NCBI GenBank assembly: GCA_963759825.1 | Contig: CAVXAS010000007.1 | Location: 71,421-103,420, forward strand | Direction: 5' to 3' | DNA length: 32,000 nucleotides | Source: Paraconexibacteraceae bacterium | Lineage (GTDB): Bacteria > Actinomycetota > Thermoleophilia > Solirubrobacterales > Solirubrobacteraceae | In this document: piece by piece, positions 1-32,000 of the stretch | Position numbering within the stretch: position 1 is the first letter of the stretch | Layout of the letters: every line of letters starts with the position of its first letter | Notes under the pieces: model-generated | The model's input: only the letters and a program-made list of their open reading frames with translations | Database searches by the model: none | What the model was told of the DNA's origin: nothing | Translations under genes and position numbers: made by a program

Positions 1-2664
<2,664 letters not shown>

Positions 2665-4763
2665 CTCCGTCGCCACTCGCGGATACCTGCTCTCGGCGTT
2701 GGTGCGCCGCCCGGCGGCGGTCGGCGTGATGCAGGGAGCCTTCTCGGGGGTCGGCGCGCTGGCGCTCAGCCCCGACGACAGGGTCCTCGCCGCGGGAGGC
2801 TTCAACGGGACGGTCGTGCTGTTCGACACGCGCACGCGCAGGCGCATCGGCCGGCCCCTGCAGCTCGTCCGGGGCGTCGGGGGCCTTGACTTCTCGTCCG
2901 ACGGCAGGTTGCTCGCGCTGGCGGGTCCGGTGGGCGAGGAGCCGGACAGTCAGCGCGTGATGCTCGTCGATATCGCCACCAGGAAGGTGGTCCGCGAGAT
3001 CGACCCCGGGCCGTATCCCGCCGGTCCCAAGGTGTTCCCGGTCGTCGATGTCCGCTTCGACGCCCGAAGCCGGGCCCTGGTCGTGATGCTCATGGGGGAT
3101 GGGTCCAGGACGGGGTCCTACCCGCCCTACCTGCGCCGCTATGACGTGCGCACCGGCCGGCCGCTGGGGCGTGCCGTCCCGATCGGCCGGCGGCTCGCTG
3201 GTGTGGCCCTGACGGTTCCCGCCCGGCGCGACCGCCTGCTCGTCTCCGGGGCCGACGAGACGTTCGTTGTCGATGCCGCAACCCTTCGCGTGCGGCGGCG
3301 GTTCCCGGTGGGAGGGTCGACCAACGGGCTCTCGCCCGACGGGCGCAGCGCCGCTCTCGGCCATGAGGACGGCAGCGTCGTCGTTCTCGATCTGCGGACC
3401 GGCAAGCTGCGGACCCTCGCCGGCCGGCACGAGGACCGGGTTCAGGGAGTGGAGTTCACCCCCGACGGTCGCACCCTCGCGAGCAGGGGAGACGACGGCC
3501 GCATCCTGATCTGGAACCTGAGGTCCGGCACGGTGCGCGAGACGCTGACCGGCCACGCCGGCCCCATCACCCGCCTGCTTGTCGGCGACGACGGGCGCAC
3601 GCTCTACACCGGCGGGGTGGACAACCGGATCATCGACTGGGACATCGCCGGGGATCGCCGCCTCGCACACTCCTTCCAGGGGGGCCCGATCCAGTCATCG
3701 GGGACGACCGATTACCCGCCCCCGCTCGCGATCAGCCCGTCCGGCCGGACCGTCGCCGCCGGGCGCGAGGACGGTGGCGTGCGCCTGCACGGTGCTCGCA
3801 CGCTGCTTCGCCTGCGCGAGTTGCCGGGCATCGAGAAGGGGCCGGTGCTCGCGGTCGAGTTCCACCCTGACGGTCGCACGATCGCCGTGACGGGCGAGGG
3901 CGGCGGGGTGGAGATGCGCGATGTTGCCACCGGCCGGCGCGTGCGGGCACCGCTGGCCGGCCTCGGCACCGGGGCGCAGGCGCTGGCGTTCTCGCCCGGC
4001 GGCGGTCTCCTCGCCGTGGCGGATTTGGACGGCAACCTGCGGGTGATGGAGCTGGCGACCGGCGACGTCCGTCGGGTGCCGCGGCTGGCCGGCATTCCGA
4101 TCCACGTGTCGTTCAGTCCCGACGGCAAGCTGCTGGCGCTCGGGCTCGCTGATCGCGGCACCGAGCTGCGCGACAGCCGCTCGCTGCGGATCGTCGCCCG
4201 CCTGCGCGGTGGGCCCGGCGACACAGCTCGCTGGGTTCGCTTCTCCCCGGACGGGCGCGTGCTGGCCGTCAGCGCCATCGAGGGATACACGCAACTGTGG
4301 GACGTCGTGACGCGCCGGCGCATCGGCACACCCCTGGCGGGTCACGAGTTCGACGTGCTCAACGCCGAGTTCTCGCCGGACGGGCGTGTGCTCGCCTCCA
4401 GTGGAGTCGACGGCACCGTGATCCTCTGGGACGTCGCGTCGCGTCGCGCGCTCGGAACGCTCCCCGGACCCTTCGGCCGGGCGTCGGCCCGCTTCACACC
4501 TGACGGCCGCCAGCTCTTCGTGCTGCGCGATTCGGGCGCGGCGCAGCGTTGGGAGGTGAGCCCGGAGGCCTGGTCGCGACACGCCTGTCGCGTGGCGGCT
4601 CGCGCGCTGACGCGCGCGGAGTGGGCCGAGTTCGTGCCGGATCAGCCCTTCCGCCCGATCTGCGGCGCCTAGCCTGGGCGCAAGCTCGGCCTTCCCCACC
4701 GGTAACGACATCGGCCCCGAGCGGCCCATACCGCGATGCCGGCCGCCGGCGCAGGATGACGGC

Positions 4764-5381
4764 ATGACCACTCGCACCCATTCGTTGCTGCTGACCGGCC
4801 TGCTCCTTGCGGCGACGGCCGCCGCCGGTTGCGGATCGGACGACAAGCCCGCCGCCAAGACCGCCAGCGAGCGCCCGGCCAAGGTCGACCTCGCGCAGTT
4901 CCTGATGCGCGACGACGAGCAGCCCGGATTCCGCCGCGTCGAGAGCATCATCACCGAGACGGGCGTCGCGACCTTCGCGAAGACCAACTCGCTGCCGCCG
5001 GCCGACGCGCGCCGGCTGCGCCGCGACGGGTTCATCTCGATCACCGTGCAGCCGATCGACGGCCCCGGCACGCGCGGCGTCACCAACGTGCAGCTGTTCA
5101 AGACCGCGAGCGGCGCACGGGACTGGCTCGCGGCCGAGCAGCGCGCAACGCTGATCCACGGCATCTTCCCCGGCGCGAAGATCCGGCGCTTCACCGTTCC
5201 CGGCATCCCCGGCGCGCGCGGCTGGGCCGCCGCCGACGTCGGCAACGTCCACTGGGTCCAGGGCCGCTGCCTGCTCGTCCTCGGCAACCAGGGCGCCGGC
5301 CCGTTCGCCGCTCCGCTCGCGACCGGCGCGCGCGCGATCTACAAGCGCACGCAGGGCCAGTGCCCCGGAGGTTCACGATGA
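4764..5381 (+). CDS. Hypothetical lipoprotein
   Basis: N-terminal signal peptide with a lipobox-like LLAATAAAG|C followed by GSDDKPAAK. The frame is GC3-rich. No family recognised. Confidence 0.7.
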   Translation: MTTRTHSLLLTGLLLAATAAAGCGSDDKPAAKTASERPAKVDLAQFLMRDDEQPGFRRVESIITETGVATFAKTNSLPPADARRLRRDGFISITVQPIDGPGTRGVTNVQLFKTASGARDWLAAEQRATLIHGIFPGAKIRRFTVPGIPGARGWAAADVGNVHWVQGRCLLVLGNQGAGPFAAPLATGARAIYKRTQGQCPGGSR

Positions 5382-5565
5382 CCTCCACCCGCACGATCCT
5401 CAAGACGAGCGCCGCCGCCGCTGCGGCGGTCGCGGCCACATCAACAACGCCGCGGGCGCGTCTGCGAACGCCTACAACGTGCCGCACACGGTGACCGCGG
5501 TCTGCAACAAGGACCACGGACTCAAACTCGCCACTCGCGAGACTCGAGCGGCCCGGGCGTGGTGA
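5378..5565 (+). pseudogene. Possible small secreted protein gene disrupted by a -1 frame change near 5437
   Basis: The ATG at 5378 overlaps the upstream stop as ATGA. The GC3-rich frame encodes the signal-like MTSTRTILKTSAAAAAAVAA up to about 5437, after which GC3 collapses in this frame. The -1 frame then becomes GC3-rich (HINNAAGASANAYNVPHTVTAVCNKDHGLKL...W, stop 5563-5565). Confidence 0.25.
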
Positions 5566-5622
5566 CGACACGACATGCGCGTTCGGTGTAGGCGGTGCGT
5601 TTTAGCATGATAAGGTGCAGGT

Positions 5623-5862
5623 ATGCCCAAGACCATCCAGATCCGCGATGTGGACGACGACGTCTACGACGGCCTGCGCCGCCGAGCCGCCGAGCAGGGC
5701 GTCACCGTGCCCGAGCTCCTGCGCGCGGAGGCCTCGCGGATTGCGGCGCGGCCGAGCATCGAGACCTGGCTTGCGTCGACGCGGCGGCGCTCGTCGGCGA
5801 TCGGCGGCGACGACGTCGTCGCGGTGCTGAACGAGCTTCGCTCCGACGATGCTGGTCGTTGA
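5623..5862 (+). CDS. vapB: Type II antitoxin, ribbon-helix-helix/FitA-like (VapB-type)
   Basis: MPKTIQIRDVDDDVYDGLRRRAAEQGVTVPELLR is a typical RHH antitoxin N-terminus. The gene overlaps the following PIN gene by 14 nt. Confidence 0.8.
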   Translation: MPKTIQIRDVDDDVYDGLRRRAAEQGVTVPELLRAEASRIAARPSIETWLASTRRRSSAIGGDDVVAVLNELRSDDAGR

Positions 5863-6241
5863 CGCCTCGTGTCTGGCGGAGGTCGTGCTCGCTGGACCGG
5901 ACGCGGACCGGGTCCGACGGCAGCTGGCCGCTGATCCCGAGCAGACCGCTCCGCATCTGATCGACGCTGAGGTGCTCGGCGTCGTCCGCCGCGTGCACCT
6001 GCGCGGGCAGCTGGATCTGACCGCAGCACGGCAGGCAATCGACGACCTCGAGACCTGGCCGGCTGAGCGCGTGGATCATCGCGCGCTGCTGTCGCGCGCG
6101 TGGGAGCTCCGTGATTCGCTCACCGCCGCCGACGCGCTCTACGTCGCACTCGCGGAGGCACTTGACGCGCCGCTGTTGACGCTCGACCGCCGGCTCGCCC
6201 GTGCGGACGGGCCGCGCTGCACGATCACGGTTCCGGGCTGA
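5849..6241 (+). CDS. vapC: PIN-domain ribonuclease toxin VapC
   Basis: MLVVDASCLAEVVL carries the first acidic residue. TAADALYVALAEALDAPLLTLDRRL is a typical VapC C-terminal motif. Size is 130 aa, and the gene is paired with the upstream antitoxin. Confidence 0.9.
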   Translation: MLVVDASCLAEVVLAGPDADRVRRQLAADPEQTAPHLIDAEVLGVVRRVHLRGQLDLTAARQAIDDLETWPAERVDHRALLSRAWELRDSLTAADALYVALAEALDAPLLTLDRRLARADGPRCTITVPG

Positions 6242-6307
6242 ACCGGCCCGCGCTGACGGCGCTCCAGCGGATCTCGCCGCGCGGCAAGCCACGCCACCGG
6301 ACTGCAG

Positions 6308-6637
6308 ATGGACAACTACGCCACGCGCACGGTCTGCTCGACACCTAACGCGGTGACGTTGAGCGACCTGCAGAGCGCGATCCCGATGCCGTCTCCCGAG
6401 CCGGGTGTGTGGTGCTACCGGGGTGAGGGCGCGGGCCTCAACGACGCTACGGGCACGGAGCGCAACTCGTCGAACCGTTACATGACCGGCTCGCGCCGCT
6501 GCCACGTCATCATCGCCAACGGCTATGAGACCTACGCCGCCAAGCGTCCGGCGACCAAGGGCTACCCGGCCCGCGTCGACATCCACAGCCCGATCGTCTG
6601 GCGACCGGTCGCCGCCAACGTCGCGATCGCCAACTGA
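6308..6637 (+). CDS. Hypothetical protein (109 aa)
   Basis: GC3-rich frame with a non-repetitive composition (MDNYATRTVCSTPNAVTLSDLQ...). The frame opens at 6257 with no earlier canonical start. No family recognised. Confidence 0.55.
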   Translation: MDNYATRTVCSTPNAVTLSDLQSAIPMPSPEPGVWCYRGEGAGLNDATGTERNSSNRYMTGSRRCHVIIANGYETYAAKRPATKGYPARVDIHSPIVWRPVAANVAIAN

Positions 6638-6740
6638 TCGGCAACCACGACTTTTTGGCGTGAGACCGTTGCGACATGCAGCCCCTGACCAGCCGGCATG
6701 GACGAAGCAGGGTGATGCGCTCGGTGACCGCGCGCACGGG

Positions 6741-6769
6741 TTGACGACGGCGCAAGGCCGGTGTACGGT
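6741..6769 (+). promoter_or_regulatory. Candidate sigma-70-type promoter of the TetR operon
   Basis: TTGACG (6741-6746), a 17-nt spacer, then TACGGT (6764-6769, fits TAnnnT). It lies 45 nt upstream of GTG 6814. Confidence 0.35.
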
Positions 6770-6779
6770 CCCATAACGC

Positions 6780-6793
6780 TCGTTACGTAACGA
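6780..6793. promoter_or_regulatory. Perfect 14-bp palindrome TCGTTACGTAACGA, candidate TetR operator
   Basis: The sequence is self-complementary. It sits between the putative -10 and the TetR start codon. An extra CGTTACGG half-site lies at 6795-6802. Confidence 0.55.
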
Positions 6794-6813
6794 CCGTTAC
6801 GGCGTACCGGCAC

Positions 6814-7422
6814 GTGGCCCGCACGAACAGAAACCCCGAAGCTCGCACGCGCATCGTCGAGGCCGCGTGGCGCCTGGTCGCCGCCGAGGGCGTGCACTCC
6901 GCGACGATGCGCAAGATCGCGGCCGAGGCCGGTGTCACGACCGGCTTCGTCACGCACTACTACGACGACAAGCAGGCCATGCTCGGCGACATGCTGCGCC
7001 ACAACAACCTGCGCGCCCGCGACCGCGTCGTCGCCGCGATCGGCGAGCATCGCGGGCTCGTCGCGCTGGAGGGCGCCGTCGAGGCGATGCTGCCGCTCGA
7101 CGCCGATCGCCGGCGCGAGTGGCAGGTCGGCGTCGCCTGCTGGGGCCCGACGGCTCCAGGCGAGCGGGCCGCCGAGGAGCTGCGCGGCGGCTGGCGTTAC
7201 CTCGAGAAGTTGCTCGCGACGCTGCTCGAGCAGGCCGTCGCGGACGGCGAGCTGCCCGGCACGATCGACATCCGCTACGAGGCGGGGCGCCTGGTGACCC
7301 TGATCGCGGGCGTCGGCATGCTCGCCGGCATCGAGTCGCCGCAGCGGATCCGCCGCGACGCCAAGCGGATGCTCGCCGACCAGCTCGCGACGTTGGACAG
7401 GACAGAGGAGATCAACGCATGA
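6814..7422 (+). CDS. TetR/AcrR family transcriptional regulator
   Basis: N-terminal HTH RTRIVEAAWRLVAAEGVHSATMRKIAAEAGVTTGFVTHYY; GTG start; about 200 aa. Confidence 0.9.
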   Translation: MARTNRNPEARTRIVEAAWRLVAAEGVHSATMRKIAAEAGVTTGFVTHYYDDKQAMLGDMLRHNNLRARDRVVAAIGEHRGLVALEGAVEAMLPLDADRRREWQVGVACWGPTAPGERAAEELRGGWRYLEKLLATLLEQAVADGELPGTIDIRYEAGRLVTLIAGVGMLAGIESPQRIRRDAKRMLADQLATLDRTEEINA

Positions 7423-8624
7423 CCGAGATGACGCGGCGCAGGCTGCTCGGCGCGGGCGCCGCGGCCGGCGCGAGCATGTACCTGCCGAGCTGGTCGTGGG
7501 CCGGCGCCCAGTCGGTGGCGGGCTTGGGCGGCGCCACGCCGCCGTGGCTGGTCTGGGACGACGAGGCCGACGCGGTCATCGCCGCCGTCATCGAGCGCGG
7601 CGAGGTGGCCGCGGTCAACGCGCTGCTGCGCGGCTGGACGAAGAACGCCCAGGCGCTGCCGCCCGGGCTGCCCGCCGACCTGCGCGAGTTCATCGAGCAC
7701 GCCCGGCGGCTGCCGTCGTGGGCGGACACCGCCAAGCTCAAGGGCGCGGTGACGTTCAACAAGAAGCGCGGCACATACCTGGGCATCGCCTACGGCTTCG
7801 TCAGCGGCATGATGAGCACGGTCATCCCGCACGAGGCGCGCGCGGTCTACTACTCCAAGGGCGGCGCCGACATGAAGCGCCGGATCTCGCGCACCGCGAA
7901 GTTCGGCTATGACATCGGCTCGCTCGGCGGCTTTCACGAGCCCGGTGGCGAGATGATCGTCACCGCCGTCAAGACGCGGATGGCGCACGCCGGCGTCCGT
8001 CACCTGCTGCCGCAGTCGTCGCACTGGCAGGCCGCCGCCGACGAGCCCAAGCCGATCAGCCAGCGCGACATCCTCGTCACGTGGCACAGCCTGCCGACGT
8101 CGGTGATGCGCTCGATGAAGCAGTGGGGCGTCAAGGTCCCGGCCGCCGAGGCCGACGCCTTCCTGCACTCCTGGCAGGTCGCCGCGCACATGCTCGGCGT
8201 CAAGGACGAGTACATCCCCGCGACGTGGGACGCCGCCAACGCGCAGGCGCCGCAGATCCTCGACCCGGTGCTCGCACCGACGCCCGAGGGGATCAAGCTC
8301 GCCGACTTCCTGCTCGACCTCGCCGCCGAGACCGACGGCGGCGTCATCACGCGCCCGCTGCTCGAGTCGCTGACGCGCTACTTCCTCGGGCCGCAGATCG
8401 CCGGATGGCTGCAGATTCCGCGCCACCCGGGTCAGGACGAGCTGCTCGCCATCAGCTGGCCGCAGTTCGTGCGCCTGAAGGAGGCCGGCCTGCTGCTGCC
8501 CGGCGTCAGCGAGCTGTACTGGGTGTTCGACGAGATCCTGCGCCAGGGCGCGCTGTGGTACCTGGGCGAGGGGCAGCGCCTCTCCATCGAGATCCCCGGC
8601 GCCAACAACCCGAACCTCTCCTGA
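7419..8624 (+). CDS. Tat-secreted protein, possibly DUF2236/MpaB-like oxygenase family
   Basis: The ATG at 7419 overlaps the TetR TGA (ATGA). Twin-arginine signal: MTEMTRRRLLGAGAAAGASMYLPSWSWA. The internal RTAKF...VKTRMAHAGVRHLL stretch is reminiscent (from memory) of DUF2236. The upstream part of ORF 6867-8624 is a shadow of the TetR gene. Confidence 0.7.
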   Translation: MTEMTRRRLLGAGAAAGASMYLPSWSWAGAQSVAGLGGATPPWLVWDDEADAVIAAVIERGEVAAVNALLRGWTKNAQALPPGLPADLREFIEHARRLPSWADTAKLKGAVTFNKKRGTYLGIAYGFVSGMMSTVIPHEARAVYYSKGGADMKRRISRTAKFGYDIGSLGGFHEPGGEMIVTAVKTRMAHAGVRHLLPQSSHWQAAADEPKPISQRDILVTWHSLPTSVMRSMKQWGVKVPAAEADAFLHSWQVAAHMLGVKDEYIPATWDAANAQAPQILDPVLAPTPEGIKLADFLLDLAAETDGGVITRPLLESLTRYFLGPQIAGWLQIPRHPGQDELLAISWPQFVRLKEAGLLLPGVSELYWVFDEILRQGALWYLGEGQRLSIEIPGANNPNLS

Positions 8625-8630
8625 GCGCGC

Positions 8631-9893
8631 TCAGCCGCGCCCGCAGACGCGCACGCGGCGCGTCGTATGCCGCGCGCGCCCGCCGCGCCGCCCGCTGATG
8701 CGCAGCGTGACGGTGCGGGCGCGCTTGGCGGGCGCGATCGTCGCGGTGCGGCGGCGGACCTTCACGCGCCGGCCGTTGGCGAGCACGCGTAGCCGCGTCC
8801 AGCGGGGGAGCGTCACGCGGCGGGCGGGGCACGCCGCTGGCGCGGGCGCAACCGGGGCAGGCGCCTCGGCGCACGGCAGCGACGTCTCGCTCTTCGTGAA
8901 GCGCCGCAGGAACGCCCAGGCGATCTCGGCGCCGCTCGGCGCCGTCGGGTCGCTGTTGTACGCCGGGTCGCTCGTCCCGCCGGGCCAGGAATGGGCCATG
9001 CCGTCGATGATCGTGCGCTCGCCGACGAGGCAGCCGTCGGGGTCGCGGTACGTGCTGACGGTGTAGCTGCGGCCGCCGGGCTTCTGCTCCTTGCGCACGG
9101 TCGCCGGGGCCAGCGAGAGCGGAGCGGTCTGGCCGCCGCTGATGGCGAGGTTGTTGGTGCGCAGTCCCTGCTCCATCGCGTTGTCCGAGCAGGCCGCGGG
9201 GAACGCCAGGTCGCCCGTGGAGCCGATGACGAAGCGCGGGACGACGCGGGCGCGATCGCCCATCGCCGCGAACGCGAGCTGCGCGGTCAGCGCGGCTGGG
9301 AGGCTGATGCCGGTCGTGAAGCACGACGCGTCGGCATATCCCGCCGACGCGATGATCCCGACCGCCGCGTACAGGTCGGAGTAGGCCGACGCGTTGGCGG
9401 ATGTCATCAGCCCGCCCGCCGAGATGCCGACGAGGTAGACGCGCTCGGCGTCGATGTCGCGCTCGGCCATGACCGCGCGCGTCATGTCGGCGATCGCGGC
9501 CGTGTCGCTGTTGCCACGGAAGTAGGCAGGCGGATAGGGGAACTTCCAGCACTGGTTCAGCGGACCGGGCAGCGCGCGGCCGATCGCGTCGACGTCGGGG
9601 TACATCAGGACGAAGCCCTCGCGCTCGGCGATCACGGTGAGGCGGTCGGTGCGCAGTTCCTGCTCCGCGGTTGTCTGGCAGCCGTGCGCCACCACCAGCA
9701 GCGGCGCGGCGCGGCCGGGCTGGTAGGTCGTCGGCGTGTAGAGGAGGTAGCGGTACTCGCTGCCGCCGGACGTGAGCGCGGCCGGCGTGGTCTGCCCGGG
9801 ATCGGGCGGGTCGGCAGCCGCGCCGGCGACGCCGGGGCAGGCAGACAGACCAACCACCAGCGCGCACGCCATCCCTCCGACCGCCCTCCGCAT
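8631..9893 (-). CDS. Secreted alpha/beta esterase, PHB-depolymerase/LpqC-like family
   Basis: Signal peptide MRRAVGGMACALVVGLSACPGVAGA. Family-like motifs YLLYTPTTYQPGRAAPLLVVAHGC and nucleophile elbow GISAGG. The C-terminal Pro/Ala linker plus a highly basic ~70-aa tail is unassigned. Confidence 0.85.
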   Translation of the reverse strand: MRRAVGGMACALVVGLSACPGVAGAAADPPDPGQTTPAALTSGGSEYRYLLYTPTTYQPGRAAPLLVVAHGCQTTAEQELRTDRLTVIAEREGFVLMYPDVDAIGRALPGPLNQCWKFPYPPAYFRGNSDTAAIADMTRAVMAERDIDAERVYLVGISAGGLMTSANASAYSDLYAAVGIIASAGYADASCFTTGISLPAALTAQLAFAAMGDRARVVPRFVIGSTGDLAFPAACSDNAMEQGLRTNNLAISGGQTAPLSLAPATVRKEQKPGGRSYTVSTYRDPDGCLVGERTIIDGMAHSWPGGTSDPAYNSDPTAPSGAEIAWAFLRRFTKSETSLPCAEAPAPVAPAPAACPARRVTLPRWTRLRVLANGRRVKVRRRTATIAPAKRARTVTLRISGRRGGRARHTTRRVRVCGRG

Positions 9894-9934
9894 GCCCGCG
9901 AGGATACGGCGGTCGTTCTGGGTACGCGGAGGTC

Positions 9935-10651
9935 GTGATGAACGACGACTCCAAGAAGCTGCCAGCGGTGGTCGACAGAGCCACCTGGCAGGCCGAACGC
10001 GACGCGCTGCTCGTCCGGGAGAAGGCGCACCTGCGCGAACGTGATGCGCTCGCGGCGGCCCGCCGGCGGCTGCCGATGGTCGAGGTCGACCCCGCGATCA
10101 CGCTGGTCGGCGCCGACGGACCGGTGACGCTGCTGGACGTGTTCGAGGGTCGCGAGCAGCTGATCGCCTACTTCCACATGTGGTTCGCCGGCGAGCCCTT
10201 CGAGGCCCAGTGCGAGGGCTGCACGTTCTCCAACGGGCAGGTGCGCGAGCTGTCCTACCTGCACGCCCGCGACGTCACCTACGCCACGTTCTGCCAGGGA
10301 CGCTACGACGAGAGCGTGCGCTACCGCGACCTCATGGGCTGGGACGTGCCGTGGTATTCGGCGCACGAGTCGGCCGACGCGCTGCTCGCCGGGCGCCCGT
10401 TTCGCGCCGGCCCGCTGGTGTGTTACCTGCGAGACGACGACCGGGTGTTCGAGACGTACTGGACCAGCGACCGCGGCCTCGAGCCGATGGCCCCCACCCA
10501 CGGGCTGCTCGACATGACCGTCTACGGCCGGCAGGAGACGTGGGAGGACTCGCCGCCTGGCTGGCCCCAAGACTGGGTTGCCGACGGCGATCAGTGGCGC
10601 ACCGACGGACGCCCCACCGCACAGCTGTCGCGGCTCCAAGCCAGACGTTAA
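9935..10651 (+). CDS. DUF899 thioredoxin-like family protein
   Basis: Motifs RATWQAERDALLVREKAHLRERDALAAARRRLPMV..., YFHMW and TYWTSDRG are typical of DUF899. The start is GTG 9935 or ATG 9938. Confidence 0.85.
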   Translation: MMNDDSKKLPAVVDRATWQAERDALLVREKAHLRERDALAAARRRLPMVEVDPAITLVGADGPVTLLDVFEGREQLIAYFHMWFAGEPFEAQCEGCTFSNGQVRELSYLHARDVTYATFCQGRYDESVRYRDLMGWDVPWYSAHESADALLAGRPFRAGPLVCYLRDDDRVFETYWTSDRGLEPMAPTHGLLDMTVYGRQETWEDSPPGWPQDWVADGDQWRTDGRPTAQLSRLQARR

Positions 10652-11172
10652 GAGGGCATCAGGCAGGTCAGCCCTTCGGCGGCCGCTGCGGCGTTGAGCT
10701 CGCCGTCGAGGCAGACGAACCCCGTGGCACCGGTGACGTCGGCGGCGCGTAGGGCGCTCGCGAGCTGCACGGCGTCGTATCCACGCAGCGCGTGGGTCGC
10801 GGCGAGTCTGGCCGCGGTCGCCACCAGCGCGCGGTCGATGTCGAGGACCGCCGAGGTCGACCAGATCCGCTCGAAGCTCTCCCACGCCTTGCGTTCCGAA
10901 CGTGCTGTGAGACGCCGCCCCCGCCGCGCCCGCGCCAGCGCTGCCCTTGCCTCGACTTCGGAGATCGCGGACGCGACGACGATCTCCTGCTCGATCACCA
11001 GCGCGCGGATCCGCGGCGCGGTGCCCTCGCCAAGGATGAGCGCGACCAATGCGCTCGTGTCGAAGAATGCGCTCAGCGTCGATCCTCGATCACCTGCTGA
11101 GACACCGGCGGACCGTCGTCGCGCACGAGCGCCGACACGTCGGCCGGTGCGTACGTCGAAACGGCCGGCCAT
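10648..11172 (-). CDS. vapC: PIN-domain toxin (VapC-like); start codon unresolved
   Basis: FFDTSALVALI and THALRGYDAVQLASAL; a paralog of 18563-18982. The longest ORF starts at ATG 11172, giving a 100-nt overlap with the antitoxin gene. PIN homology begins at LSAFFDTSAL, where CTG (11076-11074) overlaps the antitoxin TGA as CTGA. Confidence 0.85.
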   Translation of the reverse strand: MAGRFDVRTGRRVGARARRRSAGVSAGDRGSTLSAFFDTSALVALILGEGTAPRIRALVIEQEIVVASAISEVEARAALARARRGRRLTARSERKAWESFERIWSTSAVLDIDRALVATAARLAATHALRGYDAVQLASALRAADVTGATGFVCLDGELNAAAAAEGLTCLMPS

Positions 11173-11342
11173 GTCATCAGCCCCTCGTCGACGAGGCGCT
11201 GCACGCGGCTCGGCGCGCCAACAGGACCGATCCGCGCGACCGGCGTGCCGCGCCGGGTCACGACGATCGTCTCACCGGCCTGGGCGGCCTCGACGATCGC
11301 GCTCGCATCACGCTTGAGCTCCTTGATCCCGACACGGCGCAT
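11073..11342 (-). CDS. vapB: Phd/YefM-type antitoxin
   Basis: MRRVGIKELKRDASAIVEAAQAGETIVVTRRGTPVARI is a typical Phd/YefM N-terminus. It lies upstream of and overlaps the PIN gene. Confidence 0.85.
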   Translation of the reverse strand: MRRVGIKELKRDASAIVEAAQAGETIVVTRRGTPVARIGPVGAPSRVQRLVDEGLMTWPAVSTYAPADVSALVRDDGPPVSQQVIEDRR

Positions 11343-11374
11343 GTGACCACTTTAGCGCACGAAGTGATCACTTT
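11343..11374. promoter_or_regulatory. Two 11-bp direct repeats GTGA(C/T)CACTTT spaced 21 bp apart, candidate TA operator
   Basis: The repeats are at 11343-11353 and 11364-11374, directly upstream of the antitoxin ATG (11342, minus strand). The second repeat contains the palindrome GTGATCAC. Confidence 0.4.
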
Positions 11375-11409
11375 CCGCCGAAGCCGGGGCCGTTCAGTAC
11401 GGTCGCAGC

Positions 11410-12054
11410 GTGCATCTGCGCCTGTGGGGCTTTCGGCTGTCGCCATTCGCGGGCCGCGTTCGCGCGACGCTGCGAGAGAAGGGCGTGGACGACGTCGAGC
11501 TCGTGGACATCCACCCGGCCAAGCGCCCGGCACGGCTGCGGGAGCTGAACCCGAACAACCGCGTGCCGGTGCTCGAGGTCGACGACGTGGCGTTGCGCGA
11601 GTCATCGAACATCTGCGAGTGGATCGAGGACACCTATCCCGAGCCGCCGCTGTGGCCCTCTGAGGCGACTGTTCGCGCGCACGGCCGCGGCGTCGCGCTG
11701 TGGGTCGAGACCGAGCTCGTCGTGCCGTTCTTCCTCGCGATGAATCGCCAGGCGTTCGGCCTGCGCGAAGGTGAGCCCGAGGACATCGCTGCGCGCAACT
11801 TCGCGCGCGTGCCCCGTCGCTGGTCGCAGCTCGAGGCGCTGCTGGGCGCAAGCGCCGGCCCGTGGATGCTCGGTGAGCGCTTCACGCACGCCGACCTGGC
11901 GGGCATGGCGCTCGCGGTCCGGCTGCCCGAGTGGCGGCCCGACCTGCAGCCCGGTCCCGGCGAGCACCCGCGCGCGGCTGCCTGGCTCGCCGCGCTGCGC
12001 GAGCGTCCGAGCGTCGCGGCGATCGACGAGAAGGGGACGCCCGTCACCTCATAG
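11410..12054 (+). CDS. Glutathione S-transferase family protein
   Basis: The N-terminal thioredoxin-like GST fold reads LWGFRLSPFAGRVRATLREKGV...NPNNRVPVLEVDD..LRESSNICEWIED. GTG start. Confidence 0.85.
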   Translation: MHLRLWGFRLSPFAGRVRATLREKGVDDVELVDIHPAKRPARLRELNPNNRVPVLEVDDVALRESSNICEWIEDTYPEPPLWPSEATVRAHGRGVALWVETELVVPFFLAMNRQAFGLREGEPEDIAARNFARVPRRWSQLEALLGASAGPWMLGERFTHADLAGMALAVRLPEWRPDLQPGPGEHPRAAAWLAALRERPSVAAIDEKGTPVTS

Positions 12055-12149
12055 CTACGCGGCCTCCGCGTCCGATAACCGGCGGCGAGCAGGCGTGACG
12101 ATCTGCTGGGCGTTCGCCTCGCTCAGGCCAAGCACCGCCGCAGGGGCCC

Positions 12150-12905
12150 TCAGGTCGCCGAGACCCGCGCCGACAACCAGTCGGCTAGCGGCACGCTCGC
12201 GATGTGCGCCCGCGGCCCCGGCAGCAGGGCGCCGTCGCCGACCACCGACCCGAAGTACTGCGCATCGGGGTCGGGGACGACGCGCCGGCGATCGCCCATC
12301 GCGGCGAGCACGCGCGCGATCGCGTCGCCGAACGTGTACGCGCCAGGCCCGGCGATCTCGACGACATCGTCCGCCGGCGGCCGTGTCGCGACCTCGGCCA
12401 CGAACGCGGCCACATCAACGGCCGCGATCGGCTGCACCCTGGTGTCGGGGACGCGGACGACCTCGCCGTCGGTTCCGGCGTCGGCGATGCGCGCGAGGAA
12501 CTCCATGAACTGCGTCGAGTGGATGATCGTGAACGGCACCTGTGCCTCCCGGACCAGCGCCTCCTGCGCGACCTTGGCGCGCATGTAGCCGCTCTCGGGC
12601 AAGCGCTCGCAGCCGAGGACCGACAGCGCCACGTGGTGGCGGGCCCCGGCCCGGCGACCCGCCTCCAGGGCGTTGCGGGTCACGGTCGTGAAGAACCGCA
12701 CGACCTTCTCGTCGCCCCAATCGGGCGCGTTGGAGACGTCGACGACGACGTCGGCGCCGGTCATCGCCTTCTCGAGCCCTTCGCCGGTCAGGGCGTCGAT
12801 CCCGAACGCCGGCGACGCCGCGACGGCTTGATGTCCAGCGTCGTACAGCGCGGTCATGACCTTGTCGCCGATCAGTCCGCTGCCGCCTATGACGACGATG
12901 CGCAT
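12150..12905 (-). CDS. NAD(P)H-binding NmrA-like/atypical SDR oxidoreductase (paralog 2)
   Basis: Rossmann start MRIVVIGGSGLIGDKV. A strong SD AAAGGAGA lies upstream of ATG 12905. It is about half identical by eye to 13132-13893. The longer ORF to 13070 is an Arg-rich extension. Confidence 0.85.
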   Translation of the reverse strand: MRIVVIGGSGLIGDKVMTALYDAGHQAVAASPAFGIDALTGEGLEKAMTGADVVVDVSNAPDWGDEKVVRFFTTVTRNALEAGRRAGARHHVALSVLGCERLPESGYMRAKVAQEALVREAQVPFTIIHSTQFMEFLARIADAGTDGEVVRVPDTRVQPIAAVDVAAFVAEVATRPPADDVVEIAGPGAYTFGDAIARVLAAMGDRRRVVPDPDAQYFGSVVGDGALLPGPRAHIASVPLADWLSARVSAT

Positions 12906-12916
12906 GGTGTCTCCTT

Positions 12917-13135
12917 TCAGTAGGCGGCGAGCCGCTCGTTGGCCTCGGCCAGTCCGTGCGCCAGGCTGGTGGTGTCCACCAGCCACGGCAAGCCGTCGGC
13001 GCGGGGCTCGATGCGCAGGTGCAGGCGCCCGTCGTGCACGACGGTGACGCCCATCATCTGGCGCGCGCACCAGAACTCCGCTTCGTTGTTGTAGGCCTCC
13101 TCGGGGCCGGTGACGATCACCTCGATCGCGTTCAT
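12917..13135 (-). CDS. Hypothetical small protein (72 aa)
   Basis: ATG 13135 overlaps the stop of the upstream SDR gene (ATGA). The frame is GC3-rich: MNAIEVIVTGPEEAYNNEAEFWCARQMMGVTVVHDGRLHLRIEP... No family recognised. Confidence 0.6.
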   Translation of the reverse strand: MNAIEVIVTGPEEAYNNEAEFWCARQMMGVTVVHDGRLHLRIEPRADGLPWLVDTTSLAHGLAEANERLAAY

Positions 13136-13893
13136 CGCACTGCCTCCTCCTGCTGCGTGGCGAACCAGGCGTCGAAGTCGATCGGCCCGATGCGGGCCCC
13201 TACGCCCGCTGTCAGCTCGCCGCCGTGCAGCTCGGTGCCGAAGTAGCGCGCGTGCGTGTCGGGGGTCACCTGCCGGTCGTCGCCGGTGGCGGCGAACAAG
13301 CGCCGCGCCCACGCGTCGACGCTCAGCGCCTCGGGCCCGCCGAGCTCGACGATGCCGTTGGCCGGCGCACCGGTCGCCAGCTCGGCCACGGTCGCGGCGA
13401 CGTCGTCGGCTGCGACGAGCTGCATCAGCCCGGTGGGGAGGCGGACGCCGCCGTCCTCGGCACCGGACTCGACGATCTGCGCCAGGAACTCGAAGAACTG
13501 CGTCGAGCGCAGGATCGTGTACGGGACATCCCCGGCCACGACCTCGGCCTCTTGCGCGACCTTCGCACGTAGGTACCCGCTGTCGGGGAGCAGGTCGCAG
13601 CCGACGATGCTGACCGCGAGGTGGTGGCCGACGCCGGCCTCGCGCTCGGCCGCCAGGAGGTTGCGCGACGACGTCACGAAGAACTCCTTGACCGCGTCGT
13701 CGTCCCAGACCGGCGAGTTCGAGACGTCGACGACGACGTCGGCGCCTGCCATCACCTCGGTGAGGCCTTCGCCGGTGATGGTGTCGACGCCGGTGTTCGG
13801 CGACGCGGGCACGGCAGTGTGCCCCTTCGCCTCCAGGCGGCGGACGACGTTGCTACCAACTCGTCCGCTGCCACCGATGACCACGATCCGCAT
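13132..13893 (-). CDS. NAD(P)H-binding NmrA-like/atypical SDR oxidoreductase (paralog 1)
   Basis: MRIVVIGGSGRVGSNVV Rossmann motif; 253 aa. Confidence 0.85.
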   Translation of the reverse strand: MRIVVIGGSGRVGSNVVRRLEAKGHTAVPASPNTGVDTITGEGLTEVMAGADVVVDVSNSPVWDDDAVKEFFVTSSRNLLAAEREAGVGHHLAVSIVGCDLLPDSGYLRAKVAQEAEVVAGDVPYTILRSTQFFEFLAQIVESGAEDGGVRLPTGLMQLVAADDVAATVAELATGAPANGIVELGGPEALSVDAWARRLFAATGDDRQVTPDTHARYFGTELHGGELTAGVGARIGPIDFDAWFATQQEEAVR

Positions 13894-15094
13894 GAGGTGT
13901 TCCTTCCTGTTGGTGTGTGAGAGTTCGAAGATCGGCCGGCTCGAGCTCCCAGAGCGCCAGCCCGAGCAGCACGGCGCCGACGATGGCGCTGAGCGCGAAC
14001 GCGCTGATGTGGGGAGCGACCGGCAGGAGCAGCAGGAGCAGCGCGGCGACCGCGAGCCGCTTGGCGTTCGCGGGATCGCCCGTCACGCGCGTACGAAACA
14101 GGCTCTCGCCGACGAGGAAGAGCGCCGGCCCGCCGATGACGACTGCCAGGCCGACGTCGTGCGCCGCGTCGCGCGGGTGGGCGACGAGCAAGTCATCGCC
14201 GACCGCGACGGCGATGATCCCGGCGACGATCGGAACGTGCAGGTAGGTGTAGGCGTCGCGCGCCAGCCGGCCGGGGTCCTCGCAGGTGCGCATGACGTGG
14301 CGCGTCCGCTCCGCTACCGCGCCGAAGTACAGCCACCACAGTGCCGCGGTCTGCACGAACGCCACGCCGAGGGCGAGCACGACCGTCGCGGTGAGGCCGG
14401 CGTCCGCGGCGGTGGCGCCGGTCACGACGATCGACTCGCCGAGCGCGATGATGATGAACAGCTCGCAGCGCTCGGTGAAATGGCCGCCCTCGATGTCCCA
14501 GTCGGTCGTCGCCGCGCGCCCGCGTCGCGGCAGCCAGTAGCCGGCGAAGGGCGCGCAGAGGTCGAGCACGATCGCCGGGACCCAAAGCAGCAGCCGCTCG
14601 TCGCCGTCGAGCGTCGCGCCGACGAGCCACAGCGCGCCCGAGGCGACGCTCCAGCCGACGAGGCGCTCGAAGACGTCGCGCAGCGGGTGGTCCTTGCGCA
14701 GAAGGGCGGCGGCGGCGACGTTGCGCCCGACCTGGAGCACGACGTAGCTCACGGCGAAGAGGACGCCGTCGGCGCCGAATGCGCCCGGCAGCGCCGCCGC
14801 CATCAGCAGGCTGGCGAGCATCACGCCGGTGAGGACGAAGCGAACGGCCGCCGACGCCGGGTCAAACCAGTTCGCCATCCACGTCGTGTAGATCCACGCC
14901 CACCACACGACCAGCAACAGGAACGCCGCGCGCGCGAGCCCGGCGACCGAGAGGTCCTCGAGGATCAGATGCGATAGCTGCGTGATCGCGAAGACGTAGA
15001 CGAGGTCGAAGAACAGCTCGATCGTCGTCGTCGGCTGCCCGGCGGCGTCACCGCGGGGGCGCAGATGGCGGGCTGGCAACGATGCGGCGGTCAC
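13853..15094 (-). CDS. ltrA: Low temperature requirement protein A (LtrA) family membrane protein
   Basis: N-terminal TTIELFFDLVYVFAITQLSHLI signature and a multi-pass hydrophobic profile. GTG start 15094 overlaps the upstream stop (GTGA). Confidence 0.8.
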   Translation of the reverse strand: MTAASLPARHLRPRGDAAGQPTTTIELFFDLVYVFAITQLSHLILEDLSVAGLARAAFLLLVVWWAWIYTTWMANWFDPASAAVRFVLTGVMLASLLMAAALPGAFGADGVLFAVSYVVLQVGRNVAAAALLRKDHPLRDVFERLVGWSVASGALWLVGATLDGDERLLLWVPAIVLDLCAPFAGYWLPRRGRAATTDWDIEGGHFTERCELFIIIALGESIVVTGATAADAGLTATVVLALGVAFVQTAALWWLYFGAVAERTRHVMRTCEDPGRLARDAYTYLHVPIVAGIIAVAVGDDLLVAHPRDAAHDVGLAVVIGGPALFLVGESLFRTRVTGDPANAKRLAVAALLLLLLPVAPHISAFALSAIVGAVLLGLALWELEPADLRTLTHQQEGTPHADRGHRWQRTSW

Positions 15095-15363
15095 CGCCGC
15101 ACGAGCCGGTGCAGGAACATCGTCGATCCGTGCGCGTGGTGGTGCGCGCGCACGCGGCGCACGAGCATGGTCGGCAGGACGATCGCGGCGACGACTGCCG
15201 CGATCACCGCCGAGATGGCGATGAACGGCACGGCCACCACCGCGGCCAGGATCAGGAGTGGCGGGGATACCAGCAGCCCGATCAGGGCGACCACTGCGAT
15301 CTCGACGATGCGCAGTCCGCCGCCGGCGACTTCAACCTCATTGCCGATGCTCATGGTCGTCAA
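15091..15363 (-). CDS. Small hydrophobic membrane protein with a basic His-rich tail
   Basis: Two hydrophobic helices (IVEIAVVALIGLLVSPPLLILAAVVAVPFIAISAVIAAVVAAIVL), then RRVRAHHHAHGS. TTG 15363 or, more likely, ATG 15354 is the start. Translationally coupled to ltrA. Confidence 0.55.
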   Translation of the reverse strand: MTTMSIGNEVEVAGGGLRIVEIAVVALIGLLVSPPLLILAAVVAVPFIAISAVIAAVVAAIVLPTMLVRRVRAHHHAHGSTMFLHRLVRR

Positions 15364-15520
15364 CGGTGCCGGAGCGCAGCGCGCGTCTCGTCAGGGTGGG
15401 TCCCGAGTCGATACCCCAGTCCGGGGAACCCGGCCGCGACGACTGCTGTCGCGGCGCTCATGGCGCCGAGCCGACGCCGTCCGCTGACGGACGTTTCACC
15501 CGCGATAATGCCTCGCGGCC

Positions 15521-18265
15521 ATGCCCGACGCGCTCGCGCCATCATCGCGGCTCCTCGACCGTGTCGGCGAGCGCGATGCGCTGGAACGGCTCGTCGCGGA
15601 TGCGCGCCTGGGTCGCAGCCGCGTGCTGGTCCTCCGCGGCGAGGCCGGCGTGGGCAAGACCGCCCTGCTACGCCACCTATCTGCGGCCGCGGACGGATGC
15701 CGGATCGCGCTGGCGGCAGGCGTCGAGTCCGAGATGGAGCTCCCATTCGCCGGCCTGCATGCGCTGTGCGCCCCGATGCTCGATCAGCTCGAGCGCCTGC
15801 CAGGCCCGCAGCGCGACGCACTGAGCACGGCGTTCGGCCTGAGCGCAGGCCCGCCGCCGGATCGCTTCTTCGTCGGACTGGCCGTCCTGAGCCTGGTGGC
15901 CGACGCCGCCGAGGAGCGCGCTCTCGTCTGCATCGTCGACGACGCGCAGTGGCTCGACCGGGTGTCCGCGCAGACGCTCGCGTTCGTGGCACGTCGTCTG
16001 CTGGCGGAGCGGGTGGCGCTGGTGTTTGCGATGCGCGACTCCGGCGCAGGCGGCGAGCACAAGCTCGACGGGCTGCCCGAGCTCGTCATCGAGGGGCTGC
16101 CGGCCGACGACGCGCAACTCCTGCTGGACGCGACGATCGCCGGGCCGCTCGACGGGCGGGTGAGGGCACGGATCCTGGACGAGGCACGCGGCAACCCCCT
16201 CGCACTGATCGAGCTGCCGCGGGGATTGTCGCCGGCAGAGCTCGCGGGAGGCTTCGCGCTACCCGGCGCGCGCTCGTTGACGACGCGCATCGAGCACACC
16301 TTCCTGCAGCGCGTCCAGCCGCTGCCGCGCGACGCGCAGATGCTCCTGTTGACGGCGGCGGCCGAGCCGCTGGGCGATTCGAGCCTGCTGTGGCGCGCCG
16401 CCGCGTACCTCGGGATCGAGAGCGAGGCCGGGCGCCTGGCCGAGGCCGCGGGGTTGATCGAGCTCGGTCCGCGCGTGCTCTTCCCGCATCCGCTCGTCCG
16501 CTCGGCGGTCTATCGCGGGTCGGACCCGAGCGATCGCCGCGACGTGCACCGCGCGCTCGCCGAGTCGACCGACGCGGTCGCCGATCCCGATCGCCGCGCC
16601 TGGCATCGCGCACACGCCACGGTGGCGCCCGACGAGGCAGTTGCCGCCGAGATGGTGCGCTCGGCCGACCGCGCACAGCGCCGCGGTGGGCTGGCTGCAG
16701 CCGCCGCGTTCATGCAGCGCGCGGCCGAGCTGACACCAGCGCCGACGGTGCGAATCGAGCGCGCGCTTGCCGCGGCGCAGGCGAAGCTCGACGTCGCCGA
16801 CACGGTCGCAGCGGCACAGCTCCTTGCTGACGCTCAGCTCGAGCCTGTGGACGAACTGCAACGCGCGCGGCTGGAACGCCTGGGCGCGCAGATCGTCTTC
16901 GCCAGCCAGCGCGGGCGCGACGCGCCGCCGTTGCTGCTCGCGGCGGCCAGGCGGCTTGATCCGCTCGACCCTGCGATGGCTCGCGAGACGTACCTCGAGG
17001 CGCTTGCCGCGGCGATGTTCGCCGGGCGCCTCGGCACCGGCCCCGATGAGTCGCAGGTGGCCGAGGCCGCGCGAGCGTGCCGTCAGGGACAGACCAAGAG
17101 CCCCGCCGACCTGTTGCTCGGCGCCCTCGTCACGCGCTTCACGGACGGGTACGCGGCAGCCGTCGCGCCGTTCTCGCGGGCGTTCCGCGCGTTCGGCGGG
17201 CCCGACGCCGGCGGAGAGGACCGGCGCTGGCTGTGGCTGGCGTGTCGTTTCGCACAGGACCTCTGGGACGACGAGTCCTGGCACCTGCTTGCGACCCGTG
17301 GCGTGACGATCGCGCGGGAAACCGGCGCGCTGCATCTGCTTCCGAACGCGCTCAACTACCTGGCCGCACTCAACATCCATTCCGGCGATTTCGCCGCCGC
17401 TGCGTCGCAGGTCGACGAGGTGATCGCGCTCGAGGAGGCCACAGGGCTTCCGCCCCTGCGGTACTCGTGGGGCCTGCTGGCGACGGCTCGCGGCAAGGAT
17501 TCGCAGGAGGTCTACGACTACGCATGGAACAACTCGTCCGAGCGCGGCGAGGGTTCGGCTCATGGGATGTACTGGCGCTTCAGGGCGCTTCTGCACAACG
17601 CAAACGGCCGCTACGCCGAAGCGCTCAGCGATGCCCAGCGGGCATGCGAGCGCGAAGACGTCATGTCGTACGGCTGGGCGCTCGTCGAGCTGATCGAGGG
17701 CGCCGTTCGCGGCGGTGCGCCGGACGAGGCGGTGGTCGCGCTGGAGCGTCTCAGCGAGCGCACGCAGGCGAGTGGCACCGAGTGGGCGCTGGGGACCGAA
17801 GCGCGCTGCCGCGCCCTGGTGACCGGTGACGAGGCCCTCTACGAGGAGTCGATCGAGCGCCTCGGGCGCAGCCGCGCGGCCTACGAGCTCGCACGCAGCC
17901 GGCTCGTCTACGGCGAGTGGCTGCGGCGCGAGAACCGGCGCACGGACGCGCGCGAGGCCCTTCGCGCCGCCCACGAGAGCTTCAGCAAGATGGGGGCCGA
18001 GGCGTTCGCCGAGCGCGCCCGCCGCGAGCTCGTCGCCACGGGTGAGACCGTGCGCCGGATCACCGCCGAGACACGCGACGTCCTGACGGCTCAGGAGATC
18101 CAGGTCGCGCGGCTGGCGCGCGACGGGCATACGAATCCGGAGATCGGCGCCCAGCTGTTCATCAGCCCGCGCACGGTCGAGTACCACCTCCACAAGGTGT
18201 TCCGCAAGCTCAACGTCAGCACCCGCCGGGAGCTGCGCGACGTGCTCGCCGATCAGCCCGCCTGA
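15521..18265 (+). CDS. Large ATP-binding LuxR-family regulator (LAL/MalT-like)
   Basis: Walker A GEAGVGKTALL (15638-15661), a long helical/TPR-like middle region, and C-terminal LuxR HTH LTAQEIQVARLARDGHTNPEIGAQLFISPRTVEYHLHKVFRKLNV. Confidence 0.9.
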   Translation: MPDALAPSSRLLDRVGERDALERLVADARLGRSRVLVLRGEAGVGKTALLRHLSAAADGCRIALAAGVESEMELPFAGLHALCAPMLDQLERLPGPQRDALSTAFGLSAGPPPDRFFVGLAVLSLVADAAEERALVCIVDDAQWLDRVSAQTLAFVARRLLAERVALVFAMRDSGAGGEHKLDGLPELVIEGLPADDAQLLLDATIAGPLDGRVRARILDEARGNPLALIELPRGLSPAELAGGFALPGARSLTTRIEHTFLQRVQPLPRDAQMLLLTAAAEPLGDSSLLWRAAAYLGIESEAGRLAEAAGLIELGPRVLFPHPLVRSAVYRGSDPSDRRDVHRALAESTDAVADPDRRAWHRAHATVAPDEAVAAEMVRSADRAQRRGGLAAAAAFMQRAAELTPAPTVRIERALAAAQAKLDVADTVAAAQLLADAQLEPVDELQRARLERLGAQIVFASQRGRDAPPLLLAAARRLDPLDPAMARETYLEALAAAMFAGRLGTGPDESQVAEAARACRQGQTKSPADLLLGALVTRFTDGYAAAVAPFSRAFRAFGGPDAGGEDRRWLWLACRFAQDLWDDESWHLLATRGVTIARETGALHLLPNALNYLAALNIHSGDFAAAASQVDEVIALEEATGLPPLRYSWGLLATARGKDSQEVYDYAWNNSSERGEGSAHGMYWRFRALLHNANGRYAEALSDAQRACEREDVMSYGWALVELIEGAVRGGAPDEAVVALERLSERTQASGTEWALGTEARCRALVTGDEALYEESIERLGRSRAAYELARSRLVYGEWLRRENRRTDAREALRAAHESFSKMGAEAFAERARRELVATGETVRRITAETRDVLTAQEIQVARLARDGHTNPEIGAQLFISPRTVEYHLHKVFRKLNVSTRRELRDVLADQPA

Positions 18266-18304
18266 CGATGTAGCTGCTAGCGTGCGTCTCATGACGCTAC
18301 ATCG
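18266..18304. promoter_or_regulatory. 9-bp inverted repeat CGATGTAGC / GCTACATCG with a 21-nt spacer, candidate TA operator
   Basis: The arms are at 18266-18274 and 18296-18304. They bracket the candidate antitoxin start codons (GTG 18282, ATG 18291). Confidence 0.35.
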
Positions 18305-18566
18305 CGACGAAGAGGAGGTCGGCGTTCGCGCTTTGCACGATCGGTTGAGCGAGCACCTCGATCGCGTCGAGCAGGGCGTCGAGATCGTCGTGACGCGTCG
18401 CGGCAAGAGGGTTGCGCGCCTGTCGGCGATCGACCGCGACGAGGCGCTGGCAGAGCTCGTGCGACGCGGTCTCGTGCGCCTGCCCGAACGACCACGCTCG
18501 CGTCGCCGCGCGACAGTGGCTGCCAGAGGGTCTGTGTCTGATCTGGTGGCGGAGCAGCGGCGCTGA
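18282..18566 (+). CDS. vapB: Phd/YefM-type antitoxin
   Basis: VGVRALHDRLSEHLDRVEQGVEIVVTRRGKRVARL. It is a paralog of 11073-11342; both end in ...E(D/Q)RR. An alternative start is ATG 18291. Confidence 0.8.
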   Translation: MRLMTLHRDEEEVGVRALHDRLSEHLDRVEQGVEIVVTRRGKRVARLSAIDRDEALAELVRRGLVRLPERPRSRRRATVAARGSVSDLVAEQRR

Positions 18567-18982
18567 GGCTGTACTTCGACACCTCGGCGCTGATCAAGCT
18601 GATCGTCGTCGAGGACGGCTCGGATCTCGCGACCGAGCTGTGGAGCAGCTACCCGGCGTCCTCCAGCGTCCTTGCCTACCCGGAGTCGCGCGCGGCGCTG
18701 GCCGCGGCGCGGCGGGCAAAGCGCTTGACCGCCCGCGCCCACAACCGCGCGGTGGCGGAGCTCGATGCGCTCAATGCCGAGCTCGTGATCATCGGCGTCG
18801 ACGACCTCCTGGCCCACCGCGCCGGCGCGCTCGCGGACACGCACGCGCTGCGCGGGTACGACGCGCTGCATCTCGCAAGCGCTCTCGCGCTCGGTCCAGG
18901 GGAGACGATCCTCGTCACCTGGGACCGCGCTCTCAGCGACGCCGCCGTCGAGGCCGGCCTCGCGGTCGCGCCGGCCATTTGA
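18563..18982 (+). CDS. vapC: PIN-domain toxin (VapC-like) with no canonical start codon upstream of the catalytic Asp
   Basis: The frame opens at 18542 after a TGA and reads LRLYFDTSALIKLIVV...THALRGYDALHLASAL. The first ATG/GTG/TTG in frame is TTG 18725, which would delete the N-terminal half of the PIN domain. CTG 18563-18565 overlaps the antitoxin stop (CTGA). Confidence 0.8.
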   Translation: MRLYFDTSALIKLIVVEDGSDLATELWSSYPASSSVLAYPESRAALAAARRAKRLTARAHNRAVAELDALNAELVIIGVDDLLAHRAGALADTHALRGYDALHLASALALGPGETILVTWDRALSDAAVEAGLAVAPAI

Positions 18983-19009
18983 CGCCAAACCGGGAAACCA
19001 CGGTTTCCG

Positions 19010-20509
19010 ATGTGGGACAGTTGCGGCATGCAGCGAGCGAGCGGGGCGGGACCGCGGGTCGCCGTCATCGGCGCGGGCGTGTCGGGAATGGCGATGGGCC
19101 TTCGCCTGCTGAAGGCCGGGCGGGCGTTCGCGATCTTCGAGAAGGGCCCCGAGGTCGGCGGCACGTGGCGCGACAACCGCTACCCGGGACTGACGATCGA
19201 CGTGCCGTCGCCGCTGTACACGTTCGCCGGCCACCGCCACCCCGGCTGGCGGCGCTGGATGCCCGACCACCACGAGATCCTCGAGTACCACGCCGGCGTG
19301 GCGACACGGACCGGCCTGCGCGAGCACATCCGCTTCGACAGCGAGGTCATCGCCGCGACCTGGACGGGTGTGGCATGGGACGTCGAGACCGTCCGCGGGG
19401 ACCGCGAGACGTTCGACGTCCTCGTCTGCGCGTCGGGGTTCCTGCACCATCCGCGGATCCCGGACATCGAGGGGCTCGGGGCCTTCGCCGGTGAGCTCGT
19501 GCACTCGGCGCGCTGGCGCGACGAGATCGTCACCCGCGGGCAGCGCGTCGGCGTCGTCGGCAACGGCTCGACCGGGATCCAGCTGGTGTCCGCCCTCGCC
19601 GGCGTCGCGTCGCACGTGACGATGTTCCAGCGCACGCCGCAGTGGGTCTTCCCGTTGCCGAACTTCGACATCCCCGGCGTCGTTCGTGGCGCACTCGGGC
19701 TGCTGCCGAGGTCCAGCGACGTCCTCGTCGAGGGGATGGTCCGCTTCGCCGACTGGTTCGTCGGCGGCGCCTCGATCCGCGACGACTGGCGTCGCGCGAT
19801 CGCGCTACGCGTGGCGCGCCAGCACCTCGGCAGCGTCGCCGACCCCGAGCTGCGGGCGAAGCTGACGCCCCCTGACACGGTGCTGTGCAAGCGGCCCGTC
19901 GTCTCGTCGCAGTTCTACAAAGTCGTCCAGCGCGACGACGTGGCCGTGGTGACCGACCCGATCGAGCGCGTCGTCGCGGAGGGCGTCGTGACGGGCGACG
20001 GGACGACACACGCGCTCGACGTCATGGTCCTCGCCACCGGCTTCGAGGCGCACAACTACATGCGGCCGATCGCGATCCGCGGGGAGGACGGCCTCACGCT
20101 CGACGCGGCCTGGGCCAGCGGGCCGCACGGCTATCGCACCGTGTCGCTGACCGGCTTCCCCAACCTGTTCATGCTGATGGGGCCGCACAGCCCGCTGAAC
20201 ACGATCGCGATCCACGAGAGCGCCGAGCTGCAGAGCGACTACGTCATGCAGATGCTCGACGTGATCGGCCGCGGTGACGTCGTGTGTCTCCAGCCGACCG
20301 CCGCCGCGACCGAGCGCTGGCTCGACTACATCCGCGCGGGCGTGCCCGGAACGGTGTGGGCGAGCGGATGCAACAGCTGGTACCTGATGGACGGCGACAC
20401 GCCTGTGCTGTGGCCCTACGATCGCCGGGCCTGGCACGACACGCTGCGCCGCCCGGACCTCGCCGACTACGAGGTCCGCCGCGTCGAGGTTCAGGGCGTC
20501 TCGCAGTAG
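19010..20509 (+). CDS. Flavin-dependent monooxygenase, Baeyer-Villiger/FMO type
   Basis: FAD GxGxxG motif GAGVSG (19070-19087), then GGTWRDNRYPG. The fingerprint FAGELVHSARW fits FxGxxxHxxxW. A second dinucleotide motif is GNGSTG. An alternative start is ATG 19028. Confidence 0.85.
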   Translation: MWDSCGMQRASGAGPRVAVIGAGVSGMAMGLRLLKAGRAFAIFEKGPEVGGTWRDNRYPGLTIDVPSPLYTFAGHRHPGWRRWMPDHHEILEYHAGVATRTGLREHIRFDSEVIAATWTGVAWDVETVRGDRETFDVLVCASGFLHHPRIPDIEGLGAFAGELVHSARWRDEIVTRGQRVGVVGNGSTGIQLVSALAGVASHVTMFQRTPQWVFPLPNFDIPGVVRGALGLLPRSSDVLVEGMVRFADWFVGGASIRDDWRRAIALRVARQHLGSVADPELRAKLTPPDTVLCKRPVVSSQFYKVVQRDDVAVVTDPIERVVAEGVVTGDGTTHALDVMVLATGFEAHNYMRPIAIRGEDGLTLDAAWASGPHGYRTVSLTGFPNLFMLMGPHSPLNTIAIHESAELQSDYVMQMLDVIGRGDVVCLQPTAAATERWLDYIRAGVPGTVWASGCNSWYLMDGDTPVLWPYDRRAWHDTLRRPDLADYEVRRVEVQGVSQ

Positions 20510-23263
20510 CTAGGCGCTCTGCGCCACGGTCTCGCGCTGCGCCTCGCCCGGGAGCGGGAACCAGCGCATCCGCTCATAGGAGTCGGGCAGCACGGGGTCC
20601 TCGATCGGCGCCTCGTGCGCCAGCTGGGCCGGAAGCGACGCCACCAGCCGGCGCGCCGCCTCGAGCTGCTCGGCGAGAACCTGCTCGGGCGCCGTGGCGC
20701 GCTGGGCGTGGAACTCCATCGCCCCGCTCGCATACGACACGTCGTAGAGGCTGACCGGGGGACGGCTGCGCGCGTCGCGGTGGTGCCACAGGCCGGTGAA
20801 CGGATCGAAGCGGTACAGCGTCAGCAGCTTGGCGCCGTCGCGGGCGATGAGGTGGACGGCGTCGATCACGTAGTCGACGACCGCCGGGCTGACGAAGTAG
20901 TTGAAGTTCATCCGGAACCAGCCGAGCTTCGCGCCCTCATGGCCGGCCATCACCTCGCACAGCATCGCGTCGACGCTGTCGTCGTCGATCCCGCTCAGAC
21001 GTTGCATGTACGGCCCGGCGCAGAAGCAGCCGCCGCGCGCCTGGATCCCGAACAGGTCGTTGAGCACCGACACGACGAAGTGCGGATGCAGCATCCCGCG
21101 CGCGTGGCGCACGCCGAGCGAGACGATCGACAGGCGGGGGAGATCGGTGCTTCCGAGGATCTCGATGTTCGGGTCACGCGACCACGAGGCGATCGCCCGG
21201 CGGACGTGCGCCTCCTCGCGCTGTTCGATCGCGCGCGCGCCGACGGCGCTCTTGAGCTGGAACACCAGGCCGCAGCGGATCGACTCGACGATCGCGGGAG
21301 TGCCGGCCTCCTCGCGGTGCTCGTGCTCGTCGAGATAGCGCTGGGAGTCGGTGGTCACGAACGCGACCGTCCCGCCACCGGGAACTGTGGGCACCGGGCT
21401 GTCGAGCAGCGCGCGCTTGACGACGAGGACGCCGGGGGTTCCCGGTCCGCCGATGAACTTGTGCGGGGAGAGGAAGACCGCGTCCTTGAAGGCCAGGTGC
21501 CCGTCGGCGCCGTCGACGGCGGGGTTCATCTCGATCTCCAGATACGGCCCCGCCGCGGCGTAGTCCCAGAAGGACAGCGCGTCGTGACGGTGCAGCAGCG
21601 TGGCCACGGCGTCGACGTCGGTGATGATCCCGGTGACGTTCGACGCAGCCGAGAAGCTGCCGATCTTCAGCGACCGGTCGGCGTGCGCCTCGAGCTCGGC
21701 GCGCAGGTGGTCCTGATCCAGCCGCCCTTGGGCGTCCTCCCTGATGACGCGCACGTCGGCGATCGACTCGCGCCACATCAGCTCGTTGGAGTGGTGCTCG
21801 TAAGGCCCGATGAAGACGACCGGCCGCTCGTGCGCGGGGATCGCCGCCGACAGCCCGTAGCGCGCGTCGAGGCGCTCGGGGATGCGCAGGCCCAGCGCGC
21901 GCACGAGCTTGTCGATCGCCGCCGTCGCACCCGACCCGCAGAACAGCACGACGTCCTCGTCACAGCCGCCGACGGCCTCGTGGACGATTCGCCGCGCATC
22001 GTCGCGCAGGCGCATCGTCTGGCGCCCGGTCGCCGACGACTCGGTGTGGGTGTTGGCATACAGCGGGAGGACCTCGCGCTGGATGAAGTCCTCGATGAAG
22101 CTCAACGAGCGGCCGGAGGCGGTGTAGTCGGCGTAGACGATGCGCTTGGGACCGAACGGGCCCGGCAGCACGAGGTCGTCACCGATCACCGAACGCCCGA
22201 CGAGCTCGACCAGCGCGTCGCGTTCGCGCTCTCCCGGCTCGAGCTGGGAGGCCGGAGCGAGCAGGTCCGGTGACTCGACGGCGTCCTCGGCGGTGTTCGC
22301 AGCGCCCCTGGCGAGGAGCCGGGCGCGCGCGCCGTCGACCCGGTGCTGGGCCTCGATGAGGTTCGCGACCACCGCATCGAGGACGTCGAGGTGCAGCGGC
22401 GAGCGGCTGTCGGAGAGCTCGTCGAGCGTGTCGGCGCTCAGCTCGAGCAGGACGGCGTCGCCGAGCGCGCAGCAGGTCGCGCTGCGGGTCCCGCGGTCGA
22501 CCAGCGCGAGCTCGCCGAACGCCTTGCCGGGCCCGAGCGTGCCGAGACGGTGGTGGCGCCCCTCGCGCGCGACCGCGACCTCGATCATCCCGGCGGCGAC
22601 CACGAGCAGCGAATCGGCGCCCTCCCCCGCGGCGAACACGACCTCGCCGTCGCTCACGGCACGCTCGGACATGCGCTCGAGCAGGCGCTCGAGGTCCTTG
22701 TCGGCGACACGTTCGAAGAAGGTGCAGCGGCGCAGGACCTGCAGTCGCGCGCGGTCCGCGGGCCGTCGCCGCGCCGGCGCGCGCCGCTCGGCGGGGGCGC
22801 CGCCGGCGTCGGCGGCGTCGCCGACGGCGTCGGTGCTGCTGCGCACACGCGCGCAGAGCTCGCGCGCCAGTCGTGCAAGCACCTTGTGCGCGAGCGGGCG
22901 GCCGAGCTTGCGCATGACGCGGAAGTCCGCGGTGTCCAATGCAAAGCCGGATACCGGCTCGAGTGCGATCACCGTCGCGGTGTGGCGGCTCGATCCGTTG
23001 AGCGCCGCCTCGCCGAGGATCGCCCCAGGTCCGCTCACCGTCAGCGGAACGACCGCACCGTGTCTCGTCGCGTGCACCGCAAGGCGTCCCTCCGTCGGCA
23101 GGAACAGGCGGTCGGCGGACGCGCCCTGCCGGAAGAGGATGTCCCGCGCCGCGAGCTCGAACGGGCGCAGCATCCCGGCCAGCTCCGTGCGCTCGGCCTC
23201 GTCGAGATCGGCGAACAGGGACGCGCCGGCGACCGCCTCCGGCGCCCAGTGATGCGCGCTCAT
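20510..23263 (-). CDS. Fusion protein: two cNMP-binding domains plus a class V aminotransferase/cysteine-desulfurase-fold PLP domain (917 aa)
   Basis: ATG 23263 overlaps the upstream stop (ATGA). CNB1 spans aa ~15-125 (GEAALNGSSRHTATV). CNB2 spans aa ~175-285, with the canonical phosphate-binding cassette FGELALVDRGTRSAT (22475-22519). The PLP domain starts at about aa 370: YADYTASGRSLSFIE, YANTHTESSATG, and the PLP lysine in SPHKF (codon 21458-21460). The ORF extension 23264-23569 is Arg-rich junk. Confidence 0.85.
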   Translation of the reverse strand: MSAHHWAPEAVAGASLFADLDEAERTELAGMLRPFELAARDILFRQGASADRLFLPTEGRLAVHATRHGAVVPLTVSGPGAILGEAALNGSSRHTATVIALEPVSGFALDTADFRVMRKLGRPLAHKVLARLARELCARVRSSTDAVGDAADAGGAPAERRAPARRRPADRARLQVLRRCTFFERVADKDLERLLERMSERAVSDGEVVFAAGEGADSLLVVAAGMIEVAVAREGRHHRLGTLGPGKAFGELALVDRGTRSATCCALGDAVLLELSADTLDELSDSRSPLHLDVLDAVVANLIEAQHRVDGARARLLARGAANTAEDAVESPDLLAPASQLEPGERERDALVELVGRSVIGDDLVLPGPFGPKRIVYADYTASGRSLSFIEDFIQREVLPLYANTHTESSATGRQTMRLRDDARRIVHEAVGGCDEDVVLFCGSGATAAIDKLVRALGLRIPERLDARYGLSAAIPAHERPVVFIGPYEHHSNELMWRESIADVRVIREDAQGRLDQDHLRAELEAHADRSLKIGSFSAASNVTGIITDVDAVATLLHRHDALSFWDYAAAGPYLEIEMNPAVDGADGHLAFKDAVFLSPHKFIGGPGTPGVLVVKRALLDSPVPTVPGGGTVAFVTTDSQRYLDEHEHREEAGTPAIVESIRCGLVFQLKSAVGARAIEQREEAHVRRAIASWSRDPNIEILGSTDLPRLSIVSLGVRHARGMLHPHFVVSVLNDLFGIQARGGCFCAGPYMQRLSGIDDDSVDAMLCEVMAGHEGAKLGWFRMNFNYFVSPAVVDYVIDAVHLIARDGAKLLTLYRFDPFTGLWHHRDARSRPPVSLYDVSYASGAMEFHAQRATAPEQVLAEQLEAARRLVASLPAQLAHEAPIEDPVLPDSYERMRWFPLPGEAQRETVAQSA

Positions 23264-24270
23264 GCCGGCGCCCCCGCGGCCATGCGCGACCGCGCTCGCT
23301 CGGCAATGTCGAGGCTCCTGATGAGGTCGGCCTCGATCGCCGCTGCGAACGCGCGCGAGCGCGCGCCGGGCGAGCGCAGCAGCCGCGCGAAATCGTCGCG
23401 GTCGATCGCCAGGATCAGTGACCGCTCGCGCGCCACCGACGACACCGGCGCGGGCTCGCCGTCCAGCAGGCCGACGTACCCGAAGGCGCGGCCCGGGCCG
23501 GCGAAGCCGACGCGCGGATCGCCCCGGCGCGGGACGTCCTCGACGGCGCCATTGAGGGTGACGTAGCACGCCTGCGGCTGCGTCCCCACGTGCTGGACAA
23601 CATGCCCGCGCGGGACGCAGAGCAGCCGCCCGCGGGCGAGCAGGTCGGCGACGAGCTCAAGCTCGAGCTGCTCGAACATCGCCAGGCGCGACAGGTAGGA
23701 GATCGGCGGCACCGCCGCCACCGGCTCTGATCGCGGCCTCTCGGTGGGGCCGGCGCGGCGCGGCTCGATCGCGTCCACCGTTGCCGCGAACTCGGCCAGC
23801 CTGCGGCGCAGGCGCGCGCACGCGATCGCGACGATGCGCCGCCGCAGCTCCAGTGCGCTCTGCTGGCCCGACGCCGTGCGCGCCTCGAATTCCGGCCGGC
23901 TCAAGAACAGCAGCGAGCACGGCCCGAGCGCTCGCACCGTCGCCGTGCGAGTACCGCCGCCCAGCAGCGGCAGCTCGCCGAGCACTTCGCCGGCCCCGAG
24001 TCGCGCGAGCTCCAGCTCGCGCTCCCCCGGGAGCCGCCGGCACACATGGACGATGCCCTCGAGCAGGACGTACAGGCCATCGGACGGCGTCGTCTGCCGC
24101 CACAGGATCTCGCCCGCGTCCAGCTCGATGCGCTTGAAGGCCGACGCGAAGTCGGCCAGGTCGTCGTCGCTGAGACCGTGGAAGAGCGGGATGGCGGCGA
24201 GCAGCCCGGCGGGACCCGTGGCTCGCCGTCGGCGTGCGACGGCGATGTCGGCGACGGCGAAGTCAGACAT
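23260..24270 (-). CDS. Stand-alone tandem cNMP-binding domain protein (336 aa, no HTH)
   Basis: Domain 1 reads IPLFHGLSDDDLADFA...GEVLGELPLLGGGTRTATVRAL, an intact PBC. Domain 2 reads LAMFEQLELELVADLL...GRAFGYVGLLDGEPAPVSSVA, a PBC lacking the Glu and Arg. No DNA-binding or enzymatic domain is visible. Confidence 0.85.
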   Translation of the reverse strand: MSDFAVADIAVARRRRATGPAGLLAAIPLFHGLSDDDLADFASAFKRIELDAGEILWRQTTPSDGLYVLLEGIVHVCRRLPGERELELARLGAGEVLGELPLLGGGTRTATVRALGPCSLLFLSRPEFEARTASGQQSALELRRRIVAIACARLRRRLAEFAATVDAIEPRRAGPTERPRSEPVAAVPPISYLSRLAMFEQLELELVADLLARGRLLCVPRGHVVQHVGTQPQACYVTLNGAVEDVPRRGDPRVGFAGPGRAFGYVGLLDGEPAPVSSVARERSLILAIDRDDFARLLRSPGARSRAFAAAIEADLIRSLDIAERARSRMAAGAPA

Positions 24271-25186
24271 CGAGGTCGACCGTCTCCAGAGACAGCCCGT
24301 CGGCGTCGCGGGTGACGCTCAGAAGCGAGTACTCAGGGACCTCGAGCCACGTCGCGGTGTCGGCGGTCAGCGGCTCGGAGGCGATCATCAGCGACTGCGG
24401 CCGGTCGTCGCTGGCGAGCATCTGCCAGCCGTCCTCGTGGTCGACGTATGACCGGCCTGCCGTGTACCAGAGGCTGACGTAGGGAAGGTCGAGCTCGAGC
24501 ATCGGATCGTCGCTCGGATACCAGCCGTAGTCCATGGCGAAGCGCGTGGCCACGAGGCAGCGGCTGGTCGCCAGGAAGAGGTTCAGCGGTGAGCAGGTGT
24601 CGATGCCGTGGCGGGCGCGCGCGTCGCGCAGGATCTGCAGCACGGCGATCGTTGCCTCGACGAGGTCGGCCGCCGCGGGCTCTGCGGCCCGGTCGCCGAG
24701 CTGCGCCAGCAGCAGCGCGTAGATCCACTCCGAGTCCGTGGTCCCGCTGATGTGCCGGCTCACGGACTTGGGCAGGTGCTCGACCAGGTCGTAGCGCATC
24801 GCGTGGAAGTCGCGCAGGTGGCCGTTGTGGGCCATCACGAAGCCGGCGCCGGGGAACGCGAACGGATGCAGGTTGAGCTCGGAGACGACGTCGTCCGAGG
24901 CCCAGGTGACGCCGCGGACGTGCGCGAGCAGGCACGTCGGGGCGAGCTTGCGGCTCATGCTCTGCAGGTTGCGGTCGTAGTTGGGCAGCGCCGTTACGCG
25001 GTAGGTGAAGGGCTCGTCCCCGTGGACGGACCGGTCATCCCAGGCCGCGAGGCCGAAGCCCGCGAGGTTCAGGAACGAGTCCATCATCCGCGGGCGGTAG
25101 CACTGGTGCACGAGCGAGCTGTCGGTCTCGTAGAGGATGCCTTCGAGCGAGACGGGCTCACCGAGATATCCGAGGACGCGGCACAT
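24263..25186 (-). CDS. Class II (Ntn) glutamine amidotransferase-fold amidohydrolase, EgtC/YafJ-like
   Basis: The protein starts Met-Cys (MCRVLGYLGEPVSL; Cys codon 25181-25183), the hallmark N-terminal nucleophile. A GGAG SD lies about 11 nt upstream. It overlaps the next gene by 8 nt. Confidence 0.85.
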   Translation of the reverse strand: MCRVLGYLGEPVSLEGILYETDSSLVHQCYRPRMMDSFLNLAGFGLAAWDDRSVHGDEPFTYRVTALPNYDRNLQSMSRKLAPTCLLAHVRGVTWASDDVVSELNLHPFAFPGAGFVMAHNGHLRDFHAMRYDLVEHLPKSVSRHISGTTDSEWIYALLLAQLGDRAAEPAAADLVEATIAVLQILRDARARHGIDTCSPLNLFLATSRCLVATRFAMDYGWYPSDDPMLELDLPYVSLWYTAGRSYVDHEDGWQMLASDDRPQSLMIASEPLTADTATWLEVPEYSLLSVTRDADGLSLETVDLDV

Positions 25187-25201
25187 GGTCTTACAGCTCC
25201 G

Positions 25202-25732
25202 CTAGCCGTCGCTCGGCCGTGCCGGCAGCTGGCACACGCCGCCGGCGCAGACCATGTCGGGGTCGTTGCTCTTCCATCCACGCTGCACGAGCCGGCGGTG
25301 CAGCTCGCAGCCCAGGCAGAGGCCGAGGGCGGTCTCCATCCACATCAGCGTCAGGCAGATCGCGCACAGCGTGGCCGGCAGGGCGCCGCGGATGCCGCTG
25401 TTGGTGATGATCGTCATCGCGAACGCCATCCCGAGCCCGAGGTGCCAGGCGAACATCTTGGGCTCGGCGGAGACCCAGTCGGGCGGGTAGCGGCGCGTCA
25501 GCCGGTGAGCGGCGACGCCGACAGGGCTACGGCGGATGCCGAACCTCGTCCTGACCAGGAACTCGACGAAGAAGAACGACGCCGCGGCCTGAAGCGGCAG
25601 GTATGCCTGGTCGAAGAACGCCAGGCAGAACCCGACGGCGCCGATCACCAGGGTTATCCCGGCTGCTGCACGCACGGCGTGCTCGTTGACGACGTCGTCG
25701 GCGGGCTCGATCGGGGTGACGACGGTGGACAT
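25202..25732 (-). CDS. Multi-pass membrane protein, DUF4395-like, with C-terminal Cys motifs
   Basis: About four hydrophobic helices. C-terminal CAICLTLMWMETALGLCLGCELH and CAGGVCQ. The family call is from memory of the conserved CxGC. ATG 25732 is preferred over TTG 25759, which lies inside the intergenic repeats. Confidence 0.65.
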   Translation of the reverse strand: MSTVVTPIEPADDVVNEHAVRAAAGITLVIGAVGFCLAFFDQAYLPLQAAASFFFVEFLVRTRFGIRRSPVGVAAHRLTRRYPPDWVSAEPKMFAWHLGLGMAFAMTIITNSGIRGALPATLCAICLTLMWMETALGLCLGCELHRRLVQRGWKSNDPDMVCAGGVCQLPARPSDG

Positions 25733-25755
25733 GTGCGCATGTCTACTCGCGCGAT

Positions 25756-25784
25756 GCAACCCGATCGCAACCCGAACGCAAGCG
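25756..25784. promoter_or_regulatory. Three direct heptads with exact 11-bp phasing (GCAACCC GATC GCAACCC GAAC GCAAGCG), candidate SARP box
   Basis: The heptads start at 25756, 25767 and 25778, in the divergent spacer between the cNMP/PLP operon and the SARP-family regulator gene. Confidence 0.5.
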
Positions 25785-25818
25785 CTTGGAACGCGCCTAC
25801 CGTGGGTACTCTTGCCCG

Positions 25819-27819
25819 GTGAGCGCGCAGGGGCTGGGGATCCGGCTGCTCGGGAGGCTGTCGATCGACCGCGAAGGCGACACGGCCCCGGCCGGGTTCT
25901 CCGGCCGGCGGTCCGAGCTCGTCTTCGCCTACCTCGTCACCGAGCACCGTCGCGACGTCAGCCGCGACGAGCTGGCGGACGCGCTCTGGCCGCAGGAGCT
26001 GCCAGACGCCTGGTCAGCCGCCCTGCGCAGCGTCGTCAGCGACGTTCGCCGGGTGATCGGCGCCACCGGCCTGGACCCAGGAGAGCTGCTGGAGCACACC
26101 GGCGGCGGCTACCGCCTGCAGCTGCCGTCCGATGCGGTGGTGGACGTGGAGGAGGCGCGCTCCGCGCTCGCGGCTGCGCGAGCGACCGTCGAGGAGGATC
26201 CCGCGGGTGCAGCCGCCCACGCAACGCGCGCGGCTGAGCTCGCGCGGTTGCCGTTCCTGCCGCGCCACGAGGGCGACTGGGTCGACGGGGTGCGCCGCGG
26301 GCTCGCCGAGATCCTGGTGGAGGCGCTCGAGGTGTCAGCGGGCGCACACGCCCGCGCTGGTGACGCACGCGCTGCCGCCGCCGCGGCGGCGCGGCTCGTC
26401 GAGGCCGAGCCCTACAGCGACGCGGCGCACCGCCTGCAGATCGAGGTCCTAGGGACCGTCGGCGATCGCGCCGGCGCGCTGCGCGCGTTCGAGCAGTGCC
26501 GCACGACGTTCGCCGAGGAGCTGGGCGTCGAACCGTCCGCCCAGACGCGGGCCGCGCTGCAGCGCGCGCTCGACGCGACCACAGGCGTCCGCGCGCCGGA
26601 CACACCGGCGGCGCGGACCACCTCCCCGTTCGCCGCCCTGTCGGTGCTGGTCGTCGAAGACCACGACTTCCAGCGCCGCACGGCGGTCACGCTGCTGGAC
26701 CGGCTCGGCGTCGGCTCGCTCGCCGAAGCGCCGGATGGCGCCGCCGCACTCGAGCTGCTCGGCAGCTCGGCGCCGCCTGACGTGATCGTCTGCGACGTCG
26801 ACATGCCGGGAATGGACGGCGTCGAGTTCATCCGGCACGTCGCCGAACGCGGGCTTGCGAGCGCGGTCGTGATCGCGAGCGGGCTCGATCGCAGCGTGTT
26901 GCAGGCGGTCGAGGCGGTCGGCGAGGGGTATGGGCTCCAGGTCCTCGGGGCAGTCGAGAAGCCGTTGACCACGCGCCGGCTGTCGGAGCTGCTGGCCTCC
27001 TACCGGCGACCTCCGCCGCCACACGATCGCGCCGATCACGTCGCAGTGACCGACGCCGAGCTGCGTGCCGCGCTCGATGACGACCGGATCGGCGCGCATT
27101 TCGTCCCGATCGTCGACCTTCAGGCCGATGCCTTCAGTGGTGCGGAGGCCGTCGCCACGTTGCAGAAGGAAGCGGGCGGGCCGGTGAGCCTCGTCAGCGC
27201 GCGGATCGGCACCGACCTGGCTGCGCGCCTCACGGATCACGTGCTCGGCCTGGCGTGTGACCAGTTCGGCGAGCTCACCGCCGCGGGCACGGAAGCCGAG
27301 TTGTGGATCTCGATCGCCGAGCGCACGCTTGCCGACGTGGACGGCGTCGACCGTCTGCTCGCCGTCGTTCGTGACCGCGGCGCCGATCCGCGCCGGATCG
27401 TCCTGATGGTCGGCGAGCGCGCGGTGCGCCACAGTACGGCGGCGGAGCTCGACGTGCTGACGCGGCTGCGCGTGAAGGGCTTTGGCATCTGCCTCGACGA
27501 CGTCGGCGGGGGGCATGCAAGCGACGACGCTCGCGCGCGCATCCCGCTCACCGCGGTGGCACTGGCGCCGGCGCTGGTCCACGGAGCGGCGCGCGAGCCG
27601 GCCGCTGCGTCGGAGCTCGAGGACGCGATCGAATCGATCCGGGCGCACGCGCTCCAGACGCTGGCGCGCGGCTGCGACGACCCCTCCGACTACGAGCTGC
27701 TGCTTCAGGCGGGCTGCAGCCACGCGCAGGGCGAGGTCATCGCCGGGGCGCTGCCGGCCGGTGAGCTCGCCGTGTGGGCGCGCGACTGGCGGTCGCCCGC
27801 GATCCCGGGAACGCGGTGA
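25819..27819 (+). CDS. SARP-type (OmpR-like wHTH + BTAD) regulator fused to a receiver domain and a degenerate EAL domain
   Basis: wHTH: IRLLGRLSIDREG...SRDELADALWPQELPDAWSAALRSVVSDVRRVIG...GYRLQL. BTAD: ...AEPYSDAAHRLQIEVLGTVGDRAGALRAFEQCRTTFAEELGVEPS. REC: LVVEDHD, CDVDMPGMDG (Asp 26794-26796), IASG, EKPL. EAL-like: FVPIVDL, EAV (27145-27153), DDVGGG (27496-27513), AQGE. GTG 25819 is preferred; TTG 25786 is possible. Confidence 0.85.
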   Translation: MSAQGLGIRLLGRLSIDREGDTAPAGFSGRRSELVFAYLVTEHRRDVSRDELADALWPQELPDAWSAALRSVVSDVRRVIGATGLDPGELLEHTGGGYRLQLPSDAVVDVEEARSALAAARATVEEDPAGAAAHATRAAELARLPFLPRHEGDWVDGVRRGLAEILVEALEVSAGAHARAGDARAAAAAAARLVEAEPYSDAAHRLQIEVLGTVGDRAGALRAFEQCRTTFAEELGVEPSAQTRAALQRALDATTGVRAPDTPAARTTSPFAALSVLVVEDHDFQRRTAVTLLDRLGVGSLAEAPDGAAALELLGSSAPPDVIVCDVDMPGMDGVEFIRHVAERGLASAVVIASGLDRSVLQAVEAVGEGYGLQVLGAVEKPLTTRRLSELLASYRRPPPPHDRADHVAVTDAELRAALDDDRIGAHFVPIVDLQADAFSGAEAVATLQKEAGGPVSLVSARIGTDLAARLTDHVLGLACDQFGELTAAGTEAELWISIAERTLADVDGVDRLLAVVRDRGADPRRIVLMVGERAVRHSTAAELDVLTRLRVKGFGICLDDVGGGHASDDARARIPLTAVALAPALVHGAAREPAAASELEDAIESIRAHALQTLARGCDDPSDYELLLQAGCSHAQGEVIAGALPAGELAVWARDWRSPAIPGTR

Positions 27820-30347
27820 GCGCCGGCTCACATCGCCCGACGCTGTCGCTGCGGCGGCTGCTCGGGGTCCTGCTCGCGATCCTCGGGGCCCTCGTCGCCG
27901 CGCTGATCGTCGTCACCACGCTGCAGCTGCGCGGGTCCCAGTCGCAGGCCGATGCGGAGAACCGGCGCAGCGCGTCGTACCTGCTCGCCGACAGCATGCG
28001 CCGCAGCTCGAACGACCTGACGAACATGGTGCGGCTGTATGTCGCGACCGGCGAGCGTCGCTATCGCGACTACTACGCGGAGATCCTCGCCATCCGCAGC
28101 GGCACCGCCCGGCGCCCGCGCCACTACGACAGCTCCTTCTGGGACCGGGTCCTCGCCGAGGGCAAGGGCTTCGTCCGCTACGGGCCGCGCGAATCGCTCG
28201 TCGCCCAGATGCGCAAGGCCAACTTCACGCCCGCCGAGTTCCGCGCCCTCAACACGTCGCTCACCGCCTCCAACGGCCTCGCCAAGGTCGAGCTCGAGGT
28301 CATGGATCGCGTCGAGCAGCGCATCCGCCGCGGTCTCGACGACGCATACCTCGGCGACGTGGAGCGCGAGTATCGCCGGCTCGTCGACGCGGCCTACCTC
28401 GCCGACAAGGGCGTGATCATGGGCGCGATCGCCCGTTTCATCGACCTCGTCGACACCCGCACCCGGCGCGACGTCGAGGACGAGCGCGCGTCCAACGACA
28501 CGCTCTTCGCCATCCAGATCGCGATTCTCGTCGTGATCCTGCTCGTCGGCGTCGGCGCGATGGCGGTCATCTCGCGAGTCGCGGTCCGGCCACTCAGCAG
28601 GCTTGCGGAGGCGACGCGACGCATCGCCAGCGGCGACTACGAGGAGCGCGCCGACGTCCACGGCGTCGCCGAGCTCGAGCAGGTCGCCGGCGCGTTCAAC
28701 GAGATGGCCGCGTCGATCCAGTCCGACATCGCGCGGCGCGAGCGGGCTGAGCACGATGCGACCGCCGCGCGCATGGCTGCCGAGGAGGCCAGCCGCGCCA
28801 AGTCGGCCTTCCTGGCCGCGATGAGCCACGAGATCCGCACCCCGATGATGGGCGTGACCGGCATGCTCGAGGTCCTCAACCGGACCCAGTTGTCACCGGC
28901 GCAGCGCCACATGGTCGCCACGGCCGACCGGTCGGCGCAGTCGCTGCTGCACATCATCGGTGACGTCCTGGACTTCTCGAAGATCGAGGCCTCCAAGCTG
29001 CAGCTCGCCCCGGCGACCTTCGACCTGCGAGCGGTGGTCAACGCGGCGGCCGAGACCTTCCGCCACACCGCGTCGGCCAAGGGGCTGCTGCTCACCAGCA
29101 GCGTCGAGGACGGGCTCGCGCCGGCGCACGTCGGTGACGCGCTGCGCCTGCGCCAGATCTTCACGAACTTCCTGTCGAACGCGGTCAAGTTCACCGCGGT
29201 CGGCGGCATCGAGATCGAGGCACGCGTCCTCGACACCTCCGACGAGCTGCAAGTGCTCGACATCTCGGTCACGGACACCGGCATCGGTGTCGCCCCCGCG
29301 CAGCAGCGCGAGCTGTTCACCGACTACACCCAGGCCGACGCGACGACCTCAGGGCGCTTCGGCGGGACCGGCCTCGGACTGGCGATCTGCCGGCGCCTGG
29401 CAGCGCTGATGGGCGGCGAGATCACGATGCAGAGCGCCCTTGCCCGGGGGACGACGATGCGCCTGACCGTGCCGCTGCCGATCGGCGATCCGGCGGACAT
29501 CGCCGCGCCCGTCGCGCCGGTCGCAGATCTTTATGCCCCCACGCGCCCGAAGCCCAGTCGCGAGCAGGCCCTGCGCGAGGGAAGCCTGCTGCTGATCGCC
29601 GAGGATCACGAGGTCAACCGCACCGTCCTGCGCCACCAGCTCGACATCATCGGCTTCGAGGCAGATTTCGCCGACGACGGCGAGCAGGCGCTCGCCCGCT
29701 ACCTCGAGGACCGTTACGCGCTCGTGCTGACCGACCTGAACATGCCCGGCCTCGACGGCTACGACCTCGCGCGCGCGATCCGCCGCCACGAGCATGAGTC
29801 GGGCGCCGTGCGAGTCCCGATCATCGCGCTCACGGCGAACGTCATGCAGGGCGTGCCGGAGCGCTCCCGCGAGGCCGGGATGGACGACTTCGCAACCAAG
29901 CCGACCACGATTCCGTTCCTCGCCGGCAAGCTGCGCCAATGGCTGCCGCAGCTCGACTGGGCGGACGAGCCAGACGTGCGGCCCGGACGGGACGGGGACG
30001 GTGTCGCGAACGCCGATGCGCTCGATCTTGCGGTGCTCGCAGAGGTCACCGGCGCCGACTCGGCGCTCGCCGCCTCGCTGATCAACGACTTCCTGACCAG
30101 CTCGCGCGCGGACCTGCAGATGCTCGAGGACGCGCTCGCCGCCGGCGAGCTCGACGACGCGCGCCGTCGCGCGCACCGCATCAAGGGCGCGGCGCGGATC
30201 GTCGGAGCGAACGCCGTCGCGACGCTGGCCCAGCAGATCGAGACCGGCGCGGCGTCGGGCGGCGACGTGCCGCAGTTGGCCACGCTGACCACGCGCCTGC
30301 ACGCCGCGCTCGCAGACTGCCAGGCGGCGACGGCCTTGGTGACCTAA
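27816..30347 (+). CDS. Hybrid sensor histidine kinase: TM, extracytoplasmic helical sensor, TM, HAMP, HisKA, HATPase_c, REC, HPt
   Basis: GTG 27816 overlaps the upstream TGA (GTGA). Two TM helices flank a sensor region of about 190 aa. HAMP: RPLSRLAEATRRIASGDYEE. H-box: FLAAMSHEIRTP (His 28827-28829). G-boxes: TDTGIGV and GGTGLGLAI. REC: LIAEDHEVNR...LTDLNMPGLDG (Asp 29733-29735). HPt: AHRIKGAARIVGA (His 30174-30176). Confidence 0.9.
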   Translation: MSAGSHRPTLSLRRLLGVLLAILGALVAALIVVTTLQLRGSQSQADAENRRSASYLLADSMRRSSNDLTNMVRLYVATGERRYRDYYAEILAIRSGTARRPRHYDSSFWDRVLAEGKGFVRYGPRESLVAQMRKANFTPAEFRALNTSLTASNGLAKVELEVMDRVEQRIRRGLDDAYLGDVEREYRRLVDAAYLADKGVIMGAIARFIDLVDTRTRRDVEDERASNDTLFAIQIAILVVILLVGVGAMAVISRVAVRPLSRLAEATRRIASGDYEERADVHGVAELEQVAGAFNEMAASIQSDIARRERAEHDATAARMAAEEASRAKSAFLAAMSHEIRTPMMGVTGMLEVLNRTQLSPAQRHMVATADRSAQSLLHIIGDVLDFSKIEASKLQLAPATFDLRAVVNAAAETFRHTASAKGLLLTSSVEDGLAPAHVGDALRLRQIFTNFLSNAVKFTAVGGIEIEARVLDTSDELQVLDISVTDTGIGVAPAQQRELFTDYTQADATTSGRFGGTGLGLAICRRLAALMGGEITMQSALARGTTMRLTVPLPIGDPADIAAPVAPVADLYAPTRPKPSREQALREGSLLLIAEDHEVNRTVLRHQLDIIGFEADFADDGEQALARYLEDRYALVLTDLNMPGLDGYDLARAIRRHEHESGAVRVPIIALTANVMQGVPERSREAGMDDFATKPTTIPFLAGKLRQWLPQLDWADEPDVRPGRDGDGVANADALDLAVLAEVTGADSALAASLINDFLTSSRADLQMLEDALAAGELDDARRRAHRIKGAARIVGANAVATLAQQIETGAASGGDVPQLATLTTRLHAALADCQAATALVT

Positions 30348-31077
30348 CGAGCGACGGCGCTACCTCGGCCAGTCGGGCGGCGATCGGGATCGCGACGGTC
30401 GCGAACAGCCCGAACGCGCCCGCCACCCGCAACGGAAGGAACCCGGCCGCGACGGCGATCGCCATGCAGGTGAGCGCAAACGCCGTGACCCACACGATCG
30501 GATGCGTCTGGTGCGGAAAGCGAAACCTGCCGAGCATCAACGCCGACACGGCGAGCAGCCCGGCGATCGTGAGCGCCGGCGCCAGCTCGAGCCCGAGGAC
30601 GGCGAGCACCGCGAGCCCCCCAACCGGGGACGTGACGCCGGTGAAGCCGTCCGCGGGGGCATGCGGCGCCGCCGCATGACGCGCCAGGCGCACGACGACC
30701 GCGACGACGTGCGTCGTCGCCGCGGCCAGGAAGACCGCGCCGGTGAGCGAGGAGTGTCCGAGGCCGGCCACCGCAATCAGCAGCGCCGGAGCGACACCGA
30801 AGGCGATCGCGTCCGACATGCCGTCGAAATGGTCGCCGAGGCCGCTGCTCCACGTGTAGCGGGCGACGATCCCGTCGGCCACGTCGCACAATGCGCCGAG
30901 CCCGATCAGCGCCATCGCCAGCTTCAGCTCGTACACCTGGATCCCGTCGGTGAGCTCAGCAGGGTTGGCGGCCCAGTACCGCACGAGGATCGCGATCGCG
31001 AGAAACCCGAGAGCGGCGCTGGCGAGCGTCACCAGGTCGGCGGGGCTGAGGCGGCCGCTCGGCCGTCGGCTGTTCAT
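30181..31077 (-). CDS. pssA: CDP-alcohol phosphatidyltransferase, phosphatidylserine synthase-like
   Basis: DGIVARYTWSSGLGDHFDGMSDAI matches D-G-x2-A-R-x8-G-x3-D-x3-D. Multi-pass membrane profile. The start overlaps the psd stop. The last ~55 codons are Arg/Pro-rich and antisense to the kinase gene. Confidence 0.85.
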   Translation of the reverse strand: MNSRRPSGRLSPADLVTLASAALGFLAIAILVRYWAANPAELTDGIQVYELKLAMALIGLGALCDVADGIVARYTWSSGLGDHFDGMSDAIAFGVAPALLIAVAGLGHSSLTGAVFLAAATTHVVAVVVRLARHAAAPHAPADGFTGVTSPVGGLAVLAVLGLELAPALTIAGLLAVSALMLGRFRFPHQTHPIVWVTAFALTCMAIAVAAGFLPLRVAGAFGLFATVAIPIAARLAEVAPSLVRSPRPSPPGSLRARRAGAWSAWPTAARRRPTPRRSRSAGPASRRRSLRRSAPRP

Positions 31078-31727
31078 CTCGCAAGCCTCGATTCGCCGGC
31101 ACGCAGTCGGTCGCCGACGGCGACCGCGGGCGCACTGCCAGGTGGAAGGACGACGTCGACACGCGAGCCGAAGCGGATCAGGCCGATCCGCTCACCGCGC
31201 CGGATGCGCTCGTCGACGGTGCGGTAGGGGACGATCCGCCGGGCAAGGGCACCTGCGATCTGGACGATCTCCAGCTCGCCCTGTGCGGTGTCGACCGTCC
31301 AGCGGAGGCGCTCGTTGCGTTCGGAGTCCTTGTCGAACGCCGGAATGTGCCCCCCGGGCCGGTACTCGACGCTGCGCACGACGCCATCGGCCGGCGCCCT
31401 GTTGACGTGGACGTCGCGCAGGCTCAGGTAGGTGGCGATCCGCCAGCGGCCGTCCTTGCGCCGGTCGACTGCGATGACGCGGCCGTCCGCCGCCGCGAGC
31501 AGCCCCGGCGACCGCGGCGTGCGCTCAGGGTCGCGGAAGAACGCGGCAGTCAACGCGCCGACGACCGCTGCCGCGAGGCCCGCCGGCCGTGCCTCACGGC
31601 TCCTGCAGGTCGCGACGGCCGTCAGCCCGAGGCCCCACCAGCACGCCCACAGCCATTTCGGCACGCCCCGCGCGATTCGATGCCTCCCCGAGAGATCCAC
31701 GGTGGCGATCGTCACGCCCGGGCGCAA
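31074..31727 (-). CDS. psd: Phosphatidylserine decarboxylase (short, archaeal/actinobacterial type proenzyme)
   Basis: FFRDPERTP, RDVHVNRAPADG and the self-cleavage-type motif IRFGSRVDV, with the pssA gene adjacent. The start is TTG 31727 or GTG 31715. Confidence 0.85.
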   Translation of the reverse strand: MRPGVTIATVDLSGRHRIARGVPKWLWACWWGLGLTAVATCRSREARPAGLAAAVVGALTAAFFRDPERTPRSPGLLAAADGRVIAVDRRKDGRWRIATYLSLRDVHVNRAPADGVVRSVEYRPGGHIPAFDKDSERNERLRWTVDTAQGELEIVQIAGALARRIVPYRTVDERIRRGERIGLIRFGSRVDVVLPPGSAPAVAVGDRLRAGESRLAR

Positions 31728-31826
31728 CCCGAACGCAATCGCGTGCCGAGGCCGCCCGTGGCGCGGGGCGCGTGCGGTTGCGCCCCGCTTGCGCGTGCGT
31801 TGCGGGCCGCCGCGTAGAAGTGGCGC

Positions 31827-32000
31827 ATGGCCGTCGCCGAACTCGCCTCAACGACGCTTCCCAGCGCGTCGTCGGCCGGTGCCCCGGTTGGCGAGTCGAT
31901 CGCTCAGCCGAGGGCCGTGGTCGCAGCGACGGCGCGGGTGCCCGCGCGCACGGTCGGCCTGATCGCGTCGATGGGCGTCTTCATGGCGTTCTTCGACAAC
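31827..32000 (+). CDS. MFS transporter (DHA2-like), 5' portion only
   Basis: The ATG at 31827 opens a frame that runs to the window end: MAVAELASTT...RTVGLIASMGVFMAFFDN, a typical first TM of EmrB/QacA-type MFS proteins. Only 58 codons are visible. Confidence 0.5.
   Translation, partial: MAVAELASTTLPSASSAGAPVGESIAQPRAVVAATARVPARTVGLIASMGVFMAFFDN

Follow-up and report, generated by a model that had tools for sequence, protein, structure and literature searches.

The operon described here, from a Thermoleophilia-type soil actinobacterium, couples cyclic nucleotide-binding (CNB) sensors to cysteine desulfurase-type and gamma-glutamyl-cleaving enzymes, and suggests an undescribed second-messenger control of sulfur mobilisation. 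It consists of four ORFs, all on the minus strand, at positions 20510-25732 of the 32-kb stretch of DNA that was analysed (the window). Gene A (25202..25732, 176 aa) encodes a DUF4395 four-helix membrane protein, gene B (24263..25186, 307 aa) an EgtC/YafJ-type amidohydrolase with the class II amidotransferase fold (Ntn, Cys2 nucleophile), gene C (23260..24270, 336 aa) a stand-alone tandem CNB protein resembling PKA regulatory subunits, and gene D (20510..23263, 917 aa) two CNB domains followed by a SufS-class PLP module.

The ORF list of the window and the junctions read from the sequence agree with an earlier sequence-only reading of these genes as one operon. The C stop and the D start share the ATGA at 23260-23263, the B stop and the C start overlap by 8 nt (ATGTCTGA, 24263-24270), and A and B are separated by a 15-nt gap (cggagctgtaagacc) containing GGAG. 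Third-position GC was 0.88-0.94 in genes B, C and D, and coding of gene A is supported by its DUF4395 match. Profile searches recovered cNMP_binding, Aminotran_5, GATase_4/GATase_6 and DUF4395, with E-values of 1e-12 to 1e-38, far beyond chance, and the motifs FGELALVDRGTRSAT, GELPLLGGGTRTATV, SPHKF and CLGC were verified in the unit. The cNMP_binding family (PF00027, cutoff 27.5 bits) matched twice in C (122.6 bits) and twice in D (119.3 bits) and Pfam detected no HTH in the four proteins, as expected from the earlier proposal of four CNB domains lacking an HTH.

The D protein comprises CNB1 (about residues 16-135), CNB2 (about 190-300), a long helix with a disordered linker (289-343), the PLP module (about 346-800, with Aminotran_5 at 376-756, 130.9 bits) and a conserved C-terminal extension to residue 917. 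The same CNB-CNB-PLP architecture was found in more than 120 protein clusters of 880-930 aa with 50-100% identity, from Solirubrobacterales, Gaiellaceae, Nannocystis and one alphaproteobacterial MAG, indicating that D is a genuine fusion, as had been suggested, and not the product of a frameshift.

A PDB sequence search placed the PLP lysine, the EHHxN histidine, the aspartate, the arginine at -5 and the catalytic cysteine of the D module in register with those of SufS. K602, within SPHKF, aligned to the Schiff-base lysine of SufS, which confirms the earlier assignment to the fold-type I, class V PLP fold, and the loop R743-G-G-C746-F-C748 aligned to the SufS R-x-G-H-H-C. The module also carries H490/H491, D567 and R784. 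Invariant columns of D were taken from alignments of 12 and 59 sequences; in the latter K602, R743, C746, C748 and R784 are invariant, and conservation of the cysteine loop with its arginine at -5 is still 90% or higher among 45 distant multidomain relatives. The proposed structure prediction and Foldseek search were run for D: its AlphaFold2 model (pLDDT 78, pTM 0.76) gave 50 top matches that were all SufS-type, that is, type II cysteine desulfurases (TM by target 0.77-0.84). At E <= 0.01 D matched 17 NCBIfam families, which comprise desulfurases, selenocysteine lyase and CNB models but no EgtE. Contrary to the sequence-only reading, the PLP domain is not EgtE-like; the invariant loop cysteines and the structural matches place it in the SufS class.

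On the NCBIfam SufS model TIGR01979 D scored 120.4 bits, below the cutoff of 475.1, and it is therefore a member of the superfamily and not a SufS orthologue. D shares the fold of SufS, CsdA and CsdB along the whole SufS chain, as well as the PLP lysine, the stacking histidine, the aspartate, two arginines and the loop cysteine. On the other hand, it has about 20% identity to them, an alanine at the position of the SufS glutamine that contacts PLP O3', the double-cysteine GCFC loop followed by an insertion of roughly 20 residues, N-terminal sensor domains and a C-terminal extension without SufS counterpart, and the annotated genes of the window include no acceptor of the SufE, SufU or CsdE type. 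Of 45 long relatives, 20 are fused to a PP-loop ATP_bind_3 thiolation domain and single ones to rhodanese or thioredoxin; in a further relative the partner is a class I GATase/Peptidase_C26 domain, a separate instance of pairing with an amidase. We conclude that the PLP module of D is a SufS-class cysteine desulfurase-type enzyme, its activity being predicted from these alignments and the structural model.

The B protein starts with Met-Cys, matched GATase_4/GATase_6 and keeps the glutamine/gamma-glutamyl-binding set (R91, N105-x-H-P-F, H120-N-G, T150-D-S-E). C2, R91, N105/H107/P108/F109, H120-N121-G122 and T150-D151-S152-E153 do not vary among 14 homologues, in line with the EgtC-like Ntn enzyme that had been proposed. 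Its PDB matches were 3MDN and the EgtC structure 4ZFJ, the latter over residues 1-122 only (E = 1e-5), and its best curated family was NCBIfam EgtC (TIGR03442), with 138.5 bits against a cutoff of 218.65.

In mycobacterial ergothioneine synthesis the gamma-glutamyl amidase EgtC is combined with the PLP C-S lyase EgtE. B and D resemble this pair in that an Ntn gamma-glutamyl amidohydrolase is joined to a PLP enzyme of the class V fold that would act on a sulfur compound derived from cysteine. The operon might serve thiol biosynthesis or salvage, with B stripping the gamma-glutamyl group from an S-conjugated gamma-glutamyl-cysteine and a PLP C-S lyase freeing the thiol, instead of sulfur mobilisation. 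Besides the EgtC score of B and this established logic, such a reading is favoured by the PLP-family relative with the class I GATase/Peptidase_C26 fusion and by the ability of Cds1-type fold-II PLP enzymes to carry out beta-elimination. We nevertheless consider it unlikely, since B lies below the EgtC cutoff, D has no EgtE match and only SufS-type structural matches, and its invariant C746/C748, like the fusions to PP-loop, rhodanese and thioredoxin domains that are frequent in relatives, are hallmarks of a persulfide-forming desulfurase with a catalytic cysteine, for which a simple C-S lyase has no need. Also, the ergothioneine pathway has no CNB regulation, and neither the annotated genes of the window nor the recurrent neighbours of 83 B-anchored loci include egtA, egtB or egtD. 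The lack of EgtB and EgtD had been pointed out before, and the sulfur and gamma-glutamyl theme read from the same genes is supported.

The A protein matched DUF4395 (84 bits) and contains the CLGC motif, as described earlier for this membrane protein. In an alignment of 33 sequences six cysteines are invariant: C123xxC126 in TM4, and C139xxC142 and C162x4C167 in the tail. The positive-inside rule predicts a cytoplasmic position of the cysteine-rich end. No structural homologue was found for its AlphaFold2 model (pLDDT 79). Among the annotated genes of the window this protein is the only candidate persulfide acceptor. DUF4395 genes lie beside persulfide-type desulfurases in 2 + 13 loci, and beside stand-alone D-type genes in L033 and L048, and occur in none of 18 loci carrying Cds1. 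An alternative start of gene A is possible at a TTG at 25759.

The closest solved relatives of C and of the CNB half of D in the PDB sequence search were PKA RI/RII and PKG, in agreement with the idea of a PKA-R-like tandem CNB protein, and tblastn cross-matches identified C as a paralogue of the N-terminal half of D (28-31% identity). The canonical phosphate-binding cassette reads G-E ... R-[ST/A]-A, with the arginine ten residues after the glycine. CNB2 of D (FGELALVDRGTRSAT) has every canonical cAMP/cGMP-contact residue and aligned to the cassettes of PKA RII; in 59 sequences G250 and R260 are invariant and E251 and A262 are present in at least 90%. The other three sites differ. CNB1 of D has histidine at the phosphate-binding arginine position in 10 of 12 sequences. 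The earlier description of C, with the first cassette intact and the second degenerate, applies in this window, but among 49 orthologues the arginine of CNB1 is a minority state (10, against 37 with histidine), and CNB2 (FGY...), which lacks both the glutamate and the arginine, is strongly conserved. The ligand of three of the four sites may therefore differ from cAMP or cGMP. Judged by cassette residues, the cyclic-nucleotide control that had been proposed can be predicted securely for CNB2 of D only.

CNB-fold relatives of the PrfA, NtcA and CooA type sense something other than a cyclic nucleotide. The CNB folds of the operon might likewise sense another metabolite, such as a thiol or an amino acid, or be only dimerisation or autoinhibitory scaffolds, the enzymes being as described. 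The histidine-type sites and the conserved, non-canonical CNB2 of C would fit this, as would the lack of a nucleotide cyclase in the 32-kb window and the globin and hemerythrin sensors fused upstream of the CNB-PLP unit in relatives. Against it are the complete cassette kept across 59 sequences in D, the true cAMP/cGMP receptors that are closest to both CNB modules, and a class III nucleotide cyclase gene directly 3' of D in one lineage (L086 and L003). A non-nucleotide role of the CNB domains is improbable in our judgement.

The four-gene unit, whose conservation had been proposed as a test, is not the conserved entity; the conserved core is B and C, which alternates between three unrelated cysteine-desulfurating enzymes. 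C directly follows B in 63 of 63 loci, and the 8-nt overlap is kept in 54 of them, down to 58% B identity. Among the 17 B-C loci with long flanks, to which the partner count was restricted, 15 have exactly one of three desulfurating partners and never two: the D-type fusion (1), a second NifS-like Aminotran_5 family (9) or the L-cysteine desulfhydrase Cds1 (5; 619.6 bits, NCBIfam cutoff 600). In L082 and L127 no desulfurase accompanies the B-C pair, and one of these two loci abuts a sulfate-assimilation operon. Conversely, six loci from other lineages (L005-L009 and L011) have the CNB-PLP fusion but neither B nor C; the two sub-modules are thus separable. Cds1 (Rv3684) of M. tuberculosis makes H2S from cysteine (PMC8389258), and its orthologue beside B-C in many sister loci, above the curated cutoff, ties the B-C core to cysteine desulfuration. 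Unlike D, Cds1 is an unrelated fold-type II PLP enzyme, and it is absent from the 32-kb window.

The separate occurrences would also be expected if the genes were neighbours by descent only, D working as a regulated enzyme in its own right and B-C as an amidohydrolase pair unrelated to it, without a common pathway. The stand-alone PLP family, for which no neighbour is kept in more than 6 of 80 loci, points the same way. Since the B-anchored loci are nearly all from one bacterial class, which dominates the sampling, inherited synteny could account for some of the co-occurrence. We find this explanation very unlikely, because B, C and D are joined by start/stop overlaps in this window and a desulfurating neighbour is retained in the 15 of 17 loci despite changes of enzyme family, strand and order. 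Retention through these changes, together with the mutual exclusion of the partners, argues for functional replacement and not frozen synteny. From one partner class to another the genes change in order and orientation (same strand, convergent or upstream; divergent in L004), which speaks against inherited synteny.

We infer, with about even confidence, that the operon is a ligand-gated sulfur-mobilising module of two sub-modules, leading from a gamma-glutamyl-cysteine-type compound to cysteine and on to persulfide or sulfide. D would transfer sulfur from cysteine or a close analogue to its loop cysteine C748 as a persulfide, gated in cis by the N-terminal PKA-R-like tandem CNB module, with A as a putative persulfide acceptor or redox partner. 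B would cleave a gamma-glutamyl amide, most economically that of gamma-glutamyl-cysteine or an S-substituted derivative, and so release the substrate of the desulfurase. B and C would be made in a fixed ratio, and C may regulate B in trans as PKA R subunits do C subunits; since no B-CNB fusion was found among the top 120 B homologues, it is gene coupling that suggests a B-C complex. A more specific form of this scheme, which we regard as possible and rather doubtful, is a sulfide/persulfide generator of soil Thermoleophilia, dedicated to this task and gated by a second messenger. In it a cyclic nucleotide (or a non-canonical ligand at the His-type sites) would at the same time free a B-type gamma-glutamyl-cysteine hydrolase from a PKA-R-like inhibitor and activate the fused desulfurase, the persulfide passing to DUF4395 as a new class of cysteine-rich membrane acceptor. 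If so, D would be the first PLP enzyme among cNMP effectors and B the first bacterial metabolic hydrolase under PKA-style control in trans, and cAMP signalling would be linked directly to H2S/persulfide biology.

CNB-regulated enzymes are themselves known, and the operon is an unstudied form of them. No description of the CNB-CNB-PLP architecture was found in the searched literature, as had been anticipated for a CNB-gated PLP enzyme. In public databases it already carries a machine annotation (JGI name: 'selenocysteine lyase/cysteine desulfurase/CRP-like cAMP-binding protein') and has thus been seen, if not studied. The mycobacterial protein lysine acetyltransferases Rv0998 and MSMEG_5458 (Pat/KATmt), like D, are actinobacterial proteins with a CNB N-terminal to an enzyme; in these the CNB autoinhibits the acetyltransferase until cAMP binds. 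The CNB region of D matched the Pat structures 4AVA and 4ONU, the NCBIfam Pat model remaining below threshold. Unlike D, Pat has a single CNB, a GNAT acetyltransferase in place of a PLP enzyme, and no companion free CNB protein. C and D share the tandem CNB-A/CNB-B of PKA RI/RII and PKG, and the scheme in which the free protein C would regulate a catalytic partner in trans follows the PKA principle; unlike PKA, they have no kinase partner, neither a docking/dimerisation domain nor an inhibitor sequence could be identified, each tandem has one non-canonical site, and the B-C interaction is a proposed one.

Bd1971 (CNB-EAL) and the shells of family 2B encapsulins (CNB insertion) resemble D as bacterial CNB proteins with a non-transcriptional output, and sub-threshold CNB matches of this type were obtained. 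A cysteine desulfurase is the cargo of family 2A encapsulins (PMC8049743); the operon has neither an EAL fusion nor an HK97-fold shell gene. A family 2 encapsulin system was rejected, as the shell model reached 61.6 bits against 400 and the cargo desulfurase model 56.7 against 800 (for D), with no shell gene among the annotated genes of the window. A Pycsar or other anti-phage system was also rejected: PADLOC matched only the CNB region (about residues 191-313) and, weakly, the NifS-fold DndA/SspA (27-30 bits), with no partner genes.

Upstream of gene A, a divergent gene on the plus strand (25786..27819) encodes, by Pfam, a SARP-type regulator (Trans_reg_C + BTAD + receiver + EAL), and the same gene adjoins DUF4395 in L081 and L084. 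It may control transcription of the operon, its membership of the system being uncertain. Overlapping it on the same strand (27774..30347) is a gene for a hybrid histidine kinase (Pfam: HAMP-HisKA-HATPase-REC-Hpt), likewise an uncertain member, which is conserved in L081 and is probably the partner of the SARP-type regulator.

Four open reading frames on the minus strand, spanning positions 20510-25732 of a window with a G+C content of approximately 72%, encode a DUF4395 membrane protein (A), an Ntn amidohydrolase (B), a protein with tandem cyclic-nucleotide-binding (CNB) domains (C) and a CNB-CNB-PLP fusion (D). The stop codon of C and the start codon of D share ATGA (23260-23263), B and C overlap by 8 nt (ATGTCTGA, 24263-24270), and A and B are separated by 15 nt containing GGAG; these three junctions agree exactly with those described in the sequence-only reading of this DNA. 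Third-position GC was 0.88-0.94 in B, C and D; A fell outside the filter of this calculation and is supported by a Pfam match. Searches with Pfam and NCBIfam profiles bore out the domain content claimed earlier for the four genes: DUF4395 (Pfam) in A (176 aa), two cNMP_binding domains and nothing else in C (336 aa), and two cNMP_binding domains followed by Aminotran_5 (residues 376-756) in D (917 aa). B (307 aa) begins with Met-Cys and has a class II amidotransferase fold, its best curated family being EgtC (138.5 bits against an NCBIfam cutoff of 218.65). No riboswitch or other RNA element was found in positions 18000-28000, and a promoter and terminator scan of the operon gave no signal above chance.

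The fusion of CNB and PLP domains in D could have arisen from a frameshift or a missed stop codon. In a database search the two Pfam families of D occurred together in more than 120 clusters of 880-930 aa, with identities of 50-100%; those bearing names are MAGs of Solirubrobacteraceae or Miltoncostaeaceae, and the automatic annotation by JGI reads 'selenocysteine lyase/cysteine desulfurase/CRP-like cAMP-binding protein'. The species-representative genomes that carry the fusion are from Solirubrobacterales, Gaiellaceae and other Thermoleophilia, together with two Nannocystis MAGs and one alphaproteobacterial MAG, and soil metagenomes contain fusion proteins in hundreds and B homologues in thousands. 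Judging from how the nearest homologues are named, the window itself would be from Solirubrobacterales. Since this ~900-aa architecture recurs in several phyla and over 100 clusters, such an origin is ruled out, and D is one genuine fused gene, as had been proposed.

The PLP module of D (residues ~346-917, including a conserved C-terminal extension) corresponds to a widespread stand-alone family of ~555 aa, found in Actinomycetota, Myxococcota, Chloroflexota and Gemmatimonadota with 57-62% identity to D and represented by 8,307 matches at E <= 0.001 in a library of 50%-identity representatives. The solved structures nearest to it are those of SufS-type cysteine desulfurases. Alignment to SufS identified K602 as the Schiff-base Lys, E489-H-H-x-N as the motif of the PLP-stacking His, D567 as the pyridine-N Asp and R743...C748 as the R-x-G-H-H-C loop. 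All of 59 fusion proteins share K602, R743, C746, C748 and R784, and in 45 distant multidomain relatives the conservation of these residues is at least 90%. An AlphaFold2 model of D (pLDDT 78, pTM 0.76) was used for a Foldseek search, in which the top 50 hits were all type II cysteine desulfurases, covered end to end, with TM scores by target of 0.77-0.84. The PLP domain had earlier been taken for an EgtE-like C-S lyase; this identity is ruled out by the SufS alignment, by the Foldseek top 50 and by the NCBIfam models, among which the EgtE family did not match D. D differs from SufS, however, in that identity is ~20%, its score is far under the SufS family cutoff, the PLP-contacting Gln of SufS is replaced by Ala, and D has a GCFC double-Cys loop and the C-terminal extension; no SufE or SufU gene was found near D. 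The description that best fits the PLP module is thus that of a separate, uncharacterised clade of cysteine desulfurase-type enzymes that form persulfides.

The domains fused to the PLP module are an independent line of evidence on its function. Among 45 long members of the PLP family, 20 (for example P0274, 1057 aa) have a PP-loop ATP_bind_3 domain, whose fold is that of tRNA thiolation enzymes, and rhodanese or thioredoxin is fused in single members. Another member, P0247 (852 aa), joins the PLP module to a class I GATase/Peptidase_C26 domain, an independent case in which the module is paired with an amidase, here a non-homologous one. Around the stand-alone PLP genes no neighbour was conserved in more than 6 of 80 loci.

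The N-terminal half of D and the C protein are paralogous tandem CNB modules (28-31% identity over ~310 residues), and for both the closest solved relatives are PKA RI/RII and PKG. The second CNB domain (CNB2) of D has a canonical cassette that aligns residue for residue with those of PKA RII; across the family (59 sequences) G250 and R260 are invariant and E251 and A262 at least 90% conserved. In CNB1 of D the Arg position is occupied by His in 10 of 12 sequences. CNB1 of C is canonical in the window, with Arg in 10 and His in 37 of 49 orthologues, and CNB2 of C is strongly conserved in the same orthologues but has neither the Glu nor the Arg of the cassette. As judged from these residues, predicted nucleotide gating is well founded for CNB2 of D only among the four sites, and the other three may have a different ligand.

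Other signalling domains are found with the PLP family. Kinase-globin and GST_C-hemerythrin regions precede the CNB-CNB-PLP unit in P0252 (1413 aa) and P0243 (1363 aa), respectively, and in six Myxococcota loci (L025, L031, L039, L040, L045 and L062) a gene for a CNB protein with a Ser/Thr kinase domain adjoins a stand-alone PLP gene, being divergent from it in L025 (8519-9907, minus strand). These CNB-kinase neighbours are a second, independent association of the PLP family with CNB signalling, and signalling domains seem to have the family as their target repeatedly. A class III adenylate/guanylate cyclase gene lies directly 3' of the fusion gene in L086 (14787-15548) and L003 (3351-3641), which are 96% identical in this region and were counted as one lineage; no such gene was found within the window.

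The B protein retains the Ntn Cys2 and the canonical class II glutamine/gamma-glutamyl-site residues, and its nearest solved relatives are 3MDN, an uncharacterised class II domain protein, and EgtC. In a sample anchored on B (80 metagenome loci and three long contigs), C was downstream of B in all 63 loci with sufficient downstream sequence, and the 8-nt ATG...TGA overlap was retained in 54 of the 63, down to 58% B identity. Retention of this overlap accounts for the invariant C-terminal Asp-Val of B and indicates, at the sequence level, translational coupling of B and C. The B-C pair of the four-gene neighbourhood described earlier is therefore conserved, whereas the unit as a whole is not, since the partner enzyme varies. 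Long flanking sequence in both directions was available for 17 loci; 15 of these contained exactly one of three desulfurating enzymes, and none contained two, so that the three are mutually exclusive. The partner was a D-type fusion on the same strand as B-C in one locus, a member of a second Aminotran_5 family convergent with B-C in nine, and a PALP-fold enzyme upstream of B in five. The second Aminotran_5 family (23% identity to D; motifs YGNPHS, SFYKMFGYPTG and RTGCFCN) is one that we take, as a label only and from the motifs SFYK.FGYPTG and RTGCFCN, to be 'MOCOS/ABA3-like'; the PALP-fold partner scored 619.6 bits with the 'L-cysteine desulfhydrase Cds1' model (curated cutoff 600). Exchange of non-homologous desulfurating enzymes, together with changes of order and strand, is what a functional partnership would be expected to produce, and not frozen synteny. 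In L004 B-C is divergent from a fusion gene. No B-CNB fusion of the Rosetta-stone type was found among the best 120 B homologues. The two exceptions among the 17 loci are L127, where no sulfur gene was evident, and L082, where B-C adjoins a sulfate-assimilation operon; the genes beside B-C in the latter (1308-6784) include sulfite reductase, two PAPS_reduct-family genes, a TauE exporter, a CysN-like GTPase and an ornithine cyclodeaminase/alanine dehydrogenase-family gene.

DUF4395 is restricted to partners of the persulfide type. It accompanies both persulfide-type desulfurases (15 loci), as well as stand-alone D-type genes in L033 and L048, and was present in none of 18 Cds1 loci. This distribution fits a role of DUF4395 as putative acceptor of the enzyme-bound persulfide, for which a desulfhydrase that releases free H2S would have no need. 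Four membrane helices are predicted in the A protein, and its six invariant Cys fall into three pairs; a Foldseek search for structural homologues of DUF4395 found none (best E = 0.4). A divergent gene for a 57-aa DUF1059 protein lies within 300 bp upstream of B in 48 of 69 B-anchored loci (in L081, at 7745-7918). It is absent from the window, where DUF4395 occupies the corresponding position.

In the mechanism that we propose, B would cleave a gamma-glutamyl conjugate and so free cysteine or one of its derivatives, and D would turn this product into alanine and a persulfide on C748, to be passed to A. Cyclic nucleotide bound at CNB2 of D would relieve or impose autoinhibition through the helix-linker 289-343, and C may control B in trans, by analogy with the PKA R subunit. 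A cyclic nucleotide input to the operon is consistent with the cyclase gene after D in the single lineage of L086 and L003.

In bacteria cAMP and cGMP act mainly via transcription factors, and few direct targets are known (an acetyltransferase, an EAL phosphodiesterase, channels and Pycsar effectors). CNB control of an enzyme is already known in PKA/PKG, mycobacterial Pat and Bd1971, with which D would share the principle. The system was not described in the literature searched on DUF4395, on DUF1059, on CNB with class V aminotransferase or glutamine amidotransferase and on cAMP with cysteine desulfurase, in line with the earlier claim that a CNB-gated PLP enzyme is undescribed. Nor did these searches find a PLP enzyme as CNB effector or an Ntn amidohydrolase coupled to a free tandem-CNB protein. 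The interest of the system, which is modular with its three interchangeable desulfurating enzymes, lies in the link between second-messenger signalling and sulfur mobilisation. If the reading is true, a CNB-gated cysteine desulfurase, together with an amidohydrolase translationally coupled to a free PKA-R-like protein, would bring persulfide or H2S production among the processes under direct second-messenger control, and functional leads would follow for DUF4395, DUF1059 and the large uncharacterised SufS-related PLP family. Because all components are soluble enzymes or small proteins amenable to expression and assay, the hypothesis can be tested directly.

An anti-phage function (Pycsar, Dnd/Ssp) was ruled out, matches being confined to shared domains, as was a link to family 2 encapsulins, for which scores were far under the cutoffs and the shell gene was not found.

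Divergent from the DUF4395 gene is a pair of plus-strand genes encoding a regulator of unusual architecture (25786-27819; OmpR-type wHTH, SARP-like BTAD, receiver and EAL) and a hybrid histidine kinase (27774-30347; HAMP-HisKA-HATPase-REC-Hpt), which overlap by 46 nt; their position is conserved in L081 and partly in L084. The pair suggests a c-di-GMP or two-component input and may control transcription of the operon. LuxR-type regulators (AAA_16 ... GerE, ~915-950 aa) are encoded a few kb from B-C in three differently arranged loci (window, 15521-18265, plus strand; L081, 2192-5053; L127, 11418-14255). A convergent FMO-like flavin monooxygenase gene (19010-20509, plus strand) abuts the stop codon of D base to base, and in a Marmoricola MAG a homologue with 35% identity (L077, 2379-3764) lies directly 3' of a stand-alone D-type PLP gene and on its strand; this enzyme may be a partner that oxidises sulfur, or its position may be coincidental. 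The remaining plus-strand genes include ordinary toxin-antitoxin modules, namely a Phd/YefM antitoxin and PIN-domain toxin pair (18282-18566 and 18542-18982) and a FitA-like ribbon-helix-helix protein (5614-5862), and an 879-aa nSTAND1 NTPase with a WD40 beta-propeller (2033-4672). The window also encodes TetR (6745-7422), DUF899 (9776-10651) and GST (11368-12054) proteins and, on the minus strand, a phosphatidylserine decarboxylase (31074-31847).

Follow-up and report, generated by a model that had tools for sequence, protein, structure and literature searches.

To our knowledge, SARPs are known almost solely as switches of antibiotic clusters in Streptomyces, and the 'sigma adaptation' by which they act on promoters was reportedly not resolved until 2024, in the case of AfsR. 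At SARP targets, the direct repeats have a period of 11 or 22 bp, and 8 bp separate the 3′ repeat from the -10 element (PMC10936776, PMC11301090). [quoted passage not shown] The DNA-contact residues of AfsR are Q48, W74, P79, R87, T88, S91, R92, R94 and K95, and the sites of typical class II activators are centred at -41.5 (PMC10936776); a resemblance to GlnR has also been pointed out (PMC11301090). The operators of PimR, as well as those of SanG and PolY/PolR, consist of CGGCAAG heptamers with 4-bp spacers, and the PimR site lies ~55 nt upstream of the -35 element, which it does not overlap (PMC3367932).

Here, we analysed a 32,000-nt stretch of DNA (the window) from a Solirubrobacteraceae-type actinobacterium, a placement that the names of homologues support, in which a triple direct repeat (the box) lies between the gene of a SARP-REC-EAL protein and a divergent operon. 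The box resembles the AfsR/afsS system in several respects. Its direct repeats recur every 11 bp along one helix face and cover the -35 position, placing T's at -38 and -27 relative to the predicted transcription start; the 3′ repeat lies ~8 bp from a suboptimal -10; the -35 is poor and the spacer over-long; and the presumed regulator combines a wHTH with a BTAD and keeps most of the residues that contact the DNA backbone in AfsR. The repeat cores are similar too, namely (C)GTTCA in afsS (from the -35 element TTCAGC, -38 to -33) and (S)GTTGC in the window, the C and G preceding TTCA presumably being part of the afsS core. The two systems differ in that the window box has three repeats instead of two, with TTGC as the core, and in that the base-contacting R92 is replaced by Asp. 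Moreover, eight of the 18 target transcripts here appear leaderless, and the targets are not antibiotic genes. AfsR of Streptomyces coelicolor carries C-terminal NOD and TPR domains and is subject to Ser/Thr phosphorylation, whereas the regulator of the Solirubrobacteraceae-type host carries REC and EAL domains and is accompanied by a hybrid kinase.

With the PimR operator, the window box shares three heptameric repeats, 4-bp spacers and a place in the spacer that separates the regulator gene from a divergently transcribed target, and both regulators are multidomain SARPs; CGGCAAG also resembles, by eye, the GCAAG/GCAAC of the strand on which the repeats were originally read. Unlike the PimR site, the window box overlaps the -35 position, and the C-terminal domains of the two regulators are dissimilar. 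The REC-EAL half of the window protein has a likeness in RocR of Pseudomonas aeruginosa, the acceptor context of which is kept, and the partner hybrid kinase possesses REC and Hpt domains, a make-up similar to that of RocS1. However, RocR is an active phosphodiesterase with no DNA-binding domain, whereas the window protein begins with a SARP module and has other residues in place of several catalytic ones of RocR. Operators of the OmpR/PhoB type (PHO boxes, GlnR boxes) are likewise associated with 11-bp-phased repeats, tandem winged helices and control by phosphorylation, but their regulators follow the order REC-wHTH rather than wHTH-BTAD-REC, the BTAD is a feature of the window protein, and the window box occupies a SARP-type position.

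Phased repeats and promoter geometry

Read directly on the plus strand, positions 25756-25784 are GCAACCC-GATC-GCAACCC-GAAC-GCAAGCG, with GCAACCC at 25756-25762 and 25767-25773 and GCAAGCG at 25778-25784. The original prediction had described three heptads starting at 25756, 25767 and 25778 with an 11-bp period, the first two 9-mers (GCAACCCGA) being identical, in a spacer running from the minus-strand ATG 25732 to the GTG 25819 of a SARP-family gene. All of this is borne out, ATG 25732 being the start of a DUF4395 gene and the SARP-family assignment being confirmed by Pfam. A repeat search of the window gives 91% identity between the first two 11-nt units. The heptad register, in turn, needs correction by about one base, since the core conserved in an alignment of 15 sites is GCAA(C/G), that is, G-S-T-T-G-C-G on the opposite strand. 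The features of the window are compiled in the table below.

Features of the window, with positions counted in nucleotides from its first letter
Feature	Position	Strand	Remark
Gene for cNMP-binding + class-V aminotransferase (PLP) protein	20510..23263	-	Pfam
Gene for protein with two cNMP-binding domains, third in operon	23260..24270	-	Pfam
Class-II glutamine amidotransferase gene, second in operon	24263..25186	-	Pfam
DUF4395 gene, first in operon	25202..25732	-	176 aa, P0121; ATG 25732 is the predicted leaderless start
-10-like TAGACA	25740..25745	-	10 nt 3′ of proximal TTGC, 7 nt 5′ of ATG 25732
Site 1, putative SARP box	25756..25784	-	three 11-bp-phased units, GCTTGCG / GGTTGCG / GGTTGCA
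TTGC cores of site 1	distal 25781-25778, middle 25770-25767, proximal 25759-25756	-	
-10-like TACTCT, apparent own promoter of the SARP gene	25807..25812	+	6 nt 5′ of GTG 25819; matches conserved TGGGATGCT
SARP (OmpR-type wHTH + BTAD)-REC-EAL gene, presumed box binder	25819..27819	+	Pfam, alignments
Hybrid histidine kinase gene, HAMP-HisKA-HATPase-REC-Hpt	27774..30347	+	presumed phosphodonor of REC
Extra pair GCAAC-N6-GCAAT	31724..31739	+	opposite orientation, beside psd-pssA start, ~50 bp from site 2
Site 2	31777..31803, starts 31777/31788/31799	+	three 11-bp-phased units, GTTGC, CTTGC, GTTGC
-10-like TAGAAG	31815..31820	+	11 nt 3′ of proximal TTGC, 6 nt 5′ of ATG 31827
MFS transporter gene, 5′ part	31827..32000	+	runs off the window; predicted leaderless start

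Generic heptad triples are not rare in DNA with the 72% G+C content of the window. When two identical heptads 11 bp apart and a third with at least 5/7 matches were searched for, site 1 was the sole match, and dinucleotide shuffles of the window gave 0.53 such triples per window, with at least one in 33% of them. The bare repeat is therefore not significant, and the case is carried by the motif-specific count together with conservation. The pattern GCAAS-N6-GCAAS-N6-GCAAS occurs twice in the window (25756 on the plus strand and 31777 on the minus strand), compared to 0.01 expected, and none of 100 shuffles produced two matches. Rfam and tRNA scans of the window returned no match, so the site 1 spacer is not a known RNA element.

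The second match is a complete box 6 kb from site 1, which had been overlooked in the original prediction. In the TTGC orientation, site 1 (minus strand) reads GCTTGCG-TTCG-GGTTGCG-ATCG-GGTTGC-ATCGCGCGAG-TAGACA-TGCGCAC-ATG (25732) and site 2 (plus strand) reads GGTTGCG-CCCC-GCTTGCG-CGTG-CGTTGC-GGGCCGCCGCG-TAGAAG-TGGCGC-ATG (31827). Both follow a common layout of three G-S-TTGC-G units, 10-11 nt, a TA-initial hexamer, 6-7 nt and a start codon. An imperfect 9-nt inverted repeat at 25725-25746 (GTGGACATG / CATGTCTAC), which covers the -10-like hexamer and ATG 25732, was also considered; it is probably due to chance, because it is not conserved in locus L166.

Among the 45 units of the 15 aligned sites, the core positions are occupied by T, T, G and C in 43, 43, 43 and 45 cases, respectively, with G/S and G as flanks and free spacers. 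The 11-bp phasing holds throughout, a decayed middle unit leaving a 22-bp spacing in L084 and L087. At 10-11 nt after the proximal unit follows a hexamer with the consensus T-A-(G/C)-A-(A/C)-N, usually preceded by CG. When triple-TTGC matches were chosen on TTGC alone, with at most one mismatch, 13 of 15 had TA at +10/11, compared to a background of 1.8% (binomial P = 2e-21). A relaxed composite scan of 172.7 kb, requiring two TTGC units and TA, yielded 25 pattern matches, at box sites only, against 0.17 expected.

In eight sites, an ATG stands 6-7 nt past the hexamer, which implies a leaderless mRNA, and this ATG is the called start where the source had gene calls (4046 in L082, 8533 in L165, and 8001 in L166, L167 and L168). 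Provided that transcription starts at the ATG, the first T's of TTGC would be at -27, -38 and -49 in both window sites, and the proximal one at -26 to -28 in the other leaderless sites. In the heptad register TTGCNNN, the gap between repeat and hexamer amounts to 7-8 bp. A consensus scan detected no canonical sigma-70 promoter in either spacer, a result that supports a weak core promoter only, and 11 of the 15 aligned sites lack the usual final T of the hexamer. Such a hexamer may be a very weak -10 of sigma-A or the target of another sigma factor. Judging from its sequence, the leftward promoter would have a weak core, with a poor -35 and a suboptimal putative -10. L163 (1377-2213), L164 (4961-5806) and L166 (1205-1930) each carry, no more than a few kb from the SARP-kinase pair, a sigma-70-family gene of 241-281 aa with regions 2, 3 and 4; it may be relevant because the box-linked hexamer is usually devoid of the canonical final T.

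Beside site 2, on the psd side, lies the additional pair in opposite orientation, with a similar pair (GCAAC-N6-GCAAC) at 3944-3960 in L082; L001 and L087 have comparable inverted two-unit elements on the right-hand side of the main box. We considered the element at 31724-31739 as a third promoter and rejected it, since its spacing to the start codon differs between the window and L082. An auxiliary site and a repression element are both possibilities.

Recurrence of the box and its neighbouring genes

The original prediction had named conservation in related genomes as a check. The same architecture is found at 18 box sites, all adjoining SARP-REC-EAL orthologues with 48-76% N-terminal identity. 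Retrieval via the SARP domain or via single orthologues gave boxes in L001, L082 (two), L083, L084, L085, L087, L092, L094, L095, L164 and L165 (two); L001 came from a contig profile search with full-length alignment, in which REC/EAL peptides were used and the matches were almost all proteobacterial REC-EAL proteins. As a control retrieved by target, three loci were picked via DUF4395 homologues alone, the length of the contig being the one criterion of choice and their neighbours not being known beforehand. All three (L166, L167 and L168) adjoin a SARP-REC-EAL/kinase pair and have the box, the hexamer and a leaderless ATG before DUF4395. The hexamer region reads TAGACA-TTGCGCC-ATG in L166 and TACAAC-TGCGCC-ATG in L168, where DUF4395 is divergent from the SARP-REC-EAL gene, and CATGAT-CGATCC-ATG in L167, where it is co-directional and downstream of the kinase. 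Phased TTGC triples were absent from 250 kb of sequence flanking more distant homologues of the SARP (35-45% identity), as were boxes with the -10 geometry from ~600 kb around proteobacterial REC-EAL homologues. Since most loci were retrieved via the SARP gene and these negative controls come from other taxa, the co-occurrence is confounded with phylogeny.

Two further arrangements were observed. In L164, six phased TTGC units (two triplets) at 13413-13480, downstream of a kinase remnant, come before TACGGT and an uncalled ORF whose Shine-Dalgarno sequence is GGGAGG. In L088, L089 and L090, a decayed box ~60 nt upstream of the SARP start has only its proximal ATTGC unit intact and keeps TACAAG, 6 nt and an ATG before a divergent gene with a secreted-looking product; it may be a site that is being lost.

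According to GC3-based gene finding and Pfam, the leftward operon is tightly packed on the minus strand, and an ATGA start/stop overlap (23263-23260) couples the cNMP-aminotransferase gene to the preceding gene with two cNMP-binding domains. The box precedes the DUF4395 operon in the window, L083-L085 and L166-L168, genes of cNMP-binding proteins in L082 and L095, and MFS or MFS-cNMP transporter genes in the window, L082 and L165. It also precedes genes of small uncharacterised proteins (L001, L087), the gene of a 584-aa membrane protein with no Pfam match (L094) and the transcription unit of the regulator itself (L092, L165). Site 2 has its orthologue at 3998-4046 in L082, where the MFS gene encodes an MFS_1 protein; the L165 counterpart of the box-driven MFS gene is an MFS_1 + cNMP_binding fusion.

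Across these settings, the distance between the proximal TTGC and the hexamer is fixed at 10-11 nt, whereas the SARP start may lie as close as 35 nt to the box (window) or as far as ~250 nt from it (L082, L094). From orientation and fixed hexamer spacing, it is most likely to the promoter of the leftward DUF4395 operon that the box belongs, and not primarily to the SARP gene. The original prediction had left open whether the box controls the divergent operon, the SARP gene or both; our analysis favours the operon and speaks against the SARP gene as the primary target.

The SARP-REC-EAL gene seems to possess its own leaderless promoter (window 25800-25821), as judged by comparison with orthologues. 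In L086, L163 and L164, a conserved TGGGATGCT lies 6-7 nt before the SARP start codon, with TTGCGT 17 bp further upstream, and TGGGTACTCT-TGCCCG-GTG of the window corresponds to this orthologue promoter just 5′ of the SARP start. L163 and L164 retain a normal-looking TTGCGT-17-GATGCT, 6-7 nt before the start, with no box upstream of the SARP gene; basal expression of the regulator therefore does not depend on the box. The boxes of L092 and L165 point to the SARP gene or operon, so autoregulation is predicted in some genomes. In L081 (85% identity), L163 and L164 (66-67% identity), the genes upstream of the SARP gene are co-directional with it, and L081 keeps the remnant of one box unit only, with a small upstream ORF that overlaps the SARP start. 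ORFs with no Pfam match, absent from the window, lie between the box/promoter region and the SARP gene in L081 (3801-4004, 67 aa), L082 (380-544, 54 aa) and L165 (3285-3803, 172 aa); the stop of the small ORF overlaps the SARP start (GTGA) in L081 and L082.

Regulator protein and partner kinase

Pfam resolves the regulator into wHTH (46-111), BTAD (119-259), REC (287-402) and EAL (424-653) domains, with 26.8 bits for Trans_reg_C (cut-off 26.2) and E = 1e-17 for BTAD. An N-terminal OmpR-type winged helix followed by a BTAD is the SARP-family architecture; the order of OmpR/PhoB response regulators, with an N-terminal receiver and a C-terminal winged helix, is not that of this protein. Its N-terminal ~250 residues match EmbR (E = 2e-19) and AfsR (E = 3e-11). 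In the alignment, the AfsR DNA contacts W74, P79, R87, S91 and R94 are identical, T88 is replaced by Ser and K95 by Arg. Q48 has become Gly and the base-contacting R92 has become Asp; these two exchanges weigh against the assignment of the protein to the box, and they also agree with the recognition of another repeat sequence.

The REC-EAL half matches RocR from one end to the other (PDB 3sy8; E = 3e-38). Its receiver domain retains the acidic pocket, the KP lysine and the acceptor context DxDMPGMDG, which makes the adjacent REC-Hpt kinase a plausible source of the phosphoryl group. The EAL domain (window 27090-27780) retains the glutamate of its EAL motif, the DD pair and QG, and the counterparts of RocR N233, E265, E268, K316 and E352, which we take to be catalytic residues, are I, V, R, A and R, respectively. 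Since the counterparts of these residues are replaced, the EAL domain is probably not an active phosphodiesterase.

The pairing of the SARP-REC-EAL protein with the kinase is kept in L081, L163, L165, L166 and L167. The architecture is common, with 236 proteins at E <= 1e-20 and an alignment of 33 homologues; our literature search found no paper describing it.

Function of the box and competing explanations

Taking these observations together, we consider it probable that the repeats form a SARP-type operator of an activator-dependent leftward promoter devoid of a usable -35, bound by the adjacent SARP-REC-EAL protein and giving rise to a leaderless transcript. The sequence data show the architecture, its conservation, its spacing and its linkage to genes. 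The adjacent SARP is assigned as the putative binder from its adjacency and from family precedent, and activation and the position of the transcription start are likewise inferred.

The main rival accepts a genuine operator with the same promoter logic and hands it to another repeat-binding regulator, of the OmpR/PhoB or GlnR type and encoded elsewhere, with the SARP-REC-EAL protein being just co-regulated or co-located. OmpR-family proteins likewise bind 11-bp-phased direct repeats, GlnR is the resemblance raised for AfsR (PMC11301090), and L081 and L163 have a SARP-REC-EAL gene with no box nearby. Nevertheless, the box tracks the SARP-REC-EAL/kinase pair through several rearrangements and with varied target genes, a SARP gene was next door in all three blind-picked DUF4395 loci, and T's at -27/-38 overlapping the -35 are a SARP signature, the sites of class II activators being centred at -41.5 (PMC10936776), which makes a different binder unlikely. 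Quite improbable, in our estimate, is that the repeats act mainly on the promoter of the SARP gene, from -63 to -35 relative to GTG 25819, by repression or by class-I activation rightward. It is true that the third heptad directly borders the place where the -35 of the TACTCT promoter is expected, that the L092 box, with correct -10 spacing, aims at the SARP gene and that the L165 box drives an operon of the 172-aa ORF, the SARP and the kinase. However, with respect to the SARP gene the window box is oriented oppositely to these two, a fixed distance separates it from the leftward hexamer but no conserved one from the SARP start, and box-less orthologues keep TTGCGT-17-GATGCT with the leaderless start. 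An effect on the SARP promoter could be additional to leftward activation.

The original prediction had also named TTG 25759 and TTG 25786 as starts that would place the repeats inside coding sequence. Codon usage, homologue N-termini and the gene call all argue against this, and it is highly improbable that translation of DUF4395 begins at TTG 25759, or that of the SARP at TTG 25786, with an incidental periodicity. The nine codons from TTG 25759 have a GC3 of 5/9, compared to 0.93 for the gene, and include the rare AGT, AGA and two CAT; an independent gene call gives the 176-aa product from ATG 25732 (P0121). Starting at TTG 25759 would place 24 residues before the conserved DEHAVR/NEHAVR motif, the same number as in the L083 and L085 orthologues, but this TTG is that of the conserved proximal TTGC core, and L166-L168 have the same box/-10/ATG layout with the ATG as the called start. 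An N-terminal alignment of 33 homologues has them starting 4-6 residues before IRLLGRLSI, which supports GTG 25819 over TTG 25786, and the repeats lie upstream of the latter anyway. Chance repetition in a G+C-rich spacer draws on the expectation of 0.53 generic triples per window; given that the specific motif occurs twice against 0.01 expected, and that its fixed spacing is kept in 18 sites, this explanation is hardly credible.

If the repeats are a SARP-type operator of the leftward promoter, up to three SARP-REC-EAL protomers would bind side by side on one face of the helix through their OmpR-type winged helices, one per G-S-TTGC-G unit. The two promoter-proximal protomers would occupy the AfsR/afsS positions, with the first T at about -27 and -38, and, by replacing the contact of sigma region 4 with the -35 ('sigma adaptation'), would bring RNA polymerase to the weak -10 TAGACA. 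Transcription would then start from or next to the A of ATG 25732 and yield a leaderless mRNA. The regulator would presumably be controlled by the hybrid kinase (REC-Hpt) encoded next to it, through transfer of phosphate to its receiver domain, the apparently degenerate EAL domain being a possible second input, and the same protein would also drive the leaderless MFS gene from site 2 (31777-31803).

More tentatively, the system may represent a signal-integrating SARP outside antibiotic regulation, in which a His-Asp phosphorelay, and possibly c-di-GMP via the degenerate EAL domain, gates a sigma-adaptation activator of a small, conserved, leaderless regulon made up mostly of cyclic-nucleotide-binding proteins (DUF4395 operon, MFS-cNMP, PIG-L-cNMP). 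If true, such a SARP would wire three signalling systems together in Thermoleophilia. What is new here is an abundant soil-actinobacterial SARP-receiver-EAL family for which the operator is precisely predicted, the promoter geometry is defined and the regulon is small. It would extend the SARP mechanism to phosphorelay-controlled regulators, leaderless transcripts and cyclic-nucleotide signalling genes, and would offer an initial clue to the function of DUF4395.

The window also contains genes of large STAND-type regulators, at 15521-18265 and 2054-4672, with AAA_16 + GerE (LuxR/LAL type) and nSTAND1 + WD40 domains; an LAL-type gene recurs near the module in L081 (839-3724) and L166 (14900-16561).

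Follow-up and report, generated by a model that had tools for sequence, protein, structure and literature searches.

A SARP-family regulator with a central receiver and a degenerate EAL domain, proposed as the end point of a phosphorelay in a Paraconexibacteraceae bacterium

Activators of the SARP family are known to be gated by Ser/Thr phosphorylation, by ATP/NB-ARC switches, or by small ligands, and the REC-EAL regulators RocR and PvrR of Pseudomonas aeruginosa are partnered by the hybrid kinases RocS1 and PvrS, respectively. Characterized SARPs are small or carry NB-ARC, NB-ARC plus TPR, LAL, or FHA extensions, and an 11-bp periodicity of direct repeats is the classical geometry of a SARP site (PMC10972967). 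For EAL domains, an intact site requires all seven Mg-site residues (E175, N233, E265, E268, D295, K316, and E352 in RocR numbering), and c-di-GMP is recognized through Q161, R179, D296, and D318 (PMC2952852). In FimX, the ligand contacts include Q463, R481, and E653 (PMC7288161). Here, we analyzed a 32,000-nucleotide stretch of DNA from a Paraconexibacteraceae bacterium (the window), in which a single gene joins a SARP module to a receiver and a degenerate EAL domain. No description of an architecture combining SARP, receiver, and EAL domains was found in the literature searched.

The open reading frame on the plus strand ends at 27819 and offers two starts, TTG 25786 and GTG 25819. The GTG was chosen because the database gene call (P0001, 666 aa) begins there and because a −10-like hexamer lies 6 nt upstream of it in homologous loci as well; the TTG was dropped. 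Four Pfam domains, each above its threshold, follow one another in the order wHTH, BTAD, REC, and EAL, as the original prediction had read from the sequence (Table 1). In the 677-aa numbering used for the Pfam positions, BTAD spans 119 to 259 (PF03704; 65 bits; cutoff, 22), Response_reg spans 287 to 402 (PF00072; 68 bits), and EAL spans 424 to 653 (PF00563; 109 bits). The Trans_reg_C match at 46 to 111 is barely over threshold (26.8 bits; cutoff, 26.2), and this marginal score is counted against the main model presented below. EmbR matched residues 17 to 265 in a PDB sequence search (E = 2 × 10−18), the AfsR SARP domain (8k60_J) matched the N terminus in Foldseek (TM score of 0.85), and the invariant residues of the winged helix are W57, P62, W65, R70, and R77. 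A wHTH with a BTAD directly after it, the two features by which the SARP family is recognized, are both present; by sequence, the regulator is a SARP-type transcription activator. The AlphaFold (AF2) model, which the original prediction had proposed as a check, reached a pLDDT of 90.7, and Foldseek identified an EAL fold in it. Its pTM was only 0.59, giving little confidence in the inter-domain arrangement, which also counts against the main model. The architecture had been called unusual, which holds relative to the characterized SARPs (PMC10972967) but not in databases, where clustering at 90% identity gives at least 120 groups with this architecture and clustering at 50% gives about a dozen. 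It is not rare but common in Thermoleophilia soil bacteria and widespread in Solirubrobacterales.

Table 1. Positions of the regulator gene, its domains, and neighboring features in the window
Feature	Position	Strand	Basis and remarks
DUF4395 membrane protein gene, first of divergent operon	25202..25732	−	PF14340; divergent arrangement also in L001 and L015
−10-like hexamer, minus strand GTAGACA	25740..25746	−	9 bp from proximal repeat; 7 nt before ATG 25732 of DUF4395 gene
Candidate SARP operator 1, three direct 11-bp repeats (plus strand GCAACCCGATC GCAACCCGAAC GCAAGCGCTTG)	25756..25788	−	TTGC repeats towards divergent DUF4395 operon
−10-like hexamer TACTCT	25807..25812	+	6 nt before GTG 25819
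SARP-REC-EAL regulator gene	25819..27819	+	GTG start, stop included; 666 aa; ORF, four Pfam domains, database gene call P0001
OmpR-type winged-helix DNA-binding domain	25834..26118	+	Residues about 6-100; Trans_reg_C, EmbR, and AfsR matches
BTAD helical domain	26140..26562	+	Residues about 108-248; PF03704; all-helical in AF2 model
Receiver (REC) domain	26644..26991	+	E280/D281, acceptor D326 (26794-26796), S354, K381; PF00072
Degenerate EAL domain	27055..27744	+	PF00563, 109 bits; RocR alignment; EAL fold by Foldseek; 3/7 catalytic and 1/4 c-di-GMP-recognition residues kept
Hybrid histidine kinase, TM-sensor-HAMP-HisKA-HATPase-REC-Hpt	27774..30347	+	Pfam; NCBIfam TorS/BarA-like
Two further TTGC repeats, 11-bp spacing (weak candidate)	31724..31738	−	Face psd-pssA operon; psd and pssA by Pfam
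Candidate SARP operator 2	31778..31820	+	TTGC repeats 31778, 31789, 31800; GTAGAAG 31814-31820

The receiver is intact, as had been predicted: the acidic pair, the acceptor Asp (at the very codon named), the Ser/Thr, and the Lys expected of a receiver are all present. The acceptor and the Ser/Thr are each kept in 118 of 119 homologues and the Lys in all 119. The neighboring kinase to which the original prediction had pointed is a hybrid kinase with an Hpt domain, and its gene overlaps the 3′ end of the regulator gene by 46 nt. Three phosphorelay motifs can be read in its translation: the H-box SHEIRTP, the REC Asp in TDLNMPG, and the Hpt His in AHRIKGAA. About 28 of 30 SARP-type loci have this kinase gene (50 to 73% identity) immediately after the regulator gene, and it also follows many stand-alone REC-EAL relatives (41 to 49% identity). 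The regulator has the adjoining, syntenic hybrid kinase with Hpt that is expected of a response regulator's cognate kinase.

The C-terminal part of the protein resembles RocR (3sy8), which matched residues 285 to 658 in a PDB sequence search (E = 1 × 10−37), and the EAL domain superposed on TBD1265 with TM scores of 0.85 to 0.91 (Foldseek). Mapped onto RocR, seven positions are replaced (Q161 by V, R179 by T, N233 by S, E265 by M, K316 by A, D318 by A, and E352 by R), and E175, E268, D295, D296, and Q372 are retained, the last three bearing out the predicted retention of the DD and QG motifs. The register was verified in an alignment in which 99 of 147 representatives show the canonical residues QERNEEDDKEQ in the same columns. 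This set is also intact in every scorable stand-alone REC-EAL relative (44 loci), and none of the intact proteins is SARP-fused. The original by-eye register proved right for all motifs except the Asn, which aligns to the Ser of WISIA (codon 27310 to 27312) and not to the Ala; either way, the Asn is lost. Only E175, E268, and D295 remain of the seven catalytic residues, and only D296 survives at the four recognition positions (V, T, D, and A). Because so few of these residues are kept, the EAL domain is by sequence catalytically dead, and the degeneracy that had been predicted was upheld by the profile and RocR alignments. The best NCBIfam match is PvrR, at about 175 bits (174.6) versus a cutoff of 580; the equivalog score is not reached, and the regulator is therefore not a PvrR equivalog.

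What the domain does instead can be weighed across the family. No member of a set of 119 full-length homologues keeps all seven catalytic residues or all four recognition residues, 72 retain one or none of the latter, and the replacements at catalytic positions vary from homologue to homologue. That the domain is still an active phosphodiesterase with a non-canonical residue set is extremely improbable: E175, E268, and D295/D296 do remain, but S, M, A, and R stand at N233, E265, K316, and the general base E352, all of which are among the seven required residues (PMC2952852), the substitutions are not uniform among homologues, and the domain scores 109 bits compared to 207 to 245 bits in the six intact relatives scanned. 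We ruled this reading out by the residue mapping to RocR. The original prediction had instead likened the domain to the c-di-GMP receptors FimX and LapD, so that the regulator would integrate phosphorylation and the level of c-di-GMP. This likeness was not borne out, and we now consider a receptor role unlikely. The EAL fold is intact (TM scores of 0.85 to 0.91 to solved EAL domains, including FimX 4f3h and 4f48), E175, D295, D296, and the QG motif are retained, and a deeper Acidimicrobiia branch looks receptor-like, keeping Q/E, E, R, N, E, K, and Q while DDFG has become (S/R)H. However, three of the four published recognition residues are lost here (Q161V, R179T, and D318A), and an Arg occupies the E352 position, which we equate by motif with FimX E653, one of three FimX contacts whose equivalents are replaced. 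A ligand-binding pocket should also be under purifying selection, yet pairwise identity among close relatives is 0.41 in the pocket compared to 0.60 over the whole EAL domain and 0.82 in the receiver. Pocket columns are the least conserved part of the EAL domain across the 119 homologues (only 0.7% of random column sets are as low), their lower conservation relative to the remainder of the domain is still significant when only relatives at ≥62% identity are compared, and the closest homologue (L001; 69% identity) differs from the regulator at 7 of 11 pocket positions. Such rapid evolution could reflect diversification toward other ligands instead of loss of function, a point against the main model. 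Within the family, only the sequence pattern of the Acidimicrobiia branch, with the signature Q-E-R-N-E-D-R/S-H-K-D-Q in a homologue from it, is compatible with ligand binding without catalysis. No SARP-fused member with an intact EAL site was found among the 119 homologues, the related genome loci, and the representatives at 50% identity. Distant matches of ∼680 aa, considered as possible SARP fusions that had diverged but kept the EAL site intact, turned out to be REC-Hpt-REC-EAL or Ser/Thr-kinase-REC-EAL proteins.

A fold that is conserved around a pocket that is not would also be seen if the EAL-like domain acted in trans, in the style of YdiV and BluF, by docking a partner regulator, RNA polymerase, or the kinase, with contact rather than self-assembly gating activity. 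Degenerate, non-binding EAL domains that act by protein contacts are established, for example, BluF, which antagonizes BluR (PMC3509220), and the family has its own conserved C-terminal helix bearing W657, which is counted in favor of this reading. Nevertheless, the regulator-kinase pair is accompanied by no conserved third gene across related loci, and the conserved EAL residues (P430, W448, LTRLRVKGFG, P576, G618, and G638) are mostly generic fold-core motifs forming no distinct surface patch. We regard action in trans as a minority possibility, somewhat less remote than a receptor role, and favor a pseudoenzyme scaffold within the protein itself.

Candidate operators for the SARP module were found on both sides of the regulator-kinase pair. 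A triple GCAA-N7 pattern has 2 exact matches in the window compared to 0.05 expected, and 26 matches in 33 SARP-type loci, where shuffled sequences gave 0.6 and a set of 45 non-SARP loci gave 3. CTAC lies 9 to 10 nt away in 15 of the 26 matches in SARP-type loci versus none in both controls, and a conserved TTCTAC stands 9 to 10 nt from the first repeat in at least 15 sites. A scan of the intergenic region found no sigma-70 −35/−10 pair. These patterns suggest that the triple CGCAA-N6 direct repeats are probably the operator and that the divergent DUF4395 gene is a probable direct target. The ATG at 31827, after the second candidate operator, starts a gene that runs off the window; the L001 counterpart of this operator precedes a gene for a 574-aa hydrophobic protein. 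At the regulator's own start, xAxxxT hexamers (GATCCT, GATGCT, and GATAGT) sit equally far from the start codon in homologous loci, and the mRNA of the regulator may lack a leader. Autoregulation through these boxes is only a possibility, as the spacing between the repeats and this −10-like hexamer differs from locus to locus. Repeat matches adjoin the regulator gene in L001 to L008, L010, L015, L023, and L026. Three observations count against the main model: no repeat box lies immediately upstream of the regulator gene in L009, L011 to L014, and L016 to L022; the repeats seem to face the opposite way in the Acidimicrobiia-type loci L029 and L067; and many of the −10-like hexamers end without the usual T (TAGAAC).

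Taken together, we think it fairly probable that this SARP-family activator has been turned into the terminal response regulator of a His-Asp-His-Asp phosphorelay, with the EAL domain as a pseudoenzyme scaffold. The co-transcribed hybrid kinase would sense an extracytoplasmic signal and pass phosphate via its own REC and Hpt domains to D326 in the regulator's central receiver, and this phosphorylation would alter how the REC-EAL module holds or oligomerizes the N-terminal wHTH-BTAD. The wHTH-BTAD would then bind the three 11-bp direct repeats (CGCAA-N6), which would stand in for a −35 element, and switch on promoters with a −10-like TAGAAC hexamer 9 to 10 bp away. It would probably act on the divergent DUF4395/EgtC-like/cNMP-binding operon and on the hydrophobic-protein gene at 31827. 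Of this picture, the data show the domain architecture, the lost residues, the decay of the pocket throughout the family, the synteny with the kinase, and the conservation of the repeat element; phosphate transfer, binding of the regulator to these repeats, activation as the direction of control, and the scaffold role are inferred. As for ancestry, the EAL domain probably derives from an active REC-EAL regulator of the RocR/PvrR type that had this kinase as its partner before the fusion. Once joined to the SARP output, it would have lost both its catalytic activity and the conserved recognition of c-di-GMP and persisted as a folded scaffold, probably for oligomerization. A broader proposal, on which our opinion is evenly poised, is that SARP-REC-pseudoEAL proteins are an unrecognized, phosphorelay-switched SARP class, in which a SARP module captured a kinase-paired RocR/PvrR-type REC-EAL protein and the EAL domain decayed to an oligomerization scaffold that positions several wHTH-BTAD modules on triple 11-bp boxes at promoters without a −35 element; Acidimicrobiia members, as an intermediate stage, may still sense c-di-GMP.

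If true, a SARP acting as a phosphorelay response regulator would be a new input mode for the family, the repeats would give the poorly studied Thermoleophilia a defined operator, and the family would offer a clean natural example of how an enzyme domain turns into a pseudoenzyme once a new output domain is fused to it. A comparison series is available in the intact stand-alone relatives, the half-decayed Acidimicrobiia branch, and the fully decayed Solirubrobacterales branch. JGI auto-annotation already names such proteins "SARP family activator / EAL domain protein," and automatic annotation also names them [quoted passage not shown] The latter name almost certainly misdescribes the proteins, and relying on it would overstate the number of c-di-GMP phosphodiesterases in these genomes.

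Among known systems, RocR and PvrR share with the regulator a C-terminal part of 390 residues that aligns end to end with RocR (fold E = 1 × 10−23, in addition to the sequence match) and a hybrid HisKA-HATPase-REC-Hpt kinase encoded next door. The regulator differs in adding an N-terminal SARP DNA-binding module of about 270 residues and in its destroyed EAL active site, and its output is presumably transcription rather than c-di-GMP hydrolysis. FimX and LapD likewise have an EAL fold without catalytic competence; however, the equivalents of FimX Q463, R481, and E653 are V, T, and R here (mapped by motif via RocR positions and published contact lists), the regulator's family shows no conservation of the pocket, and there is no GGDEF partner domain. 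With the pseudoenzymes YdiV and BluF, a likeness drawn at the level of the EAL fold, the domain shares a kept fold, lost catalysis, apparently lost c-di-GMP recognition, and a probably structural or protein-contact role (PMC3509220 for BluF), but here it sits in the same polypeptide as a receiver and a DNA-binding activator. OmpR and PhoB also combine a receiver with an OmpR-type winged helix and have direct repeats as sites (here candidates), whereas in this regulator the order is inverted, with the wHTH first and the receiver in the middle, and BTAD and EAL-fold domains are added. Like ActII-ORF4, DnrI, AfsR, and EmbR, the regulator has an N-terminal wHTH plus BTAD, with structural matches to EmbR and the AfsR SARP domain, and a candidate operator of three direct repeats with an 11-bp period beside a −10 element without a −35 (geometry per PMC10972967). 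Unlike these SARPs, it is extended by REC and a pseudo-EAL domain rather than by NB-ARC/TPR, LAL, or FHA modules, its predicted input is a His-Asp phosphorelay rather than Ser/Thr kinases or ATP, and it lies outside an antibiotic gene cluster in a host from the Thermoleophilia rather than in Streptomyces or Mycobacterium.

In an open reading frame scan of the window (G+C content, 70 to 75%), the regulator gene ran on the forward strand from TTG 25786 or GTG 25819 to 27819. The identical database protein (P0001) is called as 666 aa, pointing to GTG 25819 as the start, and a -10-like hexamer, TACTCT (25807 to 25812), lies 6 nt 5' of this codon; homologous loci carry GATCCT, GATGCT, or GATAGT at the equivalent distance. 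Because of this gene call and the conserved -10-like hexamer, we adopted the coordinates starting at 25819, as in the original prediction, and 666-aa numbering. Several genes appear leaderless (starts 25732, 25819, and 31827 in the window; genes in related loci L004, L006, L009, and L015), with a -10-like hexamer 6 to 7 nt 5' of the start codon and no space for a Shine-Dalgarno sequence.

Four Pfam domains were detected in the regulator, all above gathering score. In a sequence search of the PDB, RocR (3sy8) matched the entire REC-EAL part (E = 1e-37), and the SARP part matched EmbR and AfsR. An AlphaFold2 model made from 119 homologues had a mean pLDDT of 90.7, with the BTAD-REC linker (residues 258 to 266) as the sole disordered stretch; given a pTM of 0.59, the packing of the domains is uncertain. 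Foldseek matched this model to RocR (E = 1e-23), TBD1265 (TM 0.85 to 0.91), EmbR, and the AfsR SARP domain (TM 0.85). These results bear out the proposed order of SARP wHTH and BTAD, REC, and EAL. The receiver, predicted to be intact, indeed carries E280/D281, the acceptor D326 (codon 26794 to 26796), S354, and K381.

Coordinates of features in the regulator and the window
Feature	Position	Strand	Description
Trans_reg_C	46-111 (677-aa numbering)		Pfam domain of regulator
BTAD	119-259 (677-aa numbering)		Pfam domain of regulator
Response_reg	287-402 (677-aa numbering)		Pfam domain of regulator
EAL	424-653 (677-aa numbering)		Pfam domain of regulator
879-aa protein	2033-4672	+	nSTAND1 NTPase remnant and long WD40 beta-propeller array
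Large LAL-type regulator	15509-18265	+	N-terminal AAA_16 ATPase domain, C-terminal LuxR/GerE HTH
PIN-domain gene abutting FMO-like flavin monooxygenase gene	18542-20509	+	Stop 18982, start 18983
Divergent operon	20510-25732	-	DUF4395, EgtC-like class-II glutamine amidotransferase, two cNMP-binding genes, in order
Hybrid kinase gene	27774-30347		46-nt overlap with regulator 3' end; HAMP, HisKA, HATPase, REC, Hpt by Pfam
psd-pssA	30181-31727	-	Phosphatidylserine decarboxylase and CDP-alcohol phosphatidyltransferase genes; convergent with kinase gene
Second triple repeat	31778-31803		Exact pattern match
Unnamed gene start	ATG 31827 (visible 31827-32000)	+	6 nt past GTAGAAG and second triple-repeat box

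The neighboring kinase invoked by the original prediction is encoded by the adjoining hybrid gene, whose translation contains the H-box, REC Asp, and Hpt His motifs. A homologue (50 to 73% identity) lies directly 3' of the regulator in about 28 of the 30 SARP-type loci, and homologues of 41 to 49% identity also follow many stand-alone REC-EAL genes; the regulator-kinase pair therefore predates the SARP fusion. RocS1-RocR and PvrS-PvrR have a parallel layout. The receiver is very probably functional, with the adjoining kinase as its phosphate donor.

We mapped the EAL residues by alignment to RocR (RocR numbering), checking the register with alignments in which all scorable stand-alone REC-EAL relatives carry the canonical pocket pattern QERNEEDDKEQ in the same columns. 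Seven positions were replaced (Q161 to V, R179 to T, N233 to S, E265 to M, K316 to A, D318 to A, and E352 to R), and E175, E268, D295, D296, and Q372 were retained. By the criterion of Seshasayee et al. (PMC2952852), the domain keeps 3 of 7 catalytic and 1 of 4 recognition residues. The by-eye motif mapping that preceded this alignment agreed with it everywhere but at the Asn, where the column holds the Ser of WISIA rather than an Ala, and the degeneracy claimed from that mapping was confirmed. The EAL domain is almost certainly catalytically dead.

This degeneracy is family-wide: none of the 119 homologues retains all seven catalytic residues (maximum six, in two sequences) or all four recognition residues, and N233 is kept in two. 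The intact pattern was found in every scorable stand-alone REC-EAL protein from 44 loci of Proteobacteria, Holophagaceae, and Acidobacteria (33 to 40% identity) and in 99 of 147 representatives, none of them SARP-fused. Decay is specific to an actinobacterial clade of REC-EAL modules, to which all SARP-fused proteins examined belong, together with a few degenerate proteins lacking the SARP part: P0135, a Ser/Thr-kinase fusion, and L064/P0156, P0137, and P0139, which stand alone. Fusions of the REC-EAL cassette to a Ser/Thr protein kinase include P0135, whose EAL is degenerate and whose cassette is 47% identical to that of the regulator, and P0191, with an intact EAL; the cassette is also fused to REC-Hpt, with an intact EAL (P0135, P0191, P0155, and relatives, outside the window).

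The original prediction likened this degenerate EAL domain to the c-di-GMP receptors FimX and LapD. Among the 20 closest relatives (at least 62% identity), pairwise identity was 0.74 for SARP, 0.82 for REC, 0.60 for EAL, and 0.41 for the 11 pocket positions, a value as low being reached by 0.7% of random 11-column EAL sets; across all 119 homologues, the values were 0.60, 0.69, 0.41, and 0.26, respectively. The pocket positions therefore change faster than the remainder of the domain. Still highly conserved are the P of YQP, the W after the EAL motif, the L..LR..G helix-strand, the P of LPxD, and the G of both EGVE and QG, all generic fold-core motifs. This pattern is what would be expected for a retained scaffold rather than a conserved ligand pocket, and with a single recognition residue left, the FimX/LapD analogy is unsupported for this protein; c-di-GMP sensing is fairly likely not to be conserved in its clade. 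Acidimicrobiia members retain Q/E, E, R, N, E, K, and Q, with (S/R)H replacing DD, and could bind c-di-GMP without hydrolyzing it.

Three direct repeats with an 11-bp period, GCAACCCGATC GCAACCCGAAC GCAAGCGCTTG, occupy positions 25756 to 25788 in the 86-bp gap that separates the regulator from the divergent DUF4395 gene (probable ATG 25732). The pattern GCAA-N7-GCAA-N7-GCAA has 2 exact matches in the window versus 0.05 expected. With up to one mismatch allowed, 33 SARP-type loci (431 kb) gave 26 matches, 15 of them with CTAC 9 to 10 nt before the first repeat; shuffled SARP-type loci gave 0.6 and 0, and 45 non-SARP REC-EAL loci (484 kb) gave 3 and 0. TTCTAC stands ahead of nearly all matches (CTAC at 9 to 10 nt in 15 of 26). 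Read on the opposite strand, the element is TTGC-N7-TTGC-N7-TTGC, 9 to 10 nt, GTAGAA(C), and then a gene. It adjoins the regulator gene in L001 to L008, L010, L015, L023, and L026, and a sigma-70 scan of the regulator/DUF4395 intergenic region found no -35/-10 pair. Classical SARP operators likewise comprise three direct repeats at 11-bp spacing beside a -10 and without a -35 (PMC10972967). From geometry and colocalization, we infer that the repeats belong to the regulator, and they are probably its operator. In L029 (11816) and L067 (1123, 1164, and 11858), Actinomycetota metagenome-assembled genome (MAG) loci whose regulators have an Acidimicrobiia-type EAL signature, three GCAAGGACGNC repeats are followed 9 nt on by TAAGAG(T), the same core in apparently reversed polarity relative to the -10-like hexamer.

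Within the window, the element precedes the DUF4395 operon (ATG 7 nt past the hexamer) and the gene at 31827, which runs off the window and whose 58 visible residues had no Pfam match. Elsewhere the hexamer-side gene varies. It encodes DUF4395 in L001 and L015; at the second L001 site, equivalent to that of the gene at 31827, it encodes a hydrophobic protein of 574 aa; other examples are small proteins, large proteins, and one protein with a possible cNMP-binding region. Two cNMP-binding domains are encoded by the third gene of the divergent operon and also by the fourth, in which a class-V aminotransferase is fused to them. In L001, L009, L011, L012, L014, and L015, some of these operon genes again lie near the regulator-kinase pair, suggesting a conserved regulon, possibly with a role in thiol or ergothioneine-like metabolism. 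Two TTGC repeats at 11-bp spacing (31724 to 31738) face the psd start, so phospholipid synthesis may also be controlled by the regulator. In L009 (10789) and L014 (10761), a triple-repeat box lies between the kinase and EgtC-like genes, with a TACGAT hexamer and the EgtC-like ATG on one side and a 60-aa Cys-containing small open reading frame on the GTAGTG side; this box may be active in both directions.

The architecture had been called unusual. It is absent from a 2024 review, in which the SARPs listed are all of the small, NB-ARC, NB-ARC+TPR, or LAL type (PMC10972967), and we found no description of it in the literature searched; however, it is not uncommon among database sequences. A single search yielded at least 120 clusters at 90% identity whose full-length proteins (45 to 85% identity) have all four of these Pfam domains; where a source is named, it is Solirubrobacteraceae. 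One-genome-per-species contigs added MAGs of Solirubrobacterales, Thermoleophilaceae, Patulibacter, Jatrophihabitans, and Pseudonocardiales, as well as Acidimicrobiia (36 to 38% identity), and in a search of 1.84 billion representatives from clustering at 50% identity, about a dozen clusters were full-length relatives. The regulator is thus a member of a sizeable, uncharacterized family centered on Thermoleophilia.

We favor, with moderate confidence, a model in which a signal would reach the hybrid kinase, which would relay phosphate from H to D to H and on to D326; the REC-EAL module would then rearrange or oligomerize, wHTH-BTAD units would occupy the triple boxes, and RNA polymerase would be recruited to promoters without a -35 element. 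The architecture is only moderately surprising, since domain shuffling is common among signaling proteins and JGI annotation already flags the combination automatically ([quoted passage not shown]). What the finding offers is a proposed new SARP input mode, an operator open to test, and a natural case, with its stages preserved, in which an enzyme has decayed to a pseudoenzyme. The regulator is most likely a SARP serving as a phosphorelay response regulator with a pseudo-EAL module, a new combination of known kinds. Its EAL domain, folded but catalytically dead, would serve as a scaffold; a role in oligomerization is plausible here, given that the EAL and REC domains of RocR hold that protein together as a tetramer (3sy8).
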